Below, piece by piece: positions 1 to 64,000 of a stretch of DNA of 64,000 bases. The notes under the pieces are model-generated. The model made no database searches and was not told the origin of the DNA. It saw nothing but the letters and a program-made list of their open reading frames with translations. Position numbers and translations under genes: made by a program. Where the stretch lies: the NCBI GenBank assembly GCA_965217995.1, contig CBDCKB010000004.1:323788-387787 (forward strand). Reading direction: 5' to 3'. Origin of the DNA: Rhodobacterales bacterium. Lineage in GTDB: Bacteria > Pseudomonadota > Alphaproteobacteria > Rhodobacterales > CAZPXZ01. How positions within the stretch are numbered: position 1 is the first letter of the stretch; each line of letters begins with the position of its first letter.

Positions 1-86
1 GCAATCTCTGCCGGTGCACCGGCTACGACAAGATCGTGCGCGCCGTGCAGGCCGCGGCGCAGCAAATGCAGGAGGCGAAGAAATGA
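1..86 (+). CDS. 3' end of a [2Fe-2S]-binding small subunit of a xanthine dehydrogenase/CO dehydrogenase-family molybdoenzyme (5' part lies outside the window)
   Basis: Frame 3 reads NLCRCTGYDKIVRAVQAAAQQMQEAKK-stop. CRCTGY is the typical second Fe-S motif of CoxS/XdhA-type subunits. The stop overlaps the next start as ATGA at 83-86. Confidence 0.75.
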   Translation, partial: NLCRCTGYDKIVRAVQAAAQQMQEAKK

Positions 87-2320
87 GCACCCGGATGCCG
101 GAATTCCGCGTCGTTGGAACCCGCCCGCTGCGCCCGGACGGCGTCGACAAGGTGACCGGACGGGCGCGCTTCGGGGCCGACACATTCGCGCCGGGCATGC
201 TGGTCGGCAAGATCCTGCGCAGCCCCCATCCCCATGCCCGGATCCGCTCGATCACCACCCACCGGGCGGCGGCGGCCCCCGGCGTCAAGGCGGTGATCAC
301 ACGGGCGGATTTCGACTCCGACCCGGGCCGCGATCTGGCCGATGTGCTCGACAATGTGATGGCCGGTGACCGGGCCTTCTATGACGGACATGCCATCGCG
401 GCGGTGGCGGCAATCGGCGAACGCGAGGCACGCGAAGCGCTCGAGCTGATCGATGTCGACTACGAGCCCCTGCCGCATGTCACCGATGTCGATGCCGCCC
501 TGATGCCGGATGCGCCGGTGCTGCGGGAGGGTGTCGCGGATGATTCGGTGCCCGCGGGCAGCCCAGGAAATCTCACCCGCCGCTATCAATTCGGCCATGG
601 CGATGTCGAGGCCGGATTCGCGGAAGCGGATGAGATCCTCGAGCGGTCCTTCCGCACCGAGGCCGCACATCAGGGTTACATCGAGCCGCATGCCTGTCTG
701 GCAACCCTCGGGCCGGATGGAAGGGGCGAACTCTGGTGCTGCACGCAGGGGCATTTCATGGTCCGCAACGCCTGTGCCGCCCTGCTCGGCATCAATGCCA
801 GCCAGCTGCGGGTGACCGCCTCCGAGATCGGTGGCGGGTTCGGCGGCAAGACCGTCGTATTCATCGAGCCGGTGGCACTGGCACTGGCCCGCAAATCCGG
901 GCGGCCGGTAAAAATCGTCATGACCCGCGAGGAGGTGTTCCGGGCGACGGGGCCGACTTCCTCGACCAGCATGGATATCAAAATCGGGATGCGGCGCGAC
1001 GGCACCCTCACCGCCGGGCAGGCCGAACTGCGCTATCAGGGCGGTGCCTGGCCGGGCGCGCGGGTGCATCTCGGGGCCATGGCGGGATTCGCGCCCTACG
1101 ATCTGTCGAATGTGAAGACCATCGGCTGGGACGTGATCTGCAACCGGCCGAGGGAGGCCGCCTATCGGGCGCCGGGGGCACCGATGGCCGCATTCGCCAT
1201 CGAGAGCACGATCGACGAGCTCTGCACACGGCTGGGCCTGGACCCACTGGAAGTCCGGATCCGCAACGCCGCCCGGGACGGGACGCGGGCGACCTACGGC
1301 CCGAAATTCGGGACCATCGGTCTGCTCGCAACACTGGAGGCGGCCCGGGATCATCCCCATCACCAGGCGCCGCTCGGCCCGAACCAGGGACGGGGAATCG
1401 CCTGCGGCTTCTGGTTCAATTTTGGCGGCGAAACCTGCGTCTCGCTCAATGTCAATGCTGACGGAACCGTCGGACTGTCCGTCGGCACACCGGATATCGG
1501 GGGTTCGCGGGCTTCCCTCTCGCAAATCGCGGCGGAGGAGCTCGGCATCCCCTATCACCAGATCCGCACCATCGTCGCCGACACCGCCTCCCTCGGCTAC
1601 AACGACGTCACCGAAGGTTCCCGCGCCACTTTCGCGAGCGGCCTCGCGGCCATCGAAGCCGCGCGCATGGCGGTCACCAAACTCTGCGCCCGCGCCGCCC
1701 GGATCTGGGGAATCCCGGAGGATGCCGTCGAATGGGTCGACGGCCATGCCCGCCCGGCCGGTGCCAATGCCGGCGACCACCCGCCGATGTCGCTTGCCGA
1801 GATCGCGGCCGAGACATCGCGCACCGGAGGCCCGGTTGCCGGCCACCACGAGATCAACGCCGACGGCGCCGGAGTGAGTTTTGCGACCCACATGGCCGAT
1901 GTCGAGGTCGACCCCGAAACCGGGGCCGTCAAGGTCCTGCGCTACACCGTCTTCCAGGATGCCGGCAAGGCCGTGCATCCGAGCTATGTGGAGGGGCAGT
2001 ATCAGGGGGGAGCCGTACAGGGCATCGGCTGGGCGCTGAACGAAGGCTATGTCTACGGGGAAGACGGCCGGTTGCAGAATCCGGGCTTTCTGGACTACCG
2101 GATCCCGGTGGCCTCCGACCTGCCGATGATTGATGCGGTGATCGTTGAAGTGCCGAATCCGGGCCATCCCTACGGGGTGCGCGGGGTGGGCGAGACCTCC
2201 ATCGTGCCTCCGCTGGCCACGATCGGAAACGCAATATCTGCGGCTGTGGGGGTGCGTCTGACCGAAGTGCCGATGTCCCCGCCGCGAATCCTGGCCGCGC
2301 TGGAAGCTGCAGCACAGTAG
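83..2320 (+). CDS. Xanthine dehydrogenase/aldehyde oxidase-family molybdopterin-binding large subunit (CoxL-like)
   Basis: The ORF 14..2320 has an internal ATG at 83 (MSTRMPEFRVVGTRPLRPDGVDKVTGRARFGAD) preceded by ggagg. The N-terminus is a/b-hammerhead-like and the C-terminus carries GVRGVGETS. It is coupled to the upstream Fe-S subunit. Confidence 0.9.
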   Translation: MSTRMPEFRVVGTRPLRPDGVDKVTGRARFGADTFAPGMLVGKILRSPHPHARIRSITTHRAAAAPGVKAVITRADFDSDPGRDLADVLDNVMAGDRAFYDGHAIAAVAAIGEREAREALELIDVDYEPLPHVTDVDAALMPDAPVLREGVADDSVPAGSPGNLTRRYQFGHGDVEAGFAEADEILERSFRTEAAHQGYIEPHACLATLGPDGRGELWCCTQGHFMVRNACAALLGINASQLRVTASEIGGGFGGKTVVFIEPVALALARKSGRPVKIVMTREEVFRATGPTSSTSMDIKIGMRRDGTLTAGQAELRYQGGAWPGARVHLGAMAGFAPYDLSNVKTIGWDVICNRPREAAYRAPGAPMAAFAIESTIDELCTRLGLDPLEVRIRNAARDGTRATYGPKFGTIGLLATLEAARDHPHHQAPLGPNQGRGIACGFWFNFGGETCVSLNVNADGTVGLSVGTPDIGGSRASLSQIAAEELGIPYHQIRTIVADTASLGYNDVTEGSRATFASGLAAIEAARMAVTKLCARAARIWGIPEDAVEWVDGHARPAGANAGDHPPMSLAEIAAETSRTGGPVAGHHEINADGAGVSFATHMADVEVDPETGAVKVLRYTVFQDAGKAVHPSYVEGQYQGGAVQGIGWALNEGYVYGEDGRLQNPGFLDYRIPVASDLPMIDAVIVEVPNPGHPYGVRGVGETSIVPPLATIGNAISAAVGVRLTEVPMSPPRILAALEAAAQ

Positions 2321-2322
2321 GC

Positions 2323-2568
2323 ATGGCGAAGGTACTGATCTGGGGATCGCTCCAGGAAGCCGCCGGCAGCGGGGCGGAGACCGAAATCGAGGCCCGGAAC
2401 GTCCGGGAATTGCTCGAACGGTTGGTGAAGGCCCATCCCGGACTGAAACCGCAGATCGAGCGGGGGATATCGATCTCGGTGGACGGCACGATCTACCATG
2501 ATTCATGCCTGGCCCCGGTCGGACCCGAGAGCGAGGTTGTTCTGCTGCCGCGCCTGGCGGGCGGGTGA
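2323..2568 (+). CDS. MoaD/ThiS-family ubiquitin-like small sulfur-carrier protein
   Basis: The 81-aa protein ends in the diagnostic C-terminal Gly-Gly (LPRLAGG). It starts 2 nt after the coxL-like stop. Confidence 0.7.
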   Translation: MAKVLIWGSLQEAAGSGAETEIEARNVRELLERLVKAHPGLKPQIERGISISVDGTIYHDSCLAPVGPESEVVLLPRLAGG

Positions 2569-2925
2569 ACCCGCCAGAAACAGAGGTTGCCATCTGAACC
2601 CGGGGTGTGGCCAGCGGCTATGCCGGCCCGGGCGGGGTCACGCAGTCCAGGAGCACCGTCGGCAGACCGACAGAAATTGTTCTCAAGTGCCGGATTTCGG
2701 TTCAAGCCAGCATCCGAGCCAAAACGAAACTCTGGCTGCGGCCGACGCCGGTTGCGATCTCGCGCATATCAGCTTTCCGGTCCGTGGATACCGAACCGGA
2801 CTGCCGCCTGGAAGTCAGGGGTGAGGTGCCGGAGAAATGCAATCCTGCCGCTGGCAATTTCGACATCTTCGGGAATGGGGCCGCGGTTCCGGTCCACCCC
2901 CGAAACGCTCCGGGCCGTATCCGGC

Positions 2926-5553
2926 TCAGAACGAGAAGTGATAGCCGGCCATCAGCGCAAGCTCCGGGCTCCGGCCCGCCTCATGCCCCGGCTCGAGCGA
3001 CAGCGCGGCTCCCAGCCGCAGCTCGCCGCCTTCCACCCCCACCGGCTGGCGCCATTTTGCACCGAGGTCCAGCTGCCGCCCGGAGGGCACGAGCGAGGTG
3101 TCGACTGTTTCATGCTGGACATTGCGCTGCTTGTCGCGACTGGTTGCCACTTTGAGCTGCAACCGGCCGCGCTCGACGCGCAAGGGCCATGCCGCCGACA
3201 GATGGAGCTGCCCGCCGCCCTTGAAACTGCGCTCGCCAGAGACGGAAAAGGCCGAGCTGGCAAGCCCCGAGACCTCCTGCACCGAACCCGGGGAGGCCTG
3301 GGGCGTGGAACGCCCCAATTCGGCGGCGGCCGACCATTCCCAGCCTCCCGCCTCGGCACGCAACCCGACCCCGGCGAAGGCAAGATCGGATGCGAACTCT
3401 CCAAACGCTCCCGTCGCCTCCATGCCGAGCGAACCTCCGAACTCGTGGAGCGCCCCAACGCGGAAGCCAAGCGGACCGTTTGCCGGATTCCAGGACAGCA
3501 TGGCACCTGCCGTCTGTGGGGGGCCCTGTCCGGCATCGGCAAATTTTGGCGATGTCGCAAAAGCGGAAAAATGAAGCGCACTGTTCCCGAAGGTCAGTGA
3601 GGCGCCGCCATCGGAAAGCGGGATGAGCGAGGCATGCCCGGTGGCCCATGCGGAATCCGGGCCTTCCCAGCTGGAATGGTTGATGCCGAAGCGCAGACGC
3701 GCAGATGCCAACGGCATGTCGACAAGGCCTCCGGGCGTGCCCGGTTTGACCGCCACGCGGACACCGCCCCCGGTTTCATAAAATTCGGTTTCCGGCTCCA
3801 GGAAGCGGACCAGCCGATAGCCGATGGCCGGCATCGCCGCCGGCGCAACGAACCGGTCCAGATCAACCCGAAATGGAAAATCGAATTCATCAAATACGGT
3901 GATTGCGCGCCCCCGAAGACCGGCAGTCAGGGCATTTCCGAAGGCCGCCCCGCCCCGAAAGCCGCTTGATGCGGCCGGCACCCGCAGGTCGTAAAGAGTA
4001 TCTCCGAGTGCGATCGTCATCGGCCCATCCGGCCGGGTGGCCGCATCGAGATCCATCCGCCCCCTCCCAAAAACCGAGGACAGTTCACAATCGTCCAGGT
4101 CACCGTCCGTGTCGAGATGATCCGGGCATTGTCCGCCCGTAGCGGCCGGATCATCCGGGGCGGCGGCACCGGACTGGTCGGCAGTCCTGTAGAGAAGCAT
4201 CAGAATGTCATGATTTCCCACGGTGGGGAAACGTTGCATCAGCAACGCGAGCCCGCCCGCTACATACGGTGCCGAGAAGGATGTCCCGCGGACCTTCAGG
4301 TAGGAACGATCCCCTAATGAACCCAACAGCATCCCGGGACTAAACCGAGCGACCAGGATATCCTCGCCTGGAGCTGCAATGCACCATTTTGCGGCAATGC
4401 CACAGCGGTTCGAGAAGATGGCGATGTTGCCGTTTCTCTGCGTTGCGACGACCGCGACCACATGGCTTTTGAGATCATCAAAAAACACCTGGAGGGCGGC
4501 ATCGACGGCCGGCGAGGTCGCATCAAGTCGCCCATCTATGCCGCAACTGGCACTTCCCGGCGTGCATTGATGGTTGTGATCGTTTCCGGCGGCAATCACG
4601 ATAAGTGTCTTGTCCCTGTCCATCTTGCCAGTTTGCGCGCGGAGATCGATGTCATCCGCCAGTGCCGTTGTGATCTGGGTCCTATCGTAATTCTCGGCCA
4701 GCCCCGGCCCGCCGAAACTTATACTGATAATGTCGGGTTCCTCAGTCGGATCTGTAAGTACCGTGTCAATCCATTCATCAGTCTGGCTTTGTGATGCCTC
4801 CAACTCGTCTATGGAAAACGGGCTATAGGGGGAGGTTGCGCGGATGTCTCCTACAGGCGCCAAAATTGCCCCCACATTCGCTGAAAAAAATCTCATCCTG
4901 GCCCGCCAGGCGATGCCATGAAAATTATGATCGCGCGTGTCCTTCATTTTCGTCATGCTGTCTAGAAGAGGACCGCCGCTACTGCCACGCTGGGCCAGAA
5001 TGATGCTCGCAACCGCAGTTCCATGACTGCTTTCGTCAGCGGTGGCCCCGCCCCCCGGCCCATCTCCATTTCCTCCGAAAGCTGTTGGTATTTCCTCCGT
5101 AACATCAGCCCCCGTAAACTCCCAATGATCCAGATCAATGCCGGAGTCGATGACAGCAATCGTGACCCCCTCGCCGGGAGCCAGGTCAGCGGCCGAGTCC
5201 CCCTCCTCCTGCGCAATTCGGGCATAGGCCGCCGCCGTGCCTGTGGCGTCCAAGGCCCAATTCTCAGCGTTGCCCAAAGCATCCCGGAGGCCGTGATATT
5301 CCTCAGCGTCCTCAAACTCTTCAGTCAACTCTGCAACCGTGGGCCCCGATGGTGATGGAGTGGGTGGTGGAGTGGGTGGTGGAGTGGATGGTGGAGCAGG
5401 CGGTGGAGTGGATGGAGGATTGCCGCCACCAGAACCGCCGCCCCCGCCACCACATGAGGCAAGTGCCAAAAACCCGGCACAGCACACAGCAAGGATAAAA
5501 CCGGAGGTGCGCAACGGGCCGCATCCCATACGAAACCGGCTCAAGGGAGTCAT
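2926..5553 (-). CDS. Subtilisin-like (S8) serine protease autotransporter, probably a lipoprotein (NalP/SphB1-type)
   Basis: Catalytic triad contexts are AVIDSGID (Asp), SHGTAVASI (His) and GTSFSAPYVAGG (Ser). There is a lipobox LALASC followed by a Gly run and a Pro/Thr/Ser linker. The C-terminal roughly 280 aa look beta-barrel-like and end in aromatic GYHFSF. The start was chosen at ATG 5553 (MTPLSRF...); 5529 is an alternative. Confidence 0.85.
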   Translation of the reverse strand: MTPLSRFRMGCGPLRTSGFILAVCCAGFLALASCGGGGGGSGGGNPPSTPPPAPPSTPPPTPPPTPSPSGPTVAELTEEFEDAEEYHGLRDALGNAENWALDATGTAAAYARIAQEEGDSAADLAPGEGVTIAVIDSGIDLDHWEFTGADVTEEIPTAFGGNGDGPGGGATADESSHGTAVASIILAQRGSSGGPLLDSMTKMKDTRDHNFHGIAWRARMRFFSANVGAILAPVGDIRATSPYSPFSIDELEASQSQTDEWIDTVLTDPTEEPDIISISFGGPGLAENYDRTQITTALADDIDLRAQTGKMDRDKTLIVIAAGNDHNHQCTPGSASCGIDGRLDATSPAVDAALQVFFDDLKSHVVAVVATQRNGNIAIFSNRCGIAAKWCIAAPGEDILVARFSPGMLLGSLGDRSYLKVRGTSFSAPYVAGGLALLMQRFPTVGNHDILMLLYRTADQSGAAAPDDPAATGGQCPDHLDTDGDLDDCELSSVFGRGRMDLDAATRPDGPMTIALGDTLYDLRVPAASSGFRGGAAFGNALTAGLRGRAITVFDEFDFPFRVDLDRFVAPAAMPAIGYRLVRFLEPETEFYETGGGVRVAVKPGTPGGLVDMPLASARLRFGINHSSWEGPDSAWATGHASLIPLSDGGASLTFGNSALHFSAFATSPKFADAGQGPPQTAGAMLSWNPANGPLGFRVGALHEFGGSLGMEATGAFGEFASDLAFAGVGLRAEAGGWEWSAAAELGRSTPQASPGSVQEVSGLASSAFSVSGERSFKGGGQLHLSAAWPLRVERGRLQLKVATSRDKQRNVQHETVDTSLVPSGRQLDLGAKWRQPVGVEGGELRLGAALSLEPGHEAGRSPELALMAGYHFSF

Positions 5554-5828
5554 GTCCGCCTTCGGTTCCGGGGACGGCATGTGCCACCCGCCCGGATCCT
5601 GCAATTTCCCAGCAACCGCATGCAACCAACTCCCTCTATGACCCTCTCGCCGGCCACCGCAAGAACAACACCCATGACGCCGGAACGAATTTCGTAGCCC
5701 AAATCCTTGCAATCCACATGGCCGATGTCGAGTCGGCTCTGACGGATGCTGCGTTCTCTTGCAGCAACACGCGGCCCCCCTCTATGCCCGATCGCGGCCC
5801 GCAAAACCCTGATTCCGGCATTCCCCTA

Positions 5829-7580
5829 TCATTTTCTGGCCTCCGACGGATCTTCCGCTGTGTCCAGGATCGGTTTGCGCAACCAGTCCAGAATTCTGTC
5901 CTCTCCCGCAATCGCCAGGTGAACCCGGGCCCTCGACATGGCTACATAGGGAAGTTCCCTTTTGTCCACCAGACTCTGGTCGGCGGCAAGCAGCACCACA
6001 GGACGCTCGAGACCCTTGAATCTCCGGATGCTGTCCACCACGATCGCGCCCTCGCACGGCTTCTCGCATCGGGTCGTTTCGCACCCGCCAAAGCGACCGT
6101 CCGATGTGAGGGCCTCGATGGCTTTCTCGCTGGGGACGAGAACGGCAATATCACCCGGCGGCACCCCCTGATCCGCAATCAGGCGACCGGCATATTCGGA
6201 AAGCACACGCCCGGTTGCCGCAAGCCCCTCCGCAGGCACCGGAAGCCATTCCACCTCGGTGCCCTCGGTGCCGGATGCCTCAATTTCGGAACCGACATAG
6301 AACCGGTGGACGGCGGCGTGGATCTGCAGCGTATTGCGCAGGTTCTTCACAAGACGAAAGCTGGATGCCTCCACATCTTTCGGCAGTTCTCCCGCCTCCT
6401 GATGGACCTGCTGGTTGCTGTCGTAGAACACCCGCAGGACACCCCCCGATTTGAGTCCGGTGTCGAGCGCAATCCACCAGAGTTTCCGGAAATCCTGTCC
6501 CTCATCCACGATGATCGCGTCATACCGCACATCCGGCAGGCGTTCGAACGCGGTCATCAGCACGTCCGGAGCCTGGTCGTACCATTCCCGGGACACCCGG
6601 GCGGGGTCATCCGGCGGCGTCCGGGACGTGGCATCCGACGGCGGATCGAGCCCGGCGCACTTTTTCATATATGCGCACAGACTGTGGAAGGTTCTGACCT
6701 CGAAGGCCGCATCTTCCCCCAGCCCCCGCTGCGCCCAGGCCGAAAGCGCGCGGTTGAAGCAGACAAACAGCACCCGCCGCCCCCCTTCGGCCTGTCTCGC
6801 CGCCTCCTCGAGGGCCAGCATGGTCTTGCCCGTGCCGGCCGCGCCGCTGATGGCCACCCGCGATTGCTCCCGGATCGACTCCAGGACCCAGAACTGGTTC
6901 CGGGTCAGAACCTCCAGCCTGCGGTCATCCGCCGACAGCAAATTCTGCAGCGGCATCCGGAAATGCACCGGGTTCGCCAGAATCTTCTCCAGCGCACGAA
7001 TGCCGTCATTGCCCAGCGCCTTCTCCCGGTCTTCCGCTTTCGGCGCCACGCCCATGCGGTTCCCGATCCACTCCCCGCTCCCGTCGCGACGGAAATCCTC
7101 ACAGCTCCAGAAGATCTCCCGCGGCCTGTCCGCCCCCAGAACCCCCTCGGGCAGGGAAGCGTCCGGCAGGACGACACCGTGCCGCATCCGGATATACCGC
7201 TGGTGCCAATCCGGGGTTGCCTTCAGCTTCGCAAGCAACTGATGCTTCGACGACCGCGCCTGCGAGACGGGATCCTTGATCCGATGCTCGACCCCGGCCC
7301 GGTCCCGGCTGGTCCACTGGTCGCTTTCCGGATCAAACGCAACCGCGCCACCCTTGACCTCCAGGACAAGAATCCCCCGCCGGGGATGCGCGACCACAAA
7401 ATCACATTCGCCGTCGACTTCTCCGCCATCCGGGCCGACCCCGAGCCACGGACACGCATAAAACACATGGAACGAACCGTCCAGAATCTGCTTCAGCCGC
7501 TCATAGACCTCGCATTCCGCCCGCCGCAGCGGGTCCCCCGCGACCTCCTGCGGCAACGATCTCGGCCACATGTTCGCCAT
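5829..7580 (-). CDS. NERD-domain protein fused to a UvrD-like (SF1) helicase/ATPase
   Basis: This is the real part of the 1751-aa track ORF, with ATG at 7580 (MANMWPRS...). The N-terminus is NERD-like (ECDFVVAHPRRGILVLEVKGG). It has Walker A (GAAGTGKT), IIVDEGQDF and a C-terminal FKGLERPVVLL motif. Confidence 0.8.
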   Translation of the reverse strand: MANMWPRSLPQEVAGDPLRRAECEVYERLKQILDGSFHVFYACPWLGVGPDGGEVDGECDFVVAHPRRGILVLEVKGGAVAFDPESDQWTSRDRAGVEHRIKDPVSQARSSKHQLLAKLKATPDWHQRYIRMRHGVVLPDASLPEGVLGADRPREIFWSCEDFRRDGSGEWIGNRMGVAPKAEDREKALGNDGIRALEKILANPVHFRMPLQNLLSADDRRLEVLTRNQFWVLESIREQSRVAISGAAGTGKTMLALEEAARQAEGGRRVLFVCFNRALSAWAQRGLGEDAAFEVRTFHSLCAYMKKCAGLDPPSDATSRTPPDDPARVSREWYDQAPDVLMTAFERLPDVRYDAIIVDEGQDFRKLWWIALDTGLKSGGVLRVFYDSNQQVHQEAGELPKDVEASSFRLVKNLRNTLQIHAAVHRFYVGSEIEASGTEGTEVEWLPVPAEGLAATGRVLSEYAGRLIADQGVPPGDIAVLVPSEKAIEALTSDGRFGGCETTRCEKPCEGAIVVDSIRRFKGLERPVVLLAADQSLVDKRELPYVAMSRARVHLAIAGEDRILDWLRKPILDTAEDPSEARK

Positions 7581-7820
7581 TGCACCCGCCCCTTCCTGTT
7601 GCGCATGGCAGCCGGTCCCGACCCGCCACCTGCCGCCGCGCAGCCCTGCCGGGTACCGATATCCTGCTGATCGGAGGGCAGTATAGGATGGGCAGTGTGG
7701 TATACAGCCCGAACGGCAACGACCCGTCATCCGCGGGTCGTGCGACCCCGGATTTCCGGCCAACCTCTTGCGCCGTTTCGGGCTATGGTATGCCGCTTTT
7801 ATCGTGCGACGGGAGGAACC

Positions 7821-9374
7821 ATGCCGAGACCAGCCCGCAACCGACAGAGACAGGGCGGCCATGGTGCCAACACCCGCGCCGCGGGGCCGGCTGTCGTGCA
7901 GCGCCCCTGGGGGCAGCCCGTCAACAACGACCGGTGCATCGAACCCCTCGACGAAGAGGGCGTGCACACCATCCATGACGGTGCCATGCGGATGCTCGAG
8001 GAGGTCGGCCTCGAAATCCTCCATGACGAGGCACTCGGTCTCCTGCGGGATGCCGGCGCCATCGTCGATGCCGACCGCCATCACGTGCGCATCGGCCGCG
8101 ACATTATCGAGAGCGCGATCGCGGATGCCCCCGAGGCGTTCGATGTCGTGCCCCGCAACCCCGAGCGCAAGATCCGGATCGGCGACCGGCATCTCGCCTT
8201 CTCGCCGGTCGGCAGCGCACCCAACGTGCAGGACATCGACCGCGGACGGCGCACCGGCAACCGGGAGGACTATCGCAACCTCATCCGCCTCGGCCAGTAT
8301 TTCAACTGCATCCACCTGATCGGCGGCTATCCGGTCGAGCCCATCGACCTGCACCCCTCCACCCGCCATCTCGAGGCGCATCTCGACAAGATGCTGATCT
8401 CCGACAAGGTCACCCACGCCTACAGTCTCGGCAAGGAGCGCGTGGCCGATGTGATCGAGATGGTGCGCATCGGCTCGCAGGTCAGCGAAACGGAATTCGA
8501 AGAGACCGCCCGGATGTTCACCAACATCAACACCAACTCGCCCATGAAGATCGACGGGCCGATGATGGACGGTGCCATGCGCTGCGCCGAGCGCGGCCAG
8601 GCGGTGGTGGTGACCCCCTTCACGCTGGCCGGCGCGATGGCGCCGATCACCCTCGCCGGGGCGGTGACCCAGCAGACCGCCGAGGGGCTCGCCGGAATCA
8701 CGGTCTGCCAGCTGCTCCGCCCCGGCGCGCGCTGCGTCTATGGAGGGTTCGTCTCCAATGTCGACATGAAGTCCGGGGCCCCGGCCTTCGGCACGCCGGA
8801 ATACATGCGCGGCGCGCAGATGGGCGGACAGATGGCCCGCTTCTACGGCCTGCCCTACCGGGCCTCGAACGTCAATGCCTCGAACATCCCGGACACGCAG
8901 AGTGTCTGGGAGTCGGCCTTCGCCCTCTGGGGGGTGGTCACGGGCGGCGTCAACATGATGTTCCATGCCGCCGGCTGGCTCGAGGGCGGGCTGTCGGCGA
9001 GCTATGAAAAATACGTGATCGACGTCGAGATGCTGAACTGGATCGGAGCCTATTTCGACCCGATCGAGATCAGCGAGGATGCCCTCGGCATCGAGGCCGT
9101 TCGGGAAGTCGGGCCGGGCGGGCATTTCTTCGGTTGCGAGCATACCCAGGCGCGCTACGAAAACGCCTTCCACGCGCCGTTTCTCAGCGACTGGCGGAAC
9201 TACGAGACCTGGGCCGAGGACGGGGCCGCCGACGCGACCCAGCGCGCCAATGGAATCTGGAAGAAAATCCTCCGGGAATTCGAGCCGGCGCCGATCGACC
9301 CGGCCGTGCGTGAGGAGCTCGAGGCCTTCGTCGCCCGACGGATCGAAGAAGGCGGCGCACCGACCGACTTCTGA
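7821..9374 (+). CDS. Trimethylamine methyltransferase (MttB) superfamily protein, non-pyrrolysine type
   Basis: ATG at 7821 follows gggagga. The sequence PLDEEGVHTIHDGAMRMLEEVGLEI...DAGAIVD is typical of MttB-family N-termini. There is no in-frame TAG. Confidence 0.85.
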   Translation: MPRPARNRQRQGGHGANTRAAGPAVVQRPWGQPVNNDRCIEPLDEEGVHTIHDGAMRMLEEVGLEILHDEALGLLRDAGAIVDADRHHVRIGRDIIESAIADAPEAFDVVPRNPERKIRIGDRHLAFSPVGSAPNVQDIDRGRRTGNREDYRNLIRLGQYFNCIHLIGGYPVEPIDLHPSTRHLEAHLDKMLISDKVTHAYSLGKERVADVIEMVRIGSQVSETEFEETARMFTNINTNSPMKIDGPMMDGAMRCAERGQAVVVTPFTLAGAMAPITLAGAVTQQTAEGLAGITVCQLLRPGARCVYGGFVSNVDMKSGAPAFGTPEYMRGAQMGGQMARFYGLPYRASNVNASNIPDTQSVWESAFALWGVVTGGVNMMFHAAGWLEGGLSASYEKYVIDVEMLNWIGAYFDPIEISEDALGIEAVREVGPGGHFFGCEHTQARYENAFHAPFLSDWRNYETWAEDGAADATQRANGIWKKILREFEPAPIDPAVREELEAFVARRIEEGGAPTDF

Positions 9375-9398
9375 AGCCAACCCAAAAGGAGAGCAGGA

Positions 9399-11825
9399 AT
9401 GAAGACACATGCGCAGGTAGTGGTCATCGGGGGCGGCGTGGTCGGCTGCTCGGTTCTCTACCATCTCGCCAAGAAAGGCTGCACGGACTCCCTTCTGATC
9501 GAGCGGCGGGAGCTGACCGCCGGCTCCTCCTGGCATGCCGCCGGGGGCATGCACATGCTCAACGGCGATCCGAATGTCGCCGGGCTGCAGAAATACACCA
9601 TGGATGTGATGGCCGAGATCGAGGAACTCTCGGGGCAGAGCTGCGGCGTCCACAAGACCGGCGGCGTGCTGCTGGCCGGGGACGAGAACCGCCTCGACTG
9701 GCTGCGGATGATGGCCGCCCGGGCGCGCTTCCACGGGGTCGAGCACCGCATCATCACCCCGGCCGAGGCGAAGGAACTGTTTCCGCTCGTCGACCCCTCG
9801 CATTTCGTAGGCGCCCTGCACGACACCACCACCGGCCATGTCGACCCGTCGGGAACGACCATCGCCTACGCCAAGGCCGCCCAGAAACTCGGGGCCGACA
9901 TCGTGCTCCGCAACCCGGTGGTCGATCTCCAGCCCCGCAGCGATGGCAGCTGGGATGTGGTCACCGAAGAAGGCACCGTCATCGCCGGGGCCGTGGTCAA
10001 TGCCGGCGGGCTGTGGGCGCGTGAGATCGGCCGCATGACCGGGCTGGAACTGCCGATCCTGGCCATGGAACACCACTACATCCTGACCGACACCATGCCG
10101 GAGGTTGTCGAACACACCGAAAAAACCGGCCGGGAGCTGCTCCACGCGACCGATTTCAGCGGCAACCTCTATCTGCGCCAGGAGCGCGACGGAATGCTGC
10201 TCGGCACCTACGAACAGGCCTGCGTGCCCTGGTCGCCGCAGGAGACCCCGGCGGATTTCGGCCCCGAACTGCTGCCCCCCGATATGGAACGCATCGCCCC
10301 CTCGCTCGAGGTCGGCTTCGAGCACTTCCCGGCCTTCGCCGGGGCCGGCATCCGGGAGGCGATCAACGGCCCCTTCACCTTTGCCCCGGACGGCAACCCG
10401 CTGATCGGGCCGGTGCGGGGGTTGCGCAATTACTGGTGCGCGGTCGGGGTGATGGCCGGGTTCTCGCAGGGCGGCGGGGTCGGCTTCGCACTCGCCAACT
10501 GGATGCTTGATGGAGATCCGGGCGCCGATATCTGGGGCATGGATATCGCCCGCTACGGCGACTGGACGACCATGGCCTACACCAACGCCAAGGTCCGGGA
10601 GAATTATTCGCGGCGCTTCCAGATCCGCTTCCCGAACGAGGAACTGCCCGCCGCCCGCATGCTGAGAACCAGCCCGCTCCACGACCGGCTGGAAGCGGCC
10701 GGGGCGGTCATGGGGGTCTCGGCCGGCATGGAGACCGCGCTGTGGTATGCGCCCGAGGGGGTGGAGGATGTCCTCTCCTTCCACCGTTCGACGGATTTCG
10801 AGCATGTCGGCGCGGAATGCCGGGCCGTGCGGGAATCGGTCGGCCTCGCGGACATCTCGATGTTCGCCAAATACGAGGTCACCGGCGAGGGCGCGCGCGG
10901 CTGGCTCGACCGGATGCTGGCCGGCCGCCTGCCGGAGCCCGGCCGGATGGCCCTGACGCCGATGCTCGACCGGCGCGGCAAGCTGATCGGCGACTTCACC
11001 ACCGCCAATCTCGGCGGCGAGCGGTATTTCCTGGTCGGATCGGGTGCCGCCGAGGAATACCACATGCGCTGGTTCACCGACCATGTGCCGCAGCAGGAAG
11101 ACGCGCAGATCACCTCCCTCGGCCTCGGCCTCACCGGGCTCTCCATTGCCGGGCCGAAGTCACGCGCCGTGCTGGAGGCGCTGGTCACCGAGGATGTTTC
11201 CTCCAAGGCCTTCCGCTTCTTCGATATCCGCGAGATGGCGGTGGGGACCGCACCCTGCCGCGTCGGCCGGGTCAGTTTCACCGGCGATCTCGGCTTCGAG
11301 ATCTGGTGCCAGGCCGAGTTCCACCGCAACCTCCACCTCCAATTGCTCGAGGCCGGCGCGGAGCAGGACATCCAGCACTATGGTCTGCGGGCACTCAACG
11401 CGCTCCGGCTCGAGAAGGGTTTTGGCTCCTGGGCGACCGAATACCGGCCGCTCTACGGGCCCGTCGAAGCCGGACTCGACCGCTTCGTCGCCTACGACAA
11501 GAACGCCGATTTCATCGGCCGCGAAGGAGCCCTGGCCGAGCGCGAAAACGGCGGAAGCCAGCGGCTGAAGCTGTTTGTCATCGATGCCGCCAATACCGAC
11601 GTGCTCGGCGACGAGCCGATCTGGCGAGACGGGAAGGTGTGCGGGCGGGTGACCTCCGGCGGCTACGCCCATGCCTCCGGAAAATCCGTGGCGCTTGGAT
11701 ACATTCCGAAGGAACTCGCGGATCAGGAAGAGGGCTGGCAGATCGAGATTCTCGACGATCTGCGCCCGGCCAGCATCCAGCAGAAGCCGCTCTTCGACCC
11801 GAAAAGCGAGCGCATGCTCGGCTGA
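9399..11825 (+). CDS. FAD-dependent dimethylglycine/sarcosine dehydrogenase-like oxidoreductase with a C-terminal GcvT-type aminomethyltransferase domain
   Basis: It has a dinucleotide-binding N-terminus (VVVIGGGVVGCSVLYHLAK) and SSWHAAGG. At about 800 aa its length fits a DAO+GCV_T architecture. An RBS aaaggagag lies upstream. Confidence 0.85.
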   Translation: MKTHAQVVVIGGGVVGCSVLYHLAKKGCTDSLLIERRELTAGSSWHAAGGMHMLNGDPNVAGLQKYTMDVMAEIEELSGQSCGVHKTGGVLLAGDENRLDWLRMMAARARFHGVEHRIITPAEAKELFPLVDPSHFVGALHDTTTGHVDPSGTTIAYAKAAQKLGADIVLRNPVVDLQPRSDGSWDVVTEEGTVIAGAVVNAGGLWAREIGRMTGLELPILAMEHHYILTDTMPEVVEHTEKTGRELLHATDFSGNLYLRQERDGMLLGTYEQACVPWSPQETPADFGPELLPPDMERIAPSLEVGFEHFPAFAGAGIREAINGPFTFAPDGNPLIGPVRGLRNYWCAVGVMAGFSQGGGVGFALANWMLDGDPGADIWGMDIARYGDWTTMAYTNAKVRENYSRRFQIRFPNEELPAARMLRTSPLHDRLEAAGAVMGVSAGMETALWYAPEGVEDVLSFHRSTDFEHVGAECRAVRESVGLADISMFAKYEVTGEGARGWLDRMLAGRLPEPGRMALTPMLDRRGKLIGDFTTANLGGERYFLVGSGAAEEYHMRWFTDHVPQQEDAQITSLGLGLTGLSIAGPKSRAVLEALVTEDVSSKAFRFFDIREMAVGTAPCRVGRVSFTGDLGFEIWCQAEFHRNLHLQLLEAGAEQDIQHYGLRALNALRLEKGFGSWATEYRPLYGPVEAGLDRFVAYDKNADFIGREGALAERENGGSQRLKLFVIDAANTDVLGDEPIWRDGKVCGRVTSGGYAHASGKSVALGYIPKELADQEEGWQIEILDDLRPASIQQKPLFDPKSERMLG

Positions 11826-12018
11826 CGGGCGAACCGCTCCCCAGCCTGCCCGCCCAGACACCCATGTCCTGCCATCCCCGCACCGGGAGCGCGGCCGCAC
11901 GCGCCTGCGGAACGACCGGGTTTTCTGCCGGAACCCGCCGCAAAGACAGACCCGCCCGGAGTCACCCCCCTTCGGAAGCGGAGACACCGACGCGTCCGGA
12001 GATTGGATCCAGGACCAC

Positions 12019-14325
12019 ATGAAATTCGGAATCGGTCAGAGCGTGCGGCGCTTCGAGGACCCGCGTCTGCTCCGCGGCGAAGGAGCCTATCTCGACGATG
12101 CGAAGATTGGCGGTGCCTTGCGGGCTGTCTTCCTGCGCTCGCCCGTCGCGCATGCGCGGATCCGCGGGATTGACGCCGAAGCCGCACGGACGGCACCGGG
12201 GGTCGCGGCGGTGATTCTGGGGGCGGAGCTTGACGAGGCCGGAGTCAATGACCTCGGCGCGATGACCGTCCCCGACCGCAACGGCACACCCGGCTCTCGT
12301 CCCCCGCACCCGGTCATCGCCAGCGACCGGGTCCGCTATGTCGGCGACCCCGTCGCCCTGGTGCTGGCCGAATCCCTCGCCGAAGCCCGGGACGCCGCCG
12401 AGCGGATCGAGGTCGATTACGAGGAACTGCCGGCCATCGCCGACACCGCCCGGGCGGAACAGGGCCCGGTGCTGCATGACGAGATGCCGGGAAACCTCGC
12501 CTTCCACTGGGTTCTCGGCGACGAGAACGCCGTCGGGAAGCAGCTCGCAACGGCCGCGCACCGGGTCGAGCTGGAACTCATCAACAACCGCGTCGCCGCC
12601 TGCGCGCTCGAGCCGCGCTCCGCCATCGGAGAGTGGGACGCAGCGGCGGGAAAACTGCATCTCGAGGTCGGCACCCAGAATGCCTGGCGCGTGCAGGCGG
12701 AGCTGGCCGAGCGTTTTGGCCTGGCCGCGGAGCAGGTGCGCATCACCACCGGCGATGTCGGCGGCGGCTTCGGCTCCAAGGCCATGGCCCATCCGGAATA
12801 CACCGCGATCGCCTTCGCCGCCCGCCGGACCGGACGCCCGGTGCGCTGGGTCTCGGACCGGTCGGAAGCCTTCCTGTCGGATGTGATGGGGCGCGATCAT
12901 GTCACCCGGGCCGTGGCCGGTTTCGACGCCGAACTCCGCCTGCTCGCGCTCCGCGTCGACAACATCGCGGCGATGGGGGCCTATCTCTCCCCGCTGGGTG
13001 CCAGCATCCCCTCGGTGCTCATGGCCAAGATCCTGCCCGGGGCCTACGATTTCGAGCATCTGTTCTTCTCGGTCCGGGGGGTCTACACCAACACCCCGCC
13101 CGTCGATGCCTATCGCGGGGCCGGCCGACCGGAGGGGATCTACGTCATCGAACGCGTCATGGATCTCGCCGCACGGCAACTGGGCACCGATCCGTTCACA
13201 CTCCGCGAACGCAATTTCATCCCCCCGGACCGGTTTCCATATCGTTCCGCCTCCGGTGAGGTGATCGATATCGGCAATTTCCCGCAGGTGCTGGCACGGG
13301 CCCGGAAAGAAGCCGACACCGACGGCTTCCCGGCCCGGAGGGAGGAATCCGCCCGCCGCGGGCGGCTGCGCGGACTCGGCGTCAGCTACTACACAGAGAT
13401 CATCCTCGGCGCGATGGACGAGCGCGCGGTGCTGATGCCCGCCGGTGGCGGCATGTGGGAGCTGCGGGTGGGCACCCAGGCCCAGGGCCAGGGGCACGAG
13501 ACCGCCTACCGGCAGATCCTGCACGGGCAGACCGGGTTGCCGCCGGACCGGATCCGCATCGTGCACGGCGATACCGATCTCATCCCCAAAGGCGGTGGCA
13601 CCGGCGGGTCGCGGTCGGTGACGGCCCAGGGAACCGCCATCCGTGCCGCCGGCGACCGCCTGATCGAGCGGTTGCGGGAGGATGCCGGGGACGCCCTTGA
13701 GGCCGGAACCGCGGACATCGAATTCGAAGCCGGCAGCTTCCGGATTGTCGGCACCGACCGCGCCATCGATCTCCCGTCGCTCGCCGATACAGTTCTCGCC
13801 CGCGGGGATGGAGAAAAGCTGAAGGTGGACGCGCACACCACCCTTCCGGGACGCTCCTTCCCGAATGGCTGCCATGTCTGCGAGATCGAGATCGACCCCG
13901 AAACCGGAGCGGCGGCCGTACTCCGCTACACGGCGGTCGATGATTTCGGCGTGCTCATCAACCCGATGCTTGTCGAAGGCCAAGTCCAGGGCGGGGTCGC
14001 GCAGGGCATCGGCCAGGCCATCCTCGAACACGCCACCTATGACGATGCCGGGCAGCCGCAGGCGGGATCCTTCATGGACTACGCGCTGCCACGCGCAACC
14101 GACATTCCGCCGGTGGCCTTCCACAGCGAGCCACTGCCCTCGACCGCCAACCAAATCGGCATGAAAGGCTGCGGAGAGGCTGGCACTGTGGGCGCCCTGC
14201 CCTCTGTTGCCAACGCTGCGCTCGACGCACTCTGGCCGTTAGGGGTCCGCCGGGTTGACATGCCGCTGACTCCAGCCCGGATCTGGGGCTGGATTGAGGG
14301 TGCCCGAAAACGGGGTACGGATTAG
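12019..14325 (+). CDS. Xanthine dehydrogenase-family molybdopterin-binding subunit (second, orphan CoxL-like)
   Basis: ATG at 12019 (MKFGIGQSVRRFEDPRLLRGEGAYLDD). GGGFG and the C-terminal GCGEAGTVGA motif are present. No adjacent small or medium subunit genes. Confidence 0.85.
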   Translation: MKFGIGQSVRRFEDPRLLRGEGAYLDDAKIGGALRAVFLRSPVAHARIRGIDAEAARTAPGVAAVILGAELDEAGVNDLGAMTVPDRNGTPGSRPPHPVIASDRVRYVGDPVALVLAESLAEARDAAERIEVDYEELPAIADTARAEQGPVLHDEMPGNLAFHWVLGDENAVGKQLATAAHRVELELINNRVAACALEPRSAIGEWDAAAGKLHLEVGTQNAWRVQAELAERFGLAAEQVRITTGDVGGGFGSKAMAHPEYTAIAFAARRTGRPVRWVSDRSEAFLSDVMGRDHVTRAVAGFDAELRLLALRVDNIAAMGAYLSPLGASIPSVLMAKILPGAYDFEHLFFSVRGVYTNTPPVDAYRGAGRPEGIYVIERVMDLAARQLGTDPFTLRERNFIPPDRFPYRSASGEVIDIGNFPQVLARARKEADTDGFPARREESARRGRLRGLGVSYYTEIILGAMDERAVLMPAGGGMWELRVGTQAQGQGHETAYRQILHGQTGLPPDRIRIVHGDTDLIPKGGGTGGSRSVTAQGTAIRAAGDRLIERLREDAGDALEAGTADIEFEAGSFRIVGTDRAIDLPSLADTVLARGDGEKLKVDAHTTLPGRSFPNGCHVCEIEIDPETGAAAVLRYTAVDDFGVLINPMLVEGQVQGGVAQGIGQAILEHATYDDAGQPQAGSFMDYALPRATDIPPVAFHSEPLPSTANQIGMKGCGEAGTVGALPSVANAALDALWPLGVRRVDMPLTPARIWGWIEGARKRGTD

Positions 14326-14359
14326 CTGCCGGCAAAATCTCCTGTTCGCAGACCACTCT
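14276..14359. repeat. Left copy of an approximately 84-bp direct repeat (coxL 3' end plus downstream spacer)
   Basis: cccggatctggggctggattgagggtgcccgaaaacggggtacggattagctgccggcaaaatctcctgttcgcagaccactc recurs at 15180-15263 with about 7 mismatches. Confidence 0.85.
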
Positions 14360-14423
14360 ATCCCGCACAGGCGACAGACAGGCAGTTGCGGTTCCTCTCT
14401 CGAAACGCTCCGAACCGTAGAAG

Positions 14424-14714
14424 ATGGGCGGATGCAAAAAGGGCGATGATGTCGAGATGCTGATGAAGATCACCGTACCGAAGGGAACCCCGATAGTCGT
14501 TCATAATGCCGAGGAAATGGAACTACTGCTGAAGCAAGGCTTCCGATGGCGGATCGACCGGATCGATCCCGATGTTCGGCTACACGAGTATGACAAGGAG
14601 CAGGGGATAGTTTGTAAGGTCATCCAGGCACGGTCCTTCTGGGAAAGAGCAAGTAAAACCTGCCCCAGAAAAGATTGGGATTCTACGATGACATTGAGCA
14701 TAATCACGCCATGA
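14424..14714 (+). CDS. Hypothetical small protein (possibly a gene remnant) inside the repeat-flanked insertion
   Basis: 96-aa ORF in a visibly lower-GC segment, with an in-frame stop immediately upstream of the ATG. I recognised no family. Confidence 0.3.
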   Translation: MGGCKKGDDVEMLMKITVPKGTPIVVHNAEEMELLLKQGFRWRIDRIDPDVRLHEYDKEQGIVCKVIQARSFWERASKTCPRKDWDSTMTLSIITP

Positions 14715-15109
14715 TGGCGGACCTCCCGAACTTCCCTCGTGCACCCGGCGATACCCGCACAGACGAAGAACGAGCGGCCGTCGCCGAGCGATTCTCGTAT
14801 GATCCTTCCAGGGGATTGGTAGCCTTCAATCCCGATGGCTCGTTCGACTGGCCGAGTGGCTGGTCTCTCGACCGGAAAGTTCGCGCAATCGATCTCTCTC
14901 GTCGCGGTGGCGACCCGAACGAGCCAGCCGCACCACTTGGGGAGGGCGATCTCGTCGATAGAATGGTCGAGAAGCTTCGAGCAGAATTCGGCAACCGGAT
15001 TGATGCAGAGATCGAAGCCATGAAACGAAAGAACGATGCGGAGATCGAAGACTTTCTCGAGTGGGAAACCAACGAAATGGAGATGCTCGAGACAAAAATT
15101 ACTTCTTAA
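14675..15109 (+). CDS. Hypothetical protein with an acidic helical C-terminus
   Basis: 144-aa ORF in the same lower-GC insertion. An alternative start is MMADLP at 14711. No recognisable domain. Confidence 0.35.
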   Translation: MGFYDDIEHNHAMMADLPNFPRAPGDTRTDEERAAVAERFSYDPSRGLVAFNPDGSFDWPSGWSLDRKVRAIDLSRRGGDPNEPAAPLGEGDLVDRMVEKLRAEFGNRIDAEIEAMKRKNDAEIEDFLEWETNEMEMLETKITS

Positions 15110-15179
15110 TCACCTCGTTCGTTGGGATCTCGCTCGCCGTGGCTACGTGTGAACTGCAGATAGGTTGTTGTCCATTCGG

Positions 15180-15263
15180 CCCGGATCTGGGGCTGGATTG
15201 AGGATGCCCGCAAACGGGGTGCGGATTAGCTGTCGGCGAAATCTCCTATTCGCAGACCACTCC
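15180..15263. repeat. Right copy of the approximately 84-bp direct repeat
   Basis: See 14276-14359. This copy contains the genuine stop and 3' end of the convergent Excalibur-domain gene. Confidence 0.85.
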
Positions 15264-16037
15264 ATCGCCATCGCCATCCCGCATGAACCGATAGGCCGGA
15301 TGGCTGCGCGATACAGGCGCAATGCCATGGTGCCTCGCTTCACGACAGGTAATCCGGCCATTGCCGTCATCGTCCCAGAGGCCGAGAGCACCACCGGCTT
15401 CGGATCCTGCGGGTGCTGCAGGCGCAGTGGGAACCGGGGCTGCCCCAGCCTGAAAGACCATCTCGGTGGAATCGCACCCCGAAAGCACGTGCTCCAAGGC
15501 ATCAGCCTCGCGACGATCAACGGTCAGGCGGTAGTGGCGGCGCACTTCGACACTCCGGGCGGCGAACCAGCAGCGGTTGATTGTCGGCATCCATTCGGCG
15601 GCATCCTTGCCGCATTTGCCCGACCGGCCACAGCGGTTCACCTGCGGGCTGGCCAGGGTGATGTTGAGCAGGTCGCCGGCAAACTGGCGCCGGGTTGATA
15701 CGGAGGCAGCACAGAGCCCGCTGTCATGGGCTTCGGAGCGGGCGACAATGTGCTCGATATCAGTCTGGCGCGGGCTGGCAAAACTGCTCCCGGTATAAGG
15801 GCCGTAGATCCTGCCACCCATGGCCGCCACGGCCCGCGTCTCAAGCGACTGCGAATAGCGGTAGTCCCGGCTGCTATAGGGCGAGCAGCGATACTCGGGA
15901 GCGACGACGAGGCCCCGCCATTCCTCGGCGGCAGCCGACGAAAGGCCTCCGGAAAACGTAAGAATCACGCAGATCAAAACGAACCGGGCCCCGAGCCGGG
16001 CCGTTCGTTCAATCAGGTGGGTCTTGCTGGTTTCCAT
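15246..16037 (-). CDS. Secreted DUF1524/HNH-like nuclease-domain protein with a C-terminal Excalibur calcium-binding motif
   Basis: ATG at 16037 (METSKTH...) is followed by a hydrophobic signal-like segment. TDIEHIVARSEAHDSGLC resembles the DUF1524 (GmrSD C-terminal) His-Me motif. The C-terminal DGDGDGVVCE matches the Excalibur DxDxDGxxCE motif. Confidence 0.65.
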   Translation of the reverse strand: METSKTHLIERTARLGARFVLICVILTFSGGLSSAAAEEWRGLVVAPEYRCSPYSSRDYRYSQSLETRAVAAMGGRIYGPYTGSSFASPRQTDIEHIVARSEAHDSGLCAASVSTRRQFAGDLLNITLASPQVNRCGRSGKCGKDAAEWMPTINRCWFAARSVEVRRHYRLTVDRREADALEHVLSGCDSTEMVFQAGAAPVPTAPAAPAGSEAGGALGLWDDDGNGRITCREARHHGIAPVSRSHPAYRFMRDGDGDGVVCE

Positions 16038-16226
16038 ACCGAATCCTGCCACGGTTACAGTCTGCAAATTTCACGGGCCGCATCTGGGAGGATTTCTGCA
16101 CATCAGCCTCCACCGGACAGTCCCAACCATCAAATATTCTTTCTACAAATACACTATTCGGGGCAACAGCACGGCAAGGTCACCCGATAATTGCCAAAAT
16201 CTGGCACCCACAAAACCCGAAACGAT

Positions 16227-17258
16227 CTAGCAAAACCGGAGTCGCTGTCCGATCCCGAGGCGGGCCGCCTTCCCGAGCATCGCATGGCCGAGGGCGATGT
16301 CGGAGAGCGACATGCCGCGGTGCCAGAACAGGATCGTCTCTTCCTCGCGCTCGCGGCCAGACTTGCGACCGGCGGCGATCTCGCCAAGCTCCGCATGCAG
16401 GGTCTCCTCGCTGAGCCGACCCGAATCGACATGGGCGCGGAGTGCCCCGAGACTTCCGGCCCGCGCCTGCCCCCAGTCATCGACCACGATCTTGTCCATG
16501 ATGTCGGTGAGGTCGTCCTCCAGCGCGCTCTTGGTCCCATAGGGGATCACCAGCGCCCCTTTCCGGATCCAGGCGGTCTTCAGAAGCGGCTCCGGCCGGG
16601 CGAGACGCGACGCCTCGACCACGATATCGGCACCCTCCACACAGCTCCGCCAGTCCTCCGTCACCGCAACCGGTTTGCCGAGATCGGCTTCAAGGCGGGC
16701 GGCAAATGCCTCCCGGCTCTCCGCACGACGGGAATGCACGCGAATCTCCTCAAAACCGAACAGCCCGTCGAGGAGACGGACATTCCAGTAGCTTGAGCCG
16801 CGTGCGCCGATATGGCCGAGAATTTTTGCCCCCCGCGGTGCCAGATACCGGGCCCCGAGTGCGGTCACCGCGCCGGTGCGCATATCGGTGATGCCGGAAG
16901 CGTCGAGCACCGCCCGGGGAGCGCCCGTGCGCGGGTCGAACAGGGCCAGCAGACCGTATTCCGACGGCCGGTTCTCCCGGTAATTGTCGTAGAAATCGCC
17001 GACCACCTTTACACCGGCCTGGGCCACATCACCACCGAGCCAGCCACGCAGCACGTTGAAATGGCCCTCAACCCCGGCCTCCGGATGCAGATGCGTGCGT
17101 TCCCCGATGACGCTCCGGCCCTCGCCCTGCATGACCAGTGCTTCGCCGACCGCATCAAGGATTTCGCTGTCGGTCAGTGCCAGTTTTTCGATATCGGACC
17201 GGTTCAGAAAATCGATATGGACCGCCGGCCGCTCCGGGCGTGGTTTTTCTGTCTCCAT
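16227..17258 (-). CDS. Ornithine cyclodeaminase/mu-crystallin family protein
   Basis: 343 aa with a Rossmann segment ILGHIGARGSSYW. Overall layout is typical of the OCD family. ATG at 17258. Confidence 0.8.
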   Translation of the reverse strand: METEKPRPERPAVHIDFLNRSDIEKLALTDSEILDAVGEALVMQGEGRSVIGERTHLHPEAGVEGHFNVLRGWLGGDVAQAGVKVVGDFYDNYRENRPSEYGLLALFDPRTGAPRAVLDASGITDMRTGAVTALGARYLAPRGAKILGHIGARGSSYWNVRLLDGLFGFEEIRVHSRRAESREAFAARLEADLGKPVAVTEDWRSCVEGADIVVEASRLARPEPLLKTAWIRKGALVIPYGTKSALEDDLTDIMDKIVVDDWGQARAGSLGALRAHVDSGRLSEETLHAELGEIAAGRKSGREREEETILFWHRGMSLSDIALGHAMLGKAARLGIGQRLRFC

Positions 17259-17283
17259 CCTGTCGCTCCCGGACTCGACCCGT

Positions 17284-18225
17284 CTAGACGGTAGCCGTGT
17301 CGATCAGGCCCTGGCCGGCGAGCGTCTGGAATGCCTCGATGGTGATCCGCACGCCTTCGCCCAGGGGCACATGCGGCCAGTCACCGACCCGTGCCCGCAG
17401 GGAAGTGTCGTCCTGGTCGAGCGGAAATACCACCGTCTGGTCGCCGATCCCGATTTCGGCATCGGGCAGGACAGCGCGGATCGCTTCTGCGATTTCGTCT
17501 GACGTGGCCCTGGATCCTGCAAGATCATGCACATGGGCGCCGTCGAAACCGGCTCCGGCACAGGCGATAAAGGCATCCGCCACTTCGTGCACATGCTGCA
17601 TCATGAATGTGCTGTTGAGGGAGATGGTGCAGGGCCTGCCCAAGGCCGCATCGCGCATCGCGGCCGTCGGAGCGGAGGTCAGACCCTGGTCGCGGCCGGG
17701 TCCATAGACCGTGTGCGGACGCACGCCGATACTCGCCACCCCCCAATCCTGCCAGTAGATCCGTGCCACACCCTCATCGGCATATTTGAAGATGCCGTAG
17801 AGCGTATCGGGACCGGGACGCCCCGGGACTGCCTGGGCCGCGGCCGAACTCGCATAGATCACGCGGCCGATGCCCGCCTGGCGGGCCGCTTCCAGCACAT
17901 GCACATGGCCGACGACATTGACCCGTGCTCCGGCGGAAGGATCAGCGGCACAGAACGGTATCTGCAAAGCCGCCAGATGGATGATTCCGCCGATGCCGCA
18001 ACGCCCGACAATCTCCGCCACCGATGCCGGCTCCGTGATATCGGCGATCTCCCAGGGAACCGCCCCAGCGGCTTCCGCTCCCGCCGCCAGAACCAGCCGC
18101 CGGCGGTCCGGCGTGCGGTCCAGCGCAACCACCGCCTGCCCGCGCGCCATCAGGCGCGCGACCACCCAGGCACCGATACATCCCCCGGCTCCGGTCACGA
18201 GAATCGGTTGCTGCGAATCGACCAT
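17284..18225 (-). CDS. NAD-dependent epimerase/dehydratase family protein
   Basis: ATG at 18225 (MVDSQQPILVTGAGGCIGAWVVARL) carries the GxxGxxG motif. A YxxxK-type region follows (YGIFKYADE). Confidence 0.8.
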   Translation of the reverse strand: MVDSQQPILVTGAGGCIGAWVVARLMARGQAVVALDRTPDRRRLVLAAGAEAAGAVPWEIADITEPASVAEIVGRCGIGGIIHLAALQIPFCAADPSAGARVNVVGHVHVLEAARQAGIGRVIYASSAAAQAVPGRPGPDTLYGIFKYADEGVARIYWQDWGVASIGVRPHTVYGPGRDQGLTSAPTAAMRDAALGRPCTISLNSTFMMQHVHEVADAFIACAGAGFDGAHVHDLAGSRATSDEIAEAIRAVLPDAEIGIGDQTVVFPLDQDDTSLRARVGDWPHVPLGEGVRITIEAFQTLAGQGLIDTATV

Positions 18226-18284
18226 GATTTTCTCCCCCGGCAATGGCGGAGAAGCCTCCACCACCATGTAAACCGAATCGCTTC

Positions 18285-19067
18285 TTAAGCGTGATCCAGC
18301 CTGTCGAGAAGTGCCGGGAGGTCGGCCACGGTGTCGATCACATGACCGACACCGGCCATCCGCAACCGGTCCGCCGCTCCGGCACGCAATGCTTCGACTT
18401 CGCCCGCCGACATCGCCGCCAGCTCCTCGACCGTCCGGCCGACATAATTGCCGGAGAGTGCAACCCCAACGGTGACGCAACCGACGGCCACACCCTCGCC
18501 GATTCCGGGTGCCGTGTCATCCACCTTGATCACCGCTGAGGGATCATCCACACCCAGCTCCTGGAAACACCGCTGCATCGCGGCCGGATTGGGCCGCGCC
18601 CGGGGAACGTCATCCGCACAGACTAGGCAGTCGGGTTCAAGACCCTGGGCAGCGGCGGCCGGAAGGACGCGCTCCATCACCGCGCGCGGATAGCCCGTGG
18701 TGGAGCCGATTTTGAGGCCCCGGGTGCGTAATTCCGTCACCATCTCCGCCGTCCCGGGGACCAGGCACGCCGCCTCCGCCGCGGCCTCCGCGCTCAGAGG
18801 AATGAAAATCTGCAGGATCTCGTCGATTTCGGCATCGCCCGCCTCCGCGCCATGCGCAGCACTCCACTGCCCGGCGATCCGGGGCATCTGCAGTATGGCC
18901 CGGATATGGTCCCGCTTGCCCAGTCCCATAGGTGCCCGCGCTTCCTCGATCGTGACCTCGACACCCGATGCGGCAAAAGCCTTTACAAACGCAACGGTCG
19001 GCGCGAAAGATCCGAAATCCACAAGGGTGCCCGCCCAGTCGAACACCACCATCCTGAATTTGCTCAT
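18285..19067 (-). CDS. phnX: Phosphonoacetaldehyde hydrolase (HAD superfamily)
   Basis: VVFDWAGTLVDFGSFAPTVAFVKAF...EEARAPMGLGKRDHIRAILQMPRIAGQW closely follows the PhnX N-terminal signature. Confidence 0.85.
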   Translation of the reverse strand: MSKFRMVVFDWAGTLVDFGSFAPTVAFVKAFAASGVEVTIEEARAPMGLGKRDHIRAILQMPRIAGQWSAAHGAEAGDAEIDEILQIFIPLSAEAAAEAACLVPGTAEMVTELRTRGLKIGSTTGYPRAVMERVLPAAAAQGLEPDCLVCADDVPRARPNPAAMQRCFQELGVDDPSAVIKVDDTAPGIGEGVAVGCVTVGVALSGNYVGRTVEELAAMSAGEVEALRAGAADRLRMAGVGHVIDTVADLPALLDRLDHA

Positions 19068-19548
19068 CCGGTCACCTTCAGCCTTGCAACCTGTCCGTTC
19101 GCACGAGAATGCACCTGATTTTCGTCCATGCCATGCACCCCGGTCAGTCTACCTTTCCTGCCAGTATTGCGCCCGTCGCGGCTGCGGATGCCCGTGGCAG
19201 GGCGGTGGCCAAGAACGGGGAGAACGCTCGGGGCAATGAAATTGGACCGACGCCCAGACCGATGTGCATGTGGTCGGCAGTGCCGCCTGAAGCGGTATGG
19301 ATGCACCGGAACTGGCCCCCTTCGAAAACTGCGCTATGGCCAAAACGCTCCAGGCATAGATCGGCGAATTCTGGTGCGTCTGCGGAAATTCCACCGGCAA
19401 CGGTACTAAGGTAACCTAAGATAGCCCCGGACGAGAAGAAAACTGATCATGCTCGGTCATTGGCCAGCACATGCTCGTTACCACCTAATAGAATTGTCAC
19501 CAAAAATACACCAATTCTGACTTCCAGATAGGTGTTTACCTTTCTCAC

Positions 19549-21651
19549 GTGCTATATTACGCTCTGGTGTTTCTATACTCTCATTGCATTGATGAAAGGC
19601 AGGATCTCGTGCGATATCTTCAGCAGATTATCTCCTTTGCAGCTCGCATTTTTTCGCCGAAATCGGTCATTGTCGATCGTGACACAAATTTTGAAACCGA
19701 GTTGGATGCATATAAGCAAGGCCGCTACGAAGTAGCCAAAAATATATGGAAAGCAGTCGCTGAGCAAGGACATGCTAGAGCCCAATTTCAATTGGGGATG
19801 ATGTACCACAACGGTAAAGGTGCACCCCAAAACTACAAAGAGGCCGCAAAATGGTACCAAAAAGCGGCCGAGCAAGGGAACCCAAAAGCGCAAAACAACC
19901 TAGGACTAATGTACGGTAGCGGCGAAGGCGTTCCCAAAAATTGCACAGAAGCCAAAGAGTGGCTTCTAAAAGCGGCCGAGCAAGGGAACCCTGAAGCTCA
20001 ATATAACCTAGGGACGATGTACCGCAACGGTGAAGGTATACCCACAAACTACAAAGAAGCCAAAAAATGGTACCAAAAAGCGGCTGAACAAGGAATCGCA
20101 AACGCTCAATATAACTTGGGAGTGATGTACACAAACGGAAAAGGCGTACCCCAAAACTGTACAAAAGCTGCAGAATGGTACCGAAAAGCGGCCGAGCAAG
20201 GAGATTCATCAGCTCAATATAACTTGGGGCTGGTGTATCACAGAGGTGAAGGCATACCCCAAAACTACCTAGAAGCCGAAAAATGGTATCGAAAAGCGAT
20301 CGAACAAGGGCACATAAAAGCTCAAAACAACCTGGGAGTGATGTACAAAAACGGTGAAGGTGTAACTCAAAACTACGCAATGGCCGAAAAATGGTACCGA
20401 AAAGCGGCCGAGCAAGGGCTCGCAGGAGCTCAATTTAACCTAGGATTGATATACACAAGTGGTGAAAGCGTAACTCCAAACCACACAGAAGCCGCAACAT
20501 GGTTCCAAAAAGCGGCCAAACAAGGGCACATAAAAGCCCAAAACAACCTAGGAGTAATGCACAACAACGGTGAAGGCGTAACTCAAAACTACGCAGAAGC
20601 CGAAGCGTGGTTTCTAAAAGCCGTCAAGCAAGGACTTGCAGAAGCTCAAAACAACCTGGGGATGATGTACAAAAACGGCGAAGGTGTGGCCCAAAACCAC
20701 GCAGACGCCGAAGCGTGGCTTTTAAAAGCAGCCGAGCAAGGACTTGCAGAAGCTCAAAACAACCTGGGGATGATGTGCAAAAACGGCGAAGGTGTGACCC
20801 AAAGCCACGCAAACGCCGAAGTGTGGTTTCTAAAAGCGGCCGAGCAAGGATTCGCAGAAGCTCAAAGCAACCTAGGGATGATGTACAAAAACGGTGAAGG
20901 TGTGACCCAAAGCCACGCAGACGCCGTAGAATGGATCCGAAAAGCGGCCGAGCAAGGATTCGCAGAAGCTCAAAGCAACCTAGGGATGATGTACAAAAAC
21001 GGTGAAGGTGTGACCCAAAGCCACGCAGACGCCGTAGAATGGATCCGAAAAGCGGCCGAGCAAGGGTTCGCAGAAGCTCAAAGCAACCTAGGGATGATGT
21101 ACAAAAACGGTGAAGGTGTGACCCAAAGCCACGCAGACGCCGTAGAATGGATCCGAAAAGCAGCCGATCAAGGACTCGCAGAAGCTCAATTTAACTTGGG
21201 ACGGATGTACGAAGACGGTGACGGCGTACCCAGAAACTACATCAAAGCCGCATCATGGTACCAAAAAGCGGCCGAGCAAAGGCATACAGAAGCTCAATTT
21301 CTATTATCACATATATATGCCAAACACCACGTTGTGCTGAAGGCCAAGCACCGCGCTGTGCGCGCTTTATCCCCACTACTTTGGATAGGCGGTATAATCG
21401 GCACTCAAGTTGTATTAAGATATATGAAAAAACCCCCTAAATTCCTTCAAAATCAATTATCTATGTATGCCAAGGGCCATAACCCTAGAAACTACATACG
21501 CGCCTATGCGTGGTGCAATCTCGCGGCCGCTGACAACTACGAAGATGCAAAAATACGCCTGTCAAAAATGGAAAAACGCATGACATCTGCCCAGATTGAA
21601 AAAGGCCAGGAGTCTAGCGAAGAAATGCTCACGCAAACCTCGCGTAAATAA
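19549..21651 (+). CDS. Sel1-repeat (SLR/TPR-like) protein, about 16 repeats
   Basis: It has reiterated 36-aa units of the form AQxNLGxMYxNGEGVxQNYxEAxKWYxKAAEQG. The track start is GTG 19549. The position homologous to the starts of the paralogs is GTG 19609 (RYLQQI...). Confidence 0.85.
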   Translation: MLYYALVFLYSHCIDERQDLVRYLQQIISFAARIFSPKSVIVDRDTNFETELDAYKQGRYEVAKNIWKAVAEQGHARAQFQLGMMYHNGKGAPQNYKEAAKWYQKAAEQGNPKAQNNLGLMYGSGEGVPKNCTEAKEWLLKAAEQGNPEAQYNLGTMYRNGEGIPTNYKEAKKWYQKAAEQGIANAQYNLGVMYTNGKGVPQNCTKAAEWYRKAAEQGDSSAQYNLGLVYHRGEGIPQNYLEAEKWYRKAIEQGHIKAQNNLGVMYKNGEGVTQNYAMAEKWYRKAAEQGLAGAQFNLGLIYTSGESVTPNHTEAATWFQKAAKQGHIKAQNNLGVMHNNGEGVTQNYAEAEAWFLKAVKQGLAEAQNNLGMMYKNGEGVAQNHADAEAWLLKAAEQGLAEAQNNLGMMCKNGEGVTQSHANAEVWFLKAAEQGFAEAQSNLGMMYKNGEGVTQSHADAVEWIRKAAEQGFAEAQSNLGMMYKNGEGVTQSHADAVEWIRKAAEQGFAEAQSNLGMMYKNGEGVTQSHADAVEWIRKAADQGLAEAQFNLGRMYEDGDGVPRNYIKAASWYQKAAEQRHTEAQFLLSHIYAKHHVVLKAKHRAVRALSPLLWIGGIIGTQVVLRYMKKPPKFLQNQLSMYAKGHNPRNYIRAYAWCNLAAADNYEDAKIRLSKMEKRMTSAQIEKGQESSEEMLTQTSRK
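20857..21180 (+). repeat. Three near-identical tandem 108-bp units (one Sel1 repeat each) inside the Sel1 gene
   Basis: Unit starts are at 20857, 20965 and 21073. The encoded peptide EAQSNLGMMYKNGEGVTQSHADAVEWIRKAAEQGFA appears three times. More diverged copies lie upstream from about 20590. Confidence 0.9.
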
Positions 21652-21859
21652 TTATAGCCGCTTGATTTCAAATTTGATTGCATGCAGTCATTCCTATTAT
21701 TACCCCGCCCGCTTTTGCACCCCCACATCCAAGCGAAGCATATTTCGATAGACTCAGCCGCATTTCATATTCCTACGCGTGGAAATCCATCAAATTGCCC
21801 CATCCAGGGCCAATCGCCTGACGGGTGTCTGTTTTTCAGAACTGCTGTAAGCTCAGTGC

Positions 21860-22051
21860 CTATTGTGGCATCTGCCACAAGGTCCGGACCATTTCCCGCC
21901 TACCGAGTTCCGTCGGTGCCCGCGCTTCCCTGATCGTGACCTCGACACCGGAGACAACACCGGCCTTCACAAATGCACCACCCAGCGCGAGCGACCCGAA
22001 ATCCACGAGAGCCCCCACCCCGTCAAAACCCGTGACCTGAAACCGCCCCAT
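21860..22051 (-). pseudogene. phnX 5' fragment (copy A)
   Basis: It encodes MGRFQVTGFDGVGALVDFGSLALGGAFVKAGVVSGVEVTIREARAP..., alignable to PhnX residues 1-63, and then ends. Confidence 0.7.
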
Positions 22052-22098
22052 CTTTCCCTTCTGGATCTCCGCGACCCGCCCGTCATCGCAGAGTTCAC

Positions 22099-22112
22099 TT
22101 GACCATTGTCAA
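22099..22112 (+). promoter_or_regulatory. FNR/Dnr/NnrR-type box TTGACCATTGTCAA (copy A)
   Basis: A perfect TTGAC-N4-GTCAA dyad centred about 80 bp upstream of the nosR-like ATG. It is identical in all three module copies. Confidence 0.5.
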
Positions 22113-22184
22113 TGCCCTGCGGCCCGGCCCACCTACCGTCTCTGTTGGTGTTGCACCCGAAAGCCGGCCGCAAATGGAACTCCG

Positions 22185-23042
22185 ATGCCTGTGATGTCCG
22201 ACATCCTGCGCCGTTCCGCCTGGTGCGCTGCCGCGCTGGCAGCCTGCATCGGCCTTGCCGCCAGCTCCGCCCCCGCCCAGCCAACCGGCCTCAACGCCTC
22301 CTAGCTTGCCCGCTACCTGCCGGAGGTCGAACCCGGCGAGCTGGTCCCCGAAGCCGATGCCTATGGCGCCATCCGCGAGGATCTGCCGGTCGCACCGGTC
22401 CTGCGCGGTGGCAGGATCATCGCCTGGGCGTTCCTCACCTCCGATCTCGTCGGCACGGTCGGCTATTCGGGCAAGCCCATCCATGTACTTGCCGCCGTCA
22501 GTCCCGATGCCCGCCTGGCGGGTGCCCGGCTGGTCGGCCATTCCGAGCCCATTGTCCTGGTCGGTATTCCGGAATCGAAAATCCAAGCCCTAACCGCACG
22601 CTATACCGGCTTCGACCTAACCCAAGCGAATGCCGAACGCGAACCCGACATCATCTCCGGAGCGACCGTCACGGTCGTGGTGATCGACGATTCGATCCTG
22701 CGCTCCGGCATCCGGGTCGCCCGGCTACTCGGTCTCGGCGGCATGGCACCCGAAGCCGATGCGGAGAGCGGGCCGGGCTATCGGCTGGCTTCCGATTCCG
22801 GCGCGGTGGAAAGCTGGATGGATCTGCTCGGCGACGGATCCATCCGCCGTCTCCATCTCGATCTCGAGCAGATCAACTCGGCTTTCGCTACCTCCAGAGA
22901 TGCGCAGGCTGCGGCCCGGCCGGAACGGGGCGCGCCGGAAGAGACCTTCATCGACCTCTGTGCAACCCTAGTCACCGCCCCCGCCATCGGTCGCAGCCTT
23001 GTAAACCATCAAACACATATGGCACTCCCGACAGGCGGGTGA
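22185..23042 (+). pseudogene. NosR/NirI-like regulator, 5' fragment with a premature stop (copy A)
   Basis: It has a signal-like N-terminus (MPVMSDILRRSAWCAAALAACIG) and GYSGKPIHVLAAV...GHSEPIVLVGIPE...DIISGATVTV (FMN-binding domain). An in-frame TAG lies at 22302-22304. The fragment is truncated at about 23042, next to the IS remnant. Confidence 0.7.
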
Positions 23043-23099
23043 AAGGCGCAAGAAAAGGCTGAAGGCAGGAAGGAAGCGAGCTGTCCGTTCGGGACACGG

Positions 23100-23570
23100 G
23101 GGATGGACTGACCTTGTCGGGTAGGTCAGCTGACGGTCTGCTACCCGGTCTCGAGACTGACCGCTACCGAACTCGTCACCACCCCTTCGGTGCGCAACAT
23201 GCGGGCGGCCTTCGAGCGCATCCTCAAGACCTTCCCAGTCGTCATCCGAGGGACCAGACCGACACCGGCTCCGAGTTCCGCAGTGCCTTCAAGGAACTCC
23301 TCTAAGAGCGCGGTATGGCCATGCAGGTCATCCCGCCACGCAGTCCCAAACAGAATGGCTGCGTCGAGTGGCACCGGCGCACCTAGCGCAAAGGGCTCTA
23401 CGAAATCCCTCCATCGCAACCACCCTTGACGAGTACAGGCGAGATGCTCGGCACTTCGTGGTTCACCACAACCGTGTCCGGCCCCATGCCGTACTTGGCA
23501 AAAGGGCACCCATCGGGTATCTACGCGAACATCACGGAGAGAGCAGAGCCTCCGCCGCAACCTGACCGCC
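23100..23570 (+). mobile_element. Degenerate IS481/IS3-like transposase (rve integrase core) remnant
   Basis: Split across frames it reads ...TDTGSEFRSAFKELL / ERGMAMQVIPPRSPKQNGCVEW / DEYRRDARHFVVHHNRVRPHAVLGKRAPIGYL. This matches the TDNGxEF ... PxTNGxVER ... YNxxRPHxALG pattern but contains stops and frameshifts. Confidence 0.55.
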
Positions 23571-23640
23571 ACCGACCCCGGTGGAAAAACCAACGCCGAC
23601 AAGGCCCGCTAGGAATGCTAGATGTAGTGATTGCGTGCAG

Positions 23641-23709
23641 GGGATTGGCCTTGCTCGCATGCTATATTATACATCGGTTTCCGTTTGCACTGATGAAAGG
23701 CAATATCTC
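23641..23709 (+). promoter_or_regulatory. Conserved 5' leader of the Sel1 cassette (copy 2)
   Basis: gggattggccttgctcgcatgctatattatacatcggtttccgtttgcactgatgaaaggcaatatctc-ATG is shared with 26692-26759 and partly with 19546-19608. It contains a TATATT element and an aaagg SD-like element. Confidence 0.35.
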
Positions 23710-25497
23710 ATGCGATATTTTCAGATCATAGCCCTTGTGGCCTGCATTTTGCTTCCGGCATCGGCCCTTGCCGGTGATGATGCAGATTATGAGACCGGCT
23801 TAAATGCATATAAGCAAGGCCACTACAAAACAGCCAAGGATATATGGCAAGCAGTAGCCGGCAAGGGGCATGCCGGAGCTCAATTTCACCTAGGGGTGAT
23901 ATACGACAAAGGCGAAGGCGTGCCCCAAGACTATGCAGAAGCCGCAGCATGGTTCCAAAAGGCGGCCGAGCAAGGACACGCAGAAGCTCAAAATTACCTA
24001 GGTGCGATGTACCTCATAGGTCAAGGCGTGCCCCAAAACTATGCAAAAGCCACAGCATGGTTCCAAAAAGCGACCGAGCAAGGACACGCAGAAGCTCAAC
24101 TTAACCGCGGAATAATGTACCTCACAGGTCAAGGTATGCCCCAAGACTATGCAGAAGCCGCAGCATGGTTCCGAAAAGCGGCCGAGCAAGGGCAGCCACA
24201 AGCTCAACTTAACCTAGGGGTGAGGTACGAAAAAGGCGAAGGCGTACCCCAAGACTATGCAGAAGCCGCAGCATGGTACCGAAAAGCGGCCAAGCAAGGG
24301 CGCCCACAAGCTCAACTTAACCTAGGGATGAGGTACGAAAAAGGCGAAGGCGCACCCCAAGATTATGCAAAAGCCGTAGCATGGTACCGAAAAGCGGCCG
24401 AGCAAAGACACCCAAAATCTCAATTTTACCTAGGGCTGATGTACTACAAAGGCGACGGCGTACCCCAAAACTATGCAGAAGCCACAGCGTGGTTCCGAAA
24501 AGCGGCCGAGCAAGAATACTCAGAATCTCAATTTTACCTAGGGTTGATATACGACGAAGGCGAAGGCAGGCCCCAAGACTATGCAGAAGCCGCAGCATGG
24601 TACCGAAAAGCGGCCGAGCAAGGGCACCCACAATCTCAACTTAACCTAGGGCTGATGTACCACAACGGTAAAGGCGTGACCCAGGACCATACAGAAGCCG
24701 CAGCATGGTTCCGAAAAGCGGCCGAGCAAAGGCACCCACAAGCTCAACTTAACCTAGGGGTGATGTACGATAACGGCGAAGGCGTTCCCCAAAATTATGC
24801 AAAAGCCGCAGCATGGTTCCGAAAAGCGGCCGAGCAAGGAGATCCTGACGGTCAATTTAACTTAGGGGTGAGGTACGAAAAAGGCAAAGGCGTGACCCAA
24901 GATCACAAAGAAGCCACGGTATGGTACCAAAAAGCGGCCAAGCAAGGGAACCCTAACGGTCAACTTAACCTAGGGGTGATGTACTACTACGGTTACGGCA
25001 GGCCCCAAGACTATGCAGAAGCCGCAGCATGGTTCCGAAAAGCGGCCGAGCAAAGACACCCAAAATCTCAACTTTACCTAGGGGTGATGTACTGCAAAGG
25101 CGAAGGCGTGGCCCAAAGTTACATCAAAGCAGCAGAATGGCACCGAAAAGCGGCCGAACAAGGATATGCAGAAGCTCAATCTGAACTAGGGCTGATGTAC
25201 TACAACAGTAAAGGTGTGACCCAAAATTATATCAAAGCGGCAGAATGGTTCCAAAAAGCGGCAGGGCAAGGACATGCCAAAGCTCAATATCTCCTAGGAA
25301 CGGCGTACTACCACGGTGAAGGCGTACCCCAGAGCAACATCTCCGCATATGCGTGGTGCAATCTCGCTGCTGATCAAAACCACGAGCACGCAAAAGAATG
25401 CCGCTCAAGCATTCAGAAGCGCATGACACCTGCCCAGATTGCTGAGGGGAAAGTTCTTAGTGAAGAGCTTTTTCGACAAATCCTACGCGATAATTAA
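23710..25497 (+). CDS. Secreted Sel1-repeat protein (about 14 repeats)
   Basis: ATG at 23710. The signal peptide is MRYFQIIALVACILLPASALAG. SLR units follow, and the C-terminal module is AYAWCNLAADQNHEHAKECRSSIQKRMTPAQIAEG. Confidence 0.9.
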   Translation: MRYFQIIALVACILLPASALAGDDADYETGLNAYKQGHYKTAKDIWQAVAGKGHAGAQFHLGVIYDKGEGVPQDYAEAAAWFQKAAEQGHAEAQNYLGAMYLIGQGVPQNYAKATAWFQKATEQGHAEAQLNRGIMYLTGQGMPQDYAEAAAWFRKAAEQGQPQAQLNLGVRYEKGEGVPQDYAEAAAWYRKAAKQGRPQAQLNLGMRYEKGEGAPQDYAKAVAWYRKAAEQRHPKSQFYLGLMYYKGDGVPQNYAEATAWFRKAAEQEYSESQFYLGLIYDEGEGRPQDYAEAAAWYRKAAEQGHPQSQLNLGLMYHNGKGVTQDHTEAAAWFRKAAEQRHPQAQLNLGVMYDNGEGVPQNYAKAAAWFRKAAEQGDPDGQFNLGVRYEKGKGVTQDHKEATVWYQKAAKQGNPNGQLNLGVMYYYGYGRPQDYAEAAAWFRKAAEQRHPKSQLYLGVMYCKGEGVAQSYIKAAEWHRKAAEQGYAEAQSELGLMYYNSKGVTQNYIKAAEWFQKAAGQGHAKAQYLLGTAYYHGEGVPQSNISAYAWCNLAADQNHEHAKECRSSIQKRMTPAQIAEGKVLSEELFRQILRDN

Positions 25498-25704
25498 ACC
25501 ATCTGGTTACAGATTTTAATCGAGCTCAACCGATCCCATTGTTCTCCGCCCGCTTTTGTACATTTCGCCCAAGGCAGGTATATTTCGGTGAACCCAACCG
25601 CGTTTCACATTCCTATGTGTGGAAGTTTATTTGGTTGCCCCCGCCCAGAGTCCAGCCGACTGACGAGAATCTGCTTTTTTTTGAAATCGCTGTAAGACCG
25701 GTGC

Positions 25705-25896
25705 CCATTGTGGCACCTGCCGCAAAGTCCGGACCGGTTCCCGCCTGCCCATTCCCGTCGGTGCCCGCACTTCCCCGATTGTGACCTCGACGCCGGAGAC
25801 AACATCGGCCTTCACAAACGCACCGCCCAGCGCGAACGACTCGAAATCCACGAGAATCCCCGCCCCATCAAAACCCGCGATCTGAAACTGCCCCAT
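25705..25896 (-). pseudogene. phnX 5' fragment (copy B)
   Basis: MGQFQIAGFDGAGILVDFESFALGGAFVKADVVSGVEVTIGEVRAPTGMGRREP... is alignable to the PhnX N-terminus. Confidence 0.7.
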
Positions 25897-25942
25897 CCTT
25901 CCCTTCTGGATCTCCGCGACCCGCTGTCATCGCCGAATTCAC

Positions 25943-25956
25943 TTGACCATTGTCAA
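25943..25956 (+). promoter_or_regulatory. FNR/Dnr/NnrR-type box TTGACCATTGTCAA (copy B)
   Basis: Same 14-mer and flanks (ttcacTTGACCATTGTCAAtgcc) as copy A. Confidence 0.5.
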
Positions 25957-26028
25957 TGCCCTGCGGCCCGGCCTGTCTACCGTCCCTGTCGGTGTTGCGC
26001 CCGAAAGCCGGCCGCAAATGGAACTCCG

Positions 26029-26688
26029 ATGCCTGTGATGTCCGACATCCTGCGTCGTTCCGCCTGGTGCGCTGCCGCGCTGGCAGCCTGCATCGGTCTT
26101 ATCGCCAGCTCCGCCTCCGCCCAGCCAACCGGCCTCAACGCTTCCTGGCTTGCCCGCTACCTGCCGGAGGTCGAGCCCGGCGAGCTAGTCCCCGGGGCAG
26201 ATGCCTATGGCGCCATCCACGAGGACCTGCCGGTCGCGCCGGTGCTACGCGGTAGCAAGACCATCGCCTGAGCGTTCCTCACCTTCGATCTCGTCGGCAC
26301 CGTCGGCTATTCGGGCAAACCCATCCATGTGCTTGCCGCCGTCAGTCCCGATGCCCGCTTTGCGGGTGTCCAGCTGCTCGGCCATTCCGAGCCCATTGTC
26401 CTAGTCGGCATTCCGAAATCAAAAATCCAGGCCCTGACCGCACGCTATACTGGCTTCGACCTGACCCAAGCGAATGCCGAACGCGAACCCGACATCATCT
26501 CCGGAGCGACCGCCACGGTCGTGGTGATCGACGATTCGATCCTGCGCTCCGGCATCCGGGTCGCCCGGCTGCTCGGTCTCGGCGACATGGCACCCGAAGC
26601 CGATGCGGGAAGCGGACCGGGCTACCGACTGGCTCCCGATTCCAGCACGGCGGAAAGCTGGATGGATCTGCTCGGCGATAGATCCATC
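26029..26688 (+). pseudogene. NosR/NirI-like 5' fragment with a premature stop (copy B), truncated by the Sel1 cassette
   Basis: It has the same reading frame as copy A. A TGA at 26269-26271 replaces the Trp codon of copy A (atcgccTGAgcg versus atcgccTGGgcg). Homology ends at ...LLGDRSIQ, where the Sel1 leader begins. Confidence 0.7.
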
Positions 26689-26691
26689 CAA

Positions 26692-26759
26692 GGGGTTGGC
26701 CTTGCTCGCATGTTATATTATACTTTGGCTTCCGTTTGGTCGATGAAGGGTAGCGAATC
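26692..26759 (+). promoter_or_regulatory. Conserved 5' leader of the Sel1 cassette (copy 3)
   Basis: ggggttggccttgctcgcatgttatattatactttggcttccgtttggtcgatgaagggtagcgaatc-ATG. Confidence 0.35.
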
Positions 26760-27710
26760 ATGCGATATTTTCAAATTATAGCCCTTGCGGCTTGCATTTT
26801 GCTTCCGGCATCGGCCATTGCCGGTGATGATGCAGATTATGAGGTCGGCTTGGATGCATATGGGCAAGGCTACTACAACACAGCCAAGGATATATGGCAA
26901 CCAATAGCCGACAAGGGGCATGCCGGAGCTCAATTTCACTTGGGGGGGATGTACTACTACGGTTACGGTGTGCCCCAAGACTATGCACAAGCCGCAAAAT
27001 GGATCGGAAAAGCGGCCGAACAAGAGTTCGTAAAAGCTCAATATAGCCTGGGGCTGATGTACTACCACGGTTACGGTGTGCCCCAAGACTATGCAGAAGC
27101 CGCAAAATGGTACCGAAAAGCGGACGAGCAAGGGTCCGCAAAAGCTCAATATAGCCTAGGGGTGATGTACTCCGAAGGCGACGGCGTGCCCCAAGACTAT
27201 GCACAAGCCGTAGCATGGTACCGAAAAGCGGCCGAGCAAGGGTTCGCAAAAGCTCAATATAACCTGGGGGTGATGTCCTACCACGGTTACGGTGTGCCCC
27301 AAGACTATGCACAAGCCGCAAAATGGTACCGAAAAGCGGCCGGGCAGAAGCACGCAGAAGCTCAATATAGCCTGGGGGTGATATACGACTACGGTCGGGG
27401 CATGCCCCAAGACTATGCACAAGCCGCAAAATGGTACCGAAAAGCGGCCGAGCAAGGGTACGGGGAAGCACAACTGAACCTCGGATGGATGTACGCCACA
27501 GGTCGAGGCGTGCCCCCGAGCATCAAACACGCCTATGCGTGGTGTGATCTCGCTACTGCTTATAACTACAACCTCGCACAAGAATGCCATTCAGGCTTTC
27601 GGAAGCTCCTGACACCTGCCATCATTGCCGAAGGACAAGCTCTTAGTAAAAAGCTTTCGGAAGAAATTTCACGTAAACAATTAAAACCATCTGGTTTGAA
27701 ATTTGATTGA
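26760..27710 (+). CDS. Secreted Sel1-repeat protein (about 7 repeats)
   Basis: The signal peptide is MRYFQIIALAACILLPASAIAG. SLR units have the form AQYSLGxMYxxGxGVPQDYAQAAKWYRKAAEQG. The C-terminal AYAWCDLA module is shared with the paralogs. Confidence 0.9.
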   Translation: MRYFQIIALAACILLPASAIAGDDADYEVGLDAYGQGYYNTAKDIWQPIADKGHAGAQFHLGGMYYYGYGVPQDYAQAAKWIGKAAEQEFVKAQYSLGLMYYHGYGVPQDYAEAAKWYRKADEQGSAKAQYSLGVMYSEGDGVPQDYAQAVAWYRKAAEQGFAKAQYNLGVMSYHGYGVPQDYAQAAKWYRKAAGQKHAEAQYSLGVIYDYGRGMPQDYAQAAKWYRKAAEQGYGEAQLNLGWMYATGRGVPPSIKHAYAWCDLATAYNYNLAQECHSGFRKLLTPAIIAEGQALSKKLSEEISRKQLKPSGLKFD

Positions 27711-27879
27711 GTGCCGCCAACCCCACTACCTCTCCACCTGCTTTTGTACCCTGCACTCAAGGCAGGTATATTTCGGCGGACCCAACCGTGTTTCACATTC
27801 CTATGTGTGAAAATCCATTAAATTGCCCCCGTTTAGGTCCAATCGGCTGATGGGTGTCTATTTTTAAAGACTGCTATAA

Positions 27880-28080
27880 GATCGATGCTCGTTGTGGCGT
27901 CTACCTCAGAGCCCGAACCGCTGACCGCCTGCCCATTTCCGTCGGTGCCCGCACTGCCCCGATCGTGACCTCGATGCCATAAGCGGCAACGGCCTTTCAC
28001 AAATGCATTACCCGGCGCGAACGACCCGAAATCCACGACAGTCCCACCCCGTCAAATACCCTGACCTGAAACCGCCCCAT
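27880..28080 (-). pseudogene. phnX 5' fragment (copy C, most degraded)
   Basis: The DNA aligns to copies A and B (ccgtcggtgcccgcac...gtgacctcga...gaaatccacga). Translation needs frameshifts (MDFGSFAPGNAFVKG...). Confidence 0.5.
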
Positions 28081-28128
28081 TCCGTCCTCCATAGATCTCC
28101 GCGACCCGCCCGTCATCGCAGAATTCAC

Positions 28129-28142
28129 TTGACCATTGTCAA
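28129..28142 (+). promoter_or_regulatory. FNR/Dnr/NnrR-type box TTGACCATTGTCAA (copy C)
   Basis: Identical 14-mer. Confidence 0.5.
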
Positions 28143-28222
28143 TGCCTGCGGCCCGGCCCGTCTACCGTCCCTGTCGGTGTTGCGCCCGAAAGCCGGCCGC
28201 AAATGGAACTCCGAAGCCTGTG

Positions 28223-29310
28223 ATGTCCGACATCCTGCGCCGTTCCGCCTGGTGCGTTGCTGTGCTGGCAGCCTGCATCGGTCTTGCCGCCAGCTCTCCG
28301 CCCCCGCCCAACCAACCGGCCTCAACGCTTCCTGGCTTGCCCGCTACCTGCCGGAGGTTGAGCCCGGCGAGCTGGTCCCCGAGGCCGAGGCCGATGGCGC
28401 CATTCGCGAGGATCTGCCGGTCGCGCCGGTGCTGCGCGGTGGCAGGATCATCGCCTGAGCGTTCCTCACCTCCGATCTCGTCAGCACGGTCGGCTATTCG
28501 GGCAAGCCCATCCATGTGCTTGCCGCCGTCAGTCCCGATGCCCGCCTGGCAGGTGTCCGGCTGGTCGGCCATTCCGAGCCCATTGTCCTGGTCGGCATTC
28601 CGGAATCGAAAATCCAGGCCCTGACCGCACGCTATACCGGCTTCGACCTGACCCAGGCGAATGCCGAACGCGAACCCGACATCATCTCCGGAGCGATCGT
28701 CACGGTCGTGGTGATCGACGATTCGATCCTCCGCTCCAGCATCCGAGTCGCTCGGCTGCTCGGTCTCGGCGGCATGGCTCCCGAAGCCGATGCGGAGAGC
28801 GGGCCGGGCTATCGGCGGGCTCTCGATTCCGGCGCGGCGGAAAGCGGGATGGAACTGCTCGGCGACGGATCCATCCGCCGCCTCCATCTCGATCTCGAGC
28901 AGGTCAACTCGGCTTTCGCTACCTCCAGCGATGCCCGGGCCGCGCGCGGCCCGGCCGGAACGGGGCGCGCCGGAAGAGACCTTCATCGACCTCTATGCAA
29001 CCCTCGCCACCGCTCCTGCCATCGGCTGTAGCCTGCTTGGCCAAGCCGAGCTCGATCGCCTCGATTCCTGGCTTGAGCCCAGCGAGCACGCGCTCCTAAT
29101 CGCCGCTCGGGGCCGCTACTCCTTCAAGGGATCCGGCTATGTGCGGGGGGGGGTATTTTCGATCGCATCCATCTCGTCCAGGGAGACCGCAGTGTGCGCT
29201 TCCGCGACCGCCAGCACCGGCGGCTGGGCGCCCTAGCCACAGCGGATTCGCCACGCCTCTCCGAAATCGACCTGTTCCGGATTCCTCCTGATTCGGGCTT
29301 CGACCCGGCC
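28223..29310 (+). pseudogene. NosR/NirI-like gene fragment (copy C, the longest) with a nonsense codon and several frameshifts
   Basis: There is a 2-nt insertion near 28290 and the same TGA as copy B at 28456-28458. A frameshift lies near 28935 and another in a G9 run at 29145-29153. It extends further than A and B into ...RGRYSFKGSGYVRGG / IFDRIHLVQGDRSVRFRD...EIDLFRIPPDSGFDP. Confidence 0.65.
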
Positions 29311-29547
29311 CTGGCGGTCTCCGTGTCTCTCGGCACGCGTTTCAGCGAATCCGGAGAACAGGGGTATATCCTCGACCCCCGCAGCGGTCGCCCGGGTGGA
29401 AAATGGCGGCAGGTTGCAGTCATGGCACCGGGGGCGGCCTTAGCCGACGCGCTCTCGACCGCGCTCTGCCTGCTTCCGGAAGAGAAAATCTTACATATCC
29501 GGCAGGTCTGGCCGGATGCCAAAAATCGGCTACTGCCGGTCGTATAG
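29311..29547 (+). pseudogene. ApbE/NosX-family flavin transferase, C-terminal remnant fused in frame to the nosR-like fragment
   Basis: AVSVSLGTRFSESGEQGYILDPRSGRPGGKWRQVAVMAPGAALADALSTALCLL fits the ApbE C-terminal pattern (TSGdY...H.iDPrtG.P...V.V.a....ADAlsTA). Confidence 0.5.
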
Positions 29548-29695
29548 GGACCCACCCGAGAGCACGCAGCACCTCCCTGGTCCAGCAAACGCAACCCCTT
29601 TCACCGGACTGAGAGGTCGGGCGGGCCGCCGATGGCTTTGGATTTCCGAAATCTTGTTGCAAATTGCCTATGGTGTTCGATATTCAAACAGCATG

Positions 29696-29848
29696 CTGAA
29701 ATCACTTTCAATATTCATGATATATGCTGAAATTACTTTCAATTTTCAGGCTATACCATGAAATTGCTTTCAATATTCATAGTATAAATGGCACACTTTC
29801 AATATTCAGACTATATACTGAAATTACTTTCAATATTCACTATACAGG
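29696..29848 (+). repeat. Five tandem approximately 31-bp iteron-like repeats
   Basis: The core CTGAAATTACTTTCAATATTCA starts at about 29696, 29727, 29758, 29790 (partial) and 29818. The array ends 8 bp before the ATG of the ATPase gene. Confidence 0.85.
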
Positions 29849-29855
29849 TAAAACC

Positions 29856-31016
29856 ATGATCCCCCGCAACAACTTTATCAAGCGGCTGAATGCGGCTCTA
29901 GAACGGAACCGGGTGGTGGTCCTCACCGGCCCGCGCCAAAGCGGCAAGACCACGCTCGCACGCCAACTGGTCCAAAAAAATACGCCCAACTACTTCGACC
30001 TGGAGGATCCGATCAGCCTAGATCGGCTGGATCAACCGATGACCGCGCTGGCACCGCTACGCGGACTCGTCGTGGTGGACGAGGTGCAGCGACGGCCGGA
30101 TCTGTTCCCCATCCTCCGGGTGCTTGCGGACCGTGAGAACGAGCCCGCCAAATTCCTTATCCTCGGAAGTGCGTCGGGAGACCTGCTGCGCCAATCCTCC
30201 GAAAGCCTGGCGGGACGGGCCGCGCGCCTGACACTGAACGGCTTTCATCTGAGCGAAGTTGGTACTGAGCAGAGCACGACCCTATGGCTTCGTGGCGGGT
30301 TACCGCAGTCACATCTGGCACGGGATGATGACGAAAGCTTCCTGTGGCGCGAGCAGTATGTGCAGGATCTGCTGGAACGCGATTTCCCCCAATGGGGCGT
30401 GCGCACTTCCGCGACCGCTCTACGCCGCTTCTGGAACATGCTCGCCCACTATCACGGACAGGTCTGGAACGCCTCCCCGCCGGCCCGGGCAATGGAGGTG
30501 AGCCCGCCTACCATACGCCGCTATCTGGATCTTCTGACCGATGCGTTCATGATCCGGCAACTGCCGCCCTACCATACAAATCTCGGGAAGCGGCAGATCA
30601 AGTCGCCGAAAATCTACATCCGGGACAGTGGAATCCTGCACCAGCTTCTCACCATCAAAACCGAGGGCGACCTGCTCACCCATCCCGCTCTGGGGGTATC
30701 ATGGGAAGGATTTGTCATCGAACAACTGCTTGCGCAACTCGAACCGGATGAGGCGTATTTCTGGGGCATCCATCAGGGCGCCGAAATCGATCTCGTGCTC
30801 CATAGGGGGGGCCGCTGGATTGGCGTGGAATGCAAGCGCAAGGATGCACCGCGCATAACGCGCTCCATCCAAACCGCCCTCGATGATCTGGGCCTCGAAC
30901 GTGTCGTGATCGTGTATCCCGGTGAGAAGTCGTACCCCCTGAACGAACAGGTCCATGTCATGCCGTTCCACATGCTGGGGTCGGCGCAGGAAACCTTCGC
31001 ACAATTCAGATTCTGA
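29856..31016 (+). CDS. AAA-domain ATPase with a DUF4143-like C-terminus
   Basis: ATG at 29856 (MIPRNNFIKRL...). It has Walker A (GPRQSGKTT), VVVDEVQ, LGSASGDLLRQSSESLAGR and the C-terminal GAEIDLVLHRGGRWIGVECK. Confidence 0.8.
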   Translation: MIPRNNFIKRLNAALERNRVVVLTGPRQSGKTTLARQLVQKNTPNYFDLEDPISLDRLDQPMTALAPLRGLVVVDEVQRRPDLFPILRVLADRENEPAKFLILGSASGDLLRQSSESLAGRAARLTLNGFHLSEVGTEQSTTLWLRGGLPQSHLARDDDESFLWREQYVQDLLERDFPQWGVRTSATALRRFWNMLAHYHGQVWNASPPARAMEVSPPTIRRYLDLLTDAFMIRQLPPYHTNLGKRQIKSPKIYIRDSGILHQLLTIKTEGDLLTHPALGVSWEGFVIEQLLAQLEPDEAYFWGIHQGAEIDLVLHRGGRWIGVECKRKDAPRITRSIQTALDDLGLERVVIVYPGEKSYPLNEQVHVMPFHMLGSAQETFAQFRF

Positions 31017-31204
31017 TTCACATGCTGCCGCCCGGTAGAGCTTATGACGGATCACCAGAACTAGCGGCAAGGCCGAGTGCTGCATACAAGCTACCATCGG
31101 AGAATGGGCTTATGTGGTCACCCACAGGTCACCACGCAATAAATAATGCGGTCAGTTTTCAACCTAGCTTCATCGCCACAATTGGCACCGACCTCACGGT
31201 GGTC

Positions 31205-31300
31205 TAAAAAAGCAGACACCCATCAGCCGGTTGGGCATCGACAGAAACAACCTATTAAGCTTCCACAACCAAGAAATACCGCTCCGATGTTCCTGGCCTC
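31205..31300 (-). repeat. Inverted, diverged copy of the Sel1 3'-flank segment
   Basis: aaaaaagcagacacccatcagccggttggg is the reverse complement of ccaatcggctgatgggtgtctattttt (27838-27866; similar at about 21808-21838 and about 25653-25682). Weaker similarity continues for about 60 bp. Confidence 0.45.
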
Positions 31301-31683
31301 ATGATGCCCAATCAGATTGTCGATACACAGACCCTCGGCAGGAAATTTTCTGCGAACTTTCTGCGAACGTAGAGGTCGGTCACCAACCCACACCTTATTC
31401 TATCCGAGGCCTTGCTTTGCTGACTGTTTTCGCCTATACGGGATCATACAGCACACTGCATGGCAGTGATTCGAGGTAGCATCACATGCGGTATTCCCAT
31501 ATAACCGCCCGTGCCGACCGGGTTTCTTCCCCGAAACCCGTGATGGCCTGCTATGATGCAGATATTGAAGCAGGTTTGATTGCAATGAGCCGACCATTGG
31601 ATATCCACAACAAATGCATGGCGAACAGCCGTCATGCAAAGAAAGGAAATAACTCAATTTAACCCGGAGGTGGATATACTCCA

Positions 31684-33126
31684 ATGCGTAAGAATAGAAA
31701 ACACAGAATAAAAAAAGCCCGCGACAAACTCGTCACGGCAATCGTAGCACACTACCGAACAGGTGCCGAGCAAGGGGAAGCAGAAGCTCAACTTCACCTT
31801 GGGGCGCTGTACTGTGTCGGGGAGGGTGTCCCCAAAGATTACAAAAAAGCCGCGATATGGCTTCGAAAATCGGCCGAGCAAGGAGAGCCGCAAGCTCAAT
31901 CTCGCCTGGGGTCGCTGTACCTTTATGGAAACGGTGTCCCCCAGGACCATGCGGAAGCCTTGGCATGGTTCCGAAAATCGGCCGAGCAAGGGGAGCCTGA
32001 CGGCCAACATGGCCTGGCGGGGATGTACCTTGCCGGGGTGGGTGTCCCCCGGGACCCTGCAAAAGCCATCGCGTGGCTCCGAAAAGCGGCCGAGCAAGGG
32101 CACCCCAACTCTCAATGTGGTTTAGGGGTCCTGTTCAATTTCGGTGAGGGCGTGCCCCAAGACCATGCAGAAGCCGCAATATGGCTCCGGAAAGCGGCCG
32201 AGCAAGGACATCCCGAAGCTCAAACTCGCCTGGCGGAGATGTACCATCTCGGTAACGGCGTGCCCCAAGATGACGCAGAAGTCACAGCATGGCTCCGAAA
32301 AGCGGCCCAGCAAGGGCACCCCGAGGCTCAAACTCGCTTGAGAGAGATGAACCATCCCGGTAACGGTGTACCCCCCCAAGATCACGCAGCAGCCGTAGCA
32401 CGATGCCGAACAGCGGCCAAGCTAGGAGACCCTGACGGTCAACATAACCTGGCGAAGATGTACCTTTTCGGACAGGGTGTTCCCGAAGACCCCGCAAAAG
32501 CCATAGCATGGTTCCAAAAAGCGGCAGAGCAAGGACACCCCGAAGCTCAGTCTCACTTGGGGGAGATATACTATTTCGGTAGGGGCGTGCCTCAAGACTA
32601 CGCAAAAGCCCTGACATGGGTCCGAAAAGCGGCCGAACAAAATCTGCCGGCAGCTCAAGGTGTCTTGGCGGCGATGTACGGTAACGGTGAGGGCGTGCCC
32701 CAAGACCTGGCAAAAGCCGTGGCATGGGCACAAAAAGCGGCCAGCCAGGGGAACTGCGAATCCCAATACAACCTGGGGCAGACATACAGGAACGGTAATG
32801 GCGTCCCTCAGGACCCCGCAAAAGCCGCGGCATGGTTCCGGAAAGCGGCCGAGCAAGGGCACCCCCAAGCTCAAGGTATCCTGTCGGCGATGTACCATGT
32901 CGGCGAAGGCGTGCCCCAGGATTACGGAGAAGCCATGGCATGGTGCAAAAAATCAGCCGAGCAAGGGGATCCACAAGCTCAATTCAACATGGGGGTGATG
33001 TACTACAAAGGTGAGGGCGTGCTCCAGGATTACGAAACAGCCACAGTATGGTTCAAAAAAGCGGCCCAGCAGGGGCATTCCCAGGCGCAAGAGACTCTGA
33101 CTTTCGTCAGCAGTGGATACCGCTAG
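31684..33126 (+). CDS. Sel1-repeat protein (about 12 repeats), no obvious signal peptide
   Basis: An RBS ggagg lies upstream of ATG 31684. Repeats have the form AQxxLGxxYxxGxGVPQDxAKAxAWxRKAAEQGHP. GC is higher than in the other three Sel1 genes. Confidence 0.85.
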   Translation: MRKNRKHRIKKARDKLVTAIVAHYRTGAEQGEAEAQLHLGALYCVGEGVPKDYKKAAIWLRKSAEQGEPQAQSRLGSLYLYGNGVPQDHAEALAWFRKSAEQGEPDGQHGLAGMYLAGVGVPRDPAKAIAWLRKAAEQGHPNSQCGLGVLFNFGEGVPQDHAEAAIWLRKAAEQGHPEAQTRLAEMYHLGNGVPQDDAEVTAWLRKAAQQGHPEAQTRLREMNHPGNGVPPQDHAAAVARCRTAAKLGDPDGQHNLAKMYLFGQGVPEDPAKAIAWFQKAAEQGHPEAQSHLGEIYYFGRGVPQDYAKALTWVRKAAEQNLPAAQGVLAAMYGNGEGVPQDLAKAVAWAQKAASQGNCESQYNLGQTYRNGNGVPQDPAKAAAWFRKAAEQGHPQAQGILSAMYHVGEGVPQDYGEAMAWCKKSAEQGDPQAQFNMGVMYYKGEGVLQDYETATVWFKKAAQQGHSQAQETLTFVSSGYR

Positions 33127-33720
33127 AATTGCATACACCCTGTGCTTTCCGGATGTTCATGGCTGTTCGCAAAGACGGCCACACAGAGAATTCCTTTTGG
33201 ATATCCGGAAAGCCAGGGCATCCGCGTGGATTGCTGAGGGGCAATATCTTGGCAATAACCCCTGAGCATCCTGCAAGTGGCAATTGCAGCTATCGTTTTT
33301 AAATTTTGTCGGGTCCAACCCAGGCCACTGCTTTGTTCACTTGATTTCATGCATTTTTTCGATGCAGGTATATTGTGGCTGACTCAATTGTTCATCGTGT
33401 TACCGGGCGTGATCCAAATCAAGCTGCCCAACCCTCAGACTGCTGCCCAAGAAACATTTCCGGAAATCCCCATACGCTCTGCAGGCAACCCAGGCCTTGA
33501 AATTTCCCCGGAGAGCCGACCGTCGCCCTCGCCCGCACGAAAGCGCCCATGCAGATCCATCGCCGGTCTGCCGGGATACAGGCTTCCCGGCCAGACGGTG
33601 GTTTCGTGCGTTCCCCTGCCGGATGGCGTAAAACCCTGCCATGGCCGCCCGCTGCACCGACATTCCGTTACGCACCGTCTCTGGCGGCCATTCCGCATCG
33701 TTCCCCGGAAAGGCACAGTC

Positions 33721-35334
33721 ATGACCGACTCTTCCGAGCAGGCACGCAAGATGCTGGCCGATCATGCGCATTCACTCGCCGACCGCACACTCCGCCAGCT
33801 CTTCGACAACGATCCGGGCCGGTTTGCCGACCTCTCCCTGACACAGGACGACATGCTGCTCGATTTCTCGCGCAACCGACTCACCACGGAAACGCTTGAC
33901 CTGTTTGTCGATCTCGCCCGCGCCTGCAATCTCGAGAAAGCCCGCGATGCGATGTTTGTCGGCATGCCGGTCAACAGCACCGAGAGGCAACCTGCCCTGC
34001 ACACATCGCTGCGCCATCCCGAAGGCGGGAACACGAAATATGCGGGGGCAATTCGTGATGCACGCGAGCGCATGCTCGATTTTGCCGAAGGGGTGCGAAC
34101 CGGTGCTTTTACCACCGTCGAGGGCAGCCCCTATACGGATGTCATAAATATCGGCATCGGCGGCTCTGCCCTGGGCCCGGCGATGGCAATTCGTGCCCTT
34201 GCACCCCGGCATGACGGCCCCCGCATCCACATCCTCTCGAATATCGACAGCGCAGAAGCTGTGGATGTGCTCACCGGGCTTGACCCCGCACGCACGCTGG
34301 CGGTTGTGATCTCAAAGACATTCACCACTCCGGAGACCCTGGCAAACGCCCACGCCACCCGTGCCTGGCTCACAAAATCTCTGGGAGAAGACGGTGCGCG
34401 GCGACAGATGGTGGCGGCGACTGCCTATCCGGACCGGGCCGCCGGTTGGGGAATTCAAGAATCACAGATTTTTACGTTCAGCGAATGGGTCAGCGGCCGG
34501 CTGTCGGTCTGGTCGGCAGCCGGGCTGACGCTCGCCATCGCCATCGGCCGCACAGACTTCGAGTCGATGCTGGCGGGTGCCGCCGAGATGGACCGGCATT
34601 TCTGCTCCGCCCCCTTGCCCGAAAACCTTCCTGTAATTCTTGGCCTCACCGGAATATGGAACCGTGACTTCTGCGGCCATGCCGCACGTGCGGTGTTTCC
34701 CTATGGCCGGCGCCTTGCATTGCTCCCCGACTACCTCCAGCAACTCGAGATGGAGTCCAACGGAAAATCGGTGACCGCCGAAGGCATCCCGCTCACCGGA
34801 CCGAGTGCCCCACTAGTCTGGGGTGGTGTCGGCACCGACGCACAGCACGCGGTTTTCCAGTTTCTCCACCAGGGAAGCGACCCGATGCTCTGTGAATTCC
34901 TGATTGCCGCAAACGGCGACGACACCGGCCCCGAACAGCATCACTCCATGCTCATCGCCAATTGCCTGGCGCAATGTGAAGCGCTGGCGCGCGGACGCAC
35001 CCTCCAGGAAGCCCGCGACTCACTCCTCTCCGAAGGCGCCGACGAAGAGACCGCCGATCGCCTTGCGCCGCACAAGATCATGCCCGGCAACCGCCCTTCA
35101 ACGCTGATTGCCTACCAACAACTTGATCCGTTCACACTAGGGCGAATTCTTGCGCTCTACGAGCACCGGGTATTCGTTGAAGCCACAATTCGGGGCACCA
35201 ATCCGTTTGACCAGATGGGTGTGGAACTCGGCAAGGAGCTCGCGCATGCACTCCTGCCCGTGCTCAAAGTCGGTGGAGAGGGTTCTACGATGATTTCCGG
35301 TGCATTAGCGCATCTTTTTTGTCTCCAAAAATGA
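33721..35334 (+). CDS. pgi: Glucose-6-phosphate isomerase
   Basis: ATG at 33721 (MTDSSEQARKML...DRTLRQLFDNDPGRF...). IGIGGSALGP and GVELGK motifs are present. The upstream 148 codons of the track ORF are not pgi-like. Confidence 0.9.
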   Translation: MTDSSEQARKMLADHAHSLADRTLRQLFDNDPGRFADLSLTQDDMLLDFSRNRLTTETLDLFVDLARACNLEKARDAMFVGMPVNSTERQPALHTSLRHPEGGNTKYAGAIRDARERMLDFAEGVRTGAFTTVEGSPYTDVINIGIGGSALGPAMAIRALAPRHDGPRIHILSNIDSAEAVDVLTGLDPARTLAVVISKTFTTPETLANAHATRAWLTKSLGEDGARRQMVAATAYPDRAAGWGIQESQIFTFSEWVSGRLSVWSAAGLTLAIAIGRTDFESMLAGAAEMDRHFCSAPLPENLPVILGLTGIWNRDFCGHAARAVFPYGRRLALLPDYLQQLEMESNGKSVTAEGIPLTGPSAPLVWGGVGTDAQHAVFQFLHQGSDPMLCEFLIAANGDDTGPEQHHSMLIANCLAQCEALARGRTLQEARDSLLSEGADEETADRLAPHKIMPGNRPSTLIAYQQLDPFTLGRILALYEHRVFVEATIRGTNPFDQMGVELGKELAHALLPVLKVGGEGSTMISGALAHLFCLQK

Positions 35335-35752
35335 TACGTAATTTCTACATTTCCACATATCACCTCAGGCCTTCTCCCATCAAAACTATATCACTGCATA
35401 TTGTGATTTCACTGCGCTAGATCGGTATTGTGATGCGCGCAAAATTGTCAGGAACTAACCATCCGAAAACTTCGCATCTTAGCATTCTATCAGAGATAGG
35501 CCATCGTCAGAAATCGCAAAATAGCAGAATCGAAACGCTCCATCAAATTTGAATCACACCTATCGAACTCACTCCAATTGATACGTCACCGCCGAACCCA
35601 TGAGTCAAATGTTAAGCATAATTGCCAGTTGTCGATTTCCAAGAGTACAAAAATCATACTAAGTTATGCTGTTTTTGTTATCTAATTTTAGCATATTTTT
35701 GTATAACAGCAGTAATATCACGCTAATAATACCTTCGTGCATCGTTAAATTT

Positions 35753-35772
35753 TGATCAATAAATATTGATCA
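35753..35772. repeat. 20-bp near-perfect palindrome TGATCAATAAATATTGATCA in an AT-rich non-coding tract
   Basis: It has 9-bp arms with 2 central bases and contains two GATC sites. Confidence 0.6.
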
Positions 35773-35888
35773 CAAATAATAATAAAATAGCTATTCGGAG
35801 ATTCTTTTAATCAACAAATTCCGCAGTCCACACCACAAAATAACCATGCAATATCCACAGGTATGTTCACGCTTGATCGCCACATATA

Positions 35889-37808
35889 TTACGTGCCGTG
35901 TAATAGAGAAGAAAAAAATCCTATTTCCGGTTGGTCCGGCAATCCCACTAATACAGATCTATCCAAGAACTGATTATACTGCTCGCAAGCTGTCTCAGGG
36001 GCGAAAACACAGGCATGGCATGCCGCAAGGGACAGTCTGTCGGAATCGTCAACTCCATAATTTTCCAAGATGCACAAGGGATCCGATGAGCACCATTGCA
36101 TCATCTGTATAGCCGATTTGATTACCTGTTGAATGCGAGTAGCTTCGCCCTGCCTTTGCAACCCCCCGAGTGTTCCGTCCGAGTCAGAGGTTGCAGTATA
36201 GATCAGAAGCCCCGCCATGTCAAGGTTCCCATTGCACACATATAGACGCTCACGTAAGGAGGCCGTCGAGTATCCACATTCCAGTGCAAGTCGGCGCATG
36301 AGTGCGTGTGCAAATGTGTGGACTAGCAAATAGCGGGCGGTTATCTTCTGCGCGGGCTTGCCTTCTTTATAGCGTCGCGCCCACTCTCTTTGCCACGCTT
36401 GGTCAACACCATCTGCGCGTTTCTTAATGTCACTGTTCGTTTCCCAAACGTGCAGCTGGTCATGATTAAATTCCAAGAAAATTCCTTCGCCACGAACTTC
36501 AATCGCCGGAAGCCAATTACGCCGAGAGGACGAAAGCGGAGCCATATACAAACTCTCTTCATCACCCGGGGGATTTATTCTAGTAAAACCCACCAATGCA
36601 CGCACTTCACGCAACCGCACAACACGCACCACGCGGCTTAAGAAAGGTTGCAGGCTACTAGGCAAGTTTTTTTCTACTCGTATTTCAAATTCGCCATGCG
36701 ATGTTTTTCCTTCCGTATCAGTGGTATTCTCTACTAGCTTGCGGTACTCTTCTTCGCGGATACTCAAACTAACTCTATCATTTTCCCTCTTAATTTGGTT
36801 TTCGATACGTTCTACAAGCTGTTCCGTAGTAGAAATACCATACTTTAAATATATCAATTCAATTTTTTTCTTTTGGTCGCCTTCTGCAAGCATAGAAATG
36901 ATTATTGCTCGATTTTCCGGTTTAACACTGACGATTGATGACCAAGAATCTCCGAGATCTTCCTTGAGCGTATCTGACCAAGGTGGAATGCTTAGAGCCG
37001 ACCGGATCACCGGAAAATATAAATTCGAAGCGGCGCGTTGCAACACACGCGGCTCTGAGTTACAGCTTTCATTCTTTGAAATTAACCATGGCCGCCGCCC
37101 TCTGCATGTGATTTTCCGTAAGATCAAAGCCTCGGCGCCAAAAATACCTTCCATGGATTGCTGTGCGCGACATTCACGACATTCTAGAATCAATCCAGCC
37201 AACCCAGCGCCTTTTGATATAAGATAAAGACTGCCTTGCTCCCCATTGTTATTGCAATCGGGCTTGTGCCTCACCCACCAATGCCACGGAAACTCATCCA
37301 AATGTCCCTTTTCGCATGCAACTACAAAGGGGCACGGGACTACAAAAACGTTACGCTTACCCGGAGCTCGATACGTGCATTGTGGGCAGAGCCGATAGGC
37401 ATGGCTGGAGGATTTATCCCATTCGGATGCAAGTGCAATGCGTTTGCATTCCGGACATTGTAACCATTCTGGAAATCGTACAGCAACGAGTGATCTGTCA
37501 TCAGACTTACCATCTTTATGGTCCCACTTGCGCTCATACACGACGGGCGGCAGGCGAAATCCTTGTACTGACAATTGCTTCTCCAAACGAGGTTCACTAA
37601 TTTTTTGTGGATTGTTTAGCCCCGCCGGAGGAAAAGCTGTGTCCCATTGCTCAAGCCCCGATACAACGGCAGACACGGGGCCGTCATCAACACGAAAGTC
37701 TACCACCGACCCTGGACCTCCCGTCATGATCACAGTGCTTCTGCGTAGTTTGCCCAAATTGTTATCTACCATTATCGTTCCTGCAGTAACCTTTCTTAAA
37801 GAATTCAC
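35889..37808 (-). CDS. DUF1998-domain protein, DrmB-like
   Basis: The GTG start overlaps the upstream stop (GTGA). The C-terminal Cys signature is WCSSDPLC...LAACHACVFAPETACEQYNQFLDRSVL. The N-terminus contains LRRSTVIMTGGPGSVVDF...LEQW. Confidence 0.7.
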   Translation of the reverse strand: MNSLRKVTAGTIMVDNNLGKLRRSTVIMTGGPGSVVDFRVDDGPVSAVVSGLEQWDTAFPPAGLNNPQKISEPRLEKQLSVQGFRLPPVVYERKWDHKDGKSDDRSLVAVRFPEWLQCPECKRIALASEWDKSSSHAYRLCPQCTYRAPGKRNVFVVPCPFVVACEKGHLDEFPWHWWVRHKPDCNNNGEQGSLYLISKGAGLAGLILECRECRAQQSMEGIFGAEALILRKITCRGRRPWLISKNESCNSEPRVLQRAASNLYFPVIRSALSIPPWSDTLKEDLGDSWSSIVSVKPENRAIIISMLAEGDQKKKIELIYLKYGISTTEQLVERIENQIKRENDRVSLSIREEEYRKLVENTTDTEGKTSHGEFEIRVEKNLPSSLQPFLSRVVRVVRLREVRALVGFTRINPPGDEESLYMAPLSSSRRNWLPAIEVRGEGIFLEFNHDQLHVWETNSDIKKRADGVDQAWQREWARRYKEGKPAQKITARYLLVHTFAHALMRRLALECGYSTASLRERLYVCNGNLDMAGLLIYTATSDSDGTLGGLQRQGEATRIQQVIKSAIQMMQWCSSDPLCILENYGVDDSDRLSLAACHACVFAPETACEQYNQFLDRSVLVGLPDQPEIGFFSSLLHGT

Positions 37809-40800
37809 TTGTTAAGTTTAAAACGCGTTGAAGCCTCAACGTCGCGCATGCTGTTCAATGTTGGCCAAGCCTCCCCTATGCTACGTCCCATCGCGCTAAG
37901 CGTAGCGGCCCTTTCTGCATCTTGGAGCAGTGAATCTGTTTTTGCCATCTTCCAATAACTTTGAGGATTACGAGTCTTCCAGTTGTCTAGGAGATCATTC
38001 AATTTTTCTCGTACAGACTCTCCTTCCTGTGAATCAATTTCTTTAGATCTTTCAACAATGTAGTTGATGATATTCTCGGTATCTTTAATAGCTTTATTGT
38101 TTAGTACCGGACGATCAAGCATTCCGGGCACTAAATGCCGCACTAGTGCTACTAACACGGCGTGTAGCGCTTTGTCTAGTGCCCTCGGCGCAAACGGAGT
38201 AACGCTAGCCGGCTCAACATCTCGATACAGCGTCTCATGCCACGCCGGGAAGGTTTCATAGTGTGAGCGGTCGCGTGCTTTCGCATTGTTAAATACGGTA
38301 ACCACCAAACCCGGGTCCTCGCCACGTCCGACACGACTTGTTGCTTGGATATATTCAGCAATTCCCTTTGGCTGACCAAACACCAGCATTAAACCAAGGC
38401 GAGGAATATCTACCCCAACACTCAGCATGTTGGTCGCGAGAACAACATCAAGTGCGTTTTGCTTATCATCCACAGGAATTGAGAGCTTGTCCAGCATCTC
38501 CCTAACTTCGGCTTGTGTACGTCGAGATGTCAACTCTGCTATCCATTTAGGCTTCCGGCGTGCACATTCCTCGCCTCGCCGTTTTGCAAGCATTTCAATG
38601 CTACGGTTTACATCATCATGCATTAAAACAAGAGCACCACCTAACTCCCGTAATGAGTTGAAATAAGAAACTAGCGTCCAATAGGAATCTCGTATCTTAT
38701 CATCAGTGGTAGCACCAGAGGCAGACTGGAGCAGTGACGCAGCCACTGCCTGGTATGTAAATTTTGCCGACCGGCCCGCTGTTGTTACACCCGTATAGCT
38801 TCTACCAGGATCCTTTCGGTCTACAACTGCAAAAGCAGAATCTTTAGCATCAATACCTGATGGAGGAAACTGTTCTGTCGTGCGGTTAAACAGAGATTTT
38901 ACCTGTTCGGGTGCCCGCTTGATTGTTGCTGTGGACCCAATAATTTTGGGAACCGCACCTCCACATGAAAACATGCGATCGATCGCAACTTCGTAAAGAC
39001 CAGCAACAGTTCCTAATGGCCCGGCAATAAGGTGAAGTTCATCTTGAAGAATAAGATCTGGTGGTTTTCGGTTACTTAGGTTAAACAGGTTGCTAATTTC
39101 TTTGCGCTTAACAATTTGTGCAAATTTATCAATTGTTCCAATCAGCAAGGTAGGCCTCTCCCGATATACGTCCTCGTCGACAGTCCAAACCGGAAGAGGA
39201 TTTTCGTGACAAAATAGAAGGCATTCTTTATTATGACACCGCACATGAATGGCAGAAGGTGGGTTCTCGTAAGGATTGCAAGTCAACTCCTCATGACATG
39301 CAGGACAATTCACAAGTTGCTTTGGTGTCGGTCGATCAGGGGCAGAAGGCTGTCTCAAGGCTGCGGCCGCATCGCACACTTTGTTTGGCACTGCATCACT
39401 TCCAACCCAGAGACCTATAGAGAAGGGAGTACTACCTAATTCATCCCTAGAACTCGACACACCTGCTTCGCATATGCGCCCTCGGCGAATTGCCTCACAG
39501 GCGAGTATAACTGATGCAGCGCGTGAGAACTGTTGCGTGGTCAGCAACCGAAGTGTGTACCTCATTATCGCAGCAACGCCACCGCCTTCGTCAGGATCAT
39601 CTCCGGCAGATAGCCTTCGATAGAAAGCAAGAAAGGCAATCAGTGCAAGATATGCCTCCGTCTTGCCACCGCCCGTAGGAAACCAAAGCAGATCCATAAT
39701 CTCTCTATCGGGATGTTCTCGATCAACTACAGAAGCCGCCGCAAGAAGAATAAAGCCAAGCTGGAACGGTCTCCACTCAAGCGGCTCACGCACTCCCTTT
39801 TTTAGATGATCCCACCCATACTGCTTTTCCATGGCAAGATTGGCCAAACTAAAAGCTCGCAACATCGTATCATCATTAGCAATCCACTCCGCGCCACTGG
39901 TCATTCGTGAATGAACCCGCTCGCAGGTTTCTATGTTTTCTGCGGCCTGATTTTGAAAAAATTCGGGAAGGGACGCCATTTCAGTTTTCTTAGCTCCGAT
40001 CCACTTCTTGTACGCCATCGGCAATTTTTGAAGGGCCTCTCCTAGTGCTGTCGGCTTTGCAGTCGCTAGCCATTGAGCTGAAAGTGGCTTATGCTTTGTA
40101 GAGTCACGCAATGCGTGAAAAACCTCATGCCCATGCCCGCTTGTCCTTGGAACCGCTGTGTTGGGAATCCAGCTCGTACCCACCATGCTGGCTATTCCTT
40201 GCTCTGAATTTGTTGCCTCCCACATGGCCGAGCAAGTATGCCCGGTTGCAAATTCATGAGCGTTTCGATACAATATATCTGCAATGGGACCGCTTTTATC
40301 CGACACAACATGCCGCACAGGTCGTGCAATTAGCTCCGTTCCTCCACCTCCGCTTGGCCAAATTTCTGTACAAACTTGAAACAACATCAACTTTTCTATA
40401 TCATCACGCTTCCTACTGTCATTAAGTCCCAAGCTTGCATTCACCAGAGTAACCGTTCCAAACGTTCGCTTTATATCATCCAAACATGATACAGCACGGA
40501 TATGCAGATTGACACCTGGAGGGCTCCCATGTTCTTCAAGATGAATATACCCTGAAGATTTCTTAAGTAGCACATCTTTTACGCTAATACTGTATGCGCG
40601 GCGTGTCCATTTCTTTTTTGCTTGTACATAACCATTGTTGCCCTCAGCGTGCTCAACTCTAGATACATCCGATTGGATATAGGTTGCGAAGCGAACCTTT
40701 ACATCTATTTTGGCATCCCCCGTTGTCGATTTTGTAGCGAAAGAAACTCCCGCAGAGCATGGCCGATTCAAGTGTAAGAGAGAAACACCTTCTTCGTTGC

Positions 40801-40996
40801 CGCTGCTTGCTGCGCTATCACTCTCTCCTGAAAGGCCTATCTGATCATCTTCTTCAGCCCCCACGCTGATTCTGCCCGGCCACAACATGCCCGTCAGATA
40901 CACATCCGATGGACGCCAGAACAAAATTTCGTTTTCTTCATATGGCCCCACCAAATCTTCTTTCAGACGGCTCAATACAATATCGCCAAAGGTCAT
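37805..40996 (-). CDS. Large SF2 (DEAD/DEAH-like) helicase, DrmA-like
   Basis: It carries motif I (FPTGGGKTEAYL), motif II (DELHLIAGPLG) and motifs V/VI (VLATNMLSVGVDIPRL, QATSRVGRG). The ATG overlaps the upstream stop (ATGA at 40993-40996). Confidence 0.7.
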   Translation of the reverse strand: MTFGDIVLSRLKEDLVGPYEENEILFWRPSDVYLTGMLWPGRISVGAEEDDQIGLSGESDSAASSGNEEGVSLLHLNRPCSAGVSFATKSTTGDAKIDVKVRFATYIQSDVSRVEHAEGNNGYVQAKKKWTRRAYSISVKDVLLKKSSGYIHLEEHGSPPGVNLHIRAVSCLDDIKRTFGTVTLVNASLGLNDSRKRDDIEKLMLFQVCTEIWPSGGGGTELIARPVRHVVSDKSGPIADILYRNAHEFATGHTCSAMWEATNSEQGIASMVGTSWIPNTAVPRTSGHGHEVFHALRDSTKHKPLSAQWLATAKPTALGEALQKLPMAYKKWIGAKKTEMASLPEFFQNQAAENIETCERVHSRMTSGAEWIANDDTMLRAFSLANLAMEKQYGWDHLKKGVREPLEWRPFQLGFILLAAASVVDREHPDREIMDLLWFPTGGGKTEAYLALIAFLAFYRRLSAGDDPDEGGGVAAIMRYTLRLLTTQQFSRAASVILACEAIRRGRICEAGVSSSRDELGSTPFSIGLWVGSDAVPNKVCDAAAALRQPSAPDRPTPKQLVNCPACHEELTCNPYENPPSAIHVRCHNKECLLFCHENPLPVWTVDEDVYRERPTLLIGTIDKFAQIVKRKEISNLFNLSNRKPPDLILQDELHLIAGPLGTVAGLYEVAIDRMFSCGGAVPKIIGSTATIKRAPEQVKSLFNRTTEQFPPSGIDAKDSAFAVVDRKDPGRSYTGVTTAGRSAKFTYQAVAASLLQSASGATTDDKIRDSYWTLVSYFNSLRELGGALVLMHDDVNRSIEMLAKRRGEECARRKPKWIAELTSRRTQAEVREMLDKLSIPVDDKQNALDVVLATNMLSVGVDIPRLGLMLVFGQPKGIAEYIQATSRVGRGEDPGLVVTVFNNAKARDRSHYETFPAWHETLYRDVEPASVTPFAPRALDKALHAVLVALVRHLVPGMLDRPVLNNKAIKDTENIINYIVERSKEIDSQEGESVREKLNDLLDNWKTRNPQSYWKMAKTDSLLQDAERAATLSAMGRSIGEAWPTLNSMRDVEASTRFKLNK

Positions 40997-43017
40997 AACT
41001 TCTGTCCTTTATATTGGTACTGAAAACACACCGCGCTGTACCCTAGCACTAGCGGTGCCAGCATGATACCGCTACTTCTCCATGGCTCGTGTAGATTTTG
41101 CCTTCTTTCTTCCGCCATATCCGATGGCACGACGATGGTGCGTACGCCCAACACATGCAAGTGGCAAATTTTGTTGGGCAAAGTTAATTTGTATCCAGAA
41201 AATTTCTTTTTATTGCTAATAATATCTTTTATACAGAACAAATCACTATTCACCTTCTTTGACAACACGGCAAGAAATTTACCTTGCCCTTCTTCTTTTA
41301 GTAAGTACGAAAAATTCATTTTACTATTAAGCTCGACAACCAAGGATACAACCTTTCCCGCGAAGCTGCTAATTCGCTCCTGGCTGACGTGTACATCACT
41401 CGAGTGCTCAAAAAAACCCTTTCCTGCCAAGCCGCCAACATTAATGTCACCGTCATGTCCGATTTCGACCTGTGCGCACAGATAGTTTCCCTTTCTCAAA
41501 TTGTTGTCCTTTACATGGTGATAAGCTCGACCGGATTTTTTAACTTTCTTAAACAATGGGCTATTTCCCTCACCGATCAGTAGCTGCGACCGCCCACGTG
41601 TCGCACCAACGAATATAACCCGCGCCTCTTCATCCTGGTTGCTATCGTTGGGTCGCATTTTAGGTAGCACAAGATGTACAATATCTGCCTCACGCCCCTT
41701 AGATGCATGGATCGTGCCTATGATGAACCCACACTGCCCCATCTCAGCATGGCACAATTCCGGTGGCGGGTTCTTTCTGCCTAGGTGCTTTCGTAATTTA
41801 TGCATATCCACGATTGTTGCCTCACAACCTGCAATACTAACTAGCTGCTCCCATGCGTGGTCACGTTCGCATGATAGAAAGGGCGAACCTTGTATTCTAT
41901 CTTCCCATAATTCTCCAAATCTCTTCTCACTTAGAATGGATCCCGTGTGCTCCGCAAGTGCTGCGCCGATCCAAGGTGCAAGGCACACGGGCAGTCCCGA
42001 CATTCGCACTCGATGCTGAATGCCTTCTCCCATCAGAAGCGAACTTCGAAGTAGCACATCGCCTCGCATGCGATACAAGATCAAGGCATCATTCTGATCG
42101 GGTGGTGTAAGAATTTCTTGTCCATTGTGACGCACCGCAATTTTGCCATGGGCGTGTCTTTTAATGTCTTCTCGAATTTCATCTAATTCTTTACTATCCG
42201 ATTCCTTCGTAACGGTCAGCACTTTGCGACGAGTGCTTGAAAAAATTTCCTGCAATTGTGGAGAGTCAGTACGATGCACACAGGTTAAGTTACATTCGTT
42301 GAATTCACCTGCTTCCCTTCCACGAATTTTGTCAGAAAATGACAGCTTCCAAAATCTGTCTTCACCACGAATATACGGCACATCAATAAATCCATGAATG
42401 GCTTGGGCTTCATCTGAGAATATGGTCACGCCGCATTTCGAGGATAGTCTTAAAATAAACTCAACAACAAAATCCGCGCGCATTCCAACAAAATCCTGAG
42501 CTTCATCAACTATCAGATGTTCGATGTCTTTAAGATAATTGGAAACTCTTTGATTCTGGTCATCGCGAATTAGATCAAGTGCACTTTTAATATTTTCTTC
42601 ATAGGACCTTTGTGCTTTTTCTTCATAGGACCTTTGTGCTTTTTCTTCCCCATCGAATCTTGAGCAAATGTCCCAAGCATGCGAATCTAGTGTGCCGATT
42701 TTTACCGCATAGGCAGCATATGTATCTTCAAGGTGGGTTCTAATTCGATTACGAATTTCTCGCACGGCAGCGCGCGTGAAACTTATCATCAAAATTCGAT
42801 TAGGCTTAACCAATTTTTTGCCAATCAATTGAGACACACGACCACAAGCGACCGCTGTCTTGCCCGTCCCCGGCCCCGCATCAACTAACAAGCGTCCCTC
42901 GTGACAAGAATCAATAACACTTCTTTGCGATTGATCCCACTCAATGCGATTAGGAGATATGATTTCAGGCCCGTTCATGGATTGGTTCTCATACTTTCTA
43001 CTGCTTGCCCTCATCAT
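40993..43017 (-). CDS. UvrD/Rep-like SF1 helicase with an unassigned approximately 200-aa C-terminal domain
   Basis: It has Walker A (DAGPGTGKTAV), LIVDEAQDF, GTIHASKGREADIVHL and VIFVGATRGRSQL. The start is uncertain: ATG 43017, GTG 43044 or ATG 42978. Confidence 0.7.
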   Translation of the reverse strand: MMRASSRKYENQSMNGPEIISPNRIEWDQSQRSVIDSCHEGRLLVDAGPGTGKTAVACGRVSQLIGKKLVKPNRILMISFTRAAVREIRNRIRTHLEDTYAAYAVKIGTLDSHAWDICSRFDGEEKAQRSYEEKAQRSYEENIKSALDLIRDDQNQRVSNYLKDIEHLIVDEAQDFVGMRADFVVEFILRLSSKCGVTIFSDEAQAIHGFIDVPYIRGEDRFWKLSFSDKIRGREAGEFNECNLTCVHRTDSPQLQEIFSSTRRKVLTVTKESDSKELDEIREDIKRHAHGKIAVRHNGQEILTPPDQNDALILYRMRGDVLLRSSLLMGEGIQHRVRMSGLPVCLAPWIGAALAEHTGSILSEKRFGELWEDRIQGSPFLSCERDHAWEQLVSIAGCEATIVDMHKLRKHLGRKNPPPELCHAEMGQCGFIIGTIHASKGREADIVHLVLPKMRPNDSNQDEEARVIFVGATRGRSQLLIGEGNSPLFKKVKKSGRAYHHVKDNNLRKGNYLCAQVEIGHDGDINVGGLAGKGFFEHSSDVHVSQERISSFAGKVVSLVVELNSKMNFSYLLKEEGQGKFLAVLSKKVNSDLFCIKDIISNKKKFSGYKLTLPNKICHLHVLGVRTIVVPSDMAEERRQNLHEPWRSSGIMLAPLVLGYSAVCFQYQYKGQKL
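42597..42644 (-). repeat. Perfect 24-bp tandem duplication inside the UvrD-like gene
   Basis: cttcataggacctttgtgcttttt occurs twice, encoding EEKAQRSY EEKAQRSY. Confidence 0.9.
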
Positions 43018-43206
43018 CGTTTTTCTGCTTCTCACAGCAGACACTGCATTGTCAATACACGCTTTACCAACACGGGTCAGCAGATTCGTGCGTGAAACAA
43101 TTCCGTTCCTCTTTCCGTCCCCCTTGGCATGCCATACATGATGACCCCTGCGATTTTTTATAGCTACCCAAAATGACTCTCGTGTATCTTTTTCAACTAG
43201 CTAATT

Positions 43207-43794
43207 TTAATTTCCTTGCCTAGAGTGCTCATCAGCTGATTCAAATTTTTGCTTCAACCATGCTAGAGCTACCTGTTGGTCTGCACGCGTTGCGCGGCGC
43301 AACTGTGCCAGCAACCATGTCCATGAAGGAGGCTCGATTGCCAGATTTTTTGCACCCTGATTGCAAGTGCTGCACAATGCCCGCAAATTCGACTGCTCAT
43401 CCTTCCCGCCATGGCTTCGGTCCACGATATGCCCAATATGTAAACGCACTTTACGACCCTCATCATCTTTGTCGCCGGCACCCATGCCACACATCTGACA
43501 TGTACACCCGTTCCTTGTCAAAACTAGAGCCCGGAGGCGGTGAGATATAGGGGAAGCGAACTTATAAGCCTTTCCGGTCGGTGGTGATTTTTCGAGAATA
43601 TATTGACCTGGTGCAAGATCCGCACGATCATTATGAGAGCTGATATCCCAGCCCTCTGCACGAAGGTCGCGCAAGCGCCGTGCCCACTCCACCGCACCAT
43701 TTGCAGCTTTTTGCAGTTCACTACTGTTGACCACAATGCCCACCTTACCCTCCAAATACGCCGCAAGGGCGGCTTTTGAACCTACGCGAGGCAT
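43207..43794 (-). CDS. HNH endonuclease (candidate restriction component)
   Basis: CTCQMCG...HIGHIVDRSHGGKDEQSNLRALCSTCNQ is a CxxC...HH...N...CxxC HNH zinc-finger. The ATG at 43794 overlaps the methyltransferase stop by 13 nt. Confidence 0.7.
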   Translation of the reverse strand: MPRVGSKAALAAYLEGKVGIVVNSSELQKAANGAVEWARRLRDLRAEGWDISSHNDRADLAPGQYILEKSPPTGKAYKFASPISHRLRALVLTRNGCTCQMCGMGAGDKDDEGRKVRLHIGHIVDRSHGGKDEQSNLRALCSTCNQGAKNLAIEPPSWTWLLAQLRRATRADQQVALAWLKQKFESADEHSRQGN

Positions 43795-44705
43795 TTGGCA
43801 ATGGCACGCGCCATGGCGTGCCCGAGATCAACAGGTAGGGCGTTTCCAACTTGCCTGTATCGTTGCGTTTTGCTTCCTGCCAATGTCCAATTCGTCGGCA
43901 GGCTCTGAAGGCGGGCTGCCATTTCGACGGTAAGCCTTGGTACACCAGAGAATTTTTTTGGAGGAGATGAATCCGCTATGCCAAGACCATCAACGCCAAG
44001 TGCTGCCCAAGCCGCACGCGCACGTGTAGGGCCAAGATCGGGGCCGCCATGCTTGCGCGAGCCACCTACAAGCGTCGGTGCCGGACGGTTTGCCTGTGCG
44101 GCCCAGTCCTTTGCTCGTTCCCATCCATTTTCCGCCATCAGTGATACCAAAGCCTCGCCAACCGTAGCGCCCTTCTTCCCGTTCGGCTTCGGCCACTCAA
44201 ATGCCAACGAGCTATCAATGGCGACCAGAAATGAACGAGTGCGGTGTTGTGCTGCACCATAATCGTGAGCGTCCAGCATCCTCCAATCGACCCAATATCC
44301 CATATCCTCCAATTGGTGCCGAATGTCCTCCCGATATGTAGCAAACCGCTTCGTCATCAGGCCGCGCACATTTTCGATCAGCACCGCGCGGGGTTCGGTT
44401 TCCATAACGATCTGCAACAGAACCGGAAATAGATCGCGCTCATCGGCGGCTCCATGTTGCTTGCCTGCAACAGAGAACGGCGGGCACGGTAGTCCCGCCG
44501 CCACAACATCTACAGCTCCACGCCAATACGTAGCGTCGAACCGATTTAGATCTGCTTCGATAACATTCCAATAAGGACGGTTTATGCGCAATGTAGCGCA
44601 GGCGTGGGGATCGCTATCAATCAATGCCGCATGATCAAAGCCCGCCTGCTCAAAGCCAAGGGCCTGGCCACCAGCACCAGCGCAGAGTTCAAGGGTAGTC
44701 GGCAT
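43782..44705 (-). CDS. DNA (cytosine-5)-methyltransferase
   Basis: It has motif I (ELCAGAGGQALG), motif IV (GLPCPPFSVAG), motif VI (ENVRGL), motif VIII (QHRTR) and motif X (GNALPV). ATG at 44705. Confidence 0.85.
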   Translation of the reverse strand: MPTTLELCAGAGGQALGFEQAGFDHAALIDSDPHACATLRINRPYWNVIEADLNRFDATYWRGAVDVVAAGLPCPPFSVAGKQHGAADERDLFPVLLQIVMETEPRAVLIENVRGLMTKRFATYREDIRHQLEDMGYWVDWRMLDAHDYGAAQHRTRSFLVAIDSSLAFEWPKPNGKKGATVGEALVSLMAENGWERAKDWAAQANRPAPTLVGGSRKHGGPDLGPTRARAAWAALGVDGLGIADSSPPKKFSGVPRLTVEMAARLQSLPTNWTLAGSKTQRYRQVGNALPVDLGHAMARAIAKCLA

Positions 44706-44880
44706 TAGACAATTAGATCTCGAGAGCACAACCGGTTGCCAATCATGCCCTCAAGCATGCCTGCCATTTCGCCGATGGTATCACGCAATCGATCATTGTG
44801 ACAATAGACGAATTCGCCCGCATAGCGATCAAGGCACTTCTCGGGACAGTGACGAGAAGTATCCTGCGTCATCCGATCGC
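44705..44880 (-). pseudogene. IS1595-family (ISXO2-like) transposase C-terminal remnant
   Basis: HCPEKCLDRYAGEFVYCHNDRLRDTIGEMAGMLEGMIGNRLCSRDLIV resembles the conserved IS1595 C-terminus (H.s.khL.rY..EF.fR.N.R..dt...m......g.rL.Y.dLi). The N-terminal DDE part is absent. Confidence 0.45.
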
Positions 44881-44911
44881 CTTGCGGCACAAACACAGCC
44901 CACAGCATCCC

Positions 44912-46243
44912 CTACCCCTCCAGCGGCAATCCCACCTCCACCGCGCCATTGCGATGCGTGGCAAAGAAATCCCGGATCCGCCCGTCCGCGCGAATCGAAC
45001 TCCGCTGGATCGGCCGCCGTAGCCAGATCCCCTCGAAAGTCGTGCACCGGCTGAGCGCCACATAGGTCTGGCCGGCGGCAAAGGCACCCCGCTCGAGGTC
45101 TATCACCACCCGATCGAAGGTTTTCCCCTGGCTCTTGTGGATGGTCACCGCCCAGGCCAGGCGGAAGGGAAGCTGGGTGAACTCCCCGACAGGCTCGCTC
45201 ACAATGCTGCCATCCACGAGGGAGAAGCGGATCACGTTCCAGGTATGGCGGCGCACCTCGACCGGATTTCCCACATCCCGCAGTCGTACCTGCAGATTGG
45301 CTCCGCCCCCCGCATCGGGTGCAACCGACTCGATCACGCCGATGCTGCCATTCACCCAGCGGCCGCCAGAATCGTTGTTGAGCATCATGATCTGCGCACC
45401 TTCCTTGAAGGTGAGCTGATCCGCGGTCGGATACTGCTCTCGCCCGAAATCCTTCGAGATTTCGGCTCGGGAAACCCATTTCTGGCCCGACAGCCCGGCA
45501 AGTTTCCGGTCATTGATCTGGTCGGCATTCCGGTTGGTCGCGGTCAGATGGATCGTGAAGCCGTCCTCCGGAGGTTCGAATTCCGGTGCCAGACGCTCGT
45601 TCAGGCGGTCGATATCCTCCTCCTTCACCGAGGCATCACGGACCCGGTTGAGGAGTTCGACAAAGCCGGCGTCCTGCTGCCGGTAGACCTTCTTCAATTC
45701 GACAATCTCCAGCCCGATGCGGTTCAGCGCCTTGGCACTGAAAAAATACGGGGTCTCGTAGACACTGCTAAAGATCTCACGCTCATCCTTGGTAACCACC
45801 GGTGGGAGCTGGTAGAGATCGCCGACAAACACCATCCGCACGCCACCGAACGGCACCTTGCCCCGCGGCCCGTACCTGCGCAGAAAGATGTCCACGCAAT
45901 CGAGCAGATCAGCCCGCAGCATCGAGACCTCATCGATGATGACGGTCGAAAGCCGCTTGTAGAGATCCGGATCCCGCGGCTTGCGCCCGCTATTGCGCAC
46001 CCGGTCCGGTGTCACCTCGATGCCAAAACCGAAAAACCGGTGCACCGTCTGCCCGTGCACGTTCAGTGCCGCCACTCCGGTGGGTGCGAGAATCACCGGC
46101 GAATCCTTCGCGGTTTCCCGGAAATGCTCGAGCAGCGTCGACTTCCCGGTACCCGCCTTGCCGGTCACGAACAACGAGCCCCAGCCGGATGCCATCAGAT
46201 CCAGGGCACGACGGAATTCGGGGTTGATCTCGATCTCGGCCAT
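44912..46243 (-). CDS. Pif1/RecD-like SF1B helicase (AAA_30 type)
   Basis: ATG at 46243 (MAEIEINPEFRRALD...). It has Walker A (GKAGTGKST), IIDEVSM and the C-terminal AWAVTIHKSQGKTFDRVVID. Confidence 0.8.
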   Translation of the reverse strand: MAEIEINPEFRRALDLMASGWGSLFVTGKAGTGKSTLLEHFRETAKDSPVILAPTGVAALNVHGQTVHRFFGFGIEVTPDRVRNSGRKPRDPDLYKRLSTVIIDEVSMLRADLLDCVDIFLRRYGPRGKVPFGGVRMVFVGDLYQLPPVVTKDEREIFSSVYETPYFFSAKALNRIGLEIVELKKVYRQQDAGFVELLNRVRDASVKEEDIDRLNERLAPEFEPPEDGFTIHLTATNRNADQINDRKLAGLSGQKWVSRAEISKDFGREQYPTADQLTFKEGAQIMMLNNDSGGRWVNGSIGVIESVAPDAGGGANLQVRLRDVGNPVEVRRHTWNVIRFSLVDGSIVSEPVGEFTQLPFRLAWAVTIHKSQGKTFDRVVIDLERGAFAAGQTYVALSRCTTFEGIWLRRPIQRSSIRADGRIRDFFATHRNGAVEVGLPLEG

Positions 46244-46404
46244 GGATCCCGTCCCCTGCCGGGCCGGCTCCGGCACAGGATGGCGGAAGCCCGAAGCGGC
46301 ACCGGCAAATATACACTGCCTTCCAGACCCGACACGGCATTGCGGCCTCCCGCCGCTCCCCGTATTCCTGCCCGTGGTCACACCGGCCGACAGGGAAGCA
46401 GCGC

Positions 46405-47898
46405 ATGGATTCCACCCCCGTCGACCTCGCGATCATCGGTGGCGGTGTGAACGGATGCGGAATCGCGCGCGACGCGGCCGGCCGGGGCCTCTCGGTGCTG
46501 CTGGTCGAACGCGGGGATCTCGGCGGCGGCACGTCCTCGGCCTCCACCAAACTCGTCCATGGCGGGCTTCGCTATCTCGAAAGCCTGGAATTCCGCCTGG
46601 TCCGCGAATCCCTGCGCGAGCGCAGGATCCTCCGGCGCATCGCGCCCCATATCATCCGCCCGCTCCGCTTCATCCTGCCCTGCCAGAAGGACGGACGCCC
46701 GGAGTTCATGATCCGTGCCGGTCTCTGGCTCTATGACCGGCTCGACGGACACAGGGACCTGCCACCCACCCGATCCCTCGACCTCCGCCACGACGAAGCG
46801 GGCCCCCCCCTGCAGCCGGGATACCGGCGCGGCTACGAATACTCCGATTGCTGGGTGGACGACGCCCGGCTCGTGGTCCTCAACGCCCTGGACGCCGCCG
46901 GTCACGGTGCTCGCATCCACACGCGCACCGAATTGATGACCGCCACCCCGGCCGGCGATCACTGGCAGCTGCAATTCCGTGACCTTCGCAGCGGCCGCAC
47001 CGATCAGGCCTCCGCGCGGATCCTGGTCAACGCAACCGGCCCCTGGATCGGAGAAGTGATCCGCGACCGCCTCCACCGCCCGGAACCCCGCCAGACCCGC
47101 CTCGTCCGGGGCAGCCATATCGTCCTGCCCCGCCTCTTCGATCACGACCGGGCCTATATCTTCCAGAACCCCGACCGCCGGATTCTTTTCGCCCTTCCCT
47201 ATGAGCGGGATTTCACCCTGATCGGCACCACCGAGAGTGAATTCACCGGCGACCCCGCCACCGCCACGGCGGATCCAGCAGAGATTGCCTATCTCTGTGA
47301 CATGGCCAGCCGCCACTTCGCCCGCCCCGTGCGCCCCGAGGAGGTGACCGCCACCTTCTCCGGCGTGCGGCCTCTCCATGAAAAAGCCGACGTCCCGGCA
47401 CGGGAGGCGAGTCGGGGCTACACGCTCGAACACGAAACCGTCGGCGAGGCCGCTCTCCTGCATGTGTTCGGAGGCAAGATCACCACCTACCGGCAGCTCG
47501 CCGAAACCGCCCTCGACCGGCTGGCCGGTCTTCTCCCGCAGACGGGCGGGGCCTGGACGGCGGATGCGCCCCTGCCCGGCGGCGATCTGCCGGAAGGCGG
47601 CATTCCGGCACTCGCGGGCGAACTCCGGAACGCGTCGGTCGATCCGCCCCTCGCGCTGCGCCTCGCCCAGGCCTACGGGACCCGGGCCCGGGAGATCGCC
47701 ACCGCCCTCACCGGCCCCACGGGCCCGGGCCAGTGTTTCGGTGCCGGTTTCCACGAGCGGGAAGCCGAATATCTGGTACAGCATGAATGGGCCGAAACCG
47801 CAGAGGACATCCTCTGGCGGCGGACCAAGCTCGGCCTCCATATGGACGAAGCCGGCCGCGACCGGCTGCAGCAATGGCTGCAACACAGGAGCGCATGA
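46405..47898 (+). CDS. glpD: Aerobic glycerol-3-phosphate dehydrogenase
   Basis: [29 protein letters not shown]...[17 protein letters not shown]. The gene is adjacent to glpK. Confidence 0.9.
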
Positions 47899-47899
47899 C

Positions 47900-49387
47900 A
47901 TGGCCGGCTACGCTCTGGCACTGGATCAGGGAACGACCTCCTCCCGGGCCATCCTCTTCGACTCCGAAGCCCGGATCGCGGCCGTCGCGCAGGAGGAATT
48001 TCCCCAGCATTTTCCGCGCTCGGGCTGGGTCGAGCATGACCCCGAGGATATCTGGCAGAGCACCCTGGCGACGGCCCGGGAGGCCATCGCCCGGGCCGGG
48101 ATCGATGCCGGCGGGATCGCGGCCATCGGCATCGCCAACCAGCGCGAGACCACCGTGCTCTGGGAGCGGGCCACCGGCCGCCCGGTGCATCGCGCGATCG
48201 TCTGGCAGGACCGGCGCACCGCGGAGGCCTGCGCCGGACTCCGCGCCGCCGGCCTCGAGCCGCAGGTGCGCGAACGCACCGGCCTGCTGCTTGATCCGTA
48301 TTTTTCGGCCACCAAGATCGGCTGGATCCTCGATGCGGTGGAGGGGGCCCGCGAAGCCGCCGAGCGCGGCGAACTCGCCTTCGGGACGATCGACAGTTTC
48401 CTGCTCTGGCGCCTGACCGGAGGCCGGGTGCATGCCACCGACGCCACCAATGCCAGCCGGACCCTGCTCTGCGACCTCCGCACCGGCGACTGGTGCGACG
48501 AGATGCTCGACGCCTTCCGCGTGCCCCGGGCGTTGCTGCCGGAAATCCGCGACTGCTCGACCGGATACGGCACCACCGATCCCGCCCTGCTGGGAGCCGC
48601 GATCCCGATCGCCGGCATCGCCGGCGACCAGCAGGCGGCGGCCATCGGCCAGGCCTGCTTCCACCCCGGCATGATCAAGGCCACCTACGGGACCGGCGGC
48701 TTTGCCCTCCTCCATACCGGCAGCGAACCGGTGCAGTCGGAAAACCGCCTGCTGGCCACCATCGCCTGCCAGCTCGACGGCCGGCGCAGCTACGCGCTCG
48801 AAGGCTCCATCTTCACCGCCGGGGCCGCCGTGCAGTGGCTCCGGGACGGTCTCGGAATCCTCGACTCGGCGGCCGAATCCGGTCCCCTCGCCGCCGAGGC
48901 CGATCCCGGCCAGCAGGTCTATCTGGTGCCGGCCTTCACCGGCCTCGGGGCCCCCCATTGGGATGCCGACTGCCGGGGTGCGCTCTACGGCCTGACCCGC
49001 GCCACCTCACCCCGGGAGCTCGCCCGGGCCGCCCTCGAAAGCGTCTGCTACCAGACCCGGGACCTGCTCGAGGCGATGCGCGGGGACTGGCCGGGCGGGG
49101 ATGATTTCGTGCTGCGGGTGGATGGCGGCATGGTCGCCTCGGACTGGACCCTGCAACGCCTCGCCGACCTCCTCGACACCCCCATCGACCGGCCTGCCAT
49201 CCTCGAGACCACGGCACTCGGAGCGGCCTATCTCGCCGGTTTGCATGCCGGCCTCTACCCGGCCCCGGAGGTCTTCGCCGACAGCTGGGCCCTGGAGCGG
49301 CGCTTCACCCCAAACCTGGAGGCGGCCACCCGCGAGGCACTCTGCGCCGGCTGGAAGGATGCCGTGCGGCGCACGCTGAGCGCATGA
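47900..49387 (+). CDS. glpK: Glycerol kinase
   Basis: ATG at 47900 ([21 protein letters not shown]...[11 protein letters not shown]...[10 protein letters not shown]). Confidence 0.9.
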
Positions 49388-49456
49388 TTCCGGAGGACGC
49401 CGGAAGCGGGCCTGCCTACCCTGCTGTCTGTGAATCCGACCGCCCGAGCCCTCCCC

Positions 49457-50386
49457 ATGCGCCACAGTATCGACCTCATCAGCTGGCTCCTGCTGCTCAC
49501 CCTCGCCGCACTCTGGTCGATGAGTTTTCTCTTCAACGAGATCGCGCTGGAGGAGCTGGACCCGTTCACCATCGTCCTCGGCCGGGTGGCGACCGGCGCG
49601 GTGGCGATCTGGCTCTATGTGCTCGTCCGGGGCATCCGGGTTCCCACCGGATTCCGCATCTGGGCCGGCTTCGCCCTGATCGGCCTCCTCAACAACGTGC
49701 TCCCCTTCTCGCTGATTGTCTGGGGACAGAGCCATATCCTGGGCGGTGAGGCCGCGATCCTGCACGCCACCACGCCGATCTTCGCGGTCATGATCGGCCA
49801 TTTTGTGACCCAGGATGACCGTCTGACCCGCAACCGCGCCATCGGCATCCTGCTCGGCATCCTCGGCGCTGCCGTGATGGTCGGCGTCGAGACGGCCGAT
49901 CTCGGAGCCCGGGTCAGCTGGGGCTATCTGGCAGTGATCGGCGCGTCGGTCGCCTACGCCTGCGCGGTGCATTCCACACGCCGGGTGACGGTCGGCATCC
50001 CCGGCCCGGTGGCGGCCGCCGGGATGCTGAGCATGAGCACACTGTGGATGATCCCTGTGGCCGTGCTGCTCGGCGACCCGCTGCCCGTCTCGGTCCGACC
50101 CTCCACCCTCGGCGCGGTGCTCATCCTCGGCGTATTTGGCTCGGCGATCGCGTATATCGCCTATTTCGCCATCCTGAAGCGGGCGGGTCCCACCAACCTG
50201 ACGCTGGTGGCGATGATGATTCCACCGAGCGCGCTGATCCTCGGAGCGGTGTTTCTGGGCGAGCGGTTCGGGGCCAATGATTTTGCCGGCCTCGCCCTGA
50301 TCGTCGCGGCACTGGCCATCCTTGACGGACGCATCCTGCATCTATATCCCGGCCGCAGGAACGCCAAGCCACCGACCCGATCCTGA
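49457..50386 (+). CDS. DMT-superfamily (EamA-like) transporter, copy 1
   Basis: It has about 10 hydrophobic segments. The start was chosen at MRHSIDLISWLLLL by analogy with copy 2; the track start is 49430. Confidence 0.8.
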   Translation: MRHSIDLISWLLLLTLAALWSMSFLFNEIALEELDPFTIVLGRVATGAVAIWLYVLVRGIRVPTGFRIWAGFALIGLLNNVLPFSLIVWGQSHILGGEAAILHATTPIFAVMIGHFVTQDDRLTRNRAIGILLGILGAAVMVGVETADLGARVSWGYLAVIGASVAYACAVHSTRRVTVGIPGPVAAAGMLSMSTLWMIPVAVLLGDPLPVSVRPSTLGAVLILGVFGSAIAYIAYFAILKRAGPTNLTLVAMMIPPSALILGAVFLGERFGANDFAGLALIVAALAILDGRILHLYPGRRNAKPPTRS

Positions 50387-50396
50387 ACCCTCCCCC

Positions 50397-51326
50397 ATGC
50401 GCCACAGTATCGACCTCATCAGCTGGCTCCTGCTGCTCACCCTCGCCTCACTCTGGTCGCTGAGTTTCATCTTCCAGGAGGTCGCGCTGGAGGAGCTGGA
50501 CCCGTTCACCACCGTCCTCGGCCGGGTGGGATGCGGGGCGGTTGTGATCTGGCTCTATGTGCTCGCCCGCGGCCTGCCCGTCCCTTCCAGTGCCCGCATC
50601 TGGGCCCGCTTCGCCCTGCTCGGCCTCCTCACCAATGTGATCCCCTTCTCGCTGATTGTCTGGGGACAGAGCCACATCCTGGGCGGCGAGGCCGCAATCC
50701 TGAATGCCACCACGCCAATCTTCACCGTGCTGATCGGCCATTTTGCAACCCAGGATGACCGCCTGACCCGCAACCGCGCCATCGGCATCCTGCTCGGCAT
50801 CCTCGGCGCTGCCGTGATGGTCGGCGTCGAGACGGCCGGGGTCGGAGCCCGGGTCAGCTGGGGCTATCTCGCGATCATCGGAGCCTCGATCTCCTACGGC
50901 TTCGCCGCGCATGCGGCCCGCCGGGTGGCCGCAGATATCCCCGGTCCGGTCGCAGCCGCCTGCATGCTGACCATGAGCAGCATGTGGATGATCCCGATCG
51001 TATTGCTGCTCGGCGACCCGCTGCCCGTCTCGCCCCGGATCTCCACCCTCACCGCCATCCTCATCCTCGGAGCCCTGTGCTCGGCGCTGGCCTATATCGT
51101 CTATTTCGCCATCCTGCGGCGGGCGGGTGCCACAACCCTGATGCTGGTGACGATGATCATTCCACCCGGCACGCTGATCCTCGGAGCGGTGTTTCTGGGC
51201 GAGCGGTTCGGGGCCAATGATTTTGCCGGCCTCGCCCTGATCATCGCGGCACTGGCCATCATTGACGGACGCATCCTGCATCTATACCCCGGTCGCAGGA
51301 ACGCCAAGCCACGGACCCGATCATGA
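50397..51326 (+). CDS. DMT-superfamily (EamA-like) transporter, copy 2 (tandem paralog)
   Basis: The N-terminus (MRHSIDLISWLLLLTLA) and C-terminus (FLGERFGANDFAGLALI..ALAI.DGRILHLYPGRRNAKP) are nearly identical to copy 1. Confidence 0.8.
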   Translation: MRHSIDLISWLLLLTLASLWSLSFIFQEVALEELDPFTTVLGRVGCGAVVIWLYVLARGLPVPSSARIWARFALLGLLTNVIPFSLIVWGQSHILGGEAAILNATTPIFTVLIGHFATQDDRLTRNRAIGILLGILGAAVMVGVETAGVGARVSWGYLAIIGASISYGFAAHAARRVAADIPGPVAAACMLTMSSMWMIPIVLLLGDPLPVSPRISTLTAILILGALCSALAYIVYFAILRRAGATTLMLVTMIIPPGTLILGAVFLGERFGANDFAGLALIIAALAIIDGRILHLYPGRRNAKPRTRS

Positions 51327-52264
51327 ACCCTCCCCCTCCCGAAGATCCGATGCGTTACGCCTTCATCGGCCTCGGCCATCTCGGCAAGTATCTCGCAGCC
51401 AACCTCCTTCGCGGCGGCTTCCCGCTCGCGGTCCATGATCTCGATCCCGCCGCCTGCGAGAGGCTCGCCGCGGCCGGAGCCCGGGTCGCCGACAGCGCCG
51501 CCGATGCCGCCCGGGGCGCGGATGCCGCGATCACCTGCCTCCCCTCGCCCGCCGCGACGCGGGAGGTGCTGGAAAGCGGAGACGGCGTGCTTGCCGGACT
51601 TGCGGAAGGCACCACCTGGATCGAGATGAGCACCAACGACCCGGCCGAGATCCAGTCCCTGGCCGAGATCGCGGGCCGGGCCGGAATCCGCACCCTGGAG
51701 GCGCCGGTCACCGGCGGCGTGCACCGGGCCGCGACCGGCGAGATCACCGTGCTGGCCGGCGGTCCGCAGGAACTGTTCGAGGCACACCGCCCGGCCCTCG
51801 CCGCGATGGGCGGTCTGGTGTTCCATATCGGAGAGCTCGGCAAGGCGTCGGTGATCAAGGTGATCACCAACATGCTTGCCTTCCTGCATCTGGTCGGGGC
51901 CGGGGAAGCGCTGGCCCTGGCAAAACAATCCGGAATCGATCTGGGGATTGCCTTCGAGGCGATCCGGGCGAGTTCCGGCAACAGCTTTGTCCACGAGACC
52001 GAAAGCCAGGTGATCCTCAACGGCAGCTACGATATCGGCTTCACCCTGGACCTGGCCTGCAAGGATGCCGGGCTCGCAGCCATGATCGGCGAACGCAGCG
52101 GCGTGCCGCTGGTCCTCGCCAGCAAGGTCCGGGAGCTTCTCGAGGAAGCGCGCCGGTGCTATGGCGGGGATGCGTGGTCGCCGGAGGTGGTGCGGCTCCT
52201 CGAGGAGAAAATCGGCGCCGAATTGCGGGCACCGGGATTTCCGGCGACCCTGGAAGAAGAATAG
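51323..52264 (+). CDS. NAD(P)-dependent oxidoreductase of the 3-hydroxyisobutyrate/6-phosphogluconate dehydrogenase family
   Basis: YAFIGLGHLGKYLAANL is a Rossmann motif. ATG 51323 overlaps the upstream stop (ATGA); ATG 51350 is an alternative. Confidence 0.8.
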   Translation: MNPPPPEDPMRYAFIGLGHLGKYLAANLLRGGFPLAVHDLDPAACERLAAAGARVADSAADAARGADAAITCLPSPAATREVLESGDGVLAGLAEGTTWIEMSTNDPAEIQSLAEIAGRAGIRTLEAPVTGGVHRAATGEITVLAGGPQELFEAHRPALAAMGGLVFHIGELGKASVIKVITNMLAFLHLVGAGEALALAKQSGIDLGIAFEAIRASSGNSFVHETESQVILNGSYDIGFTLDLACKDAGLAAMIGERSGVPLVLASKVRELLEEARRCYGGDAWSPEVVRLLEEKIGAELRAPGFPATLEEE

Positions 52265-52321
52265 CTGTCTGCAGGAATTCCCGCCCGGCGTTTCTGACGG
52301 GCGCGGATTGCCCCCCGGATC

Positions 52322-53611
52322 TCAGATGCCGCCGGCCGCCTCCAGCGTGTCATCCCAGGTGCGCAACCCGGTGGTCGGGGCCGAGACCAGCACCGCCATA
52401 TTGCCTGGCTTGTGCACATTCTCGAGCATTTTCATATGTGCCCGGGGGATGTCGGTCCATGGGAAGACCTCCGACATGCAGGGGTCGATCCGGCGCTCGA
52501 GCATCAGCTGGTTGGCCTGGCTCGCCTGCTTGAGATTGGCGAAATGGGATCCCTGGATCCGCTTCTGGTGCATCCAGACATAGCGTGCATCGAAGGTGAG
52601 GTTGTAGCCCGTCGTGCCGGCACAGAAGACCACCATGCCGCCGCGCTTGACCACAAAGGTCGAGACGGGGAAGGTCGCCTCCCCCGGATGCTCGAACACC
52701 ACATCGACATTCACACCCTTGCCGGTGATCTCCCAGATCGCCTTGCCGAAACGGCGCGCATCGGCAAACCATTTTGTGTATTCGGGTGTGTTGACCGTCG
52801 GCAGCCGGCCCCAGCATTCGAATTCGGTGCGGTTGATCACCCCCTTGGCGCCGAGTTCCAGCACGAAGTCGCGCTTGCCCTCGTCGGAGATCACACCGAT
52901 CGCATTGGCCCCGGCGGTGTTGACCAGCTGGATCGCGAAAGAACCCAGCCCGCCGGACGCGCCCCATACCAGCACATTGTGGCCGGGACGCAGGATGTGC
53001 GGCCGGTGGCCGAACAGCATCCGGTAGGCGGTCGCCAGGGTCAGCGTGTAGCAGGCTGATTCCTCCCAGGTCAGATGCGGCGGCCGACGCATCAATTGCT
53101 GGGCCTGGACACGGGCGAACTGCGCGAAAGACCCGTCCGGCGTCTCATAGCCCCAGATCCGCTGCGAGGCGGAAAACATCGGGTCGCCGCCATTGCATTC
53201 CTCGTCATCGCCATCGTCCTGGTTGCAATGCACGACGACCTCGTCGCCGACCCGGAAGCGGCGCACCTTCTCACCGACCTTCCAGACAATTCCGGCCGCG
53301 TCCGAGCCTGCGACATGGTAGGGGGCGCCATGCACGTCGAACGGGGAGATGGGCTTGCCGAGCGCGGCCCAGACGCCGTTGTAGTTCACCCCCGCCGCCA
53401 TCACGAGCACCAGCACCTCCCCGGAAGCGATCTCCGGGACATCCACCACCTCGAGCTGCATCGCGGAGTCGGGATTGCCATGCCGCTCGCGGCGGATCGC
53501 CCAGGCATACATCTGTTTCGGAACATGCCCGAGAGGCGGAAACCGTCCGACCTCATACAGGTCCTCGCCTGGCGGCGGCGGTGCCTCGGCGGCGGCGGCA
53601 ATGGCGGCCAT
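52322..53611 (-). CDS. ccr: Crotonyl-CoA carboxylase/reductase
   Basis: ATG at 53611. GHVPKQMYAWAIRRERHG...VLVLVMAAGVNYNGVWA...YHVAGSDAAGIVWKVG is typical of Ccr. The gene is divergent from an ecm-like mutase. Confidence 0.85.
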   Translation of the reverse strand: MAAIAAAAEAPPPPGEDLYEVGRFPPLGHVPKQMYAWAIRRERHGNPDSAMQLEVVDVPEIASGEVLVLVMAAGVNYNGVWAALGKPISPFDVHGAPYHVAGSDAAGIVWKVGEKVRRFRVGDEVVVHCNQDDGDDEECNGGDPMFSASQRIWGYETPDGSFAQFARVQAQQLMRRPPHLTWEESACYTLTLATAYRMLFGHRPHILRPGHNVLVWGASGGLGSFAIQLVNTAGANAIGVISDEGKRDFVLELGAKGVINRTEFECWGRLPTVNTPEYTKWFADARRFGKAIWEITGKGVNVDVVFEHPGEATFPVSTFVVKRGGMVVFCAGTTGYNLTFDARYVWMHQKRIQGSHFANLKQASQANQLMLERRIDPCMSEVFPWTDIPRAHMKMLENVHKPGNMAVLVSAPTTGLRTWDDTLEAAGGI

Positions 53612-53721
53612 CCTCAAGCTCCCATTCTCTGTGGAATTTGTGCATTGCAAGATATCGGCCCGACCGACCGGCGGCAAATAATGATTTATGATGCACTGCG
53701 GCAACTGGCGCGGACCCCCCT

Positions 53722-55701
53722 ATGAACACGAGCCCTGCGAACCGGGAGCGCGACCGGCCCTGGATTTTCCGCACCTATGCCGGGCATTCCAGCGCCGCGG
53801 AGTCGAACGCGCTCTACCGGGCCAATCTCGCCAAGGGACAGACCGGCCTGTCGGTGGCCTTCGACCTGCCGACCCAGACCGGCTACGACCCCGATCATCC
53901 CCTCGCCGCCGGCGAGGTCGGACGCGTGGGAGTGCCGGTGGCGCATCTGGGCGACATGCGGGTGCTGCTCGAAGGCATCCCGCTCGACCGCATGAACACC
54001 TCGATGACCATCAATGCCACCGCCCCCTGGCTGCTGGCGCTCTACACCGCGCTCGCCGATGAGGCCGGAATCTCCCGGACCGAATTGCGGGGCACGACGC
54101 AGAACGACATCCTCAAGGAGTATCTCTCGCGGGGCACCTACATCCTGCCCCCGGCGGCGTCGCTCCGGCTCGCCGCCGACATCGCCGCCTGGACGGCGGT
54201 GGAGATGCCGCACTGGAATCCGACCAATGTCTGCTCGTACCACCTGCAGGAAGCCGGCGCGACGCCGGCCCAGGAGATCGCCTACGCCCTCGCCACCGCC
54301 ACCGCGATGCTGGACGAGATCCGCCGGCGGCCGGAGGCGGACGGGGAGGCCTTCCCCGGCATGGTCGGGCAGATGTCCTTTTTCATGAATGCCGGGATCC
54401 GCTTCATCGAGGAGATGTGCAAATTGCGGGCCTTCGCCGAGATCTGGGACGAAATCTGCCACACCCGCTACGGCGTCGAGGACCCCAAACTGCGTCGCTT
54501 CCGCTACGGCGTGCAGGTCAACTCCCTCGGCCTCACCGAACAGCAGCCCGAGAACAACATCGCCCGCATCCTTCTCGAGATGCTGGCCGTCACCCTCTCG
54601 AAGCGCGCCCGCGCCCGCGCCGTGCAGCTCCCGGCCTGGAACGAGGCGCTCGGCCTGCCGACCCGTTGGGACCAGCAATGGTCGCTCCGCCTGCAGCAGA
54701 TTCTGGCCCATGAGACCGACCTGCTCGAATACGAGGATCTGTTCGACGGCTCCCCGGTGGTCGATGCCCGGGTCGCCGAGATCCGGGCCGCGGCGGAAGC
54801 CGAATTCCGCGAGGTCGAAGCTGAGGGCGGTGCGGTCGCGGCCATCGAATACATGAAATCCCGACTGGTCGCCTCCAACGCCGAGCGGATGGCCGAAATC
54901 GAATCGGGCGAACGGACCGTCGTCGGCGTGAACGCCTACACCGAGGCCGAGCCGAGTCCGCTGGCCAGCGGGGATGCCGGCATCGTCGCGGTCGACCCCG
55001 CGGTCGAGGAAAAGGCCCGGGCCGGCATCCGCGCCTGGCGCAAGGCGCGCGACAGCGCGGAAACCGCAAAGGCCCTCGCCGCGCTCGAAGCCGACGCACA
55101 GGCCGGGCGCAACATCATGCCGGCATCGGTGACGGCGGCCCGGGCCGGGGCCACCACCGGCGAATGGGCGGCCGCCCTCCGACGGGTGTTCGGCGAATAC
55201 CGGGCGCCCACCGGCATCAGCCAGGCACCGGTCCGGACCGACCCGGAGACCGAGGTGCTGCGTGCCGAAGTGGAAGCGGTCTCCCGGCGGCTGGGGCGGC
55301 CGGTGACCTTCCTGCTCGGCAAGCCGGGACTCGACGGCCATTCCAACGGCGTCGAGCAGATCGCCGTGCGGGCGCGGGATTGCGGCATGCGCGTCATCTA
55401 TGAGGGCATCCGTTTCGGGCCGGAGGAAATCGCCGGCCGGGCGCGCGACGAGGGCGCGCATCTGGTCGGGCTGTCGGTCCTTTCCGGCTCGCATCTGCCC
55501 CTGGCACGGGCCGTGCTGGCGGAGCTCGAGAAGGCGGGGCGGGGGGACGTGCCGGTGGTCGTCGGCGGCATCATCCCGCCCGAGGATGCGGCAGATCTCA
55601 AGCAGGCAGGCATCGCACGGGTCTATACGCCGAAGGATTTCCGGCTGAACCGGATCATGACCGAACTGGTCGAGCTGGTCGCCGGGAACACGCCCGCCTG
55701 A
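53722..55701 (+). CDS. ecm: Ethylmalonyl-CoA mutase (B12-dependent acyl-CoA mutase with a fused cobalamin-binding domain)
   Basis: RPWIFRTYAGHSSAAESNALYRANLAKGQTGLSVAFDLPTQTGYD is the mutase N-terminus. GKPGLDGHSNGVEQIA is the DxHxxG B12 motif. The assignment as ecm rests on its context with ccr. Confidence 0.8.
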   Translation: MNTSPANRERDRPWIFRTYAGHSSAAESNALYRANLAKGQTGLSVAFDLPTQTGYDPDHPLAAGEVGRVGVPVAHLGDMRVLLEGIPLDRMNTSMTINATAPWLLALYTALADEAGISRTELRGTTQNDILKEYLSRGTYILPPAASLRLAADIAAWTAVEMPHWNPTNVCSYHLQEAGATPAQEIAYALATATAMLDEIRRRPEADGEAFPGMVGQMSFFMNAGIRFIEEMCKLRAFAEIWDEICHTRYGVEDPKLRRFRYGVQVNSLGLTEQQPENNIARILLEMLAVTLSKRARARAVQLPAWNEALGLPTRWDQQWSLRLQQILAHETDLLEYEDLFDGSPVVDARVAEIRAAAEAEFREVEAEGGAVAAIEYMKSRLVASNAERMAEIESGERTVVGVNAYTEAEPSPLASGDAGIVAVDPAVEEKARAGIRAWRKARDSAETAKALAALEADAQAGRNIMPASVTAARAGATTGEWAAALRRVFGEYRAPTGISQAPVRTDPETEVLRAEVEAVSRRLGRPVTFLLGKPGLDGHSNGVEQIAVRARDCGMRVIYEGIRFGPEEIAGRARDEGAHLVGLSVLSGSHLPLARAVLAELEKAGRGDVPVVVGGIIPPEDAADLKQAGIARVYTPKDFRLNRIMTELVELVAGNTPA

Positions 55702-55718
55702 CCCCATCCCTCTCCCCC

Positions 55719-55754
55719 AAACGGCCTTCCGGACATCCCCCGACAGGGGCCGTT
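55719..55754 (+). terminator. Possible stem-loop downstream of ecm
   Basis: aaacggcc-N20-ggccgttt forms 8-bp arms. The loop is large and there is no U-tract, so the call is weak. Confidence 0.2.
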
Positions 55755-55839
55755 TGACCGATATTCCCCGACAGGATCATTACTGACTGGTTTATGGGGT
55801 TATTATCCCAACCGAAGAATTCCCTGTGTCAGGAACTCC

Positions 55840-56859
55840 ATGATTCGCCGCCTTTCCCTTCTGCTGCTTGCGCTTGCGCTTGTCGGCCTCATGCCGACGG
55901 CCGCTACGGCCGACGAAGAGGTCAATGTCTACTCCTACCGGCAGCCGGATCTGATCGAGCCGCTGCTGGAGCGCTTCACTGCCGAGACCGGAATCAAGCC
56001 CAACATCCTCAGCATCCCGAGGGGGCTGCTGGCGCGGATCAAGGAAGAGGGCGAACTCAGCCCCGCGGATGTCCTCCTGGTCGTCGATATCGGACGGCTC
56101 TCGAACGCCGTCACGCAGGGCATCACGCAGCCGGTGCACGATCCGGAGATCGAGGCCCGCGTGCCCGCCAGCCTCCGCGACCCGGAGGGCCATTGGACCG
56201 CCCTGACCACGCGGGCCCGGATTGTCTACACCTCGAGGCAGCGTGTAACCCCGGGCGAAATCACCACCTATGAGGACCTCGCCGACCCCCGCTGGAAGGG
56301 GCGCATCTGCACCCGCTCCGGACGCCACCAGTACAACATCGCCCTGCTCGCGGCGATGATCCACCATCACGGCAGCGGGAAGGCGGAGGCATGGCTGCGC
56401 GGCATCAAGGCCAATCTCGCGCGCCGACCGCAGGGCAACGACCGCGCCCAGATCAAGGCCATCTGGGCCGGCGAATGCGACATCTCGATCGGCAACACCT
56501 ACTACATGGGGAAGATGCTCGAAAACGCCGAGCAGCGTCCCTGGGCTGATTCGGTGCGCGTCACCTTCCCGAAATTCGAGAGCGGCGGCACCCATATCAA
56601 CGTGTCCGGCGTTGCCATGGCGAAGCATGCCCCCAACCCGGAAAACGCCCGCCGGCTGATTCGCTTCCTGGTCTCCGACGCCGCGCAACAGATCTACGCC
56701 GAGGACAATTTCGAATATCCCGTCAACCCCGACGTGCCGGCCTCGGCACGCGTCCGGGCCTGGGGTTCTTTCGACCCCGACCCGATCGCGATGGCCGAGA
56801 TCGCCCGCCGTCGGGCCGAGGCGTTGCGGATTGTTGACCGGGTCGGGTTCGACAACTGA
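55840..56859 (+). CDS. Fe(3+)-type ABC transporter periplasmic substrate-binding protein
   Basis: It has a signal peptide (MIRRLSLLLLALALVGLMPTAATA) and EVNVYSYRQPDLIEPLL...ICTRSGRHQYN...GNTYYMG. No permease or ATPase gene lies adjacent. Confidence 0.75.
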   Translation: MIRRLSLLLLALALVGLMPTAATADEEVNVYSYRQPDLIEPLLERFTAETGIKPNILSIPRGLLARIKEEGELSPADVLLVVDIGRLSNAVTQGITQPVHDPEIEARVPASLRDPEGHWTALTTRARIVYTSRQRVTPGEITTYEDLADPRWKGRICTRSGRHQYNIALLAAMIHHHGSGKAEAWLRGIKANLARRPQGNDRAQIKAIWAGECDISIGNTYYMGKMLENAEQRPWADSVRVTFPKFESGGTHINVSGVAMAKHAPNPENARRLIRFLVSDAAQQIYAEDNFEYPVNPDVPASARVRAWGSFDPDPIAMAEIARRRAEALRIVDRVGFDN

Positions 56860-56895
56860 ACCCACGCGAAATCAGACCACCCGATCCTCACCGCG

Positions 56896-57945
56896 CTAGC
56901 GGTTGCTTTTTTGATACGACCCCCGACACCGTCCGCCATACGCGTGCAGATCTGCGTTGCTGCAACCGCTGAGTAGCTTCTGTCGGTGTGCATCCTCAAG
57001 CGGCAGAAACAGAAGGGTCCCGTTGTTGCGGTGCGTGACCTCCCGCATGAGGGTCACAAACCGGGCCGATGAGGCATTTCCGGAATGCAGACCGATCGCG
57101 TGCACGCGGACCTCGGCCTTGGGATGCTTTGCCCGCCAGCTATCCAAGGTCTGGATCACGACATCATAGCTAAGGCCCGTGTAGTCATCCCCAAATATGT
57201 AGATCGCCACCCGATCTCCCCGGGTGCCGTAGGTCTGTAGCGCGGCTCTAAGACCCTCGATCGGGCTGCTGTTGGAGGCCGCGGTCCAGCCACGCAATGC
57301 TCCCAGCACGTTCCGCCGCAGCCGCGGGGTATCGGGAATCCATTTTCCCTTGTAGGCCGCCAGCAGGTGTTGGCCATTGTCGTTGATGATCTGGAATCCC
57401 TTGACCGTCGGGTGGACATCCAGGACATTCTCCATCTCCGCCAGCACCCGGTCCCAGATCACCTTCATGCTGCCGGACGTATCAAGCAGAAAGATCACAT
57501 ATTCGCTGTCGACCGGAATCCCGCCGACCTCGAGATCCCGCTCCTCGGCCGTGTCCGCCTGCAACGAGGCCTGGTCGAGTGTTTTTTTGACTAGCTCAAG
57601 ACCCCGGGAATCCGCCTTCAGCCGCTCGCTCTCGGCCTGCAATTTCTGGAGCTCCTCCGCCTGTGCCGCCGCCGCCGCCTGCTGCTCGGCAGTCTTCGTC
57701 CCCTGGCCGACAGCCTCAAGAGCCAGCTGCTGGAGTGCGGTGCCCAGACTCTTGATCTCGCGTTCTGCCTCGAAAACCTGGGAGATCAAGGCGCTGGCAT
57801 CGCTGAAATCGGCTTCCCCCGCCTCCGGCTCCTCCACCCCCGTCTTCGAGATCAGCAGAAGGAGGATCATCGCCCCGAAGCCACAGGAGATCGTGTCGAG
57901 AAATGCCATCCCCGACCCGCCGACCTCTTCCCGCCGGGGCCTCAT
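56896..57945 (-). CDS. Single-TM, coiled-coil, vWA-domain protein (paralog 2)
   Basis: ATG at 57945 overlaps the upstream stop (ATGA). The TM segment is FLDTISCGFGAMILLLLI. A coiled coil rich in A/E/Q follows. The MIDAS motif is FLLDTSGSM. Confidence 0.7.
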   Translation of the reverse strand: MRPRREEVGGSGMAFLDTISCGFGAMILLLLISKTGVEEPEAGEADFSDASALISQVFEAEREIKSLGTALQQLALEAVGQGTKTAEQQAAAAAQAEELQKLQAESERLKADSRGLELVKKTLDQASLQADTAEERDLEVGGIPVDSEYVIFLLDTSGSMKVIWDRVLAEMENVLDVHPTVKGFQIINDNGQHLLAAYKGKWIPDTPRLRRNVLGALRGWTAASNSSPIEGLRAALQTYGTRGDRVAIYIFGDDYTGLSYDVVIQTLDSWRAKHPKAEVRVHAIGLHSGNASSARFVTLMREVTHRNNGTLLFLPLEDAHRQKLLSGCSNADLHAYGGRCRGSYQKSNR

Positions 57946-59021
57946 GGCCAACGCGGCGCCGGTGCCAGCATCAGCCCCCCCGTGATGCTGGTCCAGACGC
58001 CGTATTCATAAACCGCTTGCGGATCTCCCTCGAGCGGCAGCAGCACAACATTCGCCCGCGTGGTCGAAAGATCCGGCCCCGCCGCCGCCATCGAATTCCA
58101 GAACAGCTGGAGTCGGCAATCCCCCGAAATAGTCTGACTCCGGTTCGAACAGCCCGATCCGAATTGAAAACTGGCCTTCGCCTGGGTCGGCAATCCGTCG
58201 GTGACAAGATAGAGATCCGTCACGTTGGGGCGGAGCTTCCCCAGTTCGACCAGGCCTGCCTGGAGATTGGTTGGCCCGGACGGAACCAGGGTTCTAAGAT
58301 CGCGAACCAGTGTGTTAATCTGACCCGAGCTGCCTCCTTTCAGCCATCCGCCCGGCCCCAGCTGCCGCGCCTCAGCGCTGAATGCGATGACAGAGACCTG
58401 GCTTCCCTCAGGAACCCGATTGAGCAGCCAGCGCACAGTTCTTTGTGTCCGCTTCCATTTCGGTCCGTCCTTCTTGTGGGCGTCCGACCGGATCTTGCGG
58501 AAAATAATGTCACGCAGTTTCTCATCGGTCATCGAGGCACTGTGATCGACGAGGATGGCGATCCTTTTCCCCTCCACCCGCAGACCGAGCAGATATTCCT
58601 CCTCCCCGACCGAAGGATCCTCAATGACATCGGCGGTTTCTTTCTCCTTGATGCTTTCCACCGCCTTCTTCAATTCCGCGTTCCGCTGGCGAAGCCGATC
58701 GATCTCTTTCCGGAGCGCATCCTCCGCCTCCCGCGAAGCGGCCGACTGCTTCTCCCCTCTTGCCTCTGCCACAGTCTGTTCGGCCTTGCGCCTCACAGCC
58801 TCGACGGTTTGCTCCTCGAGACTCCGCCTCTGCTCTTGAAGGGCTTCCAGCTCCTCCTCCAGCCGCTGTGTCTCGACCACGGGAGATTCTTTTTCCGTCT
58901 CCACATTGTGCTTGATGACCAGAAACAGAAGAATGGTCGCGCCCAGCCCGCAGGCCATGACATCCAGGAAGGCGAGGTTGAATCCTTCAGCGCGGCGGCG
59001 GCGGAGCAAGAGTCGGCCCAC
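57942..59021 (-). CDS. Single-TM, coiled-coil, vWA-domain protein (paralog 1)
   Basis: GTG start at 59021. The TM segment is FLDVMACGLGATILLFLV. The coiled coil reads ETQRLEEELEALQEQRRSLEEQ.... The MIDAS motif is ILVDHSASM. Confidence 0.7.
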   Translation of the reverse strand: MGRLLLRRRRAEGFNLAFLDVMACGLGATILLFLVIKHNVETEKESPVVETQRLEEELEALQEQRRSLEEQTVEAVRRKAEQTVAEARGEKQSAASREAEDALRKEIDRLRQRNAELKKAVESIKEKETADVIEDPSVGEEEYLLGLRVEGKRIAILVDHSASMTDEKLRDIIFRKIRSDAHKKDGPKWKRTQRTVRWLLNRVPEGSQVSVIAFSAEARQLGPGGWLKGGSSGQINTLVRDLRTLVPSGPTNLQAGLVELGKLRPNVTDLYLVTDGLPTQAKASFQFGSGCSNRSQTISGDCRLQLFWNSMAAAGPDLSTTRANVVLLPLEGDPQAVYEYGVWTSITGGLMLAPAPRWP

Positions 59022-59835
59022 TTGTCTCGTTGTTCTCGTCTTTCTTGCCTGTCTTGCTGATGCGCCTCAGCAGGTGCTCCTCGCAATATTCCTGGATCTT
59101 GATCAGCTCCTTGTCCTGCAAATGCTGCAATCTGTGCAGAAACATCATCAGAACGATGCTGGCGAACAGGGCGATGAAGGTCGAATTGAAGGCAGTCCCG
59201 AGATTGGCCGTCATTGAAGCGATATCCCCGGCCAGCGCCTCATCGGCCTCCGACAGGGCTTGGCCGATGCCGCGTACGGTGCCGATAAATCCGATCGAAG
59301 GGATGGCCCAGATCATGTAGCGGATCATCGCGTTATCCGCCTCCACGCGCATTCCCAGCGCCTCGACGCTGGAATTGACCGCATCGGAAGTGTTCTGCAC
59401 GTCATCGGTGATCTGGTAGCGCCGGATGCTTGCCCTGAGCGTATTCGCCAGAGGCGTGTCGCGTTCGGAGGGCTCCAGATTCTCCAGATCCTCCAAGGCG
59501 CTGGACAAAGCGTCCTTGTTGTCCTCCACCTTGTGCAGGAGGTCCACACCATACATGTACCGCCGGGAACGCAGGCTGCGGATCTTGGCCACGATCATCC
59601 AGGCGCAGCACAGAGTGAGGATCACGCAGAACTCCTGCTCCCAATCCTTGAGGATGACCACCAGATCCCGCGGCGCGGACTCCCCCGCCAGACGCGCGGC
59701 TTCGACAGCCCGCTCGGCGGACGGCCGGATGAATAAGTAATAGACCACATGGACCGGAACCGCGATGGACACAACGGTGATGGCATTGCGGAGCCAGTCG
59801 ACCCTCTCAATTATCCGCGTGAAAAATTTGGCCAT
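58987..59835 (-). CDS. MotA/TolQ/ExbB-family proton-channel protein
   Basis: The C-terminal signature is YMIWAIPSIGFIGTVRGIGQAL...ANLGTAFNSTFIALFASIVLMMF. ATG at 59835. Confidence 0.75.
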   Translation of the reverse strand: MAKFFTRIIERVDWLRNAITVVSIAVPVHVVYYLFIRPSAERAVEAARLAGESAPRDLVVILKDWEQEFCVILTLCCAWMIVAKIRSLRSRRYMYGVDLLHKVEDNKDALSSALEDLENLEPSERDTPLANTLRASIRRYQITDDVQNTSDAVNSSVEALGMRVEADNAMIRYMIWAIPSIGFIGTVRGIGQALSEADEALAGDIASMTANLGTAFNSTFIALFASIVLMMFLHRLQHLQDKELIKIQEYCEEHLLRRISKTGKKDENNETSGPTLAPPPPR

Positions 59836-59836
59836 C

Positions 59837-60025
59837 TCAAATATCCACGGGAAAACTTGTCGGGGAATTCAGGCCGATGCCCGGGGATGCGTTCTGCGCG
59901 ACACTCTCCCGCCGGAAATGCAGGAATACCGCCGCCAGAACCAGGAGGACCAGCATCATGGCAAGGAGGCCGCGGGGGCCGCGGGTGCGGATTCGGCTAC
60001 CGGTAAGCCGCATTTTCATCGCCAT
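59837..60025 (-). CDS. Small single-pass membrane protein
   Basis: 62 aa with an Arg-rich N-terminus followed by LLAMMLVLLVLAAVFL. Its stop lies 1 nt before the motA-like ATG, and it overlaps the upstream gene by 29 nt. Confidence 0.4.
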   Translation of the reverse strand: MAMKMRLTGSRIRTRGPRGLLAMMLVLLVLAAVFLHFRRESVAQNASPGIGLNSPTSFPVDI

Positions 60026-62138
60026 ACAGATATCTTACCACCCGAAAGCCGAGATCGTCGCCAGACCCCTCTGATGAATTACGATACGCTGCGCGCAGCT
60101 CCCGAAGTGTTGCCGACCGCCAGCTGGAACCCTTGACGATATGGGCACTAGCCGGCTCGTCCCTTCGCGGGTCGATCTCCTCACCTCCCCCCGCAGGAGG
60201 AATCGCGAAATAGGCATCATGCGTCCATTCGTGGACATTCCCTGCCAGATCGTGGATCCCGGCCCGATTCGGATTGAAACGGCCGACCGGTGCCAGCTCG
60301 GGAAACCCGTCTATATAATTCGGAATGTAGGAGTTGACTTTTCCCTTTCCCTTTACCGATTCATCGGCCAGGTTTCCAGTCCGGCTTGGAACTTTTTCGT
60401 CGTCTCCCCAAGGGAACCGGATCTGGTTCCTGTGCCCGGACTCCTTCCCGGACTTCCGCGCCAGCCATTCCCACTCGGCTTCGGTCGGCAGGCGATAGCC
60501 GTCGGCATCTCCATTGACACCAAGATAGCGGTCGCCGTCCAGCCTGTAGAACACGCCAAAGCCTTCGCGTTTGCTGAGCCAGTTGCAAAACTGGACAGCC
60601 TCGATCCAGGTCACATCCGTTGCCGGAAGATCACCAGAACCGGAAGCCTGTGCAACGCCCGGGAATTCGCCCCGCTGTTTCTGGGTCACCTCATGCACAC
60701 CCACATAGAACGCCCGGACCAGCTGCACAGAGCGGAGAAACTCATTCGGGCCCCTGCCCTTCTCTCCGCGCGGCGAGCCCATCACAAACTTGCCCGGTTC
60801 GATGAACAGACGCAGGGGCATGCCGACGCTGTTTACAACCGTCTTGGGTGCATTCCGGATCCGGAACTCCTTCTCGGTTTCGAGTTGGAGATCCACCCGC
60901 GAAAGTTTGTCCGGCGTCGGCGTCAATTTCCGCTTGACAGCCTCATATCCCTTCCGGGTCACAACGATCTCATGTTCAACTGCGCTCAGTGTCAGCCGCA
61001 GCGGAGTCGTTCCGACTGGCTTCCCGTCAACCAACACATCGGCCGCAGGCTTGGAAACCACCTCCACCTCCCCGACAATCTCCTCCAGCGACATTTCCAG
61101 TGTGGTGCGTTCGCCCGGCTGCAGCTGAAATGTTGCTTCGACCCCGGTATGGCCGTCTTTTCGGTAGATTGCGCGGTGCGCCACCAGTGCCTGTACCGGT
61201 ATTTCGTTGAAATTTTTCTGGATTCGTCCGCCTAGCAACAAAACTCCGCCTTCGGGCCGAAGCTGGAAAGTCACGAATGCATCCTCTTGCAACAAAACAT
61301 AGTTCTTCTGGATTTCAGAATTTTCCTTCGTGACCTGCACGGTTTCGGAGACGCTCTTGTAACCCGGCAGGGTCACCTCGATTTCATGCGTGCCGATATC
61401 AATTTCCCATTTGCCCGGTGCCGGACCCTGCGCCAGGCCATTGACCGAGACTGTTGCGCCGGGCGGTTTGGTGATCACTTCCAGCTGGAAGTGCACCGGC
61501 ACCAGATCCACCACCAGATCACTCTCCTTGCCGCGGAAAATTTCTATCTGGACCGATTCCGTCTGGTGCCGGGGGCTGTCGACAGTCAATGTGTAAGCCC
61601 CAGGTTCGAGCTCAATATCGAGGCGCGCCCCGACCACCACGGGTTTCCCGTCGACGGACCATTCAGCACCAGGGGCAGGCGGACGTGTCTCCGCCCGTAG
61701 CTGCCCCGGCAGTTCACGCAACGTCACCTCAATCGATTTTTCCTGCTGGTCAGGGGACAGATCCACTTCCTCGGGGTGGAAACCCTCCGATTCCACCCGC
61801 AGGACGGTCGGCCCCAAGACCCAAACCTGCCGGTCGGAAAACATAGGCATCTCCCAAGCCCATCCTTCAGTTTGCAGCTGCGCCATAGATTCTGCTTTGG
61901 GGGGCGAAACATGCACAGAGAACACGGCTAAAAAGTGCCCGACTGCAGCACTTACACCGACTACACCGACTACACCGACTACAACGATCACCCACTTTGG
62001 TACGCCGAAAACCCGTGACTGCCCGGCGTGACCCTTCTTGCCCTTATTGAGAGCAGCTTGTGCCTGATTAACTGGTTTCTTATTAGGAGAGGGCTCGGCG
62101 GGAATTTTAAATGCGCCGGTATCGTCAGAGTGGCTCAT
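59997..62138 (-). CDS. Membrane-anchored protein with PEGA-like repeats and a C-terminal FGE-sulfatase (SUMF1/EgtB/PvdO) domain
   Basis: ATG at 62138. The TM segment is WVIVVVGVVGVVGVSAAV. Repeated beta-rich modules appear (GAYTLTVDSPRHQTE, IEVTLPGYKSVSE, HEIVVTRKGYEAVK). FGE motifs are YRLPTEAEWEW, HDLAGNVHEW and LGFRVVR. Confidence 0.8.
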   Translation of the reverse strand: MSHSDDTGAFKIPAEPSPNKKPVNQAQAALNKGKKGHAGQSRVFGVPKWVIVVVGVVGVVGVSAAVGHFLAVFSVHVSPPKAESMAQLQTEGWAWEMPMFSDRQVWVLGPTVLRVESEGFHPEEVDLSPDQQEKSIEVTLRELPGQLRAETRPPAPGAEWSVDGKPVVVGARLDIELEPGAYTLTVDSPRHQTESVQIEIFRGKESDLVVDLVPVHFQLEVITKPPGATVSVNGLAQGPAPGKWEIDIGTHEIEVTLPGYKSVSETVQVTKENSEIQKNYVLLQEDAFVTFQLRPEGGVLLLGGRIQKNFNEIPVQALVAHRAIYRKDGHTGVEATFQLQPGERTTLEMSLEEIVGEVEVVSKPAADVLVDGKPVGTTPLRLTLSAVEHEIVVTRKGYEAVKRKLTPTPDKLSRVDLQLETEKEFRIRNAPKTVVNSVGMPLRLFIEPGKFVMGSPRGEKGRGPNEFLRSVQLVRAFYVGVHEVTQKQRGEFPGVAQASGSGDLPATDVTWIEAVQFCNWLSKREGFGVFYRLDGDRYLGVNGDADGYRLPTEAEWEWLARKSGKESGHRNQIRFPWGDDEKVPSRTGNLADESVKGKGKVNSYIPNYIDGFPELAPVGRFNPNRAGIHDLAGNVHEWTHDAYFAIPPAGGGEEIDPRRDEPASAHIVKGSSWRSATLRELRAAYRNSSEGSGDDLGFRVVRYLYGDENAAYR

Positions 62139-63960
62139 CACACACCACAATCACCTCCACCGGTGCTGTCCTTCCCGCTACGATCGAGAGTTCGACGAGC
62201 TTCGATCGATAGCCTTCCCGCTTTCCCTCGAAGACATAGGTTCCCGGCCGCAACTTGATGACCTTTTCGATGATACGCCCGACCGAGCCGACCCGACGCA
62301 CGGTGATCTCAGTCATATTGTCGGAACGGACCAGCACCTCGATTTCGGTGTGGGCCTGACCGAGTGCAATTTCGAGCTCCTCCACATGTTTCGCAAGCTG
62401 CCTTGCTGAACCGAGCTGCGACAGGCGCGCATCGTCCAACGCATCTTTTGCATTGTCCAACACACCACGGGCGGCCTCTGCGACATTGTCCGATGACAGG
62501 CGATCGGGTCGTTGTAGATAAATAACGATTTGCTCATCTGTGTCAATGATCCGTCCGGCCACATCGGCACCATTCAAGGCATCGGCGTTGGAGGGATCGA
62601 TTGCCAGCACCTTGCGGAACATAGCACGCGCCTGGTGCCAGTCATCCCCGATCGCCTGCGCGTTGGCTTCCGCCAGGAAATTGCGTGAGTCTACCTCCCT
62701 TTGCAGACGCTCAACCGCTACCTCCAGCACTTCGACCTCGTCCCGCCCCGGGGCCAGTTCCCGAGCCCGTTGCAGGGCCCGTCTGGCCACCGGCAGAGCC
62801 TGCTCATCAACGGCATCCAACCCCTCCATGATGATTTCCCCGAACTTCTGCCTGACCAGCTGCCGGTACCGGTCCACCATTTCGACCCGTAGCGAATCAA
62901 GACCCAGGACCCGCTCCAGGGCCGAAAGCTCGGCCCGGAAGTCCTTCTCTGTCCGTGCCCGGTCGGCATCCTTGATCGCCTGCAGAACTTCCGGCAGCAC
63001 ATCAATCCGGCCGCGCAGAGCCTGTCCCTCCGCATCCTCCGGTTTGATCCGCAATGCCTGGTTGATGTGCCGCTTGGCCAGTGCCGGGTCCGATGCCTCC
63101 AAGGCGTCCGATGCCTGATCTAGATGCTCCCGGAAGCGGGTCTCCCCGATCTCCAATGCTTTACGGGCTGATGCTTCGGCCGCCTCCAACAAATCGACTG
63201 CGGTTGCGTAGAGACCGGACGTGAATTCCCGCAAAGCACGATCCCGGTCCTCCTGGATTTCCTGTGCCAACTCCGGATCCCATTGCGCGAGAGAAATGGC
63301 TTCCAATGCCGGGTCGATCTCCTCTTCGAAGCGCTTTGCCCGTGCCAGATAGTCCGACCGCGCCTGCTGCGTGTTCTCTTCTTCCTCGACCGCCGTCAGA
63401 GCACCCTCAGAAGCTTCAGAACGAACTGGATCATCCAACTGCACCTGCTGCGTGTTCTCTTCTTCGACCGCCGTCGGGGCGCGGTCAGAGGCTTCCGAAC
63501 GAACCGAATCATCCGACCCCGCCTCTGCGTGCTCCTTATCTCCCCCTACCCCCGTACGGACATGGTCAAAGTTTTCGGGAAGGAGCAGATAGTCCGCCCC
63601 CGCCTGCGGCGTGATCCCTCCTTCCCCGATCACCGTAGGGGTACGGTCAGAGGCTATAGAACCTGCATCTCTTTCGGTTTCCTCGGAAAGATACGTATAA
63701 TTCTCCTCAGAGAACCAGTTGCAAAAACGGTTCCGCGGATCATTCCAAACCAGACAGGAGAATAATAACCAGACCACGTAGCCAGATATCATGAATAGCA
63801 CGAAGAAGAGTAGGATTCGTAGTATGTTCCACTGCTTCTTACGCGAGTTTTTTTGTTTATCCTCCTCGGGGTCCTTAGCACTCCTCCCCCAAATCTCCTG
63901 AACAAAGGCGTAGAAAAAGCTGAAGGCAACGATGAGGGAAAGAACGAAAACTCCAAACAA
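62125..63960 (-). CDS. Membrane protein with an acidic repeat region, TPR-like helical repeats and a C-terminal PEGA-like module
   Basis: The track start is TTG 63960, but the frame stays open to the window end, so the true start may lie beyond 64000. There are two N-terminal TM segments. The C-terminus reads KLRPGTYVFEGKREGYRSKLVEL. Confidence 0.6.
   Translation of the reverse strand: MFGVFVLSLIVAFSFFYAFVQEIWGRSAKDPEEDKQKNSRKKQWNILRILLFFVLFMISGYVVWLLFSCLVWNDPRNRFCNWFSEENYTYLSEETERDAGSIASDRTPTVIGEGGITPQAGADYLLLPENFDHVRTGVGGDKEHAEAGSDDSVRSEASDRAPTAVEEENTQQVQLDDPVRSEASEGALTAVEEEENTQQARSDYLARAKRFEEEIDPALEAISLAQWDPELAQEIQEDRDRALREFTSGLYATAVDLLEAAEASARKALEIGETRFREHLDQASDALEASDPALAKRHINQALRIKPEDAEGQALRGRIDVLPEVLQAIKDADRARTEKDFRAELSALERVLGLDSLRVEMVDRYRQLVRQKFGEIIMEGLDAVDEQALPVARRALQRARELAPGRDEVEVLEVAVERLQREVDSRNFLAEANAQAIGDDWHQARAMFRKVLAIDPSNADALNGADVAGRIIDTDEQIVIYLQRPDRLSSDNVAEAARGVLDNAKDALDDARLSQLGSARQLAKHVEELEIALGQAHTEIEVLVRSDNMTEITVRRVGSVGRIIEKVIKLRPGTYVFEGKREGYRSKLVELSIVAGRTAPVEVIVVCDEPL
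63364..63516 (-). repeat. Two imperfect tandem repeats of about 72-81 bp (start-to-start spacing 81 bp) encoding an acidic segment
   Basis: ctgctgcgtgttctcttcttc...cgccgtc...gaagcttc.gaacgaac..gatcatcc appears twice, encoding D.VRSEAS..A.TAVEEE.NTQQ. Confidence 0.7.
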
Positions 63961-64000
63961 AAATACCCTATGCTGGACCAGACCCCAAACCGTCGGAGCA

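Follow-up and report, generated by a model that had tools for sequence, protein, structure and literature searches.

A conserved eight-gene operon predicted to encode an ion-driven envelope motor of the TPH-vWA class

The operon at the end of the analysed window, a 64,000-nucleotide stretch of Rhodobacterales DNA, probably specifies a 5:2-type envelope motor that is ion-driven and belongs to the "TPH-vWA" class (probability approximately 0.6). The stator-type reading is well supported because the trans-pore helices carry an invariant Asp, the MIDAS motifs are complete, the channel Thr residues are invariant and ExbD, TolR, MotB and OmpA are lacking. An earlier note on this DNA had proposed a stator-type motor driven by proton-motive force (pmf), with vWA heads, comprising six genes and not mappable to any described system. 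Its structural inference stands on the Asp, T186/T219, the MIDAS, the vWA fold and the conserved neighbourhood; the gene count and the lack of a described counterpart do not. The core, in which tolQ-like genes are accompanied by paired "TPH-vWA" genes while tolR and exbD are missing, has already been described purely in silico (Mol Biol Evol 2025;42:msaf138, PMC12204202), and the operon is an ordinary member of this recently predicted motor class.

Operon layout and conservation

Six genes lie within the window; they form the 3′ part of a conserved and self-contained operon of eight, with the following features.

56896-57945, minus strand: vWA2 (trans-pore helix, long helix, vWA domain); ORF with orthologs at 81 of 81 loci
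57469-57483, minus strand: vWA2 MIDAS motif DTSGS (DxSxS); D157, S159 and S161 invariant in alignment A2
57850-57906, minus strand: vWA2 trans-pore helix AFLDTISCGFGAMILLLLI; Asp at 57895-57897; hydrophobic score 2.12
57942-59021, minus strand: vWA1 (trans-pore helix, long helix, vWA domain); ORF with a VWA_2 match of 30.4 bits (cutoff 27)
58533-58547, minus strand: vWA1 MIDAS motif DHSAS (DxSxS); D159, S161, S163, T251 and D275 invariant
58644-58880, minus strand: vWA1 long helix, residues 48-126 (DSSP on the model), presumed coiled-coil stalk
58914-58973, minus strand: vWA1 trans-pore helix AFLDVMACGLGATILLFLVI; Asp20 at 58962-58964; L19, D20, C24 and G25 invariant
58987-59835, minus strand: MotA/ExbB-family channel protein, 282 aa; PF01618 match, 59.2 bits; alignment A1
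59179-59280, minus strand: pore-lining motifs GFIGTVRGIG (T186) and AFNSTFIAL (T219); alignment A1, coordinates checked
59837-60025, minus strand: micro-protein of at most 62 aa; basic N-terminus, one hydrophobic helix, C-terminal LNSPTSFPVDI
59997-62138, minus strand: bitopic PEGA+FGE protein with N-terminal TM anchor; ATG at 62138, ORF extending to 62150
60033-60809, minus strand: FGE-sulfatase domain, PorK-like and non-catalytic; Pfam 125.5 bits, 3.9e-36
approximately 60831-61853, minus strand: PEGA/β-sandwich repeats of the same protein; PEGA 95.4 bits, 1.9e-27
62125-64000 (5′ end cut), minus strand: membrane-anchored TPR protein with C-terminal PEGA-like β domain; frame open at 64000

All six minus-strand ORFs were confirmed in the ORF listing of the window, and the junctions given in the earlier note were verified base by base. 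The vWA2 and vWA1 genes share an ATGA at 57942-57945 (read as CCATGA), and overlaps of 35 nt (58987-59021), 29 nt (59997-60025) and 14 nt (62125-62138) join vWA1 to the MotA-like gene, the micro-protein to PEGA+FGE, and PEGA+FGE to the TPR-like gene, respectively. A single nucleotide at 59836 separates the micro-protein stop from the ATG of the MotA-like gene ('GATATT TGA G ATG'). The TPR-like frame runs past base 64000 to a start outside the window, whose end cuts the operon. In a contig of 99.8% identity and in the 80 genomes compared, two more genes lie upstream of the TPR gene; one encodes an acidic protein of the periplasm, the other a lipoprotein whose fold is PelC/TolB-N-like. The previously described six-gene operon is thus correct for the window, while the full operon has eight genes.

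Orthologs of each of the six genes were found, with gene order and strand preserved, at 76-81 of the 81 loci compared (L001 and 80 genomes; E in tblastn down to about 1e-176), indicating that these are real genes and not chance ORFs. The colinear, same-strand eight-gene module is present in 71-80 of the 80 genomes, whose hosts are Gamma-, Alpha- and Zetaproteobacteria, Binatia, Nitrospirales and one Spirochaetales MAG. This survey, which the earlier note had suggested, reveals a gene order conserved across several phyla; beyond the module borders, no conserved neighbour genes were found in the 80 genomes. The channel gene occurs in at least 566 of 185,579 species-representative genomes, and its hosts are diderm lineages throughout. 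Its patchy distribution and the GC content of the operon, which lies below that of the flanks, point to a transferable accessory module and not to a core function. The flanks consist of housekeeping genes and contain no defence island, and zero copies of the module were found in the phage and plasmid collections searched.

The channel protein and its paired vWA partners

Judged by its sequence, the channel protein is a divergent MotA/ExbB-family member. The MotA/TolQ/ExbB signature noted earlier is borne out by its MotA_ExbB (PF01618) score, which exceeds the cutoff of 22.9 bits. The protein scores far under every NCBIfam equivalog cutoff, and none of the solved MotA, ExbB, TolQ and ZorA structures significantly matches its sequence, the best being B. 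subtilis MotA (E 0.33). Its homologs measure 251 aa, with approximately 60% identity to thousands of proteins, and its Pro-rich C-terminal tail is window-specific. Four TM segments in a MotA-type topology are predicted: three hydrophobic segments exceed the threshold, and the fourth, TM3 (approximately residues 171-195), is derived from alignment A1 and the B. subtilis MotA match. T186 and T219 are invariant in alignment A1 and lie 33 residues apart, as do T148/T181 of ExbB and T145/T178 of TolQ.

vWA1 and vWA2 are homologous end to end (profile-profile probability 99.4%, E 4e-21), and their genes are invariably paired across genomes. The vWA1 gene begins at a GTG 35 nt inside the MotA-like gene; its public gene call (338 aa) begins downstream of the conserved Asp. 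vWA2 starts with the ATG at 57945, its ORF reaching a TTG at 57951, and ends in a window-specific C-terminal tail of approximately 33 aa. In 74 of 77 loci its start overlaps the vWA1 stop (ATGA, GTGA or TTGA), which fits 1:1 synthesis.

The translations contain the peptides FLDVMACGLGATILLFLV and FLDTISCGFGAMILLLLI quoted in the earlier note, along with both motifs, DHSAS and DTSGS. The ExbD/TolR-type anchor that had been seen in both paralogs is a TolR/ExbD-like helix whose Asp is invariant in both, within AFLDxMSCGLGA and SFLDVISCGFGA; that of vWA2 (Asp19) is invariant among 78 sequences. Compared with the ExbD Pfam family, the helices gave no match, and the TM helix is of low confidence in the vWA1 monomer model. 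The AlphaFold2 model of vWA1 comprises helices at residues 24-39 and 48-126 and an α/β domain at 150-359 (pLDDT of this domain mostly >90), so that the coiled coil, previously put at roughly 100 aa, corresponds to a long helix of about 80 residues. All top Foldseek PDB matches of this model are vWA/MIDAS domains. The vWA domain with intact MIDAS motif claimed for each paralog was thus upheld, with a complete and conserved MIDAS in both and the fold of vWA1 confirmed by the model; in vWA2, the downstream motifs SNSSP and FGDD are likewise conserved (alignment A2). The basic N-termini, together with C291 and C302, which are invariant within the vWA1 domain, are consistent with a periplasmic head.

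Accessory proteins

All accessory proteins carry a signal peptide, a lipobox or a TM anchor. No match to ExbD, TolR, MotB or OmpA was obtained for any operon protein, in agreement with the earlier note, and the database search it had proposed found no named system covering this cluster in Pfam, NCBIfam or PADLOC. The stop codon of the micro-protein gene sits 1 nt ahead of the MotA-like ATG, and an equivalent small ORF directly 5′ of the MotA-like gene was found in 77 of 80 genomes, ending in F[PS]xDI-stop and most commonly in …LN(S/T/A)PxSFP(V/G)DI-stop. The PEGA+FGE protein (TM segment at residues 53-71) has orthologs in 78 of 80 genomes. Its FGE domain has no catalytic cysteines and is non-catalytic, the segment GSSWRSATLRELRAAYR being devoid of Cys. 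The parallel with GldJ and GldK drawn earlier holds more sharply than it was put, since among solved structures it is PorK/GldK that this domain matches best (approximately 1e-13); the GldK score of the protein is 70 bits against a cutoff of 350.

The TPR protein, with orthologs in 76 of 80 genomes, measures 654-673 aa in full at L001 (ORF 3280/3337-5301). Its description as a TM/TPR-like protein holds for the family, whose profile matches the consensus TPR (1.3e-13) and of which 7 of 22 members match TPR_2, whereas in the window protein itself TPR remains below threshold. The product of the first gene in the operon is invariably a protein with a signal peptide and a long linker that is acidic and disordered. 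The lipoprotein has a fold akin to PelC, the TolB N-domain and LptE; it matches PelC weakly, at E 1e-3 and with a TM-score of 0.56 on the target.

Proposed motor, alternatives and related systems

In the proposed motor, five channel subunits would surround a vWA1-vWA2 heterodimer, and proton flow via the Asp/Thr site would turn or pull this axle. The paired helices would form a periplasmic stalk approximately 12 nm long, whose two MIDAS heads may grasp an acidic residue (our guess at the ligand) on a partner in the periplasm or outer membrane. The foremost candidates for this partner are co-encoded: the PEGA/PorK-like FGE protein anchored in the inner membrane, the TM-TPR protein, the lipoprotein of PelC/TolB-N-like fold and also the periplasmic acidic protein and the tail of the micro-protein (…SFPVDI-COOH). 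Inner-membrane energy would thus be delivered to the outer envelope, much as in TolQRA-Pal or GldLM-PorKN.

TolQ-TolR-TolA and ExbB-ExbD-TonB share the MotA_ExbB channel, the Asp-bearing trans-pore helix and the pore-helix Thr and, with the proposed motor, pmf energy carried across the periplasm; tol-pal also co-encodes a TPR protein and an outer-membrane lipoprotein. Unlike these systems, the operon has no separate TolA/TonB transducer, two paralogs with coiled-coil stalk and vWA head take the place of TolR/ExbD, and the channel has four predicted TM segments instead of three and scores far under the TolQ/ExbB equivalog cutoffs. A Tol-Pal-like envelope-integrity or division system, its vWA heads tethering the inner membrane to an outer-membrane lipoprotein and stabilising or constricting the outer membrane, would suit the TolB-like N-domain of the lipoprotein, which also resembles outer-membrane lipoproteins, the TPR protein (CpoB is the TPR protein of tol-pal operons) and the diderm nature of every host lineage. 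We nevertheless consider it unlikely, as the operon proteins contain no Pal/OmpA-like peptidoglycan-binding domain and the patchy, low-GC occurrence suggests an accessory module. MotAB/PomAB stators share the four-TM A subunit, the single Asp of the B-type helix and the presumed 5:2 architecture, but no OmpA-like peptidoglycan-binding domain or plug motif was recognised in the operon, which also lacks flagellar genes. The GldLM/PorLM motor of secretion and gliding, with its PorK-PorN ring, has the arrangement that we propose here, a dimeric bitopic axle whose long periplasmic stalk reaches from a pentameric ion channel toward an FGE-fold protein; however, GldL does not belong to PF01618, GldM is devoid of a vWA domain, PorK is an outer-membrane lipoprotein whereas the FGE protein is TM-anchored with PEGA repeats, and PorN, the Sov translocon and CTD-type substrates of the type IX secretion system (T9SS) are missing.

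A T9SS- or Pel-like export or surface-assembly machine would keep the motor and refine its output: working on a PorK-like and PelC-like periplasmic/outer-membrane scaffold, it would secrete or display the acidic protein of the operon or a polymer. The proximity of the FGE domain to PorK/GldK, the fit of the lipoprotein to the PelC dodecamer (a polysaccharide export ring) and the constant acidic-linker protein make this possible, if rather doubtful: the PorK-like protein is anchored by a TM segment, lacks a lipobox and stays under the GldK cutoff, the PelC match is weak, and no conserved outer-membrane β-barrel, PorN/PorM/PorL, glycosyltransferase or ATPase lies nearby in the 80 genomes. BatA-E and Agl-Glt (CglB) also encode envelope or membrane vWA/MIDAS proteins with TPR proteins, and the TolQR-type motor of Agl-Glt has a vWA protein as its ultimate target, although CglB is an outer-membrane lipoprotein adhesin and not an axle. 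A static, Bat-like, metal-dependent TM-vWA and TPR scaffold, in which the MotA-family subunit is structural or a channel and performs no mechanical work, recalls the make-up of BatA-E, and the structural matches of the vWA domain include BatB and an aerotolerance-related protein. We judge it very improbable, since in the absence of ion coupling it would be difficult to account for the invariance of the helix Asp and two channel Thr across phyla; the Bat analogy of the earlier note fails because the MoxR AAA+ ATPase and DUF58 used by Bat, which has no MotA-family channel, are absent. ZorAB is a non-flagellar MotA-family motor with weak similarity to the channel domain (PADLOC 3e-4, NCBIfam 2e-3), and the compact, apparently mobile, low-GC module could be taken for a Zorya-type anti-phage or conflict system whose motor would detect a perturbed envelope and set off a response. 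We give this hardly any credence: the remaining proteins match no PADLOC model, the long cytoplasmic ZorA tail, the ZorB peptidoglycan-binding domain and ZorC/D/E or other cytoplasmic effectors (nuclease, NTPase, helicase) are lacking, the partners are all periplasmic or membrane-bound, and the module is absent from the phage and plasmid collections and flanked by housekeeping genes instead of a defence island.

For the motor reading that we prefer, the closest relative is the TPH-vWA class itself (Fig. 4c-d of PMC12204202; seed, Idiomarina loihiensis), whose published AF3 5:2 model lends independent support. Shared are a tolQ/MotA-family gene adjoining two heterologous TM-vWA genes without tolR, exbD or motB, a TolR/ExbD-like trans-pore helix with conserved Asp and no SHLS motif, and conserved channel Thr residues, the comparison with the Idiomarina seed being one of architecture. 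The text of PMC12204202 covers the motor core only, whereas five more genes are equally conserved here. They add to the class the acidic protein, the PelC/TolB-N-like lipoprotein, the TM-TPR protein, the TM-PEGA-PorK-like FGE protein and the …SFPVDI micro-protein, and the host range is widened to Binatia, Nitrospirales and a Spirochaetales MAG.

Operon layout and core proteins

A tightly coupled operon of six minus-strand ORFs had been described in the earlier note, and all six were found at those places in the window. A near-identical metagenome contig (L001; 99.82 % identical to window 51386-64000), which extends 3.4 kb further, adds two same-strand genes upstream of the TPR gene, followed by a divergent DUF898 gene. 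The six window genes stand, and the operon as a whole counts eight genes, two of them beyond the window:

56896-57951, minus strand, vWA2, 351 aa from a TTG (ATG at 57945)
57942-59021, minus strand, vWA1, 359 aa
58987-59835, minus strand, MotA-like channel protein, 282 aa
59837-60025, minus strand, micro-protein, 62 aa
59997-62150, minus strand, PEGA+FGE protein, 717 aa from a TTG (ATG at 62138)
62125 upward, minus strand, TPR-like protein, frame open at base 64000
L001 1170-3136 (equivalent to window ~64290-66260, outside the window), same strand as the operon, two further conserved operon genes

The start of the TPR gene, read on L001, lies ~90-150 nt past the window end. Base-by-base reading of the junctions bore out the ATGA overlap at 57942-57945 (CCATGA), the overlaps of 35 nt (58987-59021), 29 nt (59997-60025) and 14 nt (62125-62138), and the 1-nt gap at 59836 ('GATATT TGA G ATG'). 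The N-terminal helices quoted for the two vWA proteins and their motifs DHSAS and DTSGS were likewise found in the translated sequence. Compared with the window, the PEGA-FGE and vWA2 genes of L001 (~3× coverage) are frameshifted, at 6928-7120 and 10006-10034; these shifts truncate its gene calls and are probably assembly errors. Three lineage-specific tails on the minus strand (58987-59080, 56896-56995 and 62040-62150) are missing in homologs: a Pro-rich C-terminal tail of ~31 aa on the MotA-like protein that overlaps the vWA1 start, a C-terminal tail of ~33 aa with two Cys on vWA2, and a cytoplasmic N-terminus of the PEGA-FGE protein that is longer than in homologs. A promoter and terminator scan of the window gave counts at shuffle level.

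The MotA/TolQ/ExbB signature of the channel protein was confirmed by Pfam (MotA_ExbB, PF01618; 59.2 bits against a gathering cutoff of 22.9, model positions 3-126/127). The protein belongs to a very large family of tightly conserved 251-aa proteins with ~60 % identity among top matches. Of its four hydrophobic segments, whose charges are distributed as in MotA, three score above threshold; the fourth (TM3) was placed with the help of the alignment and of the B. subtilis MotA match. T186 (GFIGTVRGIG) and T219 (AFNSTFxAL), the pore-lining Thr residues, are invariant in the alignment and 33 residues apart, like the essential Thr pair in ExbB and TolQ. The NCBIfam equivalogs for TolQ, ExbB, MotA and ZorA did not reach their cutoffs (15.5-20.9 bits versus 135-500), and a profile search of PDB sequences gave no match below E 0.3. 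As judged from its sequence, the MotA-like protein is remote from every characterised motor. Two of its stretches (residues 36-66 and 86-170, window 59326-59730) are near-invariant across phyla: the TM1-TM2 loop, which is short and periplasmic (…GQSAPRDxxVILKDWEQEIC…), and the cytoplasmic domain (…SLRRYxITxDVQNTSDAI…). Even so, the operon encodes no cytoplasmic partner.

The two vWA proteins share homology along almost all of their sequence (hhalign 99.4 %, E 4e-21, 22 % identity), and the MIDAS residues (DxSxS, then T/S, then D) are conserved in both paralog families. For vWA1, the proposed vWA domain with an intact MIDAS was recovered directly (VWA_2, 30.4 bits versus a cutoff of 27; D159/S161/S163/T251/D275 invariant). 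The Pfam match of vWA2 itself is sub-threshold, and its profile search of PDB sequences returned coiled-coil noise only, so that this assignment relies on profile-profile homology to vWA1, together with the conserved DTSGS…SNSSP…FGDD. An AlphaFold2 model of vWA1 (mean pLDDT 78.8) comprises a TM helix (residues 24-39), a single long helix (48-126) and an α/β domain (150-359, pLDDT mostly >90), whose best Foldseek matches are all vWA/MIDAS domains (CLCA1, BatB, anthrax-toxin receptor, integrin I-domains).

The N-terminal helix carries an invariant Asp in both paralogs (78 + 78 sequences; AFLDxMSCGLGA and SFLDVISCGFGA). The SHLS motif is not present in the vWA proteins, and the isolated N-terminal 60 residues of either gave no ExbD/TolR Pfam match; it is thus by its motif and its invariant Asp that the helix resembles an ExbD/TolR-type anchor. 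Basic N-termini and invariant head cysteines fit an N-in topology with the head in the periplasm. The earlier note had seen no MotB, ExbD, TolR, TonB or OmpA-like gene among the six window genes, and none of the eight operon proteins gave a match to these families.

At 58959-59021 (minus strand), the public gene call for vWA1 (P0135, 338 aa; on L001, 8470-9486) departs from the reading given here, since it begins with the Met in 'VMACG'. This start lies after the AFLD motif, and the annotation thus cuts off the conserved Asp. The public start is probably mis-annotated, conservation among homologs backing an upstream GTG start.

Conservation and accessory proteins

Scanning one genome per species, we found the channel gene in at least 566 species-representative genomes. 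Eighty loci were retrieved, and tblastn searches, for which the proteins of the window and of L001 served as queries, agreed with a de novo clustering of ORFs done independently. The loci come from Arenicellales and other Gammaproteobacteria, Rhodospirillales and other Alphaproteobacteria, Zetaproteobacteria, Binatia, Nitrospirales and one Spirochaetales MAG, and include the culturable isolates Magnetovibrio blakemorei MV-1, Aestuariispira insulae CECT 8488 and Denitrobaculum tricleocarpae R148. A single colinear, same-strand module is conserved across them, and no gene family outside it is conserved in the 10-kb flanks of the 80 genomes.

Occurrence of the operon genes among 80 genomes, in operon order
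Gene 1, periplasmic acidic protein: 71/80
Gene 2, lipoprotein: 75/80
Gene 3, TM-TPR protein: 76/80
Gene 4, TM-PEGA-FGE protein: 78/80
Gene 5, micro-protein: 77/80 (by targeted look)
Gene 6, MotA-like protein: 80/80
Genes 7-8, vWA1 and vWA2: 79/80, always two

The channel gene lies directly beside a vWA gene, with the 35-nt overlap in the window, and this order is kept in 79-80 of the 80 genomes. The vWA1 stop overlaps the following start codon in 74 of 77 genomes (ATGA in 61, GTGA in 10, TTGA in 3). The doubt raised in the earlier note, that the neighbourhood might not be conserved elsewhere, is clearly answered by the recurrence of the colinear module and of the vWA1/vWA2 junction across genomes. 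A distant family member (P0515) lies on a 2.9-kb contig too short to show its gene neighbourhood.

The PEGA and FGE-sulfatase domains attributed to the gene 4 product were both recovered by Pfam (FGE-sulfatase 125.5 bits, 3.9e-36; PEGA 1.9e-27). The protein combines an N-terminal TM anchor with a number of PEGA/β-sandwich repeats and a domain of FGE fold, whose nearest solved relatives are the T9SS ring lipoproteins PorK/GldK (~1e-13). The catalytic or copper-binding cysteine pair of FGE (C-terminal GGS(Y/F)xCxxxxC), in a segment located as in human and bacterial FGE, is absent from the domain: the equivalent segment KGSSWRSATLRELRAAYR is without Cys. This segment, also written GSSWRSATLRELRAAYR, lacks the Cys in the family consensus too. 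Given the absence of Cys from the catalytic segment, the domain is, on sequence grounds, no enzyme but serves binding or scaffolding, like those of GldJ, GldK and PorK.

The TPR-like character of the gene 3 product holds at the family level: the profile matches consensus TPR at 1.3e-13 and 7 of 22 members match TPR_2, the Pfam match of the window's own protein being sub-threshold. It also has a conserved C-terminal β-domain, PEGA-like by eye. The upstream lipoprotein (~400 aa, lipobox LxGC/LxAC) was modelled (pLDDT 73) as an N-terminal α/β domain followed by a long helix and a glycine-rich segment; the fold of the N-domain weakly resembles the PelC dodecamer, the TolB N-domain, LptE and PqiC (E ~1e-3). 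The first-gene product has a signal peptide and a short Cys-bracketed N-domain; a long linker, disordered, acidic and rich in G/S/E, then leads to a motif conserved at the C-terminus (…DIPxxDNDxxxxxQIRxAAxxExDPxxxxxLWNEYRKYK).

Owing to its small size the micro-protein is missed by ORF clustering, and tblastn recovers 25 loci only; the targeted look found an ORF of 45-70 aa just upstream of the MotA-like gene. Its product has a basic N-terminus, one hydrophobic helix and the end F[PS]xDI-stop, mostly …LN(S/T/A)PxSFP(V/G)DI-stop, and may act as a plug, as a ligand of the MIDAS or as a peripheral subunit. Pfam and NCBIfam scans of the two upstream proteins, the micro-protein and the TPR protein matched no named family. 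All operon components sit in the membrane or the periplasm; none is a cytoplasmic enzyme or effector.

Predicted motor class, rival explanations and proposed mechanism

The earlier note was largely right in its interpretation, except that it could not map the locus to a described system: the class is already predicted in PMC12204202 (Mol Biol Evol 2025;42:msaf138), the one relevant paper from literature searches for the gene combination. That work, purely in silico and with a seed from Idiomarina loihiensis, reports a TolQ-like motor class with paired TM-vWA partners (here the TPH-vWA class, for trans-pore helix), the function of which is unknown according to its authors. In this class the TM-vWA genes directly adjoin the tolQ-like gene, clusters are free of tolR/exbD/motB, the vWA genes are 'predominantly found in heterologous pairs', the TolR/ExbD-like trans-pore helix carries a conserved Asp and lacks SHLS, and an AF3 model of a 5:2 complex sets the Asp pair inside the Thr ring. 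The adjacency, the absence of tolR/exbD/motB, the helix with its Asp and the heterologous pair (two paralogs per locus in 79/80 genomes) recur here, and the two Thr of the predicted ring are invariant in sequence. The locus is an ordinary member, assigned by its architecture, of a widespread, recently predicted motor class. The text of PMC12204202 is silent on the PEGA/FGE protein, the lipoprotein, the acidic protein and the micro-protein; the mBio 2025 MotAB survey does not cover vWA partners; and the system is unnamed in Pfam, NCBIfam and PADLOC. We put the probability that the complex is a TPH-vWA-type motor at roughly 0.8.

A role in defence, as in Zorya, was considered on account of weak matches of ZorA to the channel domain (PADLOC, E 3e-4). 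The other five window proteins gave nothing in PADLOC beyond four chance-level coiled-coil matches to vWA1 (E 0.012-0.087), and the defence reading was rejected because these and the weak ZorA matches were all that PADLOC returned. Effectors are absent, tblastn of plasmid and phage collections found no copy, and the flanks are housekeeping genes, all of which makes this role unlikely. The hallmarks of Zorya, i.e. the long ZorA tail, the peptidoglycan-binding domain of ZorB and the effectors ZorC/D or ZorE/F/G, were not found. A static complex would be the reading modelled on the Bat aerotolerance operon, which combines a MoxR AAA+ ATPase, DUF58, the vWA proteins BatA/BatB and TPR proteins. MoxR and DUF58 are absent from the eight conserved genes, with no other ATPase encoded, and a static assembly would leave the invariant Asp and Thr unexplained.

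For a TPH-vWA-type motor, the output may be a Tol-like role in envelope integrity or a T9SS/Pel-like role in export. The export system itself differs from this locus: the FGE protein scored 70.4 bits against a cutoff of 350 for the T9SS PorK/GldK equivalog (TIGR03525), PorK/GldK carry an outer-membrane lipoprotein signal whereas a TM anchor without lipobox is found here, and no PorL/M/N-like gene occurs in the conserved neighbourhood. The parts list suggests a T9SS- or Tol-like trans-envelope machine over a defence system.

Ion-driven 5:2 motors of which there is an understanding are, to our knowledge, few (flagellar stators, Ton, Tol, GldLM/PorLM, AglRQS and Zorya), and each of these opened a field. 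The TPH-vWA class, present in at least several hundred species of several phyla, many of them marine and uncultured, differs from them in having vWA/MIDAS heads in place of the usual TolR/ExbD/MotB partner. New here are the eight-gene parts list, in which five more envelope proteins invariably accompany the motor core; the conserved and easily missed micro-protein; the affinities that link accessory proteins to PorK and to PelC/TolB-N; and the probable mis-annotation of the vWA1 start, which removes the helix with the functional Asp. The list provides concrete targets for experimenters.

As a mechanism, we propose that a pentamer of the channel protein would enclose the helices of one vWA1 and one vWA2, forming a heterodimeric axle that ion flow may turn or pull. 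The paired 80-residue helices would give a stalk of ~12 nm, and the MIDAS heads may bind an acidic ligand on a periplasmic or outer-membrane partner. By gripping such an envelope partner, the heads would allow energy from the inner membrane to be spent at the outer envelope. Most likely the operon itself encodes the partner, which may be the PorK-like domain, the lipoprotein, the acidic protein or, in the micro-protein, the C-terminal …VDI carboxylate. TolQRA-Pal and GldLM-PorKN would be the nearest working analogies. We judge this force-transducer account, taken in full, to have somewhat better than even chances. A more far-reaching and distinctly tentative version, on which we would not wager, is that the eight genes build a trans-envelope machine which has so far gone unrecognised and is separate from Tol, Ton, the flagellar stator, T9SS/gliding and Zorya: the MotA-like pentamer would drive the vWA-headed heterodimeric axle, whose MIDAS would contact a PorK-like/PelC-like periplasmic or outer-membrane scaffold, with the tail of the micro-protein perhaps as ligand or plug, and a surface component would be exported, displayed or remodelled. 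If true, it would be the first case of MIDAS-mediated adhesion as the clutch of an ion-driven motor.

Genomic surroundings

GC content is 0.56-0.61 across the operon versus 0.66-0.71 in the flanking genes (window 50000-64000), which suggests horizontal acquisition. Evidence of an integration site was not obtained, since tRNA and Rfam scans of the window returned nothing; there is no repeat at the operon boundary either. The downstream neighbours (52322-56859) are unrelated housekeeping genes:

55840-56859, plus strand, solute-binding protein
53722-55701, plus strand, B12-dependent MM_CoA_mutase-family protein
52322-53704, minus strand, ADH_N/ADH_zinc_N reductase

The latter two resemble ecm and ccr, a gene pair of the ethylmalonyl-CoA pathway. 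In this high-GC flank, real genes are faced by very long antisense ORFs, e.g. a 673-aa ORF (53686-55707, minus strand) opposite the mutase gene; these are high-GC artefacts and not genes, and antisense ORF 'families' of a like kind were also seen in the clustering of related loci.
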